From Octopus vulgaris (lineage: Eukaryota): a stretch of DNA of 64,000 nt. This document shows, one piece after another, positions 1 through 64,000 of this stretch; the first letter of the stretch is position 1, and the number at the start of each line of letters is the position of its first letter. Where the stretch lies: positions 15,190,001-15,254,000 of the forward strand of contig OX597836.1 of assembly GCA_951406725.2 (NCBI GenBank). The letters are read 5' to 3'. Under the pieces are notes generated by a model. It was not told the origin of the DNA and made no database searches. It saw nothing but the letters and a program-made list of their open reading frames with translations. The position numbers and the translations under genes are program-made.

Positions 1-465
1 AAGAGAGAGTAAAAGAGTAAGCTTCATCTAAGCGAAAAAAAAAACAATGATATTGCTTATGTTCTTCAGTGAATTAATATTTTAGTCTTTTGACTGTGAC
101 CAAGCTGGAGCACTACTTTTGATCCTTTACCATTCAGATAACTATCAAAATGTATGAACAACCTTGTCCAGGCTTGTGCCTTGGAGGGTAACTTTCTAGG
201 TGCGGTCTCATGGTCGAAGGGGATCTTTACCCTTTTATATGTTCAAATCAAGCAGATCCAGCTTATCACACCTACCCTACAATGTCATTCAAAAATAAAC
301 AATTGCATCGTTGAAATCACAACACTACAAGATAATGCACGTTTAATTCTAAACAAGGTGAATAAATAAACATTCCATTTGACAGAGTAATCTGAATGTT
401 GAAGGAATTAATTCTAAAATAACGCTATTTTCAAATTCATGTTTCCCATTTTTTTTCTTGTTTAG

Positions 466-642
466 TCACATGATTTACGTTCAAGTTCAAACCGGTGCAA
501 GTTGACCACAATAAGGCATAGCATGGGAGCTTTGTTCACATCATCCAATGAGAGAAACGAAGGAAAAGTTACAATCATGGAACCAACAGCAAATCTGCAA
601 CGGATCTCTTGTATTTCACCCAATTTTGGAGAAATAGCTGGG
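466..642 (+). CDS. FBXW9: Penultimate coding exon of an F-box/WD40 protein, FBXW9-like (SHDLRSSSNRCKLTTIRHSMGALFTSSNERNEGKVTIMEPTANLQRISCISPNFGEIAG)
   Basis: Polypyrimidine acceptor ttttttcttgtttag ends at 465 and donor gtaagt starts at 643; 177 nt open. The peptide resembles, from memory, the human FBXW9 C-terminal [29 protein letters not shown] segment. Upstream exons lie outside the window. Confidence 0.72.
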
Positions 643-774
643 GTAAGTCCGATTCTTGTCTTTGCAGAGAGAAGTTTAAAGTTGAACATGAGCCTCCCCC
701 TTATGACTGTAAAGATCACGACCTGTTCTCTACCCCATTTAAAAATAATAATAATAATGAAATTATTGTATACA

Positions 775-1105
775 GGCGTAGGAGTGGCTGTGTGGTAAGT
801 AGCTTGTTTACCAACCACATGGTTCCGGGTTCAGTCCCACTGCGTGACACCTTGGGCAAGTGTCTTCTACTATAGCCTCGGGCCGACCAAAGCCCTTGTG
901 AGTGGATTTGGTAGACGGAAACTGAAAGAAGCCCGTCGTATATATATGTATATATATATATATGTGTGTCTGTGTTTGTCCCCCCAACATCACTTGACAA
1001 CCGATGCTGGTGTGTTTACGTCACCGTAACTTAGCGGTTCAGCAAAAGAGACCAATAGAATAAGTACTAGGCTTACAAAGAATAAGTCCCGGGGTCGATT
1101 TGCTG
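775..1105 (+). mobile_element. tRNA-derived SINE family A (other copies about 22868-23275 -, 31295-31616 +, 33155-33572 -, 41130-41527 +, 41860-42260 +)
   Basis: Pol III A/B-box-like head ggagtggctgtgtggtaag..ggttcagtccc, internal (TA)n, many dispersed copies. Confidence 0.85.
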
Positions 1106-1540
1106 TGCTGTTTTCTGACTTTGAAAAGGTGCTCAGAGTTTAAGGGCTCCAACTTGTTTTAGGAAGGGTTCTGCAACAGATATACAGAACATGGCCTCGC
1201 ACCCACTGAGTAGTTGGCATTAGGAAGGGCATCCAGCTGTAGAAACACTGCCAGATCAGACTGGGCCTGGTGCAGCCTCCTGGCTTCCCAGACCCCAGTC
1301 GAACCGTCCAACCCATGCTAGCATGGAAAGCGGACGTTAAACGATGATGATGATGATGCTGATGTAACTTAGCGGTTCAGCAAAATAGACAGAATGGGTA
1401 CTGGGCATTGATTTGTTTGATTGAAAATCCATTGAAGGCAGTGCACCAGCTTGGCCACAACCCAACGAGTTTCTTAATTCTATCTAATCTCTCTATCTCT
1501 TCCTTCTCGATTCTACCTCATCTTTTTTTTTCTTTTTTAG

Positions 1541-1621
1541 TTGGATCATAGCAAAAACACCCTTGCTTATGCTGGAAGTAATTGTTGCGTTGAGATTTGG
1601 AAACCAAAACCACAACTTTAG
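1541..1621 (+). CDS. FBXW9: Terminal coding exon of FBXW9-like gene (LDHSKNTLAYAGSNCCVEIWKPKPQL*)
   Basis: Strong acceptor tctttttttttcttttttag at 1540, in phase 0 with the previous exon. WD-type ending VEIW resembles FBXW9 VVAGSGDLSLEVWRL. TAG at 1619-1621 and AATAAA at 1666-1671. Confidence 0.72.
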   Translation: MDHSKNTLAYAGSNCCVEIWKPKPQL

Positions 1622-1665
1622 CTTTTTTTTTTATTATTATCATTATTATTATTTTTGTCTATGTA

Positions 1666-1671
1666 AATAAA
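1666..1671 (+). promoter_or_regulatory. Candidate polyadenylation signal of FBXW9-like gene
   Basis: AATAAA about 45 nt after the stop, followed by GT/T-rich sequence (gtttgttttgtttt). Confidence 0.45.
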
Positions 1672-2019
1672 TTTAAACATGTTTGTTTTGTTTTCCATAC
1701 TGCTCAACATTATTGCTTTTATTTGGAACTGGATTATAACATTATTGCTTTTATTTGGAACTGGATTACTTGCACACAAGCAAGAAGCAGTAGGTGAAGT
1801 CGTGGTTGGATTTCTATGTAGGAAGAGTCAACCTAAACCTTTTGGGTGGATTTGGCAGATGGAAACTCATAGAGGCATTAAGGTCGAAATCAATATTTCT
1901 CAAACCCCTTTTTAACCTGTGAACCTCCCTTTGATCCTTATTTTACTTGGATGTACCCACCTAGCCATCTGATGTTTAAAAAACCATATTATATTTTTAG
2001 AATTAGATATTTTTAGGAA

Positions 2020-2378
2020 TGGAGCACCATCCAAGCGTGATCGTTGACAGAGCGGCTATCTGGCCTCCGTGCCAGTGGCACGTAAAAGAGATCATTCGAG
2101 CATGATCGTTACCAGCATCGCTTTACTCGCACCTGTGCTGGTGGCATGTGTAAAAGATTTGAGCGAGGTCTTTGCCAGTACCGCCTGACTGGCCCCGTGC
2201 CGGTGGCACATAAAAGCACCCACTACACTCTCGGAGTGGTTGGCGTTAGGATGGGCATCCAGCTGTAGAAACTCTGCCAGATCAAGATTGAAGCCTGGTG
2301 CAGCCATCTGGTTCGTCCGCCCTCAGTCATTCGTCCAACCCATGCTAGAATGGAAAGCGGACGTTAAACGATGATGAT
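2020..2378 (+). mobile_element. Repeat with (GAT)n tail, probably RTE-LINE 3'UTR-derived (copies about 1200-1365, 7720-8200 -, 10943-11403, 15930-16227, 29520-29845, 47880-48100, 59363-59570, 63070-63330)
   Basis: Shared core ggagtggttggcgttaggaagggcatccagctgtagaaac..ccatgctagcatgg..cgttaaacgatgatgat with variable 5' truncation. Confidence 0.75.
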
Positions 2379-4868
2379 TTTTAGGAATTATATATAAAAA
2401 AAATTGTGTACTGTAGAAGTGTAACCAATTTATTGCAGATGAATTTTAACACTAAAATCTTATAAGGGCCCCCAGGGCCATATGGGCCTTGGTTAAGAAC
2501 CATTGCTCTAAGTAAATGAAATAGCTGTGATTCATCACCATTGGTTAACCCATTAACTGCCAAATTATTTTATTCATATTTTTTAGCTTTGCCAGGTGTC
2601 TTAAGAGTTAAAATAATATACAGTAGTTAAATTTTCATCATATGTGAATTATTTTGGAAATTACGATAAATTTTTTGAAAAGTCCCAAATGGGGATTACT
2701 GAAAAAAAGCATATTTATCCTTTTCAATTCAATTGCAATAATAAACATTTTAGTTTTTTTTTTTTTTTTTGAAACTATAGTATCAAATGTGAATGTTTAT
2801 GAAATATCAATGAATGATATAGATGGGAAATGCTAGAAAGAAAAAAAAATGGTTTTCGAAACAGTATTTTTGTAGTTCAAAAATTGCAATTTATGACATA
2901 AAATGTCCTCTAGAATTAGCCAGAGCTAATAATGACAAACTTTAATTACTAAATATTATTATTAAACAGAACTCTGCAAATGCAATGTACATAAGCAATT
3001 CACTTTAAATACAATGAATAATCAGCAGAGAGACTGTTTTCAGCAGATCCCCAAATGGGGATCATGGCAAGCAATGGATTAAAGTCCACCTTCCATGCTG
3101 CTATGAGTTGGAAGGTTTGACAGGAACCAGCCAGGTATGAGCCTGCACGAAACCTCTGTCTGTTTTGGCGCAGATTTTACAGCTTCTATGCCTTCCTAAC
3201 ACCAACTATCCGGCAGAGTGGACAGAGTGCTTTTTACATGGCACAAGCACGGGTGGGGTCAATTTTTTTTGTTTTTTTACAACCAGATGCCCTTCCAATT
3301 GCCAACCACTTTACAGTGTGGACTGACTTGTAAAACAAAGATCCCTTGAGAGGAGAGGGGGCATTGGATGAGATGATCTTGTGTCAGATGATGAAAGGTT
3401 TGAGTGATGCAGAGGCAGGAACAGGTGTCTTGCTGTAGAGGAGGTACATGGTTACTCAGCTGCAAGTTCTACTCAGAGCGTACCTTTAACTAAAGGTCCA
3501 CTCAATAAGAGCATGCTTTTGACTACACTACTCTAAAGCTCCTCTCACTCCACTCAGCACACACTTTCAACACATTACTGCACACCAAAGCTTCACTCAC
3601 TGGAGGATATCTTCAACTCTTACACCAAAATATAAAAAAATAACTAAGAAATACTTAATTCCTTCCTATAAATGTTTTATTCATCAACTTTTATATTTAA
3701 AAGAAAGAAAGAAATATAATCCTCTTGTGATAATGGAGTTTTATTAATACCCAATAAATAGAGCTAAATATCTATATTTATAAAATATACGCTATAAATA
3801 GTTTGTGTGTGTGTGTGTATATATATATGCATACATACACACGCATTTATACACAGTACAGTTTGTGTATGTATGTATATCTATATATCTACACAGACAT
3901 ACACAAACTATAATTTAGTATGTATGGCTATATACATCATACACTTACAGTACAGTTTGTGTGAGTATATATGCACATACATAAATATAGTTTGTATGTA
4001 TATATGTACATACACTTACATTATAGTTTATATAAGTACATATATAAATGCACGATCATACAGTACAATTTGTGCATGAGTGTGTGTGTATACATATGCT
4101 TATTCTGTTATATATACATACATAAGCACACACACACGTGCTTTATTCCAGTCCTCTGCAGAAATAAAAATTAAATATTTCTAGTTGCCATGAGAGAAAG
4201 TTACGAAAGAATCGCCCCAGAAAGTGTGTTCAAAAAACTAGTTGCATTAAAAAGGCAGCTAATATTGGGATAGTAATCCCTGGATTAATCTAGTAGCAGC
4301 TAATCTATTTATGGTTGACCATCTATCTAATGAAGGATTCAAACTTTGACCAGCTTCATAGATAAGGAACTTCAAATCAGAAGAATCTGCTCTATTTGTC
4401 AGCAACCAACCACAATGAAGCCACACAGAACAGCAAGACTATACCTGCACCAACAAGGTATTGTGGATCAAAAATCAGGAGGGGGTCAAGAAAACTTTCG
4501 AAAACCATAAAACTAACAAGTAATTCAAGCATTTGTAGCTTTTTCAAAGTTTCCTAACAAGGGACAAGTGTGTGAGCATAGAGCATAAATTAAATTTTCT
4601 AAGACAAGGCATGGGCAACCTTTTACAAGAAGCAGACCGCATAAGACATGGTTCATAATAAGGCACTACTAAAAATAATTGAAGGTAAGTTTTCACTAAG
4701 CGTGCCATTCAGAAAGTCTGTTGGGCCACAGGTTGCTCTAAGGGGTGGCAGATGGTCAAATACAAATTATAACATTTGCACAACCAGTGACCAGTGAAAG
4801 AAGTAGAATTCCTTCACCCCTGCCTGAGAACTGGGAGAGAGGAAGGAATATCTCAACATGGACCATTG

Positions 4869-4918
<50 letters not shown>

Positions 4919-5770
4919 ATTATTTGAGGGAATATTATTCCTAACTTACAGGGAAAAATTCAATTTAGAAATACTAAATCAAATTTCACAAACTATAATA
5001 TATATATATAAAAATTAGAAAAAAACACCTTTTATCAATTCAAAATGAACGATTAAATTATACCATCTAGAAAATTACTTATAATAGAAATATTAAAATT
5101 AAAATAACGATAATATACCGATGATTAAGTAAATTGCAAAATAATAAGAAAAACGTATATATTTGGAATATATATATAATGATTTTGCTTAGGTATACTA
5201 ATACTAATAACCGGTCATTAGAACTCAATATACATACGTTTCAGAATATAGCTTTAGGCAGAGTACAGAGCATAACATGAATTTATGGAATCACAAGATA
5301 AGAGGAGTTATAAAATCAATTTCATTAGCTTATAGCTGTTTCTGCTATAAAATGATGCATGAGCTTTCTGTTTTCAGTGCACTGCTTCTGATAGCTGAAA
5401 CAGCTGTAAGCTAATGGAGTGTGTAATTCTTCTCTTAATATAACAAACTATGTATATATATGCCTGTAATGATATTCCTCACTACTACTGATCCAAGCCA
5501 GGACAGTAACACTGTGGCTTACACCAGGGGGTAAACAACTGAGGAATAGAAAAGAGAGAGGAATTTAGTAAATGCTGCTTTGAAAGTGTAATGACTTATG
5601 TAATCTGTGATAAGAAAAGAATCCAGATTAAAGTTTTCTTTTCAAGTTCACCCACTAGATCCATTGCAAATCACTGCTTACAATATCTAAAGAACATTTA
5701 GAAAAACAAACTTAAATAAACAAAAAAAAAAAAAAAAAAATCCAGCTAAATAGTTTCCAGAGGCAACATT

Positions 5771-5776
5771 TTTATT
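5771..5776 (-). promoter_or_regulatory. Candidate SDHB polyadenylation signal
   Basis: AATAAA on the minus strand about 100 nt downstream of the stop. Confidence 0.4.
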
Positions 5777-5875
5777 CTAACATAAAAAAAAGAGGAAATG
5801 TAGATGTGATAACATACTTTATATACTGTGGAGAAGTTCGTCTGATTATAATTAAATACTACCAGCTAATTACCA

Positions 5876-5965
5876 TTATGCATGAGCTGCACTAGTTTCA
5901 GCATTCTTTTTATAGAGAGCCAACATCTTTTTAATTTCTCCAATAGCCAACCCGGGGTTCAAATG
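5876..5965 (-). CDS. SDHB: SDHB terminal exon 9 (HLNPGLAIGEIKKMLALYKKNAETSAAHA*)
   Basis: Acceptor ttcttttccag; TAA at 5878-5876. The nine exons sum to 879 nt, i.e. 292 aa plus stop, with all phases consistent. Confidence 0.96.
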   Translation of the reverse strand, partial: HLNPGLAIGEIKKMLALYKKNAETSAAHA

Positions 5966-7277
5966 CTGGAAAAGAATAAAACCAGTTCCATTATGAGTGT
6001 ACAAACATTAGAGACAGGACATGTGGAATTTGTGAAAAACTTAAAACACAAGGTCACACATTAAGGACACGAGATACTGAGTCAGCCTTAGTATAAAGCT
6101 ATTTTTGACTTTGATACAGAACCACAAATTTAGGAACAAGTCGCGGTACAGGGCTTTTACTAACTCTGGCACACAACAACATAGTTGTAGCAAAGGAAGA
6201 ATACAGTCATTGACAAAATCAACCTCTCAGCCCCAGTACATAGCTTGTGATAATTGATACACAGCCACACATTTTGTAGTAAAAATGGAATATAGTCATC
6301 TATTGAATCAGTCTCTCAGCCCTAGTATAGGGCTATTGCTAACATCTGGATTAAGATTCTTCATGTAAATTAGAATGCAGGCAGTGTTTCCTTAAACATT
6401 TAGCATTGTAAAATAAGTAAAATTTAAAAGGTAAAATAAATGAAAAACTGGCTTTAAAAGGAAGCATACCAGCCACTTCATACGGTGGGTGTACTGGGTA
6501 TTTTCGTGTGCCACAAGCACTATTGAGATCCCTCTGCAACTCGCAAGACTATGAATCCAAGGGAGGTGGGGGGGAGCTTTATACGAGGGGATGAGGGGGT
6601 CAAAGTATGACAGAAGGAAAGGGAGCAGAACAAGTTCTTGTAGAAGAGCTGCAGGGTTAGTCACATTTAGTAGGGGAGAGAGAGAGAACGATCAGTTGCT
6701 GCTCCAAAGACACAGGTAGTAAAGATGAGGTATCCAGGTAGACTCCTCAGGATACGAGATGAGTAGAAGAAGTGGAGGGGGCGTTATTCTACACAACTAA
6801 ACCTTACATGATAACTGAAAGAGCAGCAGATAAAAAGCCTTGCAGTGTTTAGTTCAAATCCTACTTAGGTAGGTTCTATTCTTTTCGCTCTTCTTGGGTC
6901 AATCACTTTACTTATCTGTGGCCTTGTGCTAATAATATATTTCTCTACTACCCACAAGGGGCTAAACACAGAGGGGACAAACAAGGACAGACAAATGGAT
7001 TAAGTCAATTATATCAACTCCAGTGCGTAACTGGTACTTAATTTATCGACCCCGAAAGGATGAAAGGCAAAGTCGACCTCGGCGGAATTTGAACTCAGAA
7101 CGTAACGGCAGACGAAATACGGCTACACATTTCACCCGGCGTGCTAACGTTTCTGCCAGCTCGCCACCCATCATTCAAATAGACAAATCATAAATGCTAC
7201 TGCATTTTTAGTCAAAAGGTTTACTTTAACAGAAGACAGAATTATTTAAAAAAACAACAACAAAAAACAAAACTTAC

Positions 7278-7392
7278 TTTTGGACAGGTTTTGGTACAAT
7301 TCATAATAGTGTGACACCTGTAGACGGAGAACTTGTCTTCCATTTTGGATAGCCTTTCAACAGTGAAATCATCTCGGGAATCTATCATCCAA
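7278..7392 (-). CDS. SDHB: SDHB exon 8, [3Fe-4S] motif ([38 protein letters not shown])
   Basis: Acceptor cattacag, donor gtaagt; 115 nt. Carries the [12 protein letters not shown] motif. Confidence 0.98.
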
Positions 7393-8508
7393 CTGTAATG
7401 TAATGAGACGGTTGCAGTTAAACCCTCCGATGTCGTAATTTAACTGTTTAGCATTCAGATTAGTGACACTTATTCATATTGTTTGGAATTAATTATGCAT
7501 TGTCTCATAGCTTCAAGATTTTTGATGATGTGATTGTTTATTTTTTAGAATTAACATTGTAAGGTAGGTGTGAAAGGCCAAATCTGGCTGGTCTGAACAT
7601 AAAACCAGAAGAATATTTGAGCTGGATATGGCTGGATTAAATGCTAAAGGATTAAATTTAGACATTTTAAAACTAAGAGGTTTTGTATTACAGAACCAGA
7701 GCAAGTTTCAAGTGGATTCATCATCATCATCATCGTTTAACGTCTGTTTTCCATGCTAGCATGGGTTGCAGGGTTCGACCGGGGTCTGGGAAGCCAAAAA
7801 AGCTGCACCAGGCTCCAGTCTGATCTGGCAGTGTTTCTACAGCTGGATGCCCTTTCTAACGCCAACCACTCCGAAAGTGTAGTGGGTGCTTTTAAAGTGC
7901 CACCAGCACGAGGTCCAGTCTAGCGGTACCGGCAACAGCCACGCTCAAAAATGGTGTTTTTAACGTGCCATCTGCACAGGAGTCAGTCCAGCAGCACTGG
8001 CAACGACCTCATTCAAATGTTTTGTTCACGTACCGCCTGCACAAGTACCAGTAAGGTGACGCTGGTCACGATCACCCTCAAATGGTGCTTTTGAAAGCCA
8101 GTCAGCTGCTCTGGCAGTGATCCCACTTGGATGGAGCTGTTAGTGCTCCACTGGCATGGGTGCCAATCATCAAATTTGGTTCAATTTCGATTTCACTTGC
8201 TCCAACAGGTCTTTGCAAGCAGAGTTTAGTGTCATTGGCATGGCATAAAAAAGGTTAATTGTGCATAAATATGATGGGGTGCTGAAAAGTCTGTGGTTTT
8301 AAGGGTATAATGAAAAGCGTGGTTGGTGGCCTAACCTTCTGAGGGCCTAGAAAAACTGAAGGGCCACTGCAATAAGTGTGTGAATCTGAAAGGGGGATAT
8401 GTTGAATAAAATCATAATTAATTGATCCTCCTGTATTTTCTTTTACTCAAAGCCAGGAACTTTTCAGCACCCCTTTGTATGCAGAAACATAACAGAAACA
8501 AGTTCCTA

Positions 8509-8676
<168 letters not shown>

Positions 8677-9558
8677 TCAGTTTTATAGAGAAAAAAGGGG
8701 GTACATAGTCTACTGGGTCTACCCTAAAATATTGCTGGCACCTTATTTGTAACAAAGATTTATTCAAGATGAACCATGTGTTGAGGGATCAAAGACCAGT
8801 CATAAGTGGTTGCCACCATAAAGTGGAATGGACACTCAATAAATATTGTTGGTTGGACAAGATCAATAAGTACTAAGGTAGCAAAACTGGGAGACTACCT
8901 TCTGATCCTGCCTGAATGAACTTCCTCCTCTCAGACCTCCCAACCCCATCTTCTTTTCAATCTATTCCTTGAACAACTGCCACCTCTCAAGGACCATTTC
9001 ATCACTGATCACCACTGGAACTATTTGGAATACCACAATTAACCTACTTAGATTACTACCTTCCTAGATCTTACCTTGGATTGCTGTTGGTTTTTATCTT
9101 CAAGTCAAAGTTACACTAACCGCCTTGCGGTGGTTTTAGGTGTTTTCATTCAATAAACACACACAACACCCAGTCTGGGAATCGAAACCGCGATCCTCCG
9201 ACCACGAATCCGCTGCCCTAACCACTGGGCCATTGCGCCTCCACATATGCGCTCTTTTAAAGCCTAGCCAGGCTAATGGGCCCAGTTTCCCGGTTTCAAT
9301 GGCATATGTGTTCCCCAGCTGGACGGGACACCAGTCCATCGCAGCGTTACTCATTTTTGCCAGCTGAGTGGACTGGAGCAACATGAAATGAAGTGTTTTG
9401 CTCAAGGACACAACGCGTCGCCTGGTCCAGGAATCGAAACCACAATCTTACGATCATGATGCTGACACCCTAACCACTAAGCCACGTGCCTCCACGCTTG
9501 GTCTGTAAATAAACTTCAAAGACTTATCAGTTTTTGTTTTAGAATATACAAGCTTTAC

Positions 9559-9681
9559 CAATTTTGCTCTGTCCTCCACAGACTGAAGGTACTGTTCCTT
9601 GCCAACGTCTTCTTCCTTAATATCTTTCTTCTTCAAGTATGGTTCAATAGAAGCATACTGGGCGTAAAAGTTGTTCATATC
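9559..9681 (-). CDS. SDHB: SDHB exon 6 ([41 protein letters not shown])
   Basis: Acceptor ttttctcttcag, donor gtaaag; 123 nt. Visible in ORF 9454..9726. Confidence 0.98.
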
Positions 9682-10570
9682 CTGAAGAGAAAAAAGAGAA
9701 TATCTCAGTAATGACATATAGATCACTGTAGCGAGAGTGAGAATTAAACCTTCCTGGTTGTTATTCTAAAGATACTCATAATAAAAAGACACCATACTTT
9801 CATACCCTTCAATACTACTACATGCCACTTAGTTGAGGAACCTTGTCTTATGGGTGTTTGGTGATCTCAACAGTGCTGGTGCCACAAAGGAAAAAAAGAA
9901 AAAAGGCATTCTATACACTCTGTTGGCATCATGAAGGGCATCCAGCCACGAAAACCATGCCAAAACAGACATAGGAGCTCAGAGCAGCCTTCTGGCTCGT
10001 CAGTTCATGCATAAACCATCTAACCCTTACCAGCATGGAAAAAACGTTAAATGGTGATGATGTTACTTTTTAGGGAGATTCAGTTCTGTGTTTGTAATAA
10101 AAGTAGAAGTAAAAACAAACATTGCTATTCTTCCCTGGGTTTGTTGACTTGCAAGCTACATGGCTACATTGATAGTGCTGGTAAGTTGTCTTGGGGTATA
10201 AGTCAACTGACTTCTGTGTTTTTTTTTTATGTAAATTTTGGTCAGAAAAATTTGATTTGTTATTCTAGAAAATGTGGTATTTGTATAGTTTCACATTAAT
10301 CTTGTAGTTTTGAGATTTCCTTAACCCCTATCAATTCATATGCTAGATAGGGGTTAAGGTATGAGGGAAGAGGAGCTACACGGCTACTCACGTTTAGGAG
10401 AAAGATAGTGATGGTATTTCAATGTTTACATTATATATATACATTGACTTGTATGCTAGAAAATATGGTAAATAAGCATTACATTTCACAGTGTAATCTG
10501 AATGCTTAAGAGTTATATAAACATTTTGTTTTAAACAACAAAAACATTGAATTCAGAAACTGGCACTTAC

Positions 10571-10649
10571 AGGCACAAGGTCCTTAATCACATACATGTG
10601 AGGTAAAGGGTAAATCTTGGTGGGCTTCGATACATTACCATCGATTTTA
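10571..10649 (-). CDS. SDHB: SDHB exon 5 ([26 protein letters not shown])
   Basis: Acceptor ctattttccag, donor gtaagt; 79 nt. [16 protein letters not shown] is the conserved SDHB motif. Confidence 0.98.
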
Positions 10650-10942
10650 CTGGAAAATAGAAAAGTAAAAAAGAAAATTGAGATGTCAAACAGATCTAAA
10701 AAAAACCAAAAAAGGGGAGACTATCTTGACATAGTCAACATTTGAAGGAAAAGAAAACCTTTCATTACCTGTTGCTTGTTTCTATTTAAAAGTTTAATTA
10801 ACATAAACGACAACCAAGACTTTAACCCTTCCACTACTTTTAACCCAAGTGCTCTACCAACTTTGCCAGTCTTCTAATTTTATAATAATGGTATCAAACT
10901 TTGGCTGAAGTCTAGCAAGATTAGGGGAAGAAGTATTTAGGG

Positions 10943-11248
10943 GTGCCAGTGACACATAATAAGGACCCATGCCAGTGACACACAAAAGGTGCCCGTGCCG
11001 GTGACACACAAAAGGTGCCCGTGCCGGTGACACACAAAAGGTGCCCGTGCCGGTGACACACAAAAGGTGCCCATGCCAGTGACACACAAAAGGTGCCCGT
11101 GCCGGTGACAGATAAAAGGTACCTGTGCCGGTGACACGTAAAAGGTACCCGTGCCAGTGACACGTAAAAGGTACCCATTCCGGTGACACGTAAAAGGTAA
11201 CCGTGCCAGTGACACATAAAAGGTACCCATGCAAGTGATACGTAAAAA
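10943..11248 (+). repeat. 26-bp minisatellite, about 11 units (gcccgtgccggtgacacacaaaaggt)
   Basis: Direct tandem units at the 5' end of a (GAT)n-tail element; explains the repetitive ORFs at 10854-11352. Confidence 0.9.
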
Positions 11249-12428
11249 GCACCCACTACACTCTTAGAGTGGTTGGCATTAGGAAAGGCATCCAGCTGTA
11301 GAAACCAAGGCAAAATCAGATGAGCCTGGTACGGCTTACCAGTTTCTGTCAAACCGTCAAACCCATGCCAGAATGGGAAACGGACACTAAATGATGACGA
11401 TGAAGCAAGTCAATTACACTGACACTGGTGTGCTCATTTTATCGATCTTGAAAGGATGAAAGGCTAAGTCAGACATTAGCAGAATTTGAACTCATAATGC
11501 AAAGTGCCAGAAGAAATTCCACTGAGCATTTTGTCCGACGAACTCACAGATCTGCCAGTTCACTGCTTTCCCCACTTTTATAACAAGAGATTGTTTAACC
11601 CTTTTAGCATTTAAAATGGTCATAGCCAGAATAACGATCCAAAATAACCTCTTTAGAAGGGGTTCTCAACCACTTTTTTATCAGTGGTATATGGTGGTTG
11701 TTGTATTGAATATGCTGCCACACTCAAAGCCACCAAATTTCAAGCAGGGGCATAACAAAAGTTTTCCATTAAGATTTGTGGTTAAATTAATGAGTAAGAG
11801 TAATATTTATAATGAATCTGACATTTCTGACAGGTGTGCAGCGCACACCTGGAATATATGCCCTTGTTTTTTTATCTATGGACCCCTTTGATTATTATTT
11901 TATTCTGGTGGACCCCTATAACCATTTGATGATTAGAAAATAGTTTTATAGAAACTAAGGTGGCGAGCTGGCAAGATCGTTAGCACACCGGGTGAAATGC
12001 TTAGTGGTATTTCGTCTGCTGTTACATTCTGAGTTCAAATTCCGCCGAGGTCGACTTTGCCTTTCATCCTTTCGGGGTCGATTAAATAAGTACCAGTTAG
12101 ACACTGGGATCGATATAATCGACTTAATCCATTTGTCTGTCCTTGTTTGTCCCCTCTGTGTTTAGCCCCTTGTGGGTAGTAAAGAAATAGGTATTTCGCC
12201 TGCCGCTACGTTCTGAGTTCAAATTTCGCCGAGGTCAACTTTGCCTTTCATCCTTTCGGGGTCGATTAAATAAGTACCAGTTACGCACTGGGATCGATAT
12301 AATCGACTTAATCTGTTTGTCTGTCCTTGTTTGTCCCCTCTGTGTTTAGCCCCTTGTGAGCAATAAAGAAATATATAAACTAATTTTATAGAAACTTCTT
12401 TTAAAATTCCTATTTTGCTTTCCACACA

Positions 12429-12828
12429 TCTTTATATATAAAAGTGAAGTTGTGTGAGTGTCTGTCTCCTACGATTTAGATTCCTAACTACTCCCACATT
12501 TTGCGGTGCAGTGTAACCAAAAGCGGGTATCTTATAGTCGTGATTCATATCGAGCCCTTCTGGGTATTAGCGCGCGTCTACGATGAGTCTACGATTAAAA
12601 AAAAAATTTACCACCATTTTTTCCCATTTTTAATGCATTTTTTTGCTATTATATAAGGGAAGTAACTCTCTAAAAATGTATTATTAAATCTCAGAACGTA
12701 AAAAGCTACAGTAACACCTCCCCTTTGTGGTTAGCCATATTGAGATGGCTATTATACTTTACATCTCTAAAAATGCTTATATAGTTATTTCCCTTACAAA
12801 CCCGAGCAACGCCGGGCGATACTGCTAG
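12429..12828 (+). mobile_element. Non-autonomous Helitron (about 400 bp) in SDHB intron 4
   Basis: 5' TC, 3' CTAG preceded by the hairpin cccgagcaacgccggg, inserted between A and T, no TSD. Confidence 0.85.
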
Positions 12829-13029
12829 TTAACTTATATAAGCTGAACTGTGTAAAATGTTGGAGAGAAATCCAGCTGTCTCTTATATTAAATACATCTA
12901 AAGCAAAAATTTTCAATGGACCTATAAAATAATACTATGGATCTCCAGTTTACTATTTTGCCTGTGTGGACCCTTAAAATTTTATATGGACCCTAGTTGA
13001 GAACCACTGCTCTCTACAGTCTCCTCCTC

Positions 13030-13333
13030 CCAAATGACTTCAGGAAACATTTTTTCACGCTGAGAGTTGCTGAAGCATGGAACAAACTGCCGGCATCGGT
13101 TGTTAGTTGTCGGAGCACTGCATCCTTCAAAACTTCCATGCTTCCTGAGATTCGCCAACACTACACCTAATTTTCTCCCCTCCATACACACACAAGCATG
13201 TATCTGACTCATACATTGTTCGCTTTCCAGACATTTCTACATTACTGCATGTACTTTATATGCACTTTCTGACAAGTTGTGGTGCACCTGAGCACTGTAT
13301 ACAATAATTTCATTATTATTATTATTATTATTA
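13030..13333 (+). mobile_element. CR1-like LINE 3' end with (ATT)n tail in SDHB intron 4
   Basis: FRKHFFTLRVAEAWNKLPASVV..FKTSM, then UTR and attattatt tail. Confidence 0.65.
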
Positions 13334-13426
13334 TACTACAGCCTTAAGGAGAGGAAGTGTGTGTGTGTGAGATGTATACATCAAATAGATTATTCAAGTT
13401 ATATATTAGGATTTCAAGTTACTCAC

Positions 13427-13570
13427 CAGATACATGCCAAGGTGTTCACACCACCAATATTCATGGCACAAGAGCCACAGATGCCTTCACGACAAGACCG
13501 CCGAAATGTTAAAGTGGGGTCATCCTCATTCTTTATCTTGATCAAGGCATCAAGGACCATGGGCCCACAT
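13427..13570 (-). CDS. SDHB: SDHB exon 4, [2Fe-2S] ligands ([48 protein letters not shown])
   Basis: Acceptor tttacag, donor gtgagt; 144 nt. Carries the CREGICGSC...LAC cluster motif. Confidence 0.98.
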
Positions 13571-14700
13571 CTGTAAACCAGAATAAATTACAATGATTTT
13601 TTTATATTTTGGTACAAGGGCAGCAATTTTAGTGGAAGGGGGTAAGTTGATTACATTGAGCCCCCCAATACTCAACTGGTACTTATTTTATTGATCCCCA
13701 ACCCCCCAAAGGATGAAAGGCCAAGTCAACCTCAGCAGTATTCAACTTTGCCTTTCATCCTTTTGGTTTGACAGCATCTAATGGGTCCGAGGACTGCATC
13801 ATATTCCAGTGACTGTTTTGGCAGGTTTTCTATAGCACAAGGCTTTGGTCTGCCCAGGGCTATAGCAGAAGATACTTGCCCAAGGTGCCAAACATTGGGA
13901 CTGAACCCAAATCCATGTTGTTTGGGAAGCAAACTTCTTACCACACAGCCTTTTGCATGCTGACATGTGTTACACAAAACTAGTGGAAGTGGATTTTCTA
14001 TCACTGCTGTCGCCAATCCTTAACTGTTTTGCTGGAAAGATATTTTCTCATTCCAATGGTCTTCACATGTCATAACTTGAAGCTAAAGGACTTTTGCTTA
14101 CTGGGGATCATAAAGAAATATACTTTTTATTTTTAAGTCCCACAGAGACCCTTTGACTTTTTCTATTGTAAAGAGGTTTTCAATCCAGTATTGGACAAGT
14201 CCCTTCACCCCTTGAAGGTCGTTGGGGGCGCTGCAGCCATGCAGCGTATCTAGGCTGAGAAAGCCCAGTGGAGCCCATCCCTCTCCAGGATAAACTCATT
14301 TCTACTGCTGAGTGGACTGGAGCAGCGTGAAACAAAGTGCTTTGCTCAAGAACACAACACATAGCCCGGTCCAGGGATCAAAACCACAATCTCATGATCC
14401 CGAGTCCAACACCCTAACCACTAAACCACACACCTCCACATCTAGTATTTACATACAATTAATTATAGCTTTAGAGCTTTATATGCTCCAAGAGCCACTG
14501 TTCTAAAAGAAAAAAAAAATCCACTTGTTTTCTTTTGTATTTGCTCAGACAGTGGTAATACTCACACACGCACATCTCCTGTGTTTTACTGACAACACAA
14601 TGATAGAGTGTATGTATGTGTGTGGGATGTCGCATGATACAAAAAGTGATTGGGGTGGGTGAAGATTCATATACTAAACTGTAAACGTGAACAGAGTTAC

Positions 14701-14759
14701 CTGTTTAAGTCAATTTCATAGCTTTGCATCCGTGGTTTATCTCCCTGCTTGTCTGGATC
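14701..14759 (-). CDS. SDHB: SDHB exon 3 (DPDKQGDKPRMQSYEIDLN-R)
   Basis: Acceptor ctcttctctag, donor gtaac; 59 nt, ends in phase 2. Confidence 0.96.
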
Positions 14760-16431
14760 CTAGAGAAGAGAGAACAAAGGAATTAGTGTAACTGGTAACA
14801 CTTCACTGATTAGGGAGCAAAAGGGACCAAAAAGAAAACCCATAAGTAATATTCCCTGTCCCATCTCATCGTCTTCGCCCACTATTCCTGGGAAAGCTGT
14901 GGGGTTAGAGTCCTCAGGCACTTCCTTCATAGGGTCCTATCAGAAGCAAGTGTGGCTAACTGAGGTTATGGTTATTATCCAACCATCTATCCCTAGGTAT
15001 TCAATCAGTCGTGGCCATAGAATCCTCAGGAACCTCCTCCATAGGGTCCTATCTGAAGTGACTGTCATTACACTTTTCTGTAGGGTTCCCAAGCATAACT
15101 ATCTGAGACGATGGATATTAGGCACCCATGACAGTGACACATAAAAGGCACCTGCTACACTCTTGGAGTGGTTGGCATTAGGAAAGGCATCCAGCTGTAG
15201 AAAACCGAGCCAAAATCAGATGAGCCTAGTACAGCTTTCCAGCTTACCAGTTCCAGTCAAACTGTCTAACCCTTGCCAGAATGGAAAACGGACACTAAAT
15301 GATGACGATGATCATCTCATTCTTATTTCTTTATCGCCCACAAGGGGCTAAACATAGAGGGGACAAACAAGGACAGACAAAGGGATTAAGTCAATTACAT
15401 CGACCCCAGTGCGTAACTGGTACTTAATTTATCGATCCCGAAAGGATGAAAGGCAATAAGTCGATTACATTGACCCCAGTGCATAACTGGTACTTAATTT
15501 ATCGATCCCGAAAGGATGAAAGGCAAAGTCGACCTCGGCGCAATTTGAACTCAGAATGTAAAGACAGACGAAATACCACTAAGCATTTTGCCCAGCATGC
15601 TAACGATTCTGCCAGCTCACCGCCTTCTCATTCTTGGTCTAACACTGGGTCTCTTGCTGGTTGGGTCAACTTGAAGAATCCATCTTGTGATTCTTCCTTG
15701 CAACATTCTAATCACATGTCAGTCACGCCAGAGCTGTGACTTTTCAATGCAGAGAAGTAGCAGCTCAACTAGTAGAGATACCCTGATCTCCAAGCTATGC
15801 ACACTGTCGATTAATGGTACCCTAGAGATTCTTCACAGGAATCCCATTTAAAGGGCTTCTATTCACAATCGTACAGATCTTAAACTACATTTAGCATACA
15901 ATTACAAACTGAGTCACTGCATTTTTGACAGGTGCCGGTGACACGTAAAAAGCACCATTCGAGTGCAGTCAATGCCAGTACCACCTGACTGGCTCCTGTG
16001 CTAATGGCACATAAAAAGCACCATTCAAGCGCGGTCGATGCCAGTGCCACCTGACTGGCTTCCATGCTGGTGGCACATAAAAAGCACCCACTACACTCCT
16101 TGAGTAGTCAGCATTAGGAACAGCATTCAGCTGTAGAAACACTGCCAGATCAAATTGGAGCCTGGTGCAGTCTCTCAAACTATCCAACCCATGCCAGCAT
16201 GGACAGCGAACATTAAACGATGATGATTGTCTATACAACTCAGTCAGACGAATATGAATGGGTCAGAAAAAAAAAAAGTCCTGAGGTTGATTTGTTTGGC
16301 AAAACCCTTCAAGGTGATGCCCCAGCATGGCCACAGTCAAATGGCTGAAACAAGTAAGAGATAAAAGATCAAAACAGCGAACATTTGGAGATGCCAGTAA
16401 TTAATCTTATGAACACATTGTGATTACTCAC

Positions 16432-16518
16432 CCATCTGTAAATAGTAAAAGTTTTTACACGCTTGCTTGGTTCCGCTGCAACTGCAGCTGCAGTCTGTGC
16501 ACATCTCACCGACTGGGA
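16432..16518 (-). CDS. SDHB: SDHB exon 2 (SQSVRCAQTAAAVAAEPSKRVKTFTIYRW)
   Basis: Acceptor ttctactttcag, donor gtgagt; 87 nt. Contains the AQTAAA...KTFTIYRW motif of the SDHB N-terminus. Confidence 0.95.
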
Positions 16519-16587
16519 CTGAAAGTAGAAATATAAAATTGATTGTGAAAATTTCAATTAATTTTGTATTTTTTATGTCATCATCAT

Positions 16588-17060
16588 TTAACCCTTTTGA
16601 TACCAACCCAGCTGAAACCGGCTCTGGCTCTGAGTACAAATGTCTTATTTTCATAAGTTTTGAATTAAAATCCTCCACCTAACATTAGCAACAATTAATG
16701 TTCCTAACACTAGCTTAATGATAACTAAGCTATTTTACTAAATTCTTTGTTATATTTAAAATTAATTGTAAGAAACACAGAGTATCTCAATAGAAATAAG
16801 ATAACAAAAAGGTTAAAGTCACCATGATACTTTTAATTCTTTTGTTACCAACCTGGCTGAAACTGGCTCTGGCTCTGAGTACAAATGTCTTGTTTTCATA
16901 AGTTTTGAATTAAAATCTTCCACCAAACCTTTGTCACAATTTATGTTCCTAACACCAGCTGAATGATAACTAAGTTATTTCACTAAACTCTTTGTTATAT
17001 TTAAAGTAATTGAAAGAAACACAGAGCATCTCAAAATAAATACAGTAGCGAAAGGGTTGA
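16588..17060 (+). mobile_element. Tandem dimer of a piggyBac-like TTAA MITE (about 225 bp monomer)
   Basis: TTAA-CCCTTT...AAAGGG-TTAA termini; two monomers joined by the spacer agtcaccatgatac. Confidence 0.75.
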
Positions 17061-18714
17061 GGTCTGTTTTCCAAGCTGGCATTAGTTTGTTGGGTTTGGC
17101 AGGAGCTGGCAAGCCAGAGGACCGTGCTAAGTTCCAATGTCTGCTTTGGCATAGTTTCTATGACTGGATGTCCTTCCTAATGCCAAACACTTTACAGAGT
17201 GCACTGGGTGCTTTTTATGTGGTACCAGCACCAGCGAGGCGACCAAGTAACTCGCAAAACAAGACTTCCTCAACTAAGGGGTGTAGTACTGATATTGAGG
17301 GAGGTGGTTTTATGCTGGGTGATAAGAGGTTAAAGTATGATAGAGAAACAGGTACAGGTGTCTTGCTGTAGGGGAGATAAATGGTTTCTTGTATTAAAAA
17401 TTCCACAAGTCTAAGAACAAACAAAAACTAATTTCACAGAAATTTATCTATTACAATACCTATTTCTTTATTTCCCACAAGGGACTAAACATAGAGGGGG
17501 ACAAACAAGGACAGACATAGGTATTAAGTCGATTATATCGATCCCATTGAGTAACTGGTACTTAATTTATCGACCCCGAAAGGATGAAAGGCAAAGTCAA
17601 CCTCAGCGGAATTTGAACTCAGAACGTAACGGCAGACGAAATACCGCTAAGCATTTCGCCCGGCATGCTAACGTTTTTGCCAGCTCGCTGCCTTACAATA
17701 CCAAGTACCTGGAGGATACCTGTAAGTAATCAATGCATTGGAAATAAAAAAAAATTTACCTTCTAATTACATTCAACTGTCTTAACCCTTTGCTTGTCCA
17801 AAGCATTGCCACAACTTTCTCTCACTCTTCTTCCTGTTTCTTGAGTAACGCTGCAATGGACTGGCGTCCCGTCCAGCTGGGGGGAACACATACGCCATAG
17901 AAAACCGGGCCCATGAGCCTGGCTAGGCTTGAAAAGGGCAACGTTTATCGTTATAGCAAGAAACAGCTCAGTTTCTTTCTCTAACATTTTACATAGTTCA
18001 AACTACATAAATGATTGCATGATGAACAAAATAGGAATTTTGAAAAAAGTATCTACAAGAGTTTTCAAACATTGAATGGCTATGAGGGTTCACCAAAATA
18101 AAATACTAATCAAAGGGGTTCAGAGGTGAAAAAAAAAAAAAAAAAAAAAAAAAGGTCGAGAACTGCTGGCTTAAACTATTTAGTATAAAATATTGGCTCC
18201 AGTCAATATTTATAGAAAGGTCATTCAAGCCAGTGAAAGTTATATAACATTGAGACTCTCCTTGAAGATTTGCTCAAGATACAAAACAACAAGAAAAGCA
18301 TCTGGAGCAAAGCCAAAAAAGGTGGCATCAAATCTTGATAGAAATCAAACTCTCCCTTGGTGGCACGAGTTGAAAGAGAAGAAAGGTGAATTATTACACA
18401 ACACCTGATGCCAGCCAACAATAAATGACCAACACAGATGATTCACCTGAAGAGGCTTATATCAGAAAATGGACTTAACCTTTTTGTTATCATATCTCTA
18501 TTGAAATAAGCTGTCTTTGTCTCAATTAATTTTTTTAATAAATGAAGAATTTAATAATTGTTATTATTAAGCTGGTGTTTGAAGTAAATTAACATGAAAT
18601 TTTGATGGAAGACTTTATTATAAATCACTGAAGATTGTATCATAGAACCAAGAGGTGATCTAAGGCAAGTTGGTATTATTGCATGATAAACTGTTTGCTG
18701 AAAATTTTGATCTA

Positions 18715-19085
18715 CTAGCAGTATTGCCTGGTATTGCTCGAGTTTGTTTCAACCCTTTAGAATTGGAATTTTTGAAAAGTAGCTTGTTATTCTCTTTAAG
18801 TGAATATTTTTCTTGTTGAAATACACCGAAAAATGGCGACACGGCAGAAAAAAATCGTAAAAGATAGGGATTTTCATAGAAAAAAAAAGGACCTTTTTCA
18901 TGTAAATAATTTTTGGTGTTAACATGGTCCGATTTGAATTTTTTCTTCTACCTAAGGAAGAGCAAACCTTCTTCTATCATACTCTCAATTTTGCTCAACT
19001 TGCGCCACAGGGTCTCGGAGGAGATAGTGTTAGTTAAAGGTTACCAAATCTGCCACACAGACAACTTCAGCTTTATATATATAGA
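18715..19085 (-). mobile_element. Related Helitron subfamily with shared termini and different interior
   Basis: ctagcagtattgcctggtattgctcgag at one end and gacaacttcagctttatatatataga at the other. Confidence 0.65.
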
Positions 19086-21984
19086 TGATTATGGAAATAA
19101 TATTCCACAATGTCTGAAAGTGAGCTGCCAAGAAAGCAAAATGGTTGGCATGCTGATAATTCCAGGCATTAAACGATGAAGATTTCATAATAGAAAGGCA
19201 ACATTTATAATCAGCACATAAAATTATGGAGAAGCAGAAGAAAAATCTGTGGTTGTGTGGGTAGAAGTTAGCTTTCCAACCAAATGGTTTCAGGTTCAGT
19301 TCCACTGTGTGGCACTTTGGGCAAATGTCTTCTAAACCTTCTAAGTGGATTTGGCAGATGGAAACTGAAAGAAGTCTATCGTGTGTGTGTGTGTGTGTGT
19401 GTGTTTGTGTCTTCTTGTCTTGACATCACGCAATAGTTGTAAATGATTGCCACTGTCAAACAAGCAGTGTCATTTCCAACATTCTACAAGAATATGTCTG
19501 ACCATAGGAAAATATTACCTTGCTTGGAAACAGGAGAGGAATGGCAACAGGAAGGATATCCTGCTACAGAAAATCTGTCTCAATAAACTCCATCTGACCC
19601 CATGCAAGCATGGACAAGGTGAGCGTTACAATGATGATGACTGAATGACTACAGACTTTGTGAGATATTTCCAACCGTTTAGTTTGAAAACACTGTGAGA
19701 ATTCCAATAACAAAAAACACAACAATCTTTTAGCAAGCTCAATAACTTCATAGGGTTTAAAACACAAGTTGCTGATTTAGGGAACATCAGTGTTAGAAAC
19801 TGGTTTTGAAAGTGTTATTGGAAATTTTACAAACAAAAAAGTTTATGATTGTTTAGTATAGAATATTTACACGTCTAACCAATGCAAGCAAGGAAAGACA
19901 GACGTGAAACAAACAATATTATTATCAGGTCATTCATAATGCCAAACCCAAAAGCTGTCAACTTACGTCATATTTTGGCACCCCTACAGATGTGTGCCCA
20001 CTTTCTCCAACTTTGTTTCCTCATAACATTCAGAAAAATGGATATTTTTAATGCAGCTTTCTACAGATACTTTTTAGATGGTGTAGTATACGATTATATT
20101 GGAGTTTAATATGAAAAAAAAATTATTGAGTGCACACATACATACTGACGTACATCACATAATTTTTTTCCAAAATTTCAAGTTTCATTTTTTAAATACA
20201 CAAAATGCTCCAGCATGGCCACAGCCTTAGAGCTGAAAAGAATAAAAATATATATCTGATGTGTCTCAGTATGTGTGTGCGTGTGTGTGCGCATTCACCG
20301 TTTTCTTTTCTTTTCTTTTTTTCATATTAAATTTCGATATAGTCGTAAGCTATGCCATCTGAAATGTATTTGTAGTAAATTTCATTAAAAAATATCCAAT
20401 TTCTGAAAGTTATGAGGAAACAAAGTCGAGGATCAATTTTCTGAAAGTTATGAGGAAACAAAGTCGAGGGATGGACCACAATGGTACGGGTATACCTATA
20501 TTTTATCGTAACCAGATTCTTCAATAAGGGATAAACTACAACTTAAAAATTCCACGATGTGCTATCGTCTTTATTGATAAATTTTAATCCACGACAATCC
20601 TGCTCTTGAAATCACCTTCCCCAACATTACATATGAAAACAAACGGTCGACTGAAGCAGGCCAAAACATTACATAAGGATTACATAAGAAGCACATAGTC
20701 TACACGACTAACGAACACACCATACAGGTAAACAAGGTGGAAACACTTGTAAATACGTAGTAACAAAGAGACATCCGTCTGCTGGAAATAGCAGTCGAAC
20801 ACCCTTCCCAAATCACACCCTATTTTTTAAAAGAAAGAAGAGGACACATTAGAACCAATTATAACGGTTATAAGGACAATATAGAGAAATTGATTGATAG
20901 TCATTCAGGACTATTATGTATGTGTGTGTGTGAATATATAAGTGTATGTGTTTCAGTCACTGGACTTGAAGGGTTTTAGACAAACAAATCGCACCCCACC
21001 CCAGTACTCTATATATTGTTAAGCCTGGTACTTATTCTATTGGTCTCTTTTACTGAACCGCTATGGTATGTCGATGTATATATAAAGGGCTTCTTTCAAT
21101 TTCCGACTACCAAATCTGCTTACAAGGTTTTTCTCGGCTCAAGACTATAGTTGAAGACACCGACCCCAAGATTCCTCGTAGTGGAACTGAACCCAAGACC
21201 ACATGACTGAAAAGCAAACTTCTCAATAATAAAAAACGGTTCTTTCAATCAACAGCTTTTAAGGGTAACGTGGGTTTTTGTTATTTAGACCTAAGCCATC
21301 CTTTCGTATTCTCCAATGTATCCTTAGTTTGAAGACAGTAAGATGTGGTTTTTAGGAAGATTTAGATGCTATGTCTTGGAAGCAGAGCTACCGTGTAGAT
21401 CAGTGGTTTTCAACCAGTGTTCCGCGGAACCTTAGGGTTCCGCAAGAAGTTACAAAACTGCTAAAATCGGCAGTAATTTTTAATTCTCCTGTGCAGATAT
21501 GTGTGCATAAGACTATTAAATTATTGCACAGGGGTTCCTCGAGCCAGTGGAATGTTTCCTTGGGGTTCCGCTCCAGCAAAAAGTTTGAAAAGCACTGGTG
21601 TAGATGGTCCCTCGTTAACCGGAGTTAAAATGTTATTGTTTAACCCTAGGCTCTATGCCTCAGATCACAAGTCTGACAGAGCAGTTACTATGACTTGGCT
21701 GCTATTTCTAGTAGCGTCAATGACCGCAAAGAACTTCACACCTGGTTCAGGTTAATATGCTACTAGTAGAGGTCTTCTGTGCAGCTACTAAACAGACTAA
21801 TATATATATATAAAATAATGTTACAATTACTTAATAGTCAAGATAAAACTCTGAGTTTCAGATGCCGAAGTGGAAATCCACAACACCATCTCTATTTACA
21901 TAATATTGAGGTCTCTTTCTTTCTTTTGTTATCTTACCGTTTTTACCAATATATATATATATATATATACATACACATACACTA

Positions 21985-22200
21985 GGGGGTGTAGAAAGGT
22001 TCCTGGCTTTAAGGGTGTCGCGAAAGGCCTGGTTGGGGGACCAACCGTACGAGTTCTTTTCTAGGGTTTTTGAAAACCGAAGGACCATTGCAATAAGTGT
22101 GTGAATCTGAGAGGGGAACATGCTTCATAAAACCATAATTAATTAATCCTCTTGTATTTTCTTTTACCCAAAGACAGGAATTTTTCAACATCCCCTTGTA
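21985..22200. mobile_element. Mariner-type MITE (also 8275-8478; partial at 48250-48585)
   Basis: TIRs ggggtgtagaaaggttcctgg and caggaatttttcaacatcccc, TA flanks. Confidence 0.55.
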
Positions 22201-22494
22201 TGTATGTTTGTGTAAAGTCTGCCTTAAAAGCATGTTGAGAAAATAGCACCATATGGTGACAATAAGTAATGGAATACCGTTAAGGAAGCAAATATGTAAG
22301 GGAAATTTAAATAGGGGCATCAATAGACACATTAAGTAAATGTTTCGGTTTAAAAAAGTTGTTGTCTGTCATGTATATAACCAAGGTCAGACTGCATTAT
22401 GTAATATTAATGTAAAAAGACGAGAAAACGAAGCGAAAGCTAAAGGAAAAACTCCTCTATTGAAATAAAAGAAGTGTTTAATTGATTGACTCAC

Positions 22495-22566
22495 TTGTAG
22501 AACTGGGACCAAGGCTTTCGAAATGGGCAGAAATCGAGAGAGAGAAGAACAAGGGACAGCCATCAT
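22495..22566 (-). CDS. SDHB: SDHB exon 1, mitochondrial presequence (MMAVPCSSLSRFLPISKALVPVLQ)
   Basis: ATG at 22566, donor gtgagt at 22494; 72 nt, phase 0. Ser/Arg-rich with no acidic residues. Same coding length as human SDHB exon 1 (from memory). Confidence 0.8.
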
Positions 22567-22599
22567 GTTTGGGTTGTTGTTATATGTAAGAGTACACTT

Positions 22600-22680
22600 A
22601 CACTCGACTCCCACTCGCAGCCACACTCCACACTCCACTCCACTGTTTAACTGCGCATGTCAAGTGCGTCACACCGGGAA
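22600..22680 (-). promoter_or_regulatory. Putative SDHB proximal promoter (NRF-1-like TGCGCATG, CRE-like TGCGTCA, CACTC repeats)
   Basis: CpG-containing island directly upstream of the ATG; ctgcgcatgt at 22651-22660 and tgcgtca at 22665-22671. Confidence 0.45.
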
Positions 22681-22733
22681 AAAGTGTTTATGTAAGCGAC
22701 ACAGCACATGCACAAACACGCAAGCAGATATAT

Positions 22734-22774
<41 letters not shown>

Positions 22775-23060
22775 GAGAGAGAGAGCGAGACACACACACA
22801 TACATTGATTTTGGATCTTATTTTTACATACAAGCACACATGCATGTATATATATATATATATATATCTTTTACTCTTTTACTTGTTTCAGTCATTTGAC
22901 TGCGGCCATGCTGTAGCACCGCCTTTTAGTCGAGCAAATCGACCCCGGGACTTATTCTTTGTAAGCCCAGTACTTATTCTATCGGTCCCTTTTGCCGATC
23001 CGCTAAGTTACGGGGACGTAAACACACACCAGCATCGGTTGTCAAGCAATGCTAGGGGAA

Positions 23061-23106
<46 letters not shown>

Positions 23107-23283
23107 CATATATACGACAGGCTTGTTTCAGTTTCCGTCTACCAAATCCACTCACAAGGCATTAGTCGGCCCAAGGCTATAGCAGAAGACACTTGCCCAA
23201 GATGCCACGCAGTGGGACTGAATCCGCAACCATGTGGTTGGTTAGCAAGCTACTTACCACTCAGCCACTCCTGTATATATATA

Positions 23284-23676
23284 CTAGCAGTATCGCCCGG
23301 CGTTGCTCGGGTTTGTAAGGGAAATAACTATATAAGCATTTTTAGAGAGTTATAGACAAATATAGCAAAAAAATGCATTAAAAATGGAAAAAAATTATGG
23401 TAAATTTTTTTTAAATCGTTGACTCATCGTAGACATTTTTAGAGAGTTACTTCCCTTATATAATAGCGAAAAAATGCATTAAAATGGAAAAAAATTATGG
23501 TAATTTTTTTTTTAATCGTAGACTCATCGTAGACGCGCGCTAATACCCAGAAGGGCTCGATATGAATCACGACTATAAGATACCCGGTTTTGGTTAAACT
23601 GCACCGCAAAATGTGGGAGTAGTTAGGAATCTAAATCGTAGGAGACAGACACACAACTTCACTTTTATATATAAAG

Positions 23677-23677
<1 letters not shown>
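23284..23677 (-). mobile_element. Non-autonomous Helitron, same family, about 0.7 kb upstream of the SDHB ATG
   Basis: Near-identical reverse complement of 55814-56212; TC...CTAG termini and hairpin. Confidence 0.85.
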
Positions 23678-23711
<34 letters not shown>

Positions 23712-23775
23712 CACACACACACACACATACATTGATTTTGGATCTTATTTTTACATACAAGCACACATGTATGTG

Positions 23776-23814
<39 letters not shown>

Positions 23815-23818
<4 letters not shown>

Positions 23819-23956
23819 TTAATAAATAGGGTTCAGCAAATATTTGCTTTATCACATACCGAAGTTTAGAAATAGCAGCCAAAAACCGTTGGCTGCTATT
23901 TCTAAACTTCGGTATGTGGTAAAGCAAATCTTTGCTGAACCCTATTTATTAAGTAT
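23815..23956. repeat. Near-perfect palindrome, 68-bp arms, 6-nt loop
   Basis: atacttaataaatagggttcagc...tagcagccaa-aaaccg-ttggctgcta...gctgaaccctatttattaagtat, with 2 mismatches. Confidence 0.95.
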
Positions 23957-24389
23957 CACTTAAGTTTACCATGAAATGGTCCTTTTTTCATGCCGAATTC
24001 TACTTGGTGAAATTATTGATTACTTCGTAATTAATTAATTTTACCCTTTGTTATTATATATATATATATATATATATTTCTTTACTACTCACAAGGGGGA
24101 TATTTATATATATACACACACAGACACACATACATATATAAGCATACCTACACTAATGTGCCCCACCTCCTCTCATTAGACTGTTTCCTCCAAATTTTCA
24201 GAAAAATGGATATTCTTTCAATAAATATTTCTAAAATAGCTTTTCATTTCGTGTAGATTACGATTATATACGAATTTAATGTGAAAAATAAAAAAAATTA
24301 TTTGGCGCGAGCGCGCACACTTTTTTTTTTTTTTTTTTTTTGCATTTCAGCGTTTTTGATCTTGAACTGGAACTATTCGATAGTTTATC

Positions 24390-25086
24390 TGGATCTTTTC
24401 GGTTCGAACGGGAGTTTTTTTCTAGCGGTGTCATATGAAATTGTCACCCATACTTATGACCCTAGTATCGATCTATTGCATTTCAATCTGTTTTAGGGTT
24501 AGGGTGGGGGGAAGGGTATTTTTTTTTTCTTCTTCACAATCTGTTTCTTGGATCTTTTCGGTTTGAACGGCAGTTTTTAACATAATTTCTAACCCCTAAC
24601 CCTAGATCTAAAATAGATTGAAATGCAATAGATCGATACAAGGGTTATAATTACGGGTGACAATTTCATATGACACCGCTACGGAAAATGGGATTTTTTT
24701 CTAGCGGTGTCAAATGAAAATGTCACCCATAATTATGGCCCTAGTATCGATCTATTGCATTTCAATCTATTTTAGATTTAGGGTTAGGGGTTGGGGAAGG
24801 GTATCTTTTTTTCTTCACAAATGTAAATAAACCCAATCTGTTTCTTAAAGGAGGAACATATTCGTACAGCACGGAATGTTGTTAACCTAAATGGACTCCA
24901 GCGATTGGTTAAAATTGCCGAAATGCTCGAAATTTCAGACGAAATATCTTACAACCCATAGAATTTTCTTAATAAAGCCAAGAAAAAATGATGTTTTATA
25001 AACACATTCTACCAGTATACGAAGTTTTAAAGTGTTTAGTTAACTAGAAATTGTGTTGACATGTGCCGTTCAAAAGGAAAAGATCC
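24390..25086. mobile_element. TIR element with internal inverted repeats and TTAGGG motifs
   Basis: Left ggatcttttcggttcgaacgg and right tgccgttcaaaaggaaaagatcc. Fragments of the same family at about 32866-33075 and 46184-46330. Confidence 0.6.
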
Positions 25087-25654
25087 CAAAAAGGATATAA
25101 GGTGCTCAAGCCAGAATTTAGAAAATTTTTCGAAGTTTCTGAAACAATTAGGGAATATGTCCGTAGGGTGAAATTATTTTTTAAAAAATGTTAGGCTTAT
25201 TTACTTCGATTTCAAATCCCGCTTAGAGGTCAACTTAGCCTTCATCAGTCAAGCAGCTGTCTTAAAGTACGCGATACACCAGTTATGGGGAAACTGCAAC
25301 TTGCAGGCGATTTAATGGCTCGCTAACGACAAATTACTTCTTTTTTTTCCTTTATTTATTTTATTTTTTCAAAAGTTTAGTTCGCGTGATGAGCCATGTC
25401 TCAAGTTTCTCGAAAATAGTTGCCCAGGTGCGGTGAGATGCTATGTGCAAGGGACGGAATTCCGGTATTGCTAACGCAGTCATTTCCCTTGAATTATGTC
25501 TAAACTTTCGGAATTACGGAGATGTACTCGCATAGCAAGTGATTTGATCTGAGATCGTGTGCTGAAACGAAAACAATTGCAGCGTGGAAGGTGTTTGTAA
25601 GCCATTTAAGAAACACACAAAAGCCGTTCGATTCACTTCAACATTTAAGTTTAA

Positions 25655-25705
25655 TTTGTCAAAATATTTTCGTCGCTTTGAGACCGCGACCTGTTCACTG
25701 ACAAA
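25655..25705 (-). ncRNA. Third copy of the G3-C8 hammerhead-like motif
   Basis: Reverse complement reads TTTGTCA-GTGAACA-gGTCGC(ggtctcaaa)GCGAC-GAA-AATATT-T-TGACAAA, followed by a truncated inverted copy at 25721-25742. Confidence 0.68.
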
Positions 25706-26055
25706 AATGCAGCACGGATTTTTGTCAGTGAACAGGTCGCGGATCCAATTAAGATTTTGTGGGGTCCACACAATAAAATATTAAATTGGGCGTCCACAAT
25801 AGTATTTTAAGGGCCCCTGAAAAAATTCTGGTTTAGATGTATGTATTGGTATGTATTGCAAGAAACAGCCGGGTTTCTTTCTCTAACATTTTACATAGTT
25901 CAACCTGCACAAGTTAACGTGTGAAAAGCAAAATAGAAATTTTGAAAGAAGGATCTATAAAACTAATTTTTTAAACATTGAAAGGCTCTAGGGTCCACCA
26001 AAATAAAATAGAAATCAAAGGGGTCTATAGGTAAAAATAGTTGAGAAACACTGGT

Positions 26056-26500
26056 TTAACCCTTTTGTTACCAACCCGGCTGAAACCAGATATGGTTCTG
26101 AGTACAAATGTCTTGTTTTCATAAGTTTTGAATTAAAATCTTCCACCAAACCTTAGTCACAATTTATATTCCTAACACTAGCTGAATGATAACTAAGTTA
26201 TTTTACTAAACTCTTTGTTATATTTAAAATTAATTGAAAGAAACACAGAGTATCTCAATAGAAATAAGGTAACAAAAGGGTTAAAGTCACCATGATATTT
26301 TTAACCCTTTCAATACCAAACTGGCTGAAACCAGCTCTGGCTCTGAGTACAAATGTCTTGTTTTCATAAGTTTTGAATTAAAAATGTTCCTAACACTAGA
26401 TGAATGGTAACTAAATTATTTTACCAAATTTTTTGTTGTATTTAAAGAAATTGAAAGAAAACAGAGCAACTCAAAATAAGTACAGTAACGAAAGGGTTAA
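26056..26500 (+). mobile_element. Second copy of the same TTAA-MITE dimer
   Basis: Same termini and same spacer (agtcaccatgatat). Confidence 0.75.
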
Positions 26501-26749
26501 TTGAATAAGTGAACCCTAGTACTTATTTGCACACTCACACAAGGACACGGACACACACACACACACACACACACATTCTTTTATCTCTTACTTGTTCCAG
26601 TGATTGGACTGCAGCCATGCTGGAGCACTCACTGCCTTTTGCTGTTTTCAGTTTAACAAATCAACCCCAGTATTTTTTTTTTTAAAGCCTGGTACTTATT
26701 CTCTCAGTCTCTTTTGCCGAATTGCTAGGTTACAGAGACAACAACAACA

Positions 26750-27100
26750 ACCCAGTGGTTAGGGCAGCGGTCTCGCGGTCGGAGGATCATGGTTTCGATT
26801 CCCAGACTGGTCCTTGTGTGTGTTTATTGAGCGAAAACACCTACAGCTCCACGAGGCTCCGGCAGGGGATTGTGGCGACCCCTGTTGTACTCTTTCGCAC
26901 CAACTTTCTCCCACTCTTTCTTCCTGTTTCTTGTCCCCAACATTCTACGCAACCGCTGAGCCTGGATGCGCATTCATCCATCCGTCGATGCTCTCGGTGT
27001 CGGGGGTTGACCTGCTTTCTCTTCTGCGGGTCTTACGAATAGCAAAGGACCACGTTTCGGAGTTCTCTCACTACAGAAGACCGCTTCGCTCAACATCAAC
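26750..27100 (+). mobile_element. tRNA(Arg)-like SINE with (CAA/CAT/CAG)n tail; related heads at 9140-9497 (-) and 14280-14440 (-)
   Basis: cccagtggttagggcagcggtctcgcggtcggaggatcatggtttcgattccc is a tRNA-like head with A and B boxes. Confidence 0.7.
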
Positions 27101-27419
27101 ATCAATATCATCAGCAGCAGCAGCAGCAGTATCAACAACAAAGCTTGTACTAGTTTCTTAACAATTGTTAACAATACTGAACTGGGTTCCCCAAATATTT
27201 CAATTTAAACAACCAGCTTAAGGGGAAACAAACCAAGCACTAACCTTCAACTCTGACATGCAACATTGCAATCAGTTCAGAATTATTGTCAATGATTCTT
27301 CTGTGTTTTTGATTTGATTACTCAAAACATTCCAGCCATGTCACAGACACTTTTCAACAATGGAGTGAACAAGTGTATTGTTACATATACAGGTATAGGT
27401 ATATACAGGTGTGTGTGTG

Positions 27420-27475
<56 letters not shown>

Positions 27476-27678
27476 AACATACATATATATATACACATGC
27501 ACACATGCTCATACATATATACATACACACACACACATACACACACACATATATATATACACACACACAGACACACATATATACACATATTCATATGTAT
27601 GGTTTTTGTGAGCAAGTGTATTGTTACATATACAGATGTGTGTGTGTGTGTGTGTGTGTGCATGTGTGTGTGCATGTG

Positions 27679-27729
<51 letters not shown>

Positions 27730-27819
27730 AGAGAATGAGATATACAGAAAGATAAAAAAATATAGACAGATAAATAGATAGGTATAAACATATATACATA
27801 TATATATATATATTAACAT

Positions 27820-27852
<33 letters not shown>

Positions 27853-28249
27853 CAAATACACATATATTGTTTTAGCATTTTATAAACCATGTTTTGTTTT
27901 CAAACTATGATGGAATGTCAGAAATGGCAGAGTGCCATTTAACGAGGGTTCTGGAATTTTAGTCCATTTTTAAGTTTTCATGTATTGGCCTGAGCCAGTG
28001 CCATATAAAGGCATGGGCACACAAGGCAGTTGTCCAGGGGCCTCATGGGTCAGTGGTGGTGGTTGTGGTGATGGAGGATGTGGGGGTTCTCAGTTCTAAT
28101 CCATATATGCCCTGCTTGCAGTCAACAAACAAATATTACAGGATCCACGATCGGAGACTGGTACTTCTTTATGCAGCTGCCCTCATCCACATGCATCACA
28201 TGACCATACCAGCACAGTCTTCTCTCCTGCACACAACATCTGCCTCCTC

Positions 28250-28800
28250 AACAAGGACAGACAAACGGATTAAGTCGATTACATCGACCCCAGTGCGTAA
28301 CTGGTACTTAATTTATCGACCCCGAAAGGATGAAAGGCAAAATCGACCTCGACGGAAATTGAACTCAGAACGTAGCAGCAGACAAAATACATATTTCTTT
28401 ACTACCCACAAGGGGCTAAACACAGTAGGGACAAACAAGGACAGACAAACGGATTAAGTCGATTACATGGACCCCAGTGCGTAACTGGTATTTAATTTAT
28501 TGACCCCGAAAGGATGAAAGGCAAAGTCGACCTCGACGGAAATTGAACTCAGAACGTAGCGGCAGACAAAATACATATTTCTTTACTACCCACAAGGGGC
28601 TAAACACAGTAGGGACAAACAAGGACAGACAAACGGATTAAGTCGATTACATCGACCCTAGTGCGTAACTGGTACTTAATTTATTGACCCCGAAAGGATG
28701 AAAGGCAAAGTCGACCTCGGCGGAAATTGAACTCAGAACGTAACGGCAGACGAAATACGGCTACGCATTTTGTCCGGCGTGCTAACGGTTCTGCCAGCTC
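28250..28800 (-). mobile_element. SINE family B, tandem trimer (other arrays 11958-12370, 45817-46500, 47333-47746, 52800-53315; singles 6940-7168, 15324-15625, 17461-17692, 29862-30078, 34466-34697, 39167-39400, 48279-48507, 51127-51358, 62665-62894)
   Basis: Head ggcggcgagctggcagaa with B-box-like gagttcaaattcc; about 184-nt tandem unit. Confidence 0.85.
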
Positions 28801-29159
28801 TCTTAAATCATTTACACTCTGATGTGCATGCACACTGATGTTACGTATTAATTTGTAAATAACCAGTTGGTAATAATAGTGTTGATATGATTGACTAAAA
28901 CCATTGAAAGCAATGCTCCAGTATGGCTGTAGTCCAGTGAACGAAATAAGTTAATGAGTGAAATTATAGAAAAAGAAAGATTTGTACCAAAACCATTTAC
29001 AGTTGGCTGGTTAAATGTTAGGGGCTGAGGAAGTTACCTCCCCTACGTTGTTTACTGTGATATTATGAACCTACATAACGTGTGTGTGTGTGTGTCTGTG
29101 TGTGCGTGCTGTACTATGAAAATACTGTATATGTATATATATACATGTGTGTGTGTGTT

Positions 29160-29311
29160 TATATCTATCTATCTATCTGTCTATCTGTCTGTCTATCTAT
29201 CTATCTATCTATCTATCTGTCTGTCTATCTGTCTATCTATCTATCTATCTATCTATCTGTCTGTCTATCTGTCTGTCTGTCAATCTATCTATCTATCTAT
29301 CTATCTGTCTG

Positions 29312-29382
<71 letters not shown>

Positions 29383-29410
29383 GTCTATCTATCTATCTAT
29401 CTACCTATCT
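29160..29410. repeat. (TATC)n/(TCTG)n microsatellite; (GATA)n also at 51357-51480
   Basis: Direct reading of the sequence. Confidence 0.95.
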
Positions 29411-30909
29411 CTACCTCCTCTACAGCAAGACACCTGTTTTTGTTTCTCTCTCTCACTATAACCTTTCATCATCTGACACAAATTCACCTTCTTCAATGTC
29501 CCTTCTCTTCTCATAATTCCTTGTCTAGCAAGTTACTTGGTGACCCTGCCAGTGCTGGTGCTGCGTAAAAAGCACACAGTCCACAGTGTAAAGTGGTTGG
29601 TGTTTGGAAGGGCATCCAGCTGTTTAATCTTGCCAAAACTGACCTCACCTGTGCTTGTGCCATGTAAAAAGTACTCAGTCCACTCTGCTGGGTGGCTGGT
29701 TGGTGTTAGGAAGGGCATCCAGCTATAAAAACCCTGCCAAAACAGAAATCTGGTGCAGGCTCCTGCCTGGCCAGCCCCTGTCAAACCATCCAACCCATGC
29801 TAGAATGGAAGGCTTACGTTAAACGATGATGATGATAATGATGATATATGTATATAGATAAGGCGGCGAGCTGGCAGAAACGTTAGCACGCTGGGCGAGA
29901 TGCTTAGCGGCATTTCGTCTGCCGTTACATTCTGAGTTCAAATTCCGCCAAGGTCGACTTTGCCTTTCATCCTTTCTAGGTCGATTAAATAAGTACCAGT
30001 TACGCACTGGGGTCGATATAATCGACTTAATCCGTTTGTCTGTCTGTGTTTAGCTCCTCATGAGTAGTAAAGAAATAGATATATGTATATAGATACCTAT
30101 TTATAATTGATATAGGATAAAAAAATTTATCAATGGCCAGCATATCAAAAAATGCCTTTAAAGGTAAAATTTATACATAATTTACAAGATAAGGGCAGAA
30201 GAAAATTCTAATGCCAGATACGCTGAAACAAAAAACTGTCGATAACCATTAAATTTATGCGTCTCGAATGTAAATTATGTATATAGATACCTAAAAAAAA
30301 TGAACTGTACTCCATTCCATGTCGTTCCAAACCAAGATAACCCCTGTACACAACCAGCTACAGGCAAATAAATTGTATCATAATTGAACTAAGTGAAACT
30401 GAGTTTATTGAGCAAGGTACCTTTTTGCAAAGTCACTTGACAAGCCACATCTGCACCAAAGGATGCACCCCCAACCAGGTGTCCAGAATCTCACCTGCGA
30501 GGAACCGATGCAAGATGGGCTGAAAAGATTGTTGTGATTTATTAAGAATCTTGTGAATTCCATTTCCTCTTTCTTTCATATGTTATATACTCAACAGACA
30601 TGGAGGAATTCCTGAAGTAAATCCAGTGGCATTTATATCCATGCTGTTGATGACATCAAGTAGCCACAGACAGTGATGGCACACTACCAGGTTCCAGGTT
30701 CAGTCCCACTGTGCAACACCTTGAGCAAGTGTCTTCTACTATAGTCTCAGGCTGAGTAAAGCCTTGTGAGTGGATTTGGTAGGTGGAAACTGAAAGCAGC
30801 CCCTCATAAATATATATATATATATATATGTATATATAACTAAAATCAAAATGAGGGTGAAAAAATTGGATATTAATTTGATAACATCAATTTTAACACC
30901 AATGGTCTA

Positions 30910-31096
30910 GCGGATCCGTGGAACAAGCTGCCAGACGAGATGGTGAAGATGCTGACGACCGCTTTGTTCAAAGCCTCCCTGGACCTCAAGTGGCCTGAAC
31001 TCTTTACATGAACACCACCCTGTACTTAACTCCATGTCCCCCTACATGGCCTTGCTATTTGCTTTTGAGCCAAATTAACTAACTAACTAACTAACT
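30910..31096 (+). mobile_element. CR1-like LINE 3' end with (AACT)n tail
   Basis: DPWNKLPDEMVKMLTTALFKASLD and taactaactaact tail. Confidence 0.55.
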
Positions 31097-34000
31097 GAGA
31101 TTCAGTAAATAGTATTTCATACATAAATATAAGACGGGATTTTTTAACCACTATGTGGAAACCCTTATGCTAGAAGATCTGCTACGGTCTTAACCACTAA
31201 GAATTGTTTTCCAGAAAATTTAGCACACCAGAAACGTAAGCGAGCAAGACAAATGAAAAAGTAACAAAAATATAGATTAATCATAAACAATGATGCGTGG
31301 CATCTTGGGCAAGTGTCTTCTACTATAGCCTCGGGCCGACCAAAGCCTTGTGAGTGGATTTGGTAGACAGAAACTGAAAGAAGCCCATCGAATGTATGTA
31401 TATATATATATATATGTTTGTGTGTCTCTGTTTGTTGTCCCCCCAACATCGCTTGACAACCAATGCTGGTTTGTTTACATCTCCGTAACTTAGCGGTTCG
31501 GCAAAAGAGACCGATAGAATAAGTACTAGGCTTACAAAGAATAAGTCTTGGGGTCGATTTCCTCGACTAAAGGTGGTGCTCCAGCATGGCCACAGTCAAA
31601 TAACTGAAACAAGTAAATGAATTGTTTCACTATCAACAAATTACGTAATTTTACTTACACAATTTATCTGCAGATCATCAGTATGATCGTCTATGCAGAA
31701 TATAATTTGCAGAACTTCACACCAGATATCAACACGAGGTCGAAAATGCATGCGGTTCTACCTATTACATTTGCAGTTATTTTCAAAAGTCTTCGTTTAG
31801 GCGTGCTAAATTACCGGAAATAAATACTGCATAAATCAAACACCCCCATTTTGGTTGGCATTAGGAAGGGCATCCAGCTGTAGAAACCAAGCCAAAATCT
31901 GACTGCTAAATGATGATGATGATGATGATGATATATGTTGTACTATGAGAGTGGGTGTTGATATTAAACATTACAAACAAATGTGTAAACAAAGAAAAAG
32001 GAAATGAAGGTGAAAATACTGATAGACTGCTGTGGTACACACTTGTGTGCTTCTGTGTGTGTGTGTGTGCGTATCTGCATATGTTTGTATGTGTGTGTTC
32101 GCGTGTTTGTGTTTTTGGCAACCAATTTCACTAAATGTCTCTTGTAATATTGTAGAGATCTCATGTCACAACAAAGGAACTGGTTAAAGCCCCACACCCT
32201 GTCCCTTCTACCACCACCACCACCGCCACTGCCACCACCACCACTAACAGCAACAGCAACACTTCAACCACCAACACTGGTGCCATTAGTACCACCAGTA
32301 GCATACATTTCCACCACTACTACCACTACCACCACCACCACCACCACCACCACCAACAGCAATACTACCACCATCATCACTGCCGCCACCACTTTCACCA
32401 CTACCAACCACCTCCACCACACTATCACTACTTCCACCACCATCATAAAAAAAAACCATCCCCCCCCCCCCAATCTTCACCACCATCACCAGTAATATAC
32501 AGTTATTTGTTGGTTTGAGTCATCAAATTAGACAGTGAATATGTGGATGGGGTGGGGGCGAAGCAAATGGAAAGGAAACACTTTGCCATAGGGGTGGGTG
32601 CCAGGGGTGTGGGTGTGGGGAAATCTGTCAATGATTTCATGAAACAGCTCACAGTTTCTGCAAGAAAAGAACCACAGCTCTTAAGTCTTTTGTTGCCGTA
32701 TTTCTGTGGAGATACACTGGCTTTGTTTCAATTAATTTTGAATATAATGAAGAATTTAGTAACATAACTTTGTCATTCTCACACCAATGTTTGGAATAAA
32801 AATCAAAATGAAATGTTGATGGAAGATTATAATTTAGATTATTTTAACTCTTTCATTAGCATATTGGATCTTTTCTTTTTGATGGACGGAATTTTCTAGT
32901 AAACTAAACAATTTGAAACTTCGTATACTGGTAGAATGTGTCAAAAGAAAACATTATTGTAAATAAAATTGAAAACAAAATTGTAATTTGTAAGTTTAAC
33001 GTAGTTTAATTCTTCGAATTTTAACCAATGAAATCCCAGCATTTGAGCTCAATTCATTTGCTGCGTCTAAGTAAACAGCACACACACACACACGCACACA
33101 TGTTATTCATCCTTCTCACTTCTGTCTTCTGTCTTCTAAGAAATACACTACCATTTACTCTTTTACTTGTTTCAGTCATTTGACTGTGGTCATGCTGGAG
33201 CACTGCCTTTTGTCGAGCAAATCAGCCCCAGGGCTTATTCTTTGTAAGCCTAGTACTTATTTTATCGGTCTCTTTTGCCGAACAGCTAAGTTACGGGGGA
33301 CGTAAACACACCAGCATCGGTTGTCAAGCGATGTTAGTGGGGACAAACACAGACACACAAACATATACACACACACATACATATACATATATATATATAT
33401 ACATATATACGATGGGATTCTTTCAGTTTCCGTCTACCAAATCCACTCACAAGGCTTTGGTCGGCCCGAGGCTATAATAGAAGACACTTGCCCAAGGTGC
33501 CTCACAGTGGGACTGAACCCGGAACCATGTGGTTCGTAAGCAAGCTACTTACCACACAGCCACTCCTACGCCATTGTTCCAATTTATTTTGAAAATAACA
33601 AAGAATTTACTAAAATAACTCATTATAAGGCCTAGTGTTTGGAGCATAAATTAATGTGAAATTTTGATGCAAAGTTCTAATCTAGATCATTTTAACCCCT
33701 TTTGTTATCATATTTCTGTAGAAATACACTACCTTTCTATCAATTAATTTCGAAAATAACAAGGAATTTACTAAAATAACTGTCATTCTCACTCCAGTGT
33801 TTGGAATAAAAATTAACCCAAAATTTTGATGGAAGATTTTAATCTGGATCACTTTAAAAAGAGGAAATTTGCATCACAGAAATCAGTGATTGCTATCGGA
33901 TGAGTCACAGACTGCATAGACTGATATAGACTCCTTACAATATTTAACCCTTCTGATTACTCAATCAAAAGTAATGCTTATGTAATCACATTGTTTTAAA

Positions 34001-35167
34001 TTATTCATGCATTATTGGGATTTTTGATGACATGAGTATTTATTTTTATAATGACATTGTAGGATATGTACAAGAGACCAGATCTGGCTGGTTTGAACAT
34101 AAAACAGGTAGAATAATTAGGCTGGATATGACTGGTTTAAACACTAAAGGGTTAACCCTTTTCTTACCATATACTGGCATTAGAAAGGGCATCCAGCCAT
34201 AGAAACCATGCCAAAACAAACAGGGACCCGAACAGCCCTTCAGCTGGTTGGTTCCTGTCAAACTGTCCAGCCCCTGCTAGGTAAAATGCTTAGCTGCATT
34301 TCAACCTGTCTTTACTTTTAATTTAATTCAAATTAGGGTGAGGCTGACTGCTTTTCATCCTTTCGAGGTTGATAAATTAAGTACCAGTGAAACACTGGGG
34401 TCAATGGGATTAACTAGTCCCTCTCCCTTCAAATATAGTAGAAAGGATTATTAAGGATTATTAAAGGCGGTGAGCTGGCAGAAACGTTAGCACGCCGGGC
34501 AAAATGCTTAGCAGTATTTCGTCTGCCGCTACGTTCTGAGTTCAAATTCCGTCAAGGTCAACTTTGCCTTTCATCCTTTCGGGGTTGATAAATTAAGTAC
34601 CAGTTACGCACTAGGGTCGATATAATCGACTTAATTCTTTTGTCTGTCCTAGTTTGTCCCTTCTGTCTTTAGCCCCTTGTGGGCAGTAAAGAAATAAGAA
34701 AGGATTATTAAGCTGGTGTTTAAGGCAGTGAGCTGGTAAAATTGTTTCTGGACCCAACAAAATGCTTAGCATTATTTCTTCTAACTTTATATTCTGAGTT
34801 CAAATGCTGCTAAGGTTGACTCTACCTTTCATATTTTTGGGGTCAATAAAATAAGTATGAGTTCAGCACTGGGGTTGCTGTAATCAACTAAGCCCTTCCC
34901 TGAAATTGCTGGCCTTGTGCCAAAATTTGAAACCATTATTAAGCTGGTGTTTGGAACATAAATTAACATGAAATTTTTAAGAAAGGTTTTAATTTAGATT
35001 TATCTAAAATAGGAAATTTATATTTTTGACTGTGGCCATGCTGGAACACTGCCTTTTAGTCTAAGATACTGACCCCTAGAGTTATTCTTTGTGAGCCTGG
35101 TAGTTATACTATTGGCACCTTTTGTCAAACAGTTAAGTTACGCCTATGAAATTTTCAGCCCACCCTT

Positions 35168-35216
<49 letters not shown>

Positions 35217-35765
35217 TATATATATATCAATATGTATATATACACATATATGTATATCTATATATACATGTATATATATGTAGGTCCCGGGTTGAGTCGG
35301 GGTTAACCACAGTAAATAAGGTACTCAATACATAGCAGAGTAAATTAATTTATTTTATAGAAGGAGCTTCTACAGGACCAGAACTGTTTCATTCATATAT
35401 ACATATATGTATATATATGTATATATATATGTATATGTATGTGTACGTATGTATATATATATGTATGTATATGTGGGTATGTATGTATATGTATAGATAT
35501 ATGTGAATATGCGGGTGTGTATATGTGTATATATATATATGTAGATGTACAAGTGAGAGTCTCCCCACTTACCTAAAACTCTATTTTTCTATTTATATAT
35601 TTTTTTATTCTTTTATTTATTCTTTTATCTACTTTACCACTGATTCCTTTGACCACTTCCCTAATAATGACAGTTTTGCGCCATGCCTACCCCCAAAAAA
35701 GTCCCCCACCACCACCCATTTAAACCTGCCTAAATGTATAAATGCCAAAACAACTCTTGTCTACT

Positions 35766-35816
35766 AGCTTCCTGATGATTTCTTTTGAATGAAACAGTTC
35801 TGGTCCTGTAGAAGCT
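35766..35816 (+). ncRNA. Type I hammerhead ribozyme, canonical core
   Basis: AGCTTC-CTGATGA-tTTCttttGAAt-GAAA-CAG(ttctggtc)CTG-TA-GAAGCT. Stem I 6 bp, stem II 3 bp, stem III 4 bp, GUA cleavage triplet. Confidence 0.85.
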
Positions 35817-35828
35817 CCTCTATAAAAT

Positions 35829-35877
<49 letters not shown>

Positions 35878-36216
35878 TGTATACATATGTATAGATATAT
35901 ATATGTGTGTATGTGTATATATGTGTACGTGTGTGTGTGTGTGTGTGTGCAATTACGAATGAATGTATGTTTCAAGAAAGCCTATTTTTTGTCTCGTGGA
36001 TCACCAGGAGTTGGCGTCAAGAAAATGCCATGTGATGATATGCCATTATAATTACCATTATGCAACAACAATTATGAAATTAGACACTGACATATATACT
36101 TAGGGAATTTTGGGATATTCACACACTCACACATATATTTGTCTGAAATGAGATTTTTCACCCCTCACACCAATTTCACTGTACTCTTTCTGTGTGCATG
36201 AATGTATGTATGTATA

Positions 36217-36268
<52 letters not shown>

Positions 36269-36472
36269 ATCCAAACAAGAAAACACAAAAAAACACAACA
36301 ACGTGAGGACGTGGAACAAATATAGTATTATTGGACACTCAGGAAAGAAGGGAAGAAGGAGGGTTTAACGTTTCGAGCGGGGAAAGATCCAGAGAAGGGA
36401 AGACAGAGGAAAAAAATCGCCAACGCTACACACGAGGTCACATATATAAATATGTATATATATATATATATG

Positions 36473-36521
<49 letters not shown>

Positions 36522-36549
36522 ATATGTATATATATGTATATGTATATGA

Positions 36550-36601
<52 letters not shown>

Positions 36602-36825
36602 TTATCTATAAATAAGGATAACATACTGGCCACTTGATAAGATCGATATTTAAATATTGATATTATCCTTATTTATAAATTTATATAGTTCGTCATCGTA
36701 TTCACTGCGGTGTTTATTTTGATCATATCGCGCTTGGAGATGTTTGGCGGGCAATTTAAGCCACTCTAGTACATACGTCATATATATGTATGTATGAGTG
36801 TTCGTATATGTAAGTATAATGTATG

Positions 36826-36861
<36 letters not shown>

Positions 36862-36876
36862 GTGCTTATCTGGTAT

Positions 36877-36935
36877 ATTCAACTGAAGAAGGCAGAGCTT
36901 CTCTGAAGCAAAGCCAGAAATCCAGGATCTTGAAT
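36877..36935 (+). ncRNA. Type I hammerhead ribozyme with quasi-palindromic stem III (dimer type)
   Basis: ATTCAA-CTGAAGA-aGGC...GCCa-GAAA-TCCAGGA-TC-TTGAAT. Stem I is a perfect 6 bp; AUC triplet. Confidence 0.8.
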
Positions 36936-38343
36936 TATCCAGTAAAATCTTTTTTGCTAGTTTATTTTGTTTCTCTGTCTTCTCGTCTGGTGCGATATGA
37001 ACATTTAAGGTGGTTTTAGGATCAGGGTTTTGACTGCTACTTCAGTATGGTGGTATCTCTCAGATACCCTAATTTATAGTTTTATATATATATATATATC
37101 TGTGGCAAAGGCTGACTTGGAAACAAGGGCATGCAGTCTATGATGCAGGCCAATCATCAAGACAAAGTGAGTGGGACAGTGCACTCTTACTCTCTCCACC
37201 CTTAAACAATTTTTGTTCTTCCCCCACCACCTCTGTCTGTGAAAGTGATGTGAAATAATTTTAATGTGAGAAAATACACTTCTACAAACCAGCCACACTT
37301 TGGGCTTGATGCCTCTCTCCACTGGACTTGATGGTCCTCCATTAGTCTGCCATGATGACTTTTATTGGTTACGAGAGAAATCAGAGAAAATAATAGAACC
37401 TACATATAAAGAGCTACCGTAAATCCTCGAGTATAATCTGCACTTTTTTCCCAAAATTTAAAGGGCAAAATCCTTAGTGCGTACCAACATGCCGAGCAGG
37501 AACACGAGGTCTCACTCAACAACATAGAAGTTAAAATCTTGTCCACACATAGAACAGACGCAACGCTTAGACAAATTACAGAAACTACACACATAATAGA
37601 AGATAAACCTAGCCTGAATAGGAAACTGGGATGGAACACTAGCACACACCACAGCATATGACAGAAGTAGATACCCATAAACTGGTAACAATATAAACAA
37701 AACTAAAAACAATAAAATACACAGATAGATAAACAAATGGAAGTAAATAACTATATACATTAAAAATAATAATAATAATAATAAAAAAATAATAATAAGT
37801 AGGTGTAAACACATGAACAAAATAAAAATAAACAAAAACAAATTACACGAACATATATAAACAGGAGATACAAATATTACAGACACTCCCCCCCACACAC
37901 ACACACACACTAACTAAACATAGACACACATAGAGGTATACACATGCGCAAATGGAGACACATACAATAGGAATACAAAATGGTTGACCGTCAGTAAGGA
38001 GAGACACACAAATAAGAAGGAAGAAAGCAAAGGACCACTGATGAGGTCACAGGCGTGTGATGAAAGAACTTTGGCCGAAATAAGATTAAGATTAATGTAA
38101 AAAATAAATAACGCTGAAGCAAAATAACACTAAATATATAGTGTGTGTGTTTTTATTGGCTAAATTGGCACAATGACCATTCCTAAATACAACGATAAAA
38201 TATTACAGAGATGTACTTGCATAGCAAGTGATTTGATCTGAGATCGTGTGCTGAAACGAAAACAATTGCAACGTGGAAGGTGTTTGTAAGCCATTTAAGA
38301 AACACACAAAAGCCGTTCATTTCACTTCAACATTTAAGTTTAA

Positions 38344-38394
38344 TTTGTCAAAATATTTTCGTCGCTATAAGACCGCAACCTGTTCACTGACAAA
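38344..38394 (-). ncRNA. Inverted partner copy of the G3-C8 hammerhead-like motif
   Basis: Reverse complement reads TTTGTCA-GTGAACA-gGTTGC(ggtcttata)GCGAC-GAA-AATATT-T-TGACAAA. Confidence 0.65.
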
Positions 38395-38416
38395 AATCCG
38401 GGATGCAGCACGAATT

Positions 38417-38466
38417 TTTGTCAGTGAACAGGTCGCAGATTTTAGCGACGAAAATATTTTGACAAA
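38417..38466 (+). ncRNA. Minimal hammerhead-like ribozyme with G3-C8 core variant (GUGAACA)
   Basis: TTTGTCA-GTGAACA-gGTCGC(agatttta)GCGAC-GAA-AATATT-T-TGACAAA. Stem I 7 bp, stem II 5 bp, palindromic stem III. Confidence 0.7.
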
Positions 38467-40427
38467 TTAAACTATGTTGAAGTGAATCGAACGGCTTTTG
38501 TGTGTTTCTTAAATGGCTTACAAACACCTTCCAACGATAAAATATATATTCTTCAGCTCTGGATAATTGTGCAAAATATACCAGAATCAGTAATATAACA
38601 AACATGCAAATTGATTAAACACCCATTTCTCATCAAAATCTCTCCACTATGAGGAAAGCTTTAAGTTCTTTGAATAAGGAAGTCTTTGATCTTAGTTGCA
38701 CAGGGCAGTAAAAACATCAATACTTTAGAAGAAAAAATGTTGATAGCATGTTTGCTGGCTTAACATGAGTGGAAGGCAAACAGCAAAATTTCTACTTTCT
38801 CTCTCTTGACTCCCCACTCTTTTTATTTTGTCTCCCTTTTTCACCTTCCTTCTCCAAGAGAATAATAGATTATGAAGAAAATAACCCTTCTCTTTTTCTT
38901 AATTATGATTGAAAGCAAATAGAAAAAAATTCTGCTTCCTTCTGCCTTTCTCTCATTGACTTCCCACTCTTTTTCATTCTTTTTCCTGCTCCCTGCTTGA
39001 AGGGAAAAGAAAAGCAATTAATCCTTTGCTTTTTCTTTCCTTGCTAAGCAAACAGGATCTTTTTCTACTTACCCTTCATAAATAATATGGATTGCTGATA
39101 ATTCATACTAAGAACTAAAGGTATGGGAAATATGAGGATGGTAAAAATTATCCATAATTATCCATAAGGCGGTGAGCTGGCAGAAACGTTAGCACACTGG
39201 GCGAAATGCTTAGCGGTATTTCGTCTGCCGTTACGTTCTGAGTTCAAATTCCGCCGAGGTCGACTTTGCTTTTCATCCTTTCGGGGTCGATAAATTAAGT
39301 ACCAGTTACGCACTGGAGTTAATGTAATCGACTTAATACCTATGTCTGTCCTGGTTTGTACCCTCTGTGTTTAGCCCCTTGTGGGTAATAAAGAAATAGG
39401 TAAAAATTATTCATAATTAATTTTATATCACACAAAAATTATTTACCCTGGAATAAAAGTAAGGCAGGCATTGCATACATACACCCTTCACCCCTGATAT
39501 ATGCATGTGTGTGTGTTTGTAATTAATAATATCAGGGTGATAAAGACTTTAGAAATTTTTACTACCAGTGGCCTAGCATATAGAAAAGTTAGTCAATAGG
39601 CTATATATTATTCATATAAAATACAGTGTACATTTAAACACATTAAGAGGTTTCCATCATAGGAATCCTTTATGCTAGAAAGAACAGCTAAAGTCCAAAC
39701 CACTAATTAGGGATAAATTCTTGAAGGGAATGAAAAATAAAAACATTTAATATCTCTTTCCTGGACCATGGTTTCTGACTTATTTTAGTAAATAAAATTA
39801 TTTCCATATATATTATATCATGATGATGATGATATATATATATAAATATATCATTATATTTATATATATTATATCATAATTGTAATACCATATTATAATA
39901 TAATAACTCTAATATATATTTAACCCTATTAGCATTCTGTAGGAAATTACTACTTATATCATTAAGTAATTAAATGAAATTAAACTCAGCAAAAATGTTA
40001 TATCATTATTGTTGATTATTATTTAATGACAATAATCACAAATATCATCAGTCCAGCATCAAAAAGGTTAATATTATTTCGACTGATTTTGCAAATGTAA
40101 CTTTAAATAATGAGCATTCCTACACATGTAGCAAGCTTAATGTCTCATTAAGTTATATTTATAAATTATCTAACCACCCTCAATCTATAATTAGGAATTT
40201 AGTTGAGAAGATATGCTTGAGAATTTCTAACGAACTAGCAAAACAAGTCATATTTTCAATGAAACCTTACATTATATATATGTGTGTGTGTGTATGTGTG
40301 TGTATATATATATTACAGGGTAAAAGTTTTTCAATTTTCTCCTGGTTTACGGTATTAATGTTATTTTGCGGTTATAGCTTTTGGCTGTTATTGTGGGTGA
40401 ATGGCCTATTATGGCCGTTCCTTGATT

Positions 40428-40465
<38 letters not shown>

Positions 40466-40617
40466 TATATTAAATTAGAGATAAAACCACTATTAGGCAA
40501 ATCAAACAGTGAAAAACATAAGCCAATACATAAAATTAATTTAATTTATATTATTTTCAATATATATCAAGAGTATTAAAAGTTTAATAAAAGATAAAGA
40601 GTAAAACACTACGATCG

Positions 40618-40654
<37 letters not shown>

Positions 40655-40715
40655 CATGATAGATCTCTAGCCACTAAACCTTTTCTATTTTCTCTCCCTG
40701 TTTATTTCTGTGTTC

Positions 40716-40751
40716 CTTTCTGTCAACGAGCGTAGGCTAGGAACGTAAAAG
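40716..40751 (+). ncRNA. Degenerate minimal hammerhead motif
   Basis: CTTT-CTGTCAA-cGAGC(gtag)GCTa-GGA-ACGT-A-AAAG. Same architecture as 43003-43037 with core mutations. Confidence 0.4.
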
Positions 40752-40954
40752 ACTTTCTCACTTCCTGAGTGTTAAACTTATACATCTATTTGTTGTTTAC
40801 ACATCTGTCTTCGATTTTTGGTTTTTGGTAATATATATATATATATAATTGAAGAAATTCAACAAAAAGGAGTACAGTTGCACAATTATTTTTAAATCAC
40901 TGCAACTGTTTCCACACAGTATAGTTCTCCAGAAATACAGGTATTTGATTATAC

Positions 40955-41700
40955 AACCGTTTGTGGAACCCTAAGGCTAAAACAATACCTGTTGTCATAG
41001 GTGCCCTAGAAATGATAGCAAAAGGGGCTGATTGCTACCTAGCTCAGGTACCAGGAAATCCAAACGTCGCAGAAATTCAAAAAACAGTGCTCATGTGAAC
41101 TACCCATATCCTATGCAAAATGCTTTCTATGAGTGGCTGTGTGGTAAGTAGCTTGCTTACCAACCACATGGTTCTGGGTTCAGTCTCACTGCGTGGCACC
41201 TTGGGCAAGTGTCTTCTGCTATAGCCTCGGGCCGACCAAAGCCTTGTGAGTGGATTTGGTAGACGGAAACTGGAAGAAGCCCATCGTATATATGTATATA
41301 TATGTGTATGTGTGTGTATATGTTTGTGTGTTTGTTTGTCCCCCCGCAACATCGCTTGACAACCGATGCTGGTGTGTTTACGTCCCCGTAACTTAGCAGT
41401 TCGACCTAAGAGACCGATAGAATAAGTACTAGGCTTACAAAGAATAAGTCCTGGGGTCGATTTGCTCAACTAAAGGCGGTGCTCCAGCATGGCCACAGTC
41501 AAATGACTGAAACAAGTAAAAGAGTAAAAAGAGTATTCTCTAGAACAATACTTTGTGCAACACCAAATATATGGTATCCTAATCATAACATGAACTTGAA
41601 CTTCTAACTTGTTGTCTCTTGACATCTCCGGGTGAGACTTTGAGTCAACTTGTACAAGTATAAAGCAAAAGTCAAACATATAATAATAATAATAATAATT
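40955..41700 (+). mobile_element. 3' remnant of a restriction-like-endonuclease non-LTR element (R4/Dong-like), split by a SINE, with (TAA)n tail
   Basis: LWNPKAKTIPVVIGALEMI..AEIQKTVLM*TTHILCKML (PxVIGALG-type C-terminus); taataataat tail at about 41680-41700. Confidence 0.6.
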
Positions 41701-42261
41701 CTTGGATGGAATTTACAAACATTTAATGCATTGCTATGACAGCTCAATTCAACTCTGAAAAACTGGTTCACCAGTCAGCATTATTAGACTGTGGCTGGCA
41801 TAAGGGAATAGGAGCTTTATTTGCTTATTCAAAACATTTTCATAAACAAATTTAAAAGACAGGTGCAGATGTGGCTGTGTTGTAAGAAGCTTGCTTCCCA
41901 TCCACAAGGTTCCGAGTTCAGTCCCACTGCATGGCACCTTGGTGTCTTCTACTACAGCCTTGGGCTAACCAAAGCCTTGTAAGTGGATTTGGTAAACAGA
42001 AACTGAAAGAAGCCTATTGTATATATATATATATATGTATATATTTTATGTGTGTGACTTTGTGTTTGTCCCCACCACCCTTGCCTGACAACCAATGTTG
42101 GTATGTTTATGTCCCTGTAACTTAATGGTTTGGCAAAAGAGGCCGATGAGATAAATATCAAGCTTACAAAGAATAAGTTCTGGGGTTGATTTGTCCAACT
42201 AAAAGGCAGTACTCCAGCATGACCACAGTTAAATGTCTAAAACAAGTAAAAGAATAAAAGA

Positions 42262-42313
<52 letters not shown>

Positions 42314-42465
42314 GAAGAAATGAGGTTTTATATTTACAGATATTTATTAGTATGTTACATATTAGTAAGTTACATACTAATAAATATCTCTAAATATAAA
42401 ACCATCCAGATTTATGAGTACCTCATTTCTTCTAATATATAATACTTGTACATCATCTCCAAACC

Positions 42466-42505
<40 letters not shown>

Positions 42506-42566
42506 AATTTTTTGCGTAATGAGATAAAAAACCAAGGCTGTGTAGATATTTGAACATTTATAGATA

Positions 42567-42619
42567 GGTCTTACAGCTGTTTCCAGGATATTAATTAATT
42601 ATATCTCTTCATCGGAGCC
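42567..42619 (-). ncRNA. Hammerhead motif with GAAAC-AGCT-GTA palindromic stem III
   Basis: Reverse complement reads ggct-CCGATGA-agaGATAT(aattaatta)ATATCctg-GAAAC-AGCT-GTA-agacc. Confidence 0.6.
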
Positions 42620-43002
42620 GGTGTGAGAGGATGGTTAAGTAATAGTTAATTTAGATAGGATACAAAATAGAGAGTGAGGCGGAGGAAAGAAAATAGATGT
42701 AAGATATGTAGGGATATTGAATTTGTAGATCCATTTTTTAGGCAGAATAGTATATATTTAAGATTCCAATAACTTATGAATAAAATCCAACAGAATTTAA
42801 AATGGGTCGACCGCTCGAAACGTTAAACCCTCCTTCTTCCCTTCCTTCCTGAGCGTCCAATAATACTATATTTGTTCCACGTCCTCGCATTGTTGCGTTT
42901 TCTCTTTGTGTTTTCATGTTTGGATTAACTATGACCTCATGTGTACCGTTGGCGATTTTTTTTTCCTCTGTCTTCCCTTCTCTGGATCTTTCCTTCTCCT
43001 AT

Positions 43003-43037
43003 GTTTCCGCCGAAGAGCTCTGCTCGAAACGTTAAAC
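43003..43037 (+). ncRNA. Minimal Penelope-type hammerhead motif (core mutated to CCGCCGA)
   Basis: GTTT-CCGCCGA-aGAGC(tct)GCTC-GAA-ACGT-T-AAAC. The 3' half is repeated at 42811-42828. Confidence 0.6.
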
Positions 43038-46000
43038 CCTCCTTCTTTCCTTAGCATCTAATAATACTATATTTGTTCCAAGTCCTCGCATTGTTGTGTT
43101 TTTTTGTGCTTTCTTGTTTGGATTAACTTTATATATATATATATATATACACACATATATGAGTGTATGTATGAGTAAATGTTATGTACACTGTGTGTAC
43201 CTATGATTTTCTTATATGGGAATTTTTCTCTCTTTCTCTGGACACACACAAATACACATTGATGTGGATTAAAGATAATTAAAATTCTTATAAACAAGGA
43301 AAAAACATTTAGAAATATGTGATATCAGAATTCTTCCAAAATTATATATTTGACCTTTAACCTTCAGCCATTGACATGGGTGGGGTATTTTTCCTTTTTT
43401 TTTGCTTTTTTTTAAAATTTTTTCTTTCATCATCTTTGTGTGATTCATTGAATTACTGGCAGCTTCAGAACTGGTGTGTCCCTTAGGACTGAGACCACTC
43501 CTTTGGAAGCAATAGGGGGAGCTATAAGACATTTTCATTTCCTCTCTCTCATAAACATGCACACATGTCACAATCATATTCCTTCAGCCTTCAACCACTT
43601 TTGTCCCTCACTTCAGCATACAAGCACCTCCACTTAACTCACCCACTCACTCACCTCCATCTCCATTAACACCATCTTCAACCACAACATGTATCAGATC
43701 CCATCTGCCTCAATCCCCCACCACCACTACAAACCCTCTTCTACTCACACCCTTCCACCTGTTGCTCAGTTGAACCCAAAGTATCCTTCCTCACCCACTC
43801 CTATATTCTAACCAGTCAATGAGTGCATATGTGTATGTGTATACAAATATTCTTTTACTTGATTCAGATATTTCACTGAGGCCATACTGGAGCACTTCCC
43901 TGAAGAATTTTAGTCAAAGAAATTGACCCCATTACTTTTTTTACTTTTTTTATTTTTTAAGCCTGCTATTTATTATATCAATCTCTTTAACTGAATCACT
44001 AAGTTGCAGGGACATAAACACAGACACAAAGACACACATACATAGATAAATTATAGATATATAATTGATATAGGATAAAATTTTTTCGGGAAAAAATTTT
44101 TATCAATGGCCAGCATATCAAAAAATGCCTTTAAAGGTAAAATTTATACATAATTTACAAGATAAGGGCCTTATCTGCCCTTATCTTGTAAATTATATAT
44201 ATATTATATTAATATTAGGGAAGTTATTTCCGAGTTCACAGGGGAGAGAAGTTCAATTTTGTGGTAGTAAATTGAGTTACTCACTGTATTATATACATAT
44301 ATATAGATAGGTTTAAGAGACAGAATCACCCTCAAGCAACTCAATCATCATTGAATGACATTATCCACAATAGGTACATATAGGACTAAATATTAAAATT
44401 TACCAAAATCAATACCTACAATTCTTATTACAAATTATCAAAATTAATACCTTCAATTCTTATTTCAAATCATATACTTTACTACACGTGTTTCATGACA
44501 ACATATTCTTCGATATTGCTGAAATAGAATGTCTCTAAATACAACACCATATTAAAACGATTATATGTATGTGTATATATATGTATGTGTGTGTGTATGT
44601 TTGTGTGTCTGTGTTTGTCCCCCTAGCATTGCTTGACAACCAATGCTGGTGTGTTTATGTCCCCGTCACTTAGCGGTTCGGCAAAAGAGACCGATAGAAT
44701 AAGTACTGGGCTTACAAAGAATAAGTCCCGGGGTCGATTTGCTCGACTAAAGGTGGTGCTCCAGCATGGCCGCAGTCAAATGACTGAAACAATTAAAAGA
44801 GTAAAGAGTATATATATATAAAATACAAAAAGGGGACAAAAACACAAAACATCCAGACAGGTGATACAAAAAAGGGACAACAAAACATCCAGACAGACGA
44901 TACAAGGAAAACAAGGACGGATCGTTCGGAGTTTTCTTTCCTCAGTCGATTTCCAGATTATCTTTGCAATTTTGGCTGGTTAATATATATATGTATACAC
45001 ACACAAACACACACACACACACACATGTATGTCCGTACACATGCTTAATATATTTACTTTCACTTTTAAATAAGAACTGGGTTTACAAAGAGATTTGTTT
45101 GTTTCTATTTGGCAGTTCAATATATGTATGAAAAAAAGAGGTAGAATTTATTCAAATTTTTGGAATTATAAAACAAAAGTTGTAGAGGAAGAATAAAGCT
45201 GCAAATAATAATAATAATAATAAAATAAATAAATAAACCACAAAAAAATATTTTTTTCATGTTAGTTCAAATAATACTGGAGATGACTGAATGGGGAAAA
45301 GGAAAAAAAACAAAACAAGTTTATTTCACAACCTAACATATGTATATATTTACACACACACACACACACACCAATACATATTCTGCACAAAAGAACCAAA
45401 CTTAAACAACAAACTTTGAAGTGAAAGGTAGGTTGAGAAGCCTATATAGGTAGATGGATGATAGAGGGTGGCAAGCTACAGGAGTTAGGTTCCACTCCCA
45501 CCCGGCTCCTCCCCTGTCTCATTCACCCAGTTATCCTTCTATTCCTGCATCACATTCCATCTGCTTCTTATTGCTTTTACTCTGTGGCATTTCTCATTCT
45601 GGTATCATTTTTCTCTTTCATTTATTTCTTATTTTACTGGGGGTTTTTTTTTTTTGTTTTGTTTTGGCATGTTTTTTTTTTTTTTTGCTTTCTTTTACTT
45701 CCTGTATTGTGAAATTCAGAGATTCCCTCTTGGCTGCCTGCTGTGTGAAGTAGACATTGACAAACAAACACAGATAACACAACAACTAACTATAGCTGTG
45801 TAGGCTTTGTAACTGTAGGTATTTCATCTGTCCTATGTTCTGAGTTCAAATTCCACTGAGGTTGACTTTGCCTTTCATCCTTTCAGGGTCAATTAAATAA
45901 GTACCAGTTATGCACTTGGGTTGATATAATCAACTTAGTCAGTTTGTCTGTCCTTGTTTGTCCCTTCTGTGTTTAGCCCTTTGTGGGTAGTAAAGAAATA

Positions 46001-48587
46001 GGTATTTTGTCTGCCGCTACGTTCTGAGTTCAAATTCCACTGAGGTCGACTTTGCCTTTCATCCTTTCAGGGTTGATTAAATTGTACCAGTTATGCACTG
46101 AGGTCAATATAATCGACTTAGTCGTTTGTCTGTCCTTGTTTGTCCCTTCTATGTTTAGCCCGTTGTGGGTAGTAAAGAAATAGGTCTTTTCCTTTTGATG
46201 GACGGAATTTTCTAGTTAACTAAAAAATTTGAAACTTCGTATACTGGTAGAATGTGTCAAAAGAAAACATTATTGTAAACAAAATTGTAATTTGTAAGTT
46301 TAACATCATTTAATTCTACGAATTTTAACCATTTTGTCTGCCATTACGTTTTGAGTTCAAATTCCACCGAGGTCAACTTTGCCTTTCATCCTTTCAGGGT
46401 CAATTAAATAAGTACCAGTTACGCACTGAGGTCGAATAATCAACTTAATCTGTTTGTATGTCCTTTCTGTGTTTAGCCCCATGTGGGTAGTAAAGAAATA
46501 GGTTTCAGGGTCAGGAATAAAAGAAGAATCAGATGTAGTGTGCAAGAAAGAAGACTTCAAATGATATGAACATATGATGTGTATGGTTGAGGAATTGCTG
46601 CATAAAGAATTACTAATTACTTATCCCTTTCGTTACCATATTTCTGTTGAAATTCATTGCCTTTCACCACCATCATCATCATTTAACATCCATTGTCCAT
46701 GCTGGCATGGGTTGGACAGTTTGACCAGAGCTGCTACATTCTGAGTTAAAAGAATTCTGCTGCTACGTTCTGCGTTCAAATTCCGCCAAGGTCAACTTTG
46801 CCTTCCATCCTTTCGGGGTCGATTTAATAAGTACCAGTTACACACTGAGATCGATATAATCGACTTAATCCGTTTGTCTGTCCTTGCTTGTCCCCTCTAT
46901 GTTTAGCTCCTTGTGGGCAATAAAGGAATAAGTTTGACCAGGGCTGATAAGCTGAGTGGCTGCACCAGACTCCAGTCTAATTTGGCATGGTTTCTACAGC
47001 TGGATGTCCTTCCTAATGCCAACCACTCCAAGAGTGTAATGGATGATTTTTTGCGCCACTGGCACCGGTGCCAGTTGCATGACTATAGTATCTACTGAGA
47101 CTATGATTTCACTTGGCTTGATGGGTCTTCTACTCAAGTACAGCATATTGCCAAAGGTCTTGGTTGTTTGTCATTGCCTCATGAGGCCCAATGCTCAAAA
47201 GGTGCTTTTTTACATACCTCCAGCACGGGTGCTAGTTACACAATCCTGGCATCGCCCACATTGCCTCCACGAGACTCAATTTTGAAAATAATGACTAATT
47301 TAGTAAAATAGCTTTGTCATTGTTATTAAGCTGGTGGCGAGCTGGCAGAAATGTTAGCACGCAGGGTGAAATGCTTAGCGGTATTTCGTCTGCCATTACG
47401 TTCTGAGTTCAAATTCCACCAAGGTCGACTTTGCCTTTCATCCTTTCGGGGTCGAAAAATAAGGTACCAGTTTTACACTAGGGTTGATGTAATCGACTTA
47501 ATCCCTTTGTCTGTCCTTGTTTGTCCCCCCTATGTTTAGCCCCTTGTGGGCAGTAAAGAAATAGGTATTTTGTCTGTCGTTACATTCCAAGTTCAAATTC
47601 TGCCGAGGTCGACTTTGCCTTTCATCCTTTCGGGGTCGAAAAATAAGGTACCAGTTTCACACTGGGGTCGATGTAATCGACTTAATCCCTTTGTCTGTCC
47701 TTGTTTGTCCCCACTATGTTTAGCCCCTTGTGGGCAGTAAAGAAATATATTAAGCTGGTGTTTGGAACATAAATTAATGTTAAATTTGATCGAAGGTATT
47801 GTACTCAAGAGGAGCTGTCCGCCACATCAGAAGTGTTAAGGCCGCACCCTCTCATGCAGAGGGTTGGCCTGCAAGAGTCCTGCATCAGTGTCACATAAAA
47901 AGCGCTCATGCCAGTGCCATGTTAAGGGCACCCAGCACACACTGTAAAGTGGTTGGCATTAGGAAGGGCATCCAGCCATAGAAAACCAAGCCAAATCAGG
48001 CTGGAGCTTGATGCAGCTTCCCAGCTTACCAGTTCTGGTCTAACTGTCCAACTCATGCCAGCATGGAAAACCCTAAAGGATGATGATGATGATGATGATG
48101 ATCACTGTAATCATTTAGCATTTAGATTACTTTGTCAAATGTAATGTTTGTAGGCGTAGGAGTGGCTGTGTGGTAAGTAGCTTGCTTACCAACCACATGG
48201 TTCCGGGTTCAGTCCCACTGTGTGGCACCTTGGGCAAGTGTCTACTACTGAGAAGGGAATATGTTGAATAAATTTAACCGGCGAGCTGGCAGAATCGTTA
48301 GCACCCCGGGCGAAATGCGTAGCCGTATTTCGTCTGTCGTTACGTTCCGAGTTGAAATTCCGCCGAGGTCGACTTTGCCTTTCATCCTTTCGGGGTCGAT
48401 AAATTAAGAACCAGTTACGCACTGGGGTCGATGTAATCGACTTAATCCGTTTGTCTGTCCTTGTTTGTCCCCTCTGTGTTTAGCCCCTTGTGGGTAGTAA
48501 AGAAATAAATATGTTGAATAAAATCATAATTAACTGGTTCTCCTGTATTTTCTTTTACCCAAAAGCCGGAACTTTTCAGCACCTCCT

Positions 48588-48644
<57 letters not shown>

Positions 48645-49019
48645 CTTGGTGCTTGTATTTACCTATGAAAGCTTATTCATAGCACTATTAGGCAAATAGA
48701 ATTCACTAGAATAAATACCAAACTTAGAATAAGTCCCTTTGATCAACTGAATTCTCCAATGCCTCCCTGCCCCAGGATGGGGGCAATGAAGAATTTGGTA
48801 ATGACTGAAAGACAAAAAAGCATAAAAGAGCATACCTGTGTTTGCATGTGTGTGCGTGCCTCTGTGTGTGTGTGTGTGTGTGTATTTGTGTGTGTGTGTT
48901 TGTATGTATGTATGTATGTGTGAGTGTGTGTGTATGTGTGTTACTATAAGGATCCAAAGGCCACCCACCTCCTCCTCTGAAAAGAAAATTAAAATCAAAG
49001 GCAGAAAAAATTTGGTGGA

Positions 49020-50870
49020 TTGATTAGTGGTGGTGGCGGTGGTGGTGGTGGTGGTGTGATGGTGGTGATGGTGGCGGGGGTGGTGGTGGTGATGGTGGTG
49101 GTGGTGGTGGTGATGGTGGTGGTAGTGGTGGTGGTGGTAGTGGATAGTGGTGGTGGTGGTGGTGCTGTTGGTGGTGGTGGTGATGGTGGTGGTGGTGGTG
49201 ATGGTGGTAGTGGTGATGGTGGTGGTGATAGTGGTGATGGTGGTGATGGTGGTGATGGTGGCAGTGGTGTGATGGTGGTGGTGTAGTTAATCCCCCTCTA
49301 CCACCACCACCACCGCCACTACAACACCAACCACAACAAATAAAAATGTAACCCTGAAACATCCCCAGCTGGCATGAATAAAAGATATATATATACCCTA
49401 GAAAAACCAGCTTAGGTATTATATGGGGATCCTGGTGGCTGGGTGTGTAATGTTGTGGTTGTTGGTGTTGGTGGTGGTGGTGGTGGTAGTGATGGAGGTA
49501 GGAGTAATAGGGGTAGGGCTGGTGTGTAGGTAGATAAATAAGGGCTGAGTGCCCAATTTAGCATCAAGGGAGCATGTGTGTGTGGAAGTGTGTATGTGTG
49601 TGTGTATGTATGTATGTGTGTGTGAGAGTGTGTATGTGTGAGTGTGTATGTGTGTGTGTATGTATGTATGTGTGTGAGAGTGTGTATGTGTGTGTGTATC
49701 TATGTATGTGTGTGAGAGTGTGTGTGTATGTGTGTATATGTATGTGTGTGAGAGTGTGTATGTGTGTGTGTATGTATGTATGTATGTATGTGTGTGTGTG
49801 AGAGTGTGTATATGTGTATGTATGTATGTGTGTGAGAGTGTGTATGTGTGTGTGTGAGAGTATGTATGTGTGTGTGTATGTATGTGTGTGTGTGTGAGTG
49901 TGTAAGTGTGTGTGTAGGTGTATGTTTGTGTATCTGTATGTGTGTGTGTGTGTGTGTGTCTGTGTGTGTGTAGGTGTATGTTTGTGTATCTGTATGTGTG
50001 TGTGGGGGGGTGGGGGGGGGGTGGGGGGGGGTAAAGATTAGAGCTAGACATACAGGAGAAGGGACTAGAATCTGTACCCAAATTAGCATCAGTGGTATGT
50101 CTGCTTATGTACGGGTGGGGGGGGATATCTGTGGGGGGTGGGGGTGGGAACCGAGAGAGGTGAGTGGGGTGTGGAGGGGGAGGGCAACCCTTTACCTTTT
50201 TCCTGTACCATTGAGGAGAGGCTTCTTTTGATATATAATATCCCTAAACATATTCATGTTATTAGTGATGATGGTTGAAATGAAGGTGGTGGCGGTGGTG
50301 GGGTAGGATGGTAGTAATGGTTGTGGTGGTGCTGATGGTGCTGGTATTGATGGTAGTGGTAAAGGTTATGGTGCTGGCACTGGTATTGACAATGTTGTTG
50401 TTTGTAGTGGTGGTGGTGAAGTAGGATGGTGGTAATGGTTGTGGTGGTGGTGGTGATAGTGGTAATGGTGTCTGTGCTGGCGGTGGTGTTGACAATGATG
50501 TTGATGGTGTTGTTGTTGTTGGTGGCAGTGGTGAGGTAGGATGGTGGTAATGGTTGTGGTGGTGCTGGTATTGATGGTGGTGGTGGTGGTGGTGATAGTG
50601 GTAATGGTTTCTGTGTTGGCGGTGGTGTTGACAATGACATTGGTGTTGTTGTTGGTGGTGGCAGTGGTGGGGTAGGATGGTAGTAATGGTTGTGGTGGTG
50701 GTGCTGGTGCTGGTATTGATGGTGGTGCTGGTGATAGTGGTAATGGTTGCATTGACAATGATGTTGATGTTGTTGTTGGTGGTGGTATTGATGGTAGTGG
50801 TAGTGATTATGGTGGTGGTGGGAGTGTTGATAGTGGGGAGGTAGGGTAGCAGCGGTGGTACCATGGTAAA
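49020..50870. repeat. Low-complexity block: (GGT)n, (GT)n/(GTAT)n, G-runs and a degenerate higher-order GGT repeat
   Basis: Direct reading; produces the spurious poly-H/T/P/V ORFs. Confidence 0.9.
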
Positions 50871-51355
50871 TGTTTTCCTGTTTTCTAATGTCTTTGAGGA
50901 GTGTGAACTTGTTGGTTTGAGTGTATTTGAACTCCCATTCACAGATGCAGGAATGGCTGTGTGGTAAGAAGCCCTGCTTCCCAACCACATGGTTCTGAGT
51001 CCAGTCCCACTGCTTGGCACCTTAGGCAAGTGTCTTCTACTATAGCCTTGGGCCGACCAAAGCCTTGTGAATGGATTAGATAGATAGAGAGATGGGTAGA
51101 TGGATGGATGGATAGATAGATAGATAGGCGGCGAGCTGGCAGAAACGTTAGCACACCGGACGAAATGCTTAGCAGTATTTCGTCTGCCGTTACGTTCTGA
51201 GTTCAAATTCCGCCGAGGTCGACTTTGCCTTTCATCCTTTCGGGGGTCGATAAATTAAGTACCAGTTATGTACTGGGGTCGATATAATCGACTTAATCTG
51301 TTTGTCTGTCCTTGTTTGTCCTCTCTATGTTTAGCCCCTTGTGGGTAGTAAAGAA

Positions 51356-51479
<124 letters not shown>

Positions 51480-51529
51480 GTAGGTAGAGAGAAAGAGAGC
51501 AAGACAGGCAGACAAGCAGACAGACAGAC

Positions 51530-53500
51530 AAAGCAATTAAGGATATGAAAATAGGGAAAGTCCCTGGCCCATCAGGAATCTCCACAGTGATGTTTGAAAT
51601 ATCTGGCAAAGTGAGATTTGGCCTCGTTACATGTATAGTTAATCCGGTTGTCCATGAGGAAGTCATACCCAACAACTGGTATAGCAGTCAACTGCTACAA
51701 AGGTAAAGGTGACACCTTATACAGAAATAATTACAAAGGTATCAAATTGCTGAACCACACCATGAAAGTTACAGAAAGGATCATAGCTCGATTAATTAGG
51801 AAGAGAGTTAGCCCACATGAGATGCAGTTTGATTTTATGCCAAGAACAAGCACTACCGATGCTGTCTTCCTGGTGAGGCAACTGTAGGAGAAGTATTTAA
51901 CCAAAAATGGATCTCTGTACTTGGCTTTTATTGACATTGAGAAAGCCTTTGACAGGATTTCCCACTCCCTTAACCCTTTTGTTACCAGCCCAGCTGAAAC
52001 CAGCTCTAGCTCTGAATACAAATGTTTTGTTTTCATAAGTTTTGAATTAAAATCTTCCATCAAACCTTAGTCACAATTTATGTTCCTAACACTAGCTTAA
52101 CCCTTTTGTTACTGTATTTATTTTGAGATGTTCTGTGTTTCTTTCAATTACTTTAAATATAACAAAATATTTAGTAAAATAACTTAGTTATCATTAAGCT
52201 AGTGTTAGGAACATAAATTGTGACTAAGGTTTGGTAGAAGATTTTAATTCAAAACTTATGTAAACAAGACATTTGTACTCAGAGCCAGAGCCAGTTTCAG
52301 CCGGGTTGGTAACGAAAGGGTTAATGATAACTAAGTTATTTTACAAAATTCTTTGTTATATTTAAAGTAATTGAAAGAAACACAGAGCATCTCAAAATAA
52401 ATACAGTAATGAAAGGGTTAACTAGTGAGAAATGTGGAATCTAGATAGGTGAGTTGTTGGTGAGAGCTATACAAGCCATGTACAAGGATGCGGTCAGTAA
52501 GGTGAAAGTTAGCAATGAATATAATGAATTTAGTGTACAGCAATGAATTTAGTGTTCACTAAGGACCAGTTCTTAGGCTCCTCTTGTTTAACACAGTCCT
52601 CCAGACCACAACTGGTATGCCCTTGGGTGCTCCTCAGTGCCAGTGCCCCGCAACCATTTGTCACTTGATGTACACTTATATTCTTTACAAAATCCGATGG
52701 CACACCCAAACAGAAAATACAATTAAAAGTATAAGGGGGAAAAATTATATCCAGGTTACACTGCGGCACACCTAGCATTGTCCCATGTGCTGTGGCATAC
52801 CTATTTCTTTACTACCCACAAGGGGCTAAACACAGAGGGGGACAAACAAGGACAGACAAATGGATTAAGTTGATTACATCGACCCCAGTGCGTAACTGGT
52901 ACTGATTTAATCGACCCCGAAAGGATGAAAGACAAAGTCGACCTCGGCGGAATTTGAACTCAGAACATAACGGCAGACGAAATACCTATTTCTTTACTAC
53001 CCACAAGGGGCTAAACATAGAGGGGGCAAACAAGGACAGACAAACGGATTAAGTCAATAACATCGACCCCAGTGCATAACTGGTACTTATTTAATTGACC
53101 CCGAAAGGATGAAAGGCAAAGTCGACCTCGGCGGAATTTGAACTCAGAACATAACGGCAGACGAAATACCTATTTCTTTACTACCCACAAGGGCTAAACA
53201 CAGAGGGGACAAACAAGGACAGACAAATGGATTAAGTCGATTACATCGACCCCAGTGCATAACTGGTACTTATTTAATCGACCCCGAAAGGATGAAAGGC
53301 AAAGTCGACCTTGGCCCAGTTGCAGAGCACTACTCTATGCTGCTGACTTTGTTCTTATTGCTGAATCACTAACAGAATGAGAGAAGAAATTTCAGGTGTG
53401 GAAGCAGGGTCTGGAATCAAAGGGTCTTAGAGTAAATTTAGCAAATACCAAAGTCCTAGTGAGTAGGAAGATGGTCCTGTTCTATATGTAGAAAAGGTGT
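51530..53500 (+). pseudogene. Decayed RTE-clade LINE reverse transcriptase, interrupted by nested MITEs and a SINE array
   Basis: KGKGD..NYKGIKLLNHTMKV..QFDFMP..STTDAVF..AFIDIEKAFD (51660-51960), then LYAADFVLIAES..GLRVNLANTKVL (about 53333-53465), with stops and frameshifts. Confidence 0.85.
51970..52421. mobile_element. TTAA MITE with an inverted copy of itself nested at an internal TTAA (52097-52324)
   Basis: The outer element is split at actagc-TTAA-tgataac; the inner copy is flanked by TTAA on both sides. Confidence 0.8.
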
Positions 53501-54107
53501 TCCATATGTAGAAAGGTGTTGATTACATTGACCCCATGCTTGGCTGGTACTTATTTCATTGTCCCCGAAAGGATGAAAGGTAAAGTTAACTTCAGCGGAA
53601 TTTGAACTCAGAACATAGACTGACAAAATGCAGCATTTTGTCTAGCAAGCTAACAATTCTGTAGGATATAATATAATCATATGATGCAGGTATAGAGGCT
53701 GCAATGACCACAGAGTACATTTAATAAATTATATAAGAGTTTTGTGCTGGTACCATGTAAAAGGCACTTGTGCCAGTACCACATGAGGGTGCTCATGTGG
53801 TGCTACGTTAAAAGCATACGCTGTATGCTTTTAACATGTGGTGTTAGGAAGGGCATCTAGCTGTAGAAACCAAGGCAAATCAGACTAGAACTTGGTGTGG
53901 CTGTCCAGCTTGCCAGCTCTGATCAGCATATCAGTATGGAAAACAGACCTTAAAAGGATGGCGATCGATCGATCGATCATCATGATAAGGAGAGAAAAGC
54001 AAAAGTGATTAATTTAAGAAAGAGATCAAAAGTGAAAAAAAGACAAAGAGAAACATAGTGGTGGTGATGGTGATGGTGGCGGTGGCGGCAGCAGCAGTAG
54101 CAGTAGC

Positions 54108-54156
<49 letters not shown>

Positions 54157-54299
54157 AGGCGGGTGGTCTTCTCTGTAAAGTGCAGATGAAATGATCACCA
54201 ATGGCAAAATTTTATTAGAATTTGTCAAGGAATACAGATTTGTGTAAATGTGATTAGTGGGGTGGGAGATAAGGGAGAGGAAGGTGTGATAGTAGGTGA

Positions 54300-55140
54300 C
54301 CTAGGATGTGGATCATTGGAGAGATAGAAAGAAGAGGAGGGAGAGGGAGGGAGGTGTAAAGTAATTGATAAGAGAAGAGAGATATGGCCTGAGAGATTTA
54401 TTTTTACACTTCTATATTTCTAAAGAGAGAGAAGTGAAACTTGACGGGAGGAGGCAAAGACTAGGAGAAAGAGAGAAACAAGGACAGACAGAGAGAAGGA
54501 GAGAAAGAGACAGCCTGACAGACAGACAGTGACAGAGAAATGGATGGTGAGAGAATCAAATAAAATGAGATAGAACAGAGTACAGAGTAGACAAAACAGA
54601 AATGAGACAAGATAAAAAGAGAGAGAGACAGAGAGCAGGTGAGAGACAGAGAGAGACAGACAGACAGATAGACAGAGAAAGAGAAACAGGGGTGACGTAA
54701 GATAAAGAGGTAGAGAGAAGTAGAGAGTAAGAGAGAGAAGTGAAACTAGATAAAGTGCAAAAAGAAAGACAGAGAGAATAGAGAGAAGGAAGGAGGAAAG
54801 AGGTTAGAGAGAGAAAGAAAGAAAGGAAGGAAGGAAGGAAGGAAGACAGAAAAAAGAAAAAGAAAGAAAGAAAGAAAGAAAGAAGGAAAGAAAGAAAGAA
54901 AGGAAGGAAGAAAAATGAAAAAGAAAGAAAGAAAAAAAAGAAAGAAAGAAAGAGAGAAAGAAAGAAAGAAAGAAAGAAAGGAAGGAAGGAAGGAAGAAAA
55001 GAAAGAAAGAAAGAAAAAGAAAGAAGGAAAGAAAGTAAGAGGGAAAGAATGAAAGCGGGAAAGAAAGAAAGACAGAAAGAAAGGAAGAAAGAAAGAAAGG
55101 AAGGAAGAAAACAAAGAAAGAAAGAAAGAAGAGATAGTGA
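54300..55140. repeat. Polypurine (GA)n/(GAAA)n/(GGAA)n tract
   Basis: Direct reading; about 800 nt strongly purine-biased on the plus strand. Confidence 0.9.
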
Positions 55141-55691
55141 TAAATGTATTCGAAGGTCATGTACTAAGCAGGCTTTCTTCCACATGTTCACAGCTACATG
55201 AGCTACTACATGTTTTTAGGATAAATATAAAATAAATTTATCGGTGCGGGGTGGGTGGGGGGTATCTTTTATCTTTTACTTGATTTAGTCATTAGTCTGT
55301 GGCGGCCAAGCTGGGGCACCACTTTGAAGGATTTAGTCAAACATATCAACCCCAGTAGTTATTTTTCTTTTTTTTTTTTTTTTGGTTCTTATTTTATAGG
55401 TCTCTTTTCACTGAAGCACTAAGTTATGGGATTATAAATAAACCAACACCTGCTGTCAAGTAGTGGTGGGGAACAAACACACACATAAAACCACACACAC
55501 ACACTCACACACACCCATACATACTACATATAATATGTGTAAACAAACCAGGAAGGCTTTGTAAATTATGGAGAGAATGTTACTATGGAAGACCCATAGT
55601 ATAATAATAACTGTATATATAATAATATATATTCTCCGATTTGAAGCGACAATTTTTAAATACAAACAAATGACCGTAAAATGATGAGCTA

Positions 55692-55762
55692 ACTCAAGCC
55701 AGAATCGAACCCACAAATCAATGCTTACACGGCTCCTTGCGCATCCAATTGGGCCAAACATT
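55692..55762 (-). mobile_element. Isolated tRNA-like SINE head or tRNA pseudogene
   Basis: Reverse complement has A box tggcccaattgg and B box ggttcgattc, but no proper acceptor stem. Confidence 0.45.
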
Positions 55763-55813
55763 CACCCATGAATTTCCAGCCAACTTTAATGAATAAAGAC
55801 TTAAACTGTCTAA

Positions 55814-56212
55814 TCTTTATATATAAAAGTCAAGTTGTGTGTCTGTCTCCTACGATTTAGATTCCTAACTACTCCCACATTTTGCGGTGCAGTTTAACCA
55901 AAACCGGGTATCTTATAGTCGTGATTCATATCGAGCCCTTCTGGGTATTAGCGCGCATCTACGATGAGTCTACGATTTAAAAAAAAATTTACCATCATTT
56001 TTTTCCATTTTAATGCATTTTTTTCGATATTATATAAGGGAAGTAACTCTCTAAAAATGTCTACAATGAGTCAACGATTAAAAAAAAAATTTACCATAAT
56101 TTTTTTTCCATTTTTAATGCATTTTTTTGCTATATTTTGGCTATAACTCTCTAAAAATGCTTATATAGTTATTTCCCTTACAAACCCGAGCAACGCCGGG
56201 CGATACTGCTAG
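55814..56212 (+). mobile_element. Non-autonomous Helitron, same family
   Basis: TCtttatatataaaag...cccgagcaacgccgggcgatactgCTAG. Confidence 0.85.
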
Positions 56213-57274
56213 AACTACATATAATATCTATAAACGACCCAGAAAGGCTTTGTAAGTTACGGAGAGAAAGTTACTATGAAAGACTCATAACATTTGACAG
56301 AGTCATGTAATTTTAGTCAATCAAAAGCCTCCGTTGCTGACATATCATGTGTTGAATATCTATCGCCATAGAGATCATTACACACAATGAAGATGAAGCA
56401 TTTATGCAGTCTCTTTGTAAGTAGAAAAAGGAGATCAGGACCAACTGGTTTCAATCTTTTTAACTACTTCATAAGAAATCTTAGCAGCATTTCGTCTGTC
56501 TTTACATTCTGAGTTCAAATTCCACCGAGGTTGATTTTTGCCTTTCATCCTTTCGGGGGTTGATAAAATAAGTACCAGTTGCGCACTGAGGGGAGGTGGG
56601 TGGGGTCAATGTAATCAACTTAGCCCCCTTCCCCAAAACTGCTGGCCTTGTGCTAAAATTTGAAATAATTTACTATTACTAATTAGCCACCACTGTTATT
56701 GCCACTATCACCACTATTACCACCACCACCACCACCACCACCACTTATCACTGTTATCATTACCACCACCACCACCCGTTCATTACCCATCACTGTTCCT
56801 ATCATCACTAACAACATCACCACCACTACCACTACTGCCACTGTTTATCACTGTTACCAAGCCACCCATCACATCCCACCACCACCACCACCACCACCAC
56901 CACAAAGAGCATCTGTTAATATTGGTTGCTGATAAGAAATCAAGTGAGGAACACCTGCGATTGTCACCATGACTCAATAACATGTTGTCATAGTGTTTGT
57001 CCTAATAAACACCAATCCTAACCATTCGGGGAGTGGTGCCTGTAATATGATACAGATATCTTCATTTATCACAAGCGAAGTAAGGAAGGTCGTTTCCAAA
57101 AATCCCCACCAAAACAATCAAACAAACGAAAATGTCCACAGAGAAAAATTAATCATCTCTGTAGACTTATTAAATGGAATGAGTGAAAGATTAATTAATT
57201 ATTTTTTTCTCTCTAGTTTCAGCTCAGAGCTGTGGCCATGCTGATGCACCGCCGTTTTTGCTACACTGTTATTA

Positions 57275-57850
57275 CTAAGAGCCTCCTCTAATATGTGGCA
57301 CTTGGTGAAGCATGAAGTTTGATATAGCTACCCTCATTTGCACCTCTTGCCGTGAGGTAGGTTCATCTGGGACTCTTGACAGGAAGAGGGCCAGCTTTGA
57401 TTTAAAAACCCCTACATCTACTTTGTGCAAGTTCCTCAGACTCTTTGGGAGAATATTAAAAAGCAGTGGGCCCTTGAAACCCAGGCTGTTGCAGTAACTG
57501 GTCCTGAAGCATGATGGCATTGCTGGGACCTTTGGCACTATGCAGTGTCGTCCTGTTCTGGCATTGGTGTAGCTTTCAATGCCAAAATTTGGCACAATTC
57601 CTTCCAGGATCTTCCAGATATATATTACTGCATACCTCTCCCGTCTTCTCTCCAGGGAGTAGAGTCTTAACTGTGTCAACCTTTCCCAGTAGCTGAGCTG
57701 TTCCAAAAAGACGATCTTTGCAAATCTTCTCTGGATTGCTTCAAGGTCCGCTGTTAATTTCACACTGGTGGGTGAGTAGTAATCCAGGCGGCTGAGGATG
57801 AATGGCCACCAGAGGACCATCATGGTTTCCTTATCTCTGGTTCTGAATGT
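57275..57850 (-). pseudogene. CR1/L2-group LINE ORF2 C-terminal fragment
   Basis: LSRLDYYSP..LEAIQRRF..LSYWERLTQLRLYSLERRRER..FNILPKSLR..FKSKL, typical of the CR1/L2 post-RT region. Confidence 0.8.
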
Positions 57851-58279
57851 CAAACTCAGAGCAGTGAGTCTGACATCACAGTAGCTTACAGCAGTGAAGC
57901 TTCCACCATCATGATTTTCTTGACCACATCCACCTTTCCCTGAAGAGAACAAACTTGTCTGCATCATTTGTTATGATCAGACACATTCACATTAGAATGA
58001 ATAGTTGATCCACTGACATCAGACTTACGGTCCAGAGCAGGACACTGAAGCAGGATTCCGGGACACTGGTGTCAATGAATCAAATGTGTTATTAGCACAT
58101 ATTTCTCAGAAAGGAAAGGTTGTTCTCTTCTGATGTACACAACAGTAATTAGCATATTTTGCATTTGAATCTCCTGGAACATACTACGAATAAATATGTG
58201 AGTCATCATATTTCGTCATCATCATCATCATTTAACATCCGTTTTCCGTGCTAGCACGGGTTGGATGGTTCGACTGGGG

Positions 58280-58632
58280 TACATTAAATATCAAAAAAAT
58301 AAAGGCTTTGGAGCAGTTTGAATGGGAAACAATGTCCCACCCACCATATTTGCCAGACACTGCCCCATCTGATTATCATTTATTCTGCAATCTTCAAAAT
58401 CATTTGAACGGAAAGAATATGAATTCTGTAGATGAGGTCAGAACAATACTGGAGGAGTATTTTTCATCACGGACAAGTGAATTTGGGAAGAGAGGCCTTG
58501 CAAGTCTACCAGACAGATGGAAGAAGCATTATAGAAAATGAAGGAGAGATTAAAAAGGAACTTTGCTTATTTTAATTTTGAAAAATAAAAGAAGTATTTA
58601 AAAAAATACATTATTTATGGAGTGACCCAATA
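58280..58632 (+). mobile_element. Mariner transposase C-terminal remnant with right TIR
   Basis: HPPYLPDTAPSDYHLF (degenerate YSPDLAPSDYHLF)...LPDRW; ends ttatttatggagtgacccaaTA. Confidence 0.85.
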
Positions 58633-59517
58633 TGTTCAAACTGGCCAGATTCTGCCTTTTACACCTACCTAACAATGTTATTGTAAAAATAAGCAATTAC
58701 AACATCAAAATCTTAAAGCTACAAGATAATACATGATTAATTCAAAACAATGCAACAAATATTAAATTTGATAAAGTAATCTGAACACAAAAGGTTAAAT
58801 CCTTCAATATGGTGCCCCAGCATGGCCGCAGTCCAATCATTGAAACGAGTAAAAGATAAAGGAAGATAAAAGACACCAGAACTCTCACACTGAAGACCTA
58901 ATTATTGAGTTTGATGTCCTGCTGGAATTTCAGAGAAATCTTATCAATTTCATTAATTGTTTTATTTCATCTTCCTTTTCCTCGTAAAGACGACTACTTT
59001 CAAATTTCTTGGAATCTGGCTGTTTTATTTCCTTTCAGACGGTTAATAAGTGCTTAAAGGAAATTATAAAAACAGATAACAGTTAAAAGATCTGGTATAA
59101 GCGATTCAGGTAAACAACTGCATACACACACGCATCAGCCTGCAGTTTCTAACCTCATGGCTATCTGTCACATATACTGGTATGGACATGTCCTCTGTCT
59201 CCAGCTGTTGGCTGCAAGAGGCCTCATGGCAAGCCCTAAACCAGATGGGTGGACATGGCTGGCAGAGATCTCCAGAGGCTCGGCATCACTTTGGAGGATG
59301 CAGAATGGCTGGCATGGGACCACCAGTGATGGAGAGCACTGATGGATCTGGCCGGCTTTATGAAAAGCACCCACTACACTCACGGAGTGGTTGGCGTTAG
59401 GAAGGGCATCCAGCCATAGAAACACTGCCAGATCTGACTGGGCCTGATGCAGCCTTCCGGCTTCACAGACCCCAGTTGAACCGTCCAACCCATGCTAGCA
59501 TGGAAAACGGACGCTAA

Positions 59518-59571
<54 letters not shown>

Positions 59572-59820
59572 TCTCTGGGACCACTAGCTCCATCAAGCAA
59601 GAGCATGAAGCCAGCCATAATTCCAGTCTTTTTTCTACAGAAGTGCCAAGAACGGGATTACGTTCCACTGATACTGTAACCCTTCACCTACAGACTTTCA
59701 ACTTTGTGCTAACATAAATATATCATTATGAATGTTGGTAGCCTGTGAAGATAGCTGAGATACTAGAACTGTATTTAGATTCATAGTTCTATATTCTGGG
59801 TGATAAATCTGGAAAATTCT

Positions 59821-59854
<34 letters not shown>

Positions 59855-60701
59855 CTTTTCATTCAGTTACATATAGCTCTCATCCACCAACTACAAATTC
59901 CTGGCCTATTGCCAAAGTGAGAGATCATGTGTGTGTGTGTGTGTGTAGTGATGTGCATGCATACATTTATGTACACATATACATACATAAATTATGTACA
60001 TACAAACATACATTCATTTATTTATGCATACATACATATACATATTCAAACATATATAGTCATGCAATACATGCATAGATTTATAATACACTGATATACA
60101 CATTCGTACATATATGTATAAATACATATACATACATGAACAGAGCACGACTGCCGAAGCTGGCCGTGACGGCTGGAGGCACCAGCCCCCGGCGGAAGTG
60201 GGAGAGGAAAGAAGGAAGAGTGAGAAGAGTGGACGATCATGGAGCCGCAAAGCGTGCAGCACCGTCGGCCGAGCGCCCTGGTTGTCGGGCTGGTGTCGGC
60301 TGGATGGCTGTTGCGCAGTCGACAGCAGCAGTGAGAGCGGCACGTTGCACACACTTTGTTGTGTGCATCAGCAGTTCAAACACACCAACTCAACCACGTA
60401 TTTAGAAACCCAGAGCACTCTCTTAACACAAAAAATCTTGTCACTTTGTTAGTGACCAGCTTGAACTTTCTGAAGAAGAACTTCAATAAACCTCAAAGTA
60501 AGACACATACATTCATATACAGCATATACAGGAAGGGTGTTGGGAAGGGCATCCAGCTGTAGAAACCATACCAAAATAGACATGGAGCCTGAGCAGCCCT
60601 TCAGCTGGTCAGCCTTTGTCAAACCATCCAACCATGCCAGCATGGAAAACAGATGTTAAAGAATGATGATGATGATGATGATGATATATACATATATATA
60701 C

Positions 60702-60774
<73 letters not shown>

Positions 60775-61071
60775 CATACATACATATATATATTTTGTTT
60801 ATTCATTACTGTTTTCAATTTCGTTTTCGTCTCTTGTATTTACATCCGTCTTGTGCGTTCACATTCCTGTCTTCTACCAAGAAATCTAACGCTTACAGCT
60901 TAGTTTTTTTTCTTGGGGCTGGCCGAGTTGGAGTAAATATCAGAATTGAACAGCCGAAATTTGCTATGATGATTCGGTGTCTGACTGAAGATTGAAGGCT
61001 TCGAATGATTTGTCTGTGTTCCGTGTTCGTCCCTTCCTGTATTTCACGTTCATTATATATAAAAACATTTA

Positions 61072-61118
<47 letters not shown>

Positions 61119-61124
<6 letters not shown>

Positions 61125-61240
61125 GAAAGAATGGAGTTGAACGACGAATTAACAAAATTCCTTTATTTTATTTTATTTTATTTGAAAATAAAATAAAAGA
61201 ATTTTGTTAATTCGTCGTTCAACTCCATTCTTTCATTTAT
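61119..61240. repeat. Near-perfect palindrome, about 55-bp arms
   Basis: ataaatgaaagaatggagttgaacgacgaattaacaaaattc versus gaattttgttaattcgtcgttcaactccattctttcatttat. Confidence 0.95.
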
Positions 61241-61390
61241 TTGTATTAAAAAAACACACAAATTTCCACACGATAGCACATGATCTCTGCCCTAGGCATG
61301 TAGCTTCAACCGTGTTTTTCTGACGTGAAGTTGCTACCCAGGTATCGGTTAACCGAATTATCCATACTAAGATAATTCATTCAACTACTC

Positions 61391-61426
<36 letters not shown>

Positions 61427-64000
61427 GTGTGTGTGTGTGTCTTTTATCTTATATATGTCTCATCCACTAGCTTGTGGTCATGCTGGATGAATTGACTCTA
61501 GTGCTTATTTTTATTTTTAAGCCAGGTACTTATTTTATCGGTCTCTTTTGTCAAACTGCTAGGTTACAAGAACATAAACACACCAACACCAGTTATCAAG
61601 CAGTGGTGAGGGACAAACACAGACAAAAAGACACACACACTCACTCACTCACACACACACACAATGGGCTTCTAAGGCTTTGGCTGGCCTAAGGCTACAA
61701 TAGATGACAATTGCAACTGTGTGTGTATGAGTGTGTCCTTCACCATTGCCTGACAACCAGTGTTGGTGTGTTTATATCCCTGTACCCTAGCAATTCATCA
61801 AAAGAAATGCCAAATTTAAACATAAACACATACTGAGGTTGGTTCATTCGACTAAAATTCTTCAAAGCAGTGCCCCAGCATGGCCACAGTCTAGTGACTG
61901 ATACAAGCAAATGATAAATGATAAAAGATGGAAGATGGTCAAAACACTTAACCAAGGGCCAATAGTAATGATCCTTACAAGCACACACACACACACACAC
62001 ACAAACACACACCACACACACACACCACACACACACACACGTCCATTTTATATATCAACTTTCAATTTCTTCTCTCCGCAAATAAAATTTTTACGGATAC
62101 AACAGCTTTTAACCCTTTAGTATTTAAACCGGCCATATCCGGCCAAAATAGCTAATCCGTTTTATGTTCAAACTGACAAGATCCAGGCTCTCACACCTAC
62201 CCTACAATGTTATTCTACATTAAGTAATTATACCATCAAGATCTTGAAGATATGAGATAATGCATGATTAATTCAAATCAATGGGAATCGATAAGCATTA
62301 TGTTTGATTGAATAATCTGAACATTAAAGGGTTAAAAATAGGGATTAATGTATAATTTCTTTCTATGTTCATAACTAAATCAATGTTTTAATGATTAGAC
62401 AGAGGTCCACAAGAATAGCTCTCAGAAACAGACTAAGTACATACATACAAATTCGTTCTTCACAACTCCTGAAGCTGTTTTCCAACAATTGTAGGGAGTC
62501 AGGAAATTTTCATACAGCTGAAGGCTCCAATTGAAAAGGGGACCCAAAATGATAAGGTTGAGAAACGCTGTTATAGATTATGCCTAACCGAAAACGATCA
62601 CAACCACATCATCCAAACAGACCTGATGAAAGCGGGCTTAGCTGCAAATATACATATATATATATATTTCTTTACTACCCACAAGGGGCTAAACACAGAG
62701 GGGACAAACAAGGACAGACAAAGAGATTAAGTCGATTACATCGACCCCAGTGCGTAACTGGTACTTAATATATCGACCCCGAAAGGGATGAAAGGCAAAG
62801 TCGACCTCGGCGGAACTTGAACTCGGAACGTAAGGACAGATGAAATACGGCTACGCATTTCACCCAGCGTGCTAACGTTTCTGCCAGCTCGCCAGCTGTG
62901 TGTATATCTTTGTGTCTGTGTTTGTATCTCTCACCACTGCTTGACAACCAGTGTTGGTGTGTTTACATCCTCATAACCTAATAGTTTGGCAAAAGAGACT
63001 GACAGAAGTGCCGGGCTTAAAAATAAAATGAAGCAAACTTCGTATCACACAGCGACACTGATTAAAAACATAAAAAGCACCATTTGAGCATGGCCGTTGC
63101 CAGTACCGCCTGACTGGCCCTCATGCCGGTGGCACGCAAAAAGCACCCACTACACTCTCGGAGTGGTTGGCGTTAGGAAGGGCATCCGGCTGTAGAAACT
63201 CTGCCAGATCAAGATTGGAGTCTGGTGCAGCCATCTGGTTCGCCAGACCTCAATCAAATCGTCCAACCCATGCTAGCATGGAAAGCAGATGTTAAACGAC
63301 GACGATGATGATGATGATGATGATGATGATTAATATAATTGTAGGGCTCTTGCCTAAAGAATGGCTAAACAGAATACTGGAATTTTTTTACATCCAACTC
63401 ATGTACACTGTTATTTGGCTCTGTTTATGGTAAAAGTTGGCTTTAATCTGGCTCCATATGGTCAATATTATGGTTAATGAAACCATATATGTTACAGCTA
63501 TTTATGATGTGTTCCTTAGGCCTTCCTGGGCTGAGTGAGAGAAATAGTGCTTTTAGAACCCATTCCTACATTTTACAGATAGCTCTTTGCTGTTCTAGTT
63601 TTAATAAAACTAAACCCCTTTGGATAGTGGCCAAGGAAATTAGTTGATACAATCAGAGCAAAGATATCGGCAATGTTGAATTTGGTGAAGAGAGATTAGA
63701 AGATGGATCAGGCGATAACCTAAAATGACTAAAATATACTAAAGATTATGTGTATGTGTAAAATGTAACATACTATTTTGAAAATGGTAATAACATTTAC
63801 TTTTATCACTTCATTAATGGACCTCTTATCTTGTGAAGCCCTAGAAATTTTTTCATGGCACCTTGGAGCCTACTTCTGTTCTAAGATACCATATACGTCT
63901 GAGTATTTGAAGGTAGTTTTTCATGTAATGGCAAGGACTGTAGGGGTCATAGCTTGTTGTGGCATAAAACTGAAAGGATGAAAGGCAAGTTAAGTACCAG

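What the first reader, a model, noticed from the sequence alone, without database searches (positions are those of the whole stretch)
35100..44560. Hotspot of diverse hammerhead-bearing elements targeting (TA)n microsatellites
Seen within about 9.5 kb: at least five distinct full or near-full HHR folds plus orphan minus-strand 3' halves of the form GAAAC-palindrome-GTH (GAAAC-CATG-GTC about 39764-39775, GAAAC-GATC-GTA about 40610-40621, GAAAC-ACGT-GTA about 44483-44494, degenerate GAAAC-AGTT-GCA about 40901-40912) and an orphan 5' part (CTGATGA-GGTCA..TGGCC-GAAA, 38038-38080). The loop tetramers differ (CATG, GATC, ACGT, AGCT) yet stay self-complementary. Inference: a radiation of dimer-dependent ribozyme retroelements with TA-repeat target preference, where the palindrome may give family-specific dimer pairing.
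Basis: partly seen in the sequence, partly recalled or inferred. Interest (0 to 1): 0.75.

Follow-up and report, generated by a model that had tools for sequence, protein, structure and literature searches.

The report
Penelope retroelement ends carrying hammerhead ribozymes
The hammerhead-like motifs are real and are the clipped tail ends of ten high-copy repeat families piled up among TA repeats, three tied directly to Penelope-like jumping-gene proteins and the rest likely so; this is a known kind of element, self-cutting is only predicted, and the palindromic loops alone do not give each family a private pairing code.

Summary
All motifs are at the stated places and exceed shuffles (4 palindromic halves vs 0.08; 3 strict full folds vs 0.03). 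They belong to ten repeat families. The four 'orphan halves' are 5'-truncated copies whose relatives carry whole type-I hammerheads. The 'orphan 5' part' at 38038 is a complete fold in another register. Three families are tied to RT + C-terminal GIY-YIG ORFs: A and F are Hydra-type, D is Neptune/Nematis-type. They show pseudo-LTR tandems, inversions, optional tails and (TA)n junctions (128 of 201 copies vs 7.7% background). PLE hammerheads with palindromic helix III, dimer cleavage and (TA)n-inserting Hydra elements, including an octopus one, are in print (PMC4209133, PMC8557442). Palindromy is selected across families (13 of 14 clusters), but loops recur in unrelated clusters, the window's ACGT is CpG decay, and family D has a non-palindromic loop. 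The local cluster is real (8 hits vs mean 0.73, max 3 in 60 tiles) but was picked post hoc in a genome with roughly 140,000 such motifs. This scan noted the same system on other DNA of this genome. Verdict: new members of a known kind.

The parts
35281..35395 (-). Family A (Hydra-type PLE): short inverted copy, starts inside helix II, carries 3' half of the hammerhead and the optional tail
   Evidence: 99% to family copy; tail/no-tail ends bimodal at about 43 and 108 nt after GAAA
35505..35829 (+). Family A: longer 5'-truncated copy without tail; full type-I hammerhead at 35766-35816 (6-bp helix I, U.U at base of helix II, 4-bp helix III with 8-nt loop)
   Evidence: ORF-linked tandem in L299
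36262..36432 (-). Family B end with minimal helix III (A-CG-U); 5' core deleted
36622..36687 (+). Tail fragment of family C
   Evidence: 97% match
36855..37088 (+). Family C end; full hammerhead at 36877-36935 with odd-length pseudo-palindromic helix III (TCC-A-GGA) and A.A at base of helix II
   Evidence: no ORF link found
37437..38197 (+). Family D (Neptune/Nematis-type PLE): endonuclease C-terminus 37437-37652, 3' UTR, full hammerhead at about 38035-38074 (loop GAAC, not palindromic); ends against a foldback element, not (TA)n
39536..39803 (-). Family E end with tail, truncated in loop II; 3' half at 39764-39775 (CATG)
   Evidence: 12 of 24 relatives keep a 5' core, mostly TTGA-N-GA
40070..40270 (+). 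Remnant of a PLE thumb-region ORF, family not assigned
   Evidence: 41% to P0001 residues 395-464, E 2.7e-5
40302..40429 (+). Fragment of a further hammerhead family, downstream of its ribozyme (ribozyme absent here)
   Evidence: 86% to L027
40470..40623 (-). Family F (Hydra-type) end, truncated 2 nt before GAAA; 3' half at 40610-40621 (GATC); (TA)n on both sides
   Evidence: ORF in L031
40650..40830 (+). Family G end; family core CTGT-N-GA (A6U) with minimal helix III; window copy further decayed
40841..40964 (-). Family H end, truncated in loop II; 3' half at 40901-40912 (AGTT; family AATT)
42498..42766 (-). Family J end; near-full hammerhead at about 42568-42619 (core CCGATGA, loop AGCT, helix I damaged)
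42811..43130 (+). Family B partial tandem (GAAA at 42817 and 43026); cores lost or mutated
44196..44566 (-). Family K end with tail, truncated in helix II; 3' half at 44483-44494 (ACGT, decayed from GCGC)

Best explanation
The region holds 5'-truncated ends of ten high-copy repeat families next to (TA)n, each family carrying a type-I hammerhead fold, three tied directly to Penelope-like RT/GIY-YIG ORFs and seven likely pseudo-LTRs of such elements or their non-coding derivatives. Mechanism: the GIY-YIG endonuclease nicks in or at (TA)n and the RT primes on the element RNA 35-250 nt downstream of the ribozyme, then mostly stops early (inferred from published PLE biology). This gives short ends, inverted pairs and optional tails (shown), and leaves half ribozymes wherever the stop falls inside the fold (shown). 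Repeated insertion into the same microsatellites gives the cluster (inferred). In tandem transcripts two copies would form a double hammerhead through the palindromic helix III and process the precursor RNA (predicted; published model). Selection acts on palindromy within each active family; genomic copies then decay neutrally.
For: Relatives of every half carry the 5' core: F 22 of 28, K 23 of 24, H 15 of 24, E 12 of 24. L299 is a partial tandem: hammerhead, tail, 722-aa ORF, hammerhead, tail, all sense. That ORF has YRDD, RWR, DKT, CxCX5C, CxxC and CxH, the Hydra diagnostics of PMC8557442 section 11; 68-70 of 70 aligned sequences share each motif. Atlas neighbours carry RVT_1 and GIY-YIG on part of their members. 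Family D: a 483-aa RT-EN frame upstream of the hammerhead with an inverted copy (L319). Family F: ORF joined to an inverted end and followed by the family's 3' UTR. (TA)3 at the 3' junction in 128 of 201 copies vs 7.7% background and 6 of 56 for a SINE-like control. In unbiased tiles 21 of 27 motifs have (TA)4 within 200 nt downstream vs 21-24%. Monomer helix III +2.4 to +2.9, homodimer -6.4 to -13.3 kcal/mol for C, E, F, H, J, K.
Against: No ORF link was found for B, C, E, G, H, J, K in the loci fetched (output was cut). Pfam does not recognise P0001 and hits RVT_1 in only 2 of 70 and GIY-YIG in 1 of 70 members; family D RVT_1 is below cut-off. No tree was built. The window folds are no more stable than shuffles (z +0.55 to -0.89). 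Family D (loop GAAC, dimer +2.4), an H subfamily (ATTT, 6 of 24, linked to other diagnostic changes) and family G (A6U core) amplified without the expected features. No clean empty site showed that (TA)n preceded insertion. Cleavage is untested.
Confidence: 0.88

Rival explanations
1. The palindromic loop is a family-specific code, selected so that co-resident families do not cross-dimerise.
For: 13 of 14 multi-copy clusters with a 6-nt insert are palindromic by majority. Sister-like families F and K share helix I but differ by a double change (GATC vs GCGC). Heterodimer helix III among E, F, H, J, K is +4.3 to -3.6 kcal/mol vs -6.4 to -13.3 for homodimers. Some clusters that share a loop have incompatible helix I (AATT and ACGT groups).
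Against: Loops recur: 8 distinct among 14 clusters vs 9.5 expected at random. Five AGCT motifs cross-pair helix I by 2-5 bp, and two of three ATAT motifs by 4-5 bp. The AGTT variant pairs better with family J (-8.7) than with itself (-3.4). Compensatory drift under selection for homodimers gives the same incompatibility as a by-product.
Confidence: 0.1
2. Most of the short families are non-autonomous retrozyme-like RNAs that borrow PLE proteins, not truncated autonomous PLEs.
For: B, C, E and G were seen only as short copies; incidental B and G copies start within about 120 nt upstream of the cut (references were short, which caps this). A preprint argues that animal retrozymes derive from pLTRs (10.64898/2026.07.22.740005, part 1 of 5 read).
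Against: No tandem array with a hammerhead in each unit lies in the region. A, D and F have ORFs. This rival can hold for some families without changing the main reading.
Confidence: 0.3
3. The (TA)n tracts are made at insertion (RT slippage or repeat addition) rather than being pre-existing targets.
For: In 13 of 64 classifiable junctions the flank beyond the TA run lies inside a repeat whose paralogues lack a microsatellite there. Family A copies about 98% identical to the window copy have runs of 16-602 nt.
Against: In 40 of 64 junctions the neighbour normally abuts a microsatellite. The two-flank test on 55 junctions gave 9 hits, 8 low-complexity and 1 internal to a family D inverted pair, and no clean empty site, so the 13 are better read as other truncated elements in the same tract.
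Confidence: 0.12
4. The motifs are chance matches in AT-rich repetitive DNA.
For: Short motifs; non-palindromic GAAAC-N4-GTH is common (71 in tiles vs 51 in shuffles).
Against: 32 strict folds in 600 kb vs 1, 4, 0 in shuffles; 28 palindromic halves vs mean 2; family copies complete the folds.
Confidence: 0.01

Closest known systems
Hydra clade of C-terminal EN+ Penelope-like elements, incl. Hydra-1_Obim (Craig et al. 2021, PMC8557442; passages, sections 6 and 11, supplement part 2 of 59 and search hits read)
   Same: RT then GIY-YIG; RW[K/R], DKT, CxCX5C, CxxC and CxH motifs; canonical type-I hammerhead near the 3' end; (TA)n insertion; 5' truncation, partial tandems, inverted copies, optional tail. 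File S2 already shows the extra T on both sides of helix II and short, family-variable helix III loops.
   Different: Family A is longer (about 4.8 kb between tandem tails, with a microsatellite-rich 3' UTR, vs generally under 3 kb), has a tail of about 65 nt (30-40 bp described for Naiads) and an 8-nt loop III. None of the ten families matches the Hydra-1_Obim hammerhead row by eye. Helix II inserts reach about 78 nt.
[quoted passage not shown]
   Same: Type I, palindromic 15.2-16.2 and loop 3, extra base after A9, long helix II, many divergent families per genome, mostly solo truncated copies, opposite-strand pairs, 2-bp helix I as in D. virilis (families F, K), proposed dimer cleavage.
   Different: The G10.1-C11.1 pair is replaced by U.U, A.A or A.G in seven families. 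Core variants U4C (B, J), A6U (G) and U3 (E) are abundant; family D's loop is not palindromic.
PLE-associated small hammerhead variants that cleave as dimers (Lunse, Weinberg and Breaker, RNA Biol 14:1499; not held; known only from its title and citation in PMC6765202 and PMC6466107, passages read)
   Same: Diminished helix III, PLE association and dimer cleavage, as the title and the reviews state.
   Different: Cannot say; whether it covers these core variants or heterodimers was not seen.
Metazoan non-LTR retrozymes (10.64898/2026.07.22.740005, part 1 of 5 read; PMC7229834 search listing only)
   Same: Type-I hammerhead, short non-coding units, proposed PLE origin.
   Different: Defined as tandem arrays with a hammerhead in each unit; the copies here are dispersed ends.

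Membership tests
Hydra-clade PLE (family A) | Single ORF with RT and C-terminal GIY-YIG endonuclease | tested here: met
   722-aa frame with YRDD and a C-terminal VY..YIG core; Pfam weak: RVT_1 2 of 70, GIY-YIG 1 of 70 members; Atlas neighbours carry both on part of their members
Hydra-clade PLE (family A) | RWK motif and DKG changed to DKT | tested here: met
   RWR and DKT in P0001; RW[KR] 69 of 70, DK[TS] 68 of 70, DKG 0 of 70
Hydra-clade PLE (family A) | CxCX5C linker, CxxC and CxH motifs, CCHH absent | tested here: met
   CxCX5C 68 of 70, CxxC 70, CxH 69; one cysteine only inside the GIY-YIG core of P0001 (read)
Hydra-clade PLE (family A) | Sense-strand hammerhead in pLTR, partial tandem or inversion, (TA)n insertion | tested here: met
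   L299 tandem; inverted pairs; (TA)3 at junction 29 of 29
Hydra-clade PLE (family A) | Placement in the Hydra clade by RT phylogeny | not tested
   No tree built; assignment rests on motifs
Hydra-clade PLE (family F) | Hydra-type endonuclease linked in sense to the hammerhead | tested here: met
   Broken ORF with CxC linker (second site mutated), CxxC and CxH in L031; family 3' UTR matches reach to about 650 nt from the ORF end; one locus only
Neptune/Nematis-type PLE (family D) | [quoted passage not shown] | tested here: met
   483-aa frame in L319 read by eye; RVT_1 E 7e-4, below cut-off; Neptune vs Nematis not resolved
PLE (families B, C, E, G, H, J, K) | Own RT-EN ORF upstream of the hammerhead | tested here: inconclusive
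   None found in the fetched loci; flanks mostly 1.5 kb
PLE (families C, E, H, J, K) | Fixed 3' ends with optional tail, 5' truncation, inverted pairs | tested here: met
   Clustered or bimodal ends (K alignments often break early); opposite-strand pairs in search tables
PLE minimal/short-helix-III hammerhead | Type-I fold with CUGANGA, GAAA, UH core | tested here: met
   Families A, C, D, F, H, K; variant cores in B, J, G, E
PLE minimal/short-helix-III hammerhead | Palindromic 15.2-16.2 and loop 3 | tested here: met
   Met in B, E, F, G, H, J and commonest K loop; imperfect in A and C; not met in D
PLE minimal/short-helix-III hammerhead | G10.1-C11.1 pair | tested here: not met
   U.U, A.A or A.G in A, C, E, F, H, J, K; the same T..T pattern is in published Hydra rows; met in B, D, G after the extra base
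PLE minimal/short-helix-III hammerhead | Self-cleavage as a dimer | not testable with these tools
   Only helix energies; no raw RNA reads listed
Non-LTR retrozyme | Tandem array with a hammerhead in each unit | tested here: not met
   No such array in the region; family B partial tandem only
Naiad PLE | N-terminal endonuclease, no canonical hammerhead | tested here: not met
   A and D have C-terminal EN and canonical-order hammerheads

The most novel reading that the evidence does not exclude
Helix I and helix III together sort the genome's dozens of Penelope-like families into ribozyme compatibility groups: elements stacked in one TA tract and read into one transcript cut each other only within a group (for example the AGCT group with TCT/AGA helix I), so short passengers and crippled families are processed in trans by matching partners.
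Probability: 0.1. Interest if true: 0.6.

Novelty: new member of a known kind. Interest (0 to 1): 0.27.

Why it matters
As found, it adds ten families and a natural panel of loop, core and helix II variants to a known system, in a genome with roughly 90,000-200,000 strict motifs (extrapolated from 600 kb). The role of PLE hammerheads is still open (PMC8557442). Families that amplified with a non-palindromic loop (D, H-ATTT) or an altered core (G, B, J) allow a direct test of whether dimer cleavage is needed for transposition. If cross-family compatibility groups existed, they would show RNA-level cooperation or exclusion among transposons.

Tried and rejected
Rfam scan: no hammerhead family among the 150 matches shown; the listed hits were mostly microsatellite artefacts. 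First descriptor missed family D because it lacked the extra base after A9 (fixed). PDB sequence searches found nothing. Structure prediction was not obtained, machine busy. De novo (TA)n synthesis: one-flank hints not upheld by the two-flank test. 5' starts at the predicted cut site: no pile-up among incidental copies (small numbers, short references). Linking family K to the ORF piece in L323: rejected, a TA run and another repeat lie between; the ORF downstream of J in L251 was not tied to J. My first label 'Neptune' for family A was dropped after testing Hydra motifs. The inverted fragments at 42312-42513 show no hammerhead. Lunse et al. could not be read. Paper searches listed nothing whose title or abstract start concerns heterodimers between PLE families; this does not show it is not in print.
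Full report
Setting. The window is G000:C23:15190001-15254000 in a 2.8-Gb assembly of 227 contigs. It is AT-rich and full of microsatellites. That it is a cephalopod is my inference from genome size and repeat content, not a tool result.

Observation. In 35100-44560 there are 4 GAAAC-N4-GTH halves, all palindromic, against a shuffle mean of 0.08 (max 2 in 200), and 3 strict full folds against 0.03 (max 1 in 100). In 60 spaced 10-kb tiles (16 from the window's own contig) there are 32 strict folds against 1, 4 and 0 in three shuffles, and 28 of 71 halves are palindromic against a shuffle mean of 2. This extrapolates to about 140,000 motifs (90,000-197,000), a rough figure because tiles were not drawn in proportion to contig length.

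Hotspot. A library of 27 tile motifs (5 of 32 dropped as non-canonical-looking) finds 8 fragments in the region against a tile mean of 0.73 and maximum of 3; four of the window's six tiles have none. The 8 are about 6 events. A negative-binomial fit gives 1e-4 for 8 and 1e-3 for 6, that is tens to hundreds of such tiles genome-wide. The region has 21 (TA)5 runs; 12 of 60 tiles have as many, and counts correlate weakly with TA runs (rho 0.30, p 0.018). The cluster is real, in the upper tail, and was chosen after the fact.

What the pieces are. Eight genome searches each returned 40-50 scored matches from 307-3670 candidates, of which 24-29 non-self loci per family were examined. These are the copies most like the window's, which favours the window's variants. 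Each orphan half is the truncated end of a family with a whole type-I fold: 5' core present in F 22 of 28, K 23 of 24, H 15 of 24, E 12 of 24. The motif at 38038 is complete in another register: extra base, 5-bp helix II, GAAA, GAAC, UC, helix I. Families B and G were identified from incidental copies. This gives ten families (map).

Link to Penelope-like elements. L299 shows hammerhead, tail, a 722-aa open frame, hammerhead, tail on one strand. The protein has 765 homologues at E<=1e-20 among 7994 scored. Pfam support is weak and PDB searches are blank. The Hydra diagnostics in PMC8557442 section 11 are met in the protein and in 68-70 of 70 aligned sequences. Family D has an RT-EN frame with CX4CxxC and two cysteines in the nuclease core, upstream of its hammerhead, with an inverted copy (L319); the window keeps its last 72 codons. 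Family F has a broken Hydra-type ORF joined to an inverted end in L031. For the other seven families no ORF link was found; their assignment rests on end structure and ribozyme type.

TA association. (TA)3 lies at the 3' junction in A 29 of 29, F 23 of 28, D 14 of 24, E 15 of 24, K 6 of 24, H 9 of 24, J 16 of 24, C 16 of 24. K, H and J are undercounts because alignments break at indels or references stop inside the tail. Background is 7.7%; a SINE-like control gives 6 of 56 and 3 of 72. Unbiased tiles give 21 of 27 within 200 nt against 21-24%. Ends are bimodal, with or without a tail, as drawn in PMC8557442 Fig. 2. Whether the tract existed before insertion is not shown: 40 of 64 classifiable junctions (of 160 collected) have neighbours that normally abut microsatellites and 13 do not, and the two-flank test found no clean empty site among 55.

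Loop palindromes. Exact palindromes: F 26 of 28, E 21 of 24, J 21 of 24, H 14 of 24, K 8 of 24; none in A, C or D. A has a central CTAG in a long loop, C an odd-length pseudo-palindrome, D none. In K, 20 of 24 loops derive from CGCGCG by C>T or G>A, so the window's ACGT is decay. In H, 6 of 24 copies with ATTT share other diagnostic changes, so that subfamily spread with a non-palindromic loop. Over 1.5 Mb of loci the descriptor gave 291 hits, 24 multi-copy clusters and 22 singletons; some small clusters are one locus fetched twice. Of 14 clusters with a 6-nt insert, 13 are palindromic by majority and one is tied. So palindromy is maintained in active families, as published (PMC4209133).

Dimer and code. 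Helix III as a monomer hairpin costs +2.4 to +2.9 kcal/mol in C, E, F, H, J, K and is favourable as a homodimer (-6.4 to -13.3). A is -1.4 as a monomer; B/G dimer -1.7; D dimer +2.4. Heterodimers among E, F, H, J, K are +4.3 to -3.6, so different loops would not pair well. But loops are reused: 8 distinct among 14 clusters against 9.5 expected at random. In a double hammerhead helix I is also formed between copies (inference from the published model). Five AGCT motifs cross-pair helix I by 2-5 bp, while the AATT and ACGT groups do not. Incompatibility is therefore partial and needs no selection for specificity.

Mechanism. Shown: family structure, ORF links for three families, fixed 3' ends downstream of the predicted cut, truncation, inversion, TA adjacency. 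Inferred: endonuclease preference for (TA)n, nesting, RT stops inside the fold. Predicted: dimer cleavage of tandem precursors. Because copies extend past the cut site, the template held an uncut or re-ligated ribozyme, which fits the circular-template model of PMC4209133 but does not prove it. No pile-up of 5' starts at the cut was seen.

Comparison with print. PMC4209133 describes many variable hammerhead families per genome, palindromic loop 3, solo truncated copies, opposite-strand pairs and weak dimer cleavage. PMC8557442 describes Hydra elements with hammerheads and (TA)n insertion, including one from an octopus; its File S2 already shows the T..T at the base of helix II and family-variable loops. 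Lunse et al. could not be read and may cover the core variants. Earlier scan notes on other DNA of this genome reached the same reading and gave the Hydra lead, which I then tested.

Verdict. What remains is a useful panel of natural variants and a low-probability compatibility-group idea. Interest 0.27.

Noticed in passing
window 40650-40830 (+); tiles L069-L128: Family G is very abundant (16 BLAST hits in 60 tiles) and has core CTGT-N-GA, with position 7 free and A6 replaced by U; related family B and family J mostly have CCGA (U4C).
   Followed up: partly
   Followed up: partly
window 38225-38520: A long foldback (MITE-like) element sits directly after the family D end.
   Followed up: no
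window 42312-42513: Inverted fragments of a repeat that partly matches the family D 3' UTR, flanked by (TA)n; no hammerhead seen.
   Followed up: partly
window 44815-44975 (-): A further repeat end beside TA with a GCC-GAAA motif in relatives (L218, L199); possibly another hammerhead family.
   Followed up: no
window 9454-9765 (-) and about 26950-27160 (+): A probable exon resembling succinate dehydrogenase iron-sulfur subunit (recalled resemblance; Pfam gave no matching hit) and a possible first exon of a divergent gene; the region studied may be intronic.
   Followed up: partly
window 12006-12373, 28250-28758, 45816-46190, 47380-47747, 52797-53315: Tandem copies of a 182-184 bp SINE-like repeat that contains GAAACGTT but no hammerhead; used as a control for TA adjacency.
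   Followed up: partly
L065-L068, L299: The family A 3' UTR is about 2.5 kb of mixed TA/CA microsatellite, so the element itself carries microsatellites to new sites.
   Followed up: no
window 5397-5408 (+): Another GAAAC-AGCT-GTA half outside the region with no family match in the tile library.
   Followed up: no

Follow-up and report, generated by a model that had tools for sequence, protein, structure and literature searches.

Penelope-like elements (PLEs) insert as 5'-truncated copies, often with an inverted truncated copy and a tail on one side only, and their insertions are biased toward microsatellites (PMC8557442). Published inverted copies are described as "immediately adjacent" and the tails as 30-40 bp long, and the origin of both structures is listed as unresolved (PMC8557442). 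A preference for (TA)n was given in 26 of 27 table rows of the Hydra clade, and the element Penelope-13_HM carries an inverted 5'-truncated copy with its own hammerhead ribozyme (HHR) (PMC8557442). In D. virilis, Penelope most commonly has inverted terminal repeats (PMC2377424). In Schistosoma mansoni pairs of hammerheads on opposite strands, 100-700 bp apart, derive from truncated PLEs (PMC4209133). The Anolis PLE is the sole purified PLE system; its protein nicks AT-rich DNA on both strands and extends the nicked ends from two internal sites on the RNA, which set the tail. Insertion there did not depend on HHR cleavage, which itself needed protein (PMC11167929). Giant squid has 235 annotated hammerhead loci (PMC6962438), and octopus has both Hydra and Naiad PLEs.

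The DNA analyzed here, hereafter the window, is a stretch of 64,000 nt from Octopus vulgaris (contig OX597836.1, positions 15,190,001 to 15,254,000) with a GC content of 32-45% and an abundance of microsatellites, dispersed repeats and tandem units of 184 bp. Positions 35280-35826 form a 547-bp unit of two back-to-back partial copies inside a TA microsatellite. The 5' ends of the copies face one another and the 3' ends point outward, which is the arrangement of 5'-truncated tandem or inverted copies by which PLEs are recognized. We consider it probable that the unit is a single non-coding insertion of rather recent date, derived from the 3' end (pseudo-LTR) of an endonuclease-positive PLE, most likely of the Hydra clade, in a (CA)n(TA)n(TG)n tract.

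The right copy (~35550-35826, plus strand; 5' boundary approximate) is truncated at its 5' end and consists of 3'-UTR-like sequence, a T-rich tract and a hammerhead. Its short 3' end reaches 16 nt (16-19) beyond the cleavage site. The inverted 5'-truncated copy, or arm, lies at 35351-35395 on the minus strand and is identical to 35786-35829 in 44 of 45 alignment columns (E 2.8e-15), with a single 1-nt indel and no substitution in 44 nt. The two matching segments are separated by 390 nt. For another family in the window, the copies of which are 84-92% identical, 44 nt without a substitution would have a probability of 0.03 to 0.0008. The arm holds the 3' strand of helix II, the GAAA box, helix III, the cleavage triplet and the 3' strand of helix I, and lacks the CUGANGA box. 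It continues into a 3' extension, the tail (35280-35350, minus strand), of 71 nt (71-74 nt), which the right copy lacks; no second match to it was found in the window, and it is presumably PLE-derived. Between the 5' ends of the copies lies a microsatellite spacer (35396-35549) of TA/TG tandem repeats, 154 nt in length. The spacer and the long tail are departures from the published PLE pattern. The spacer shares 16-19 nt with the flanks as against 12-25 nt with other tracts, and being no closer to the former than to the latter it gives no support to a derivation from the flanks; it could be donor flank, filler or later expansion. The initial annotation had reported the hammerhead with an inverted partial copy upstream, embedded in (TA)n. 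Both the copy and the embedding were confirmed, as the two copies lie in TA/TG/CA tracts. The extent given for the unit was right for arm and ribozyme and left out the tail, the rest of the right copy and the 18-bp repeat at its flanks.

All six reading frames of the right copy are interrupted by stops, and the frames overlapping it had no Pfam match. The window has 228 non-low-complexity frames of at least 62 aa; the 150 longest were compared with Pfam without a match, and no PLE ORF was seen. The absence of such an ORF (reverse transcriptase and GIY-YIG) from the 547-bp unit is expected for a 5'-truncated copy. Elsewhere, 57278-57970 (minus strand) encodes a 231-aa fragment of the C-terminal region of a non-LTR (LINE) reverse transcriptase protein with 79 relatives. 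These carry PF00078 and endonuclease domains, and the best named among them, the two with a name above 55% identity, come from Argonauta hians and are 58-62% identical to the fragment, which points to a probable octopod host. At 14870-15030 (minus strand), outside the frames scanned with Pfam, two similar short stretches read as a repeated acidic peptide and are possibly a coding exon or pseudogene fragment. A scan for bacterial promoters and terminators, unsuited to an animal genome, gave no hits.

PLEs leave target-site duplications of variable length in AT-rich or (TA)n targets, and the candidate found here is 18 bp long. The same 18-mer occurs at 35262-35279, as a near-palindromic interruption of the TA tract, and at 35827-35844, where its first 3 nt also match the element; this overlap is a possible priming microhomology. 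The 18-mer occurs twice in the window, at both outer junctions of the unit with zero slack; a check of 2188 positions in other tracts did not find it. The ends of 40 tracts give 6240 ordered pairs, of which 18 reached at least 18 nt with at least 2 C/G; two of these are the pair described here, leaving 16 of 6238 for the others. With the left flank fixed none of 72 pairs reached 18 nt, and with the right flank fixed one of 72 did. When pure TA matches are counted too, 686 of the 6240 tract pairs reach at least 18 nt. The flanking tracts (35166-35282 and 35836-35952) are 82% complementary over 117 nt, so that the target before insertion was a (CA)n(TA)n(TG)n tract, quasi-palindromic and with its centre close to the duplicated 18-mer. 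We regard the repeat as a candidate target-site duplication of a single insertion.

Two copies could also result if one young PLE family had inserted twice, independently and in opposite orientation, into a single microsatellite. The spacer would then be original target, which it resembles in looking like ordinary genomic microsatellite, and the 18-bp repeat a coincidence. Recent activity is documented in O. vulgaris, with 336 recently active PLE insertions (PMC13282606), and the TA tracts of the window gather hammerhead-like fragments in both orientations, as at 42505-43130, where two different families lie head-to-head. However, the 18-mer is exact, unique and fitted to the unit as a whole, whereas either copy alone is surrounded by a direct repeat of 5-7 nt only. 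The arms are also near-identical, and the 64-kb window contains no further copy of the element. Two insertions are therefore unlikely. The Penelope-like inverted arrangement proposed initially is supported by the candidate duplication, the tail and the Hydra-clade features of the ribozyme.

A single insertion of this kind could arise as follows. The GIY-YIG endonuclease of the element would nick both strands about 18 nt apart, the distance suggested by the 18-bp repeat. Each nicked 3' end would then prime reverse transcription on element RNA, a step modelled on the Anolis system (PMC11167929), at one site 16-19 nt and at another ~91 nt past the cleavage site. With two such priming sites both 3' ends would face outward and one copy would carry a tail. 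Both cDNAs would stop early and become joined via microsatellite sequence. The hammerhead would travel as a passenger of the pseudo-LTR which, judged by computed folds, would be weak as a monomer and built for dimer action. A search by title and abstract found no literature on twin priming in PLE insertion.

Taken as it is, the unit adds one more to the many remnants of PLEs found in TA tracts and is of little importance, and an inverted arrangement with a hammerhead has already been described for Penelope-like elements. Since target-site duplications are often indiscernible for PLEs that target microsatellites (PMC8557442), a readable 18-bp repeat together with two different 3' ends and an inverted partner is nevertheless a useful data point on the inverted structures and tails.

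The type I hammerhead motif was located at 35766-35816 (plus strand) by descriptor scan and fold computation. Helix I consists of 6 Watson-Crick pairs (35766-35771 with 35811-35816). The C3-A9 box (CUGANGA) occupies 35772-35778, G12-A14 of the GAAA box 35791-35793, and A15.1-U16.1 is 35794/35809. Helix III has 4 bp and a quasi-palindromic 8-nt loop. The cleavage triplet is GUA with A35810 as H17, so the cut is predicted after 35810. All 13 invariant core nucleotides are present, and the motif thus has the type I core of CUGANGA, GAAA, A15.1-U16.1 and H17. Helices of 6, 3 and 4 bp are able to form around it (-7.3 kcal/mol, joint probability at most 0.05). A strict descriptor, which combined both boxes with at least 6 Watson-Crick pairs in helix I and at least 4 in helix III, had one match in the window and none in 200 dinucleotide shuffles, while a relaxed descriptor was matched in 11 of 200 shuffles. 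The coordinates, core nucleotides, stems I to III and GUA site first annotated were thereby upheld.

The same annotation had called the hammerhead canonical, which proved incorrect. Canonical HHRs typically have G10.1-C11.1 (PMC4209133) and a helix II of 4 bp, whereas positions 10.1 and 11.1 are U·U here (35779 and 35790) and helix II is therefore only 3 bp. The suggested comparison to Rfam Hammerhead_1 was also negative: the hammerhead families of Rfam gave no match at the gathering score across the whole window, nor at E<=10 when 1001 nt or 131 nt were searched. Other Rfam matches were microsatellite-driven miRNA models and weak C/D snoRNA matches (best E 0.63), which we dismissed as chance. 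The motif is a real hammerhead-type sequence, and a non-canonical one.

The probability of the three-helix active fold was 0.05 for the 51-mer by itself, 0.011 when 10-nt flanks were added and 0.0016 for the right copy as a whole. It is a minority of the ensemble, and the fold z-scores were -0.19 and 0.28. Helix III together with its loop can pair with itself (-11.2 kcal/mol). For a pair of 51-mers the double hammerhead was the most favourable structure (-23.6 kcal/mol vs 2 x -7.6); when the flanks were longer, a different dimer structure came out best. The ribozyme is thus probably weak by itself and suited to dimer action, as far as the folding model goes. Lünse et al. reportedly found that small PLE hammerheads cleave as dimers. 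The axolotl retrozyme ribozyme HHR_Amex2, which likewise has U·U at the base of helix II, showed 22% monomer cleavage in 1 h and more as a dimer (PMC7229834). U·U under helix II was listed in 14 of 25 families in the Hydra-clade HHR table, of which 11 are from one species and two rows are identical (PMC8557442). A reading of the U·U as decay was dropped, since it is common among Hydra-clade HHRs and present in HHR_Amex2; it is probably a family trait.

The Hydra-clade PLEs (PMC8557442) resemble the unit in a type I HHR near the 3' end, in U·U and a short helix II (3 bp with a 4-nt loop in Penelope-9_HM) and in a 4-bp helix III, which is the same as that of 35766-35816 in 4 of 25 families. They also share the (TA)n target, the inverted 5'-truncated copy and a hairpin 30-50 nt past the cleavage site. 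In contrast, their loop III has 1-3 nt as against 8 nt here, and the octopus unit has no ORF and has microsatellite between its copies. Its HHR sequence differs from that of Hydra-1_Obim, so the unit belongs to another family. None of 8 family-specific motifs occurs in the octopus entries of the PMC8557442 supplement; in searches of that supplement six motifs, and two others, had no match, and one 10-nt motif had 2 matches, in the coding stretch of another element and in the HHR of Hydra-1_Amil. Two exact-pattern scans of GTDB contigs found no related copies, which says little because that collection is prokaryotic. HHR architecture, target and tail hairpin agree with the Hydra clade, of which the unit is a putative member.

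The tail hairpin lies at 35321-35342 (minus strand) with a 5-bp outer stem (35322-35342). The outer stem was predicted and the likeness to Hydra-clade elements judged by eye; the tail fold has z = -0.77, and the inner stem is weak and was not predicted. We described the motif as NCTC, an inner stem-loop, a 2-nt bulge, GAGN and AC, a descriptor made post hoc from these sequences. It has one match in the window, inside the tail and 30 nt past the cleavage site, and was matched in 31 of 200 whole-window shuffles and in 2 of 20000 tail shuffles. By eye a similar motif, adjacent to the hammerhead or to the ORF start, is found in 3 of 6 Hydra-clade consensus sequences of the PMC8557442 supplement: ~40 nt past the cleavage site in Hydra-2_Amil and Hydra-2_Ajap, and at the start of the consensus in Hydra-1_Ajap. 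Hydra-1_Crog has a near match, and the motif was not seen by eye in Hydra-1_Amil or Hydra-1_Obim, the given consensus sequences of which end short. The outer pair of the tail hairpin is A-U where the Hydra-clade motif has G-C. A literature search found no description of such a Hydra-clade hairpin. We take the resemblance as a lead, not as proof. On a bolder reading, the unit records with unusual clarity how an octopod family of Hydra-like PLEs, so far undescribed, primed on two strands, and the bulged hairpin between the short and long 3' ends is a Hydra-clade cis-element, conserved in corals, sea cucumbers and octopods, that binds the reverse transcriptase or positions internal starts; this we find doubtful. 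If the hairpin is conserved, it would offer a concrete RNA element for the existing in vitro PLE assay.

D. virilis Penelope and Anolis Poseidon (PAc) are alike in their inverted terminal repeats of variable size, optional tail, target-site duplication, AT-rich target and priming on both strands (PMC2377424, PMC3681739, PMC11167929). They differ in being coding elements with tails of 30-40 bp. The PAc ORF begins within the HHR, whereas in the octopus unit the frame from a nearby ATG closes after a few codons. With minimal and variant PLE hammerheads, among them the opposite-strand pairs of Schistosoma mansoni, the unit shares opposite-strand dual motifs, a palindromic helix III/loop 3, predicted dimer action and low expected activity. 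Those hammerheads have a helix II of 7-8 bp, a helix I of 4-5 bp and G10.1-C11.1 (PMC4209133); unlike them, the unit has a helix I of 6 bp and a helix II of 3 bp with U·U, and its second motif is just a 3' half.

Non-LTR retrozymes are non-coding, as is the unit, and have a type I HHR, which in the axolotl HHR_Amex2 shares the U·U at the base of helix II (PMC7229834; bioRxiv 10.64898/2026.07.22.740005). They have been proposed to be PLE derivatives (bioRxiv 10.64898/2026.07.22.740005), and a helix I of 6 bp is in keeping with canonical metazoan type I HHRs (PMC4209133). The unit could accordingly be a truncated non-LTR retrozyme, or another non-autonomous PLE derivative mobilized in trans. Retrozymes, however, form head-to-tail tandems that give rise to circular RNAs, and their definition requires a tandem array in which two or more successive units each hold a complete type I HHR (bioRxiv 10.64898/2026.07.22.740005). 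No such array of 170-400-nt monomers was found here; the arrangement is head-to-head with a tail and one complete ribozyme, and the tail hairpin resembles consensus sequences of autonomous Hydra-clade elements. We consider this origin quite unlikely and keep to the 3' end of an autonomous PLE, probably of the Hydra clade.

It had also been suggested that the antisense arm pairs with the ribozyme and switches it off in a read-through transcript. The pairing is supported thermodynamically by the computation. The arm duplex (-73 kcal/mol, ~44 bp) covers the GAAA box, helix III and the cleavage site, and in plus-strand read-through RNA the arm pairs with a probability of 0.98, while the ribozyme fold falls from ~0.002 to ~1e-30. 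A functional switch is not supported: the block would be permanent, as the duplex leaves no alternative state and the arm is transcribed first, and the ribozyme fold is already rare without the arm. The Pfam scan of frames gave no sign of a transcript, ORF or host gene. As noted for the purified Anolis system, HHR cleavage is dispensable for insertion and protein-dependent (PMC11167929), and the documented outcome of Penelope inverted repeats is the production of siRNAs (PMC3681739). No report of antisense control of PLE hammerheads was found by title and abstract. It is thus very improbable that the arm is a maintained off-switch for an active ribozyme. Nothing points to a switch; inverted copies are known as by-products when PLEs insert, the block would be a permanent by-product of this kind, and the duplex would more probably feed double-stranded-RNA pathways than act in regulation. 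A trans-acting ribozyme involving the minus-strand half was set aside on reasoning only, because the same transcript carries the full complement of that half.

A local inverted duplication at the DNA level, in which a template switch in the microsatellite copied part of an existing hammerhead remnant, would suit the near-identical arms and could be promoted by the quasi-palindromic flanks (82% complementary over 117 nt), but it is extremely unlikely, as the 71 nt next to the arm are absent beside the right copy and elsewhere in the window and a flanking direct repeat is not predicted.

The window contains further hammerhead-like and repeated sequences. A second family with hammerhead-like 3' halves is present as a partial tandem with ~209-nt spacing (42811-43130, plus strand) and as a single reverse copy (36266-36441, minus strand); its copies are 84-92% identical and end in TA tracts, and the core at ~43009 has C for U4. 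Head-to-head with the tandem and between TA tracts lies a degenerate hammerhead-like motif (42567-42619, minus strand); its helix III is a perfect palindrome and shares the 4-bp type of 35766-35816. Unique islands between TA tracts were found at 36598-36782, 36862-37080 and 60794-61053, two of them with CUGAAGA boxes (36883 and 60985); they are likely PLE remnants. A very relaxed HHR scan had 2 matches in the window against a mean of 0.73 in 30 shuffles, and the second match, at 36883, being within shuffle background, is therefore not established as a hammerhead. Directly 3' of a TA tract lies a 116-nt near-perfect palindrome (61122-61237; 91% by BLAST, -68 kcal/mol, z -19), followed by ~155 nt of unique sequence and another TA tract; it is possibly the fold-back end of another element.

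Arrays of a 182-184-bp unit, with 2-2.8 copies and in both orientations, were found at 12006-12373, 28250-28758, 45816-46190, 47380-47747 and 52797-53315, with more degenerate copies at ~34280-34900. The window also has SINE-like repeats, which may resemble octopus SINEs, and a 26-bp minisatellite (10943-11254) of 12 copies that are 88% matched.

Follow-up and report, generated by a model that had tools for sequence, protein, structure and literature searches.

Minimal type I hammerhead ribozymes have been described in the pLTRs of metazoan Penelope-like retroelements (PLEs) by Cervera and de la Peña (2014; PMC4209133), where they carry an extra base between positions 9 and 10.1 (a known trait of the PLE minimal hammerhead), a G10.1-C11.1 pair and palindromic positions 15.2-16.2 with no stable stem III, occur as opposite-strand pairs, include a U3-A8 covariant and are reported to be poor cutters in vitro. 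Inverted arms are the usual pattern of PLE insertion (PMC4209133; Craig et al., 10.1101/2021.04.23.441226), and a CX2-5CxxC linker is assigned to the Neptune and Nematis clades (10.1101/2021.04.23.441226). For the Anolis Poseidon PLE (PAc), Frangieh et al. (2024; PMC11167929) place the hammerhead at the pLTR-ORF junction and report that it needs protein, is not required for insertion and leaves no RNA-seq ends, and that in vitro there are two internal initiation sites, with extension of both nicked strands. The engineered exchange C3G/G8C partly rescues cleavage of the PAc hammerhead (PMC11167929), regains part of the rate lost in G8C (PMC8495972) and proved the sole rescue within the CUGA region when double mutants were scanned in full (PMC9901934); for G3-C8, G17 is described as more suitable than C17 (PMC3884650, data not shown there).

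We report a PLE family of Octopus vulgaris, here called family A, in which G3-C8 is the wild-type state. Its motif shares with the hammerheads of PMC4209133 the pLTR location, the extra base, G10.1-C11.1, the palindromic 15.2-16.2 positions, the lack of a stable stem III and the opposite-strand pairs, but G3 occurs in 0/56 of the representatives in their Fig. S3, and the extra base is G in family A against their consensus H. As in PAc (PMC11167929), the hammerhead lies at the pLTR-ORF junction, two ends fall inside the ORF start and the targets are AT-rich; unlike in PAc, the swap is the natural state, the whole motif precedes the ATG and the ORF has a Neptune/Nematis-type Cys linker. Perreault et al. 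(2011; PMC3088659) describe natural variants with a compensatory 3-8 change as well, although their U3-A8 amounts to two transitions and the G3-C8 of family A to two transversions.

The DNA analysed (the window) is a stretch of 64,000 nucleotides with the composition of AT-rich animal DNA, rich in simple repeats. Positions 38204-38533 are two PLE pLTR stubs facing each other, with a 14-bp duplication on both sides, and a second insertion of this kind lies elsewhere in the window. The features of family A are:

38190..38203, unstranded: target-site duplication, left copy, 14 bp, identical to 38532-38545
38204..38400, minus strand: left arm, a reversed pLTR stub with a long tail, 91-92% match to the pLTR and ORF start of locus L068
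38294-38292, minus strand: left-arm start codon, followed by about 30 codons of the PLE ORF start; the same ATG opens a long ORF in L084 and L068
38344..38394, minus strand: left-arm hammerhead motif, with G3 at 38387, C8 at 38382, the extra G at 38380, a T.G wobble in stem II and the predicted cut at 38351/38350
38402..38533, plus strand: right arm, a pLTR stub with a short end, start codon at 38513
38417..38466, plus strand: right-arm hammerhead motif, with stem I at 38417-23/38460-66, G3 at 38424, C8 at 38429, A9 at 38430, the extra G at 38431, stem II at 38432-36/38445-49, GAA at 38450-52, the palindrome at 38453-58 and U17 at 38459
38532..38545, unstranded: target-site duplication, right copy, 14 bp, its first two bases common to the element end
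25502..25744, unstranded: second head-to-head insertion of family A, with a complete motif on the minus strand (G3 at 25698) and the plus-strand arm cut off in loop II

The window thus holds three complete motifs (N3 at 38424 on the plus strand and at 38387 and 25698 on the minus strand), and the anatomy given in the earlier note applies to every one of them: a 7-bp stem I, the core GTGAACA, a 5-bp stem II, GAA, AATATT and T17, with a stem II loop that differs in all three and a predicted plus-arm cut at 38459/38460, where that note had placed it. The extra G between A9 and G10.1 (38431 on the right arm) is absent from its description. The lone stem II change, in the left arm, is indeed a T.G wobble, but it is also a C-to-T change at a CpG, so that neutral decay would produce it equally well. 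The motif has the PLE minimal type I set (U4, G5, A6, A9, G12, A13, A14, A15.1-U16.1, H17 and G10.1-C11.1), as well as stems I and II, the extra base between 9 and 10.1 and a palindromic stem III region; it does not match the published descriptor of C3-G8 (or U3-A8), and a Watson-Crick 3-8 pair is present. Published-style descriptors built on CUGANGA or UUGANAA would not match this core, as had been anticipated for CUGANGA. Rfam returned no hammerhead in the whole window at the gathering threshold, and with E values up to 10 in 37900-38700 gave only microRNA-hairpin and weak chance matches.

To place the motif, the right arm was used as query in its own genome, which gave 1,037 candidates, 40 of which were scored. 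Many of the scored matches are inverted pairs with variable centres, and longer stretches of family A lead to an ORF with RT and GIY-YIG upstream of the same sequence, which bears out the Penelope link proposed for the motif. One locus, L068, is a whole unit of motif, ATG, ORF, 3' UTR and second motif 4,261 nt later (motifs at 4742 and 9003), in which the pLTR stands on both sides of the ORF (a partial tandem), the start codon follows N3 by 92 nt, the ORF is broken by a stop and frameshifts, and the 3' UTR is about 1 kb with microsatellites. The window arms are therefore pLTR stubs that end inside the ORF start. The protein of family A has the patterns DKSG, DVVSLYP, QTKGGAIG, RYVDD, a CX3CX2C linker and YIGET; Pfam places GIY-YIG above cut-off and gives no RVT_1 match in family A (two relatives fall below cut-off only), the RT motifs being seen by pattern. 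The likeness to the Neptune/Nematis EN+ PLEs (10.1101/2021.04.23.441226) extends to the CX2-5CxxC linker, the C-terminal GIY-YIG, (TA)n-rich flanks and an inverted 5'-truncated copy with a one-sided tail, but the tail difference is about 60 nt in family A against the 30-40 bp quoted, and the clade likeness is by linker, not by tree. No match was found among solved structures and no relative in viral contigs, and a distant endonuclease query of the own genome gave no further PLE family. The possibility of a non-LTR retrozyme was discarded, as copies are solo, head-to-head or ORF-linked and not head-to-tail tandem non-coding repeats.

Exact 20-nt patterns were used for counting in the genome, and G3-C8 is found in 6,551/7,178 matches, with G3 and another base at 8 in 400 and another base at 3 in 227; these counts are lower bounds, because any further mismatch drops a copy, and the controls are 0 (reversed core pattern: 0). 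Similarly, a descriptor with positions 3, 8 and 9 free had 0 matches in 405 kb of shuffled loci. The claim of a multicopy hammerhead-type family therefore holds, with 6,551 exact copies of a natural G3-C8. Among the copies without C8, G8 looks over-represented by eye (about 40 of the first 100 listed out of 400), as a G3.G8 intermediate subfamily might produce, but the G8 loci that were fetched have assorted older-type flanks with no private shared change visible by eye. Invariance in three copies had been offered as a sign of selection, and here the larger sample is less favourable: in 220 arms of family A, the 3' half of the motif, by which the arms were not selected, has 1/22 variable sites versus 17/149 elsewhere (p 0.47) and is thus not significantly more conserved than its flanks; the lone change turns a stem I pair into a U.G wobble. 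In loop II 5/8 sites vary, against the same 17/149 (p 0.0015).

A search with the RT yielded a young sister family, family B, with 64% RT identity to family A and many intact frames of 1,312 aa, to which the nearest named protein, a hypothetical protein of Octopus vulgaris, is 98.9% identical. The window palindrome is itself inserted at the 3' end of a family B copy:

37481..38197, plus strand: truncated family B copy (ORF end, 3' UTR, pLTR and first codons), 82-85% identity to unit L070
38035..38074, plus strand: family B hammerhead with canonical C3-G8, with C3 at 38038, G8 at 38043, A9, the extra G, stem II, GAA, AGAACT and U17 at 38071

In this older copy the closing C11.1 has become T and A9 is kept. 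The family B pLTR (L070, G000:C17:6329500-6339400) has the architecture of that of family A with a C3-G8 core, a stem II where A-U replaces one G-C pair, and the near-palindromic AGAACT; the CX2-5CxxC linker between RT and EN is common to both families, and the long ends of A and B fall at a matching ORF codon. By eye, among the first 100 of 4,452 pattern matches for family B, 98 have C3-G8 and about 89, including copies with intact frames, have C for the conserved A9; C9 ahead of the extra G is likewise present in L241, a relative from a metagenome. When the 3' UTR/pLTR regions of A and B were compared with blastn, a single alignment under E 1 was obtained; it lies at the ORF start and leaves the motif unaligned, so the core letters that the two families share are not simply the result of recent descent. 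A GTGTGTTT motif immediately before the start codon is common to both families (L068:4811-4930, L070:2236-2360) and is predicted to pair across the AUG.

Thirteen metagenome loci were obtained and the 7 closest were re-scanned for the motif, which lies downstream of the endonuclease in 4/7 (three C3-G8, one U3-A8); 3/7 were without it, and at least two of those contigs have no clear pLTR. In one PLE relative with C3-G8, L240:4973, the stem III region by eye is TAGCTA, i.e. U15.1-A16.1. A scan of 1.07 Mb of fetched loci of the own genome with positions 3, 8 and 9 free gave six more families of minimal hammerheads (L103, L181, L057, L018, L109 and L168; four U3-A8 and two C3-G8), known from the motif alone, and several of them are also present as head-to-head pairs. 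With the positions left free, 3 pairs with 8 in 12/12 families, as happens in 27/200,000 permutations, a figure that overstates independence because the families are related; 3-8 mismatches are seen only among family A copies, many of which were fetched for that mismatch. Comparative support for the 3-8 pair thus appears good. A quick tree computed from our loci without named reference elements groups A with B (SH-aLRT 99) and surrounds this pair with C-G and U-A relatives; on this tree G3-C8 is derived, and the swap looks compensatory.

The remaining repeats of the window include a SINE-like repeat that is abundant, lies on both strands and contains internal tandem units of 184 bp, as well as a tandem array and a decayed relative of one of the six families above:

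6933-7165, 11959-12377, 28203-28802, 39157-39467, 47322-47751, 52798-53396 and others, both strands: copies of the SINE-like repeat
10892-11281: tandem array of a 26-bp unit, at least 11 registers
42963-43153: decayed L168-type relative

The genome contains 714 tight head-to-head pairs of family A. In the window pair, arm-versus-arm identity is 90% over 264 aligned columns and the arms are unequal, the left one being about 60 nt longer; one long and one short tail are found in 14/15 of the tight pairs (the first 15 of 714), in keeping with initiation at two internal sites followed by extension of both nicked strands. Junctions differ between copies and many cut into the motif. Arms often start at AGATGCAGC, about 20 nt before the core (window 38401-38412; L085-L219, L283-L342). 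In 13/21 cases the preceding base is G. A cap copied by reverse transcription at the start site may account for this, as may microhomology shared with the other arm. A branch-point, a pyrimidine tract and AG immediately upstream of the AGATGCAGC arm start resemble a splice acceptor; contigs of four presumed-RNA sequencing runs on L068 have no joint at this possible acceptor upstream of the motif and no point at which molecules start or stop, although contigs do not resolve such ends. Part of the window is contained in 20 rows of sequencing runs in 8 studies, none recorded as RNA.

Loop II types of different subfamilies can be seen on the two arms of one pair (window 38366-38374 versus 38437-38444; also L147, L004 and L011), and such mixing suggests two RNA templates per insertion. 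As a general rule this origin was rejected: different loop types are found in only 1/12 scorable tight pairs, with the window pair included among the exceptions, and most pairs have private variants common to both arms.

Folding was predicted for the arms alone and for the foldback. In the isolated right arm stems I and II fold (z -3.4; pair probabilities 0.88-0.99), and the isolated left arm folds no better than shuffles (z -1.2; pair probabilities 0.41-0.46). The RNA of the whole palindrome is one hairpin of -192 kcal/mol, and the probability of hammerhead stems I and II is 0.0 on both strands, in the whole RNA as in nascent RNA ending after stem I; with the 5' ends of the arms meeting in the centre, the complement of the sense motif is in every case transcribed first. 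The AAUAUU duplex of stem III contributes only -0.2 kcal/mol.

These data bear directly on what the locus is. The earlier note read the foldback as a functional inverted pair of ribozymes that cuts transcripts of either strand, and two near-complete motifs on opposite strands, in a genome with 714 such tight pairs, would be in line with this. That reading is nevertheless very improbable and largely refuted in silico: on both strands a single hairpin is predicted in place of the hammerhead stems, nascent RNA included, the junctions vary from copy to copy and often lie inside the motif, and the same inverted pairs are formed by other hammerhead families of the genome. We consider the palindrome itself an ordinary by-product of PLE insertion, predicted to be inert as a ribozyme. 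A MITE or foldback DNA transposon with a chance likeness to a hammerhead would explain the near-perfect inverted repeat, the target-site duplication and the lack of an Rfam match, but it can be dismissed almost entirely. The linkage to an ORF refutes it, the arms being derived from the pLTR and ORF start of an RT-EN element; moreover, the ends are asymmetric and the centres variable, relatives have the same motif at the same place, and Rfam likewise missed the canonical C3-G8 motif of family B in the same stretch.

A more serious question is whether the motif cuts at all. It could be a hammerhead descendant that no longer does so, its fold being kept for another job in the pLTR (candidates are binding of the element protein, pausing or translation control) or carried as a passenger of successful master copies. 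Copies derive from uncut RNA, and thousands of them span the cut site uncut. From 30 classified loci each, we estimate that 75 (52-94) copies begin at the predicted cut, 40 (16-78) at +1 (downstream) and 51 (31-72) at -4 (upstream), ranges that overlap; 100 start strings inspected by eye are evenly spread from -4 to 0, and the TGACAAA repeated within the motif itself accounts for 3/19 cut-site junctions. The genomic copies thus give no clear spike of truncation at the cut site: about 1% of copies end there, an excess that is at most twofold and unproven. The loss of cutting would also agree with the fixation of A9C in family B and C9 in L241, with a conservation of the motif within the family that is not above background, and with the report that hammerhead mutants of the anole PLE are without effect on insertion in vitro (PMC11167929). 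However, selection on an active fold predicts what is seen here: two transversions that together restore precisely the 3-8 tertiary pair, with U4, G5, A6, A9, G12, A13, A14, A15.1-U16.1 and G10.1-C11.1 kept where the flanks are unalignable. We therefore regard a motif without activity as unlikely, if far less so than the two readings above, and the hammerhead probably cuts RNA, likely weakly, in the full-length element. The laboratory rescues by C3G/G8C also speak for cutting, and family A has U17, not C17.

Our preferred explanation, to which we assign a probability of about 0.68, is that the locus is a PLE insertion of two pLTR stubs, whose minimal hammerhead changed from C3-G8 to G3-C8 in the lineage, is likely a weak cutter in full-length transcripts and is predicted to be unfolded in the palindrome. 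By analogy with the in vitro work on the anole PLE, the element protein would nick both strands of AT-rich DNA, reverse transcription would start at two internal sites in the ORF start, and the two cDNAs would run toward the RNA 5' end and be joined there, giving the foldback. Stem III may form only between two motifs, via the palindromic AAUAUU, or with the element protein, in which case cleavage following U17 would be expected to be slow and regulated. The RNA templates that gave rise to the genomic copies were mostly uncut.

Family A represents a real and abundant core variant, new within an established class of ribozymes and carried by a familiar kind of retroelement; its activity is putative. 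The largest survey of these motifs is reportedly that of Lünse 2017. In the literature covered, which does not extend to Lünse et al. 2017, subscription papers, figures and the supplements of Perreault 2011 and Frangieh 2024, any of which possibly holds one, we did not find a natural G3-C8, only U3-A8; the available text of the O. vulgaris repeat paper does not mention ribozymes. More tentatively, and at somewhat less than even odds, family A may be the first natural active G3-C8 hammerhead, one that crossed a two-transversion valley and then spread to >6,500 copies; taken with the A9C of family B, there would then be PLE hammerheads outside every published descriptor, the present census would be too low, and A9 would perhaps be dispensable when the extra G follows.

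The C3-G8 tertiary pair was established by means of engineered G3-C8 mutants, and a wild G3-C8 family would be its natural confirmation. Genome screens for hammerheads should leave positions 3, 8 and 9 free. Because family B thrives with C9 in most copies, the PLEs of this genome may amplify without an intact hammerhead core, and the two sisters, one with G3-C8 and A9 and the other with C3-G8 and C9, offer within one genome a ready pair for asking whether PLEs need hammerhead cutting.
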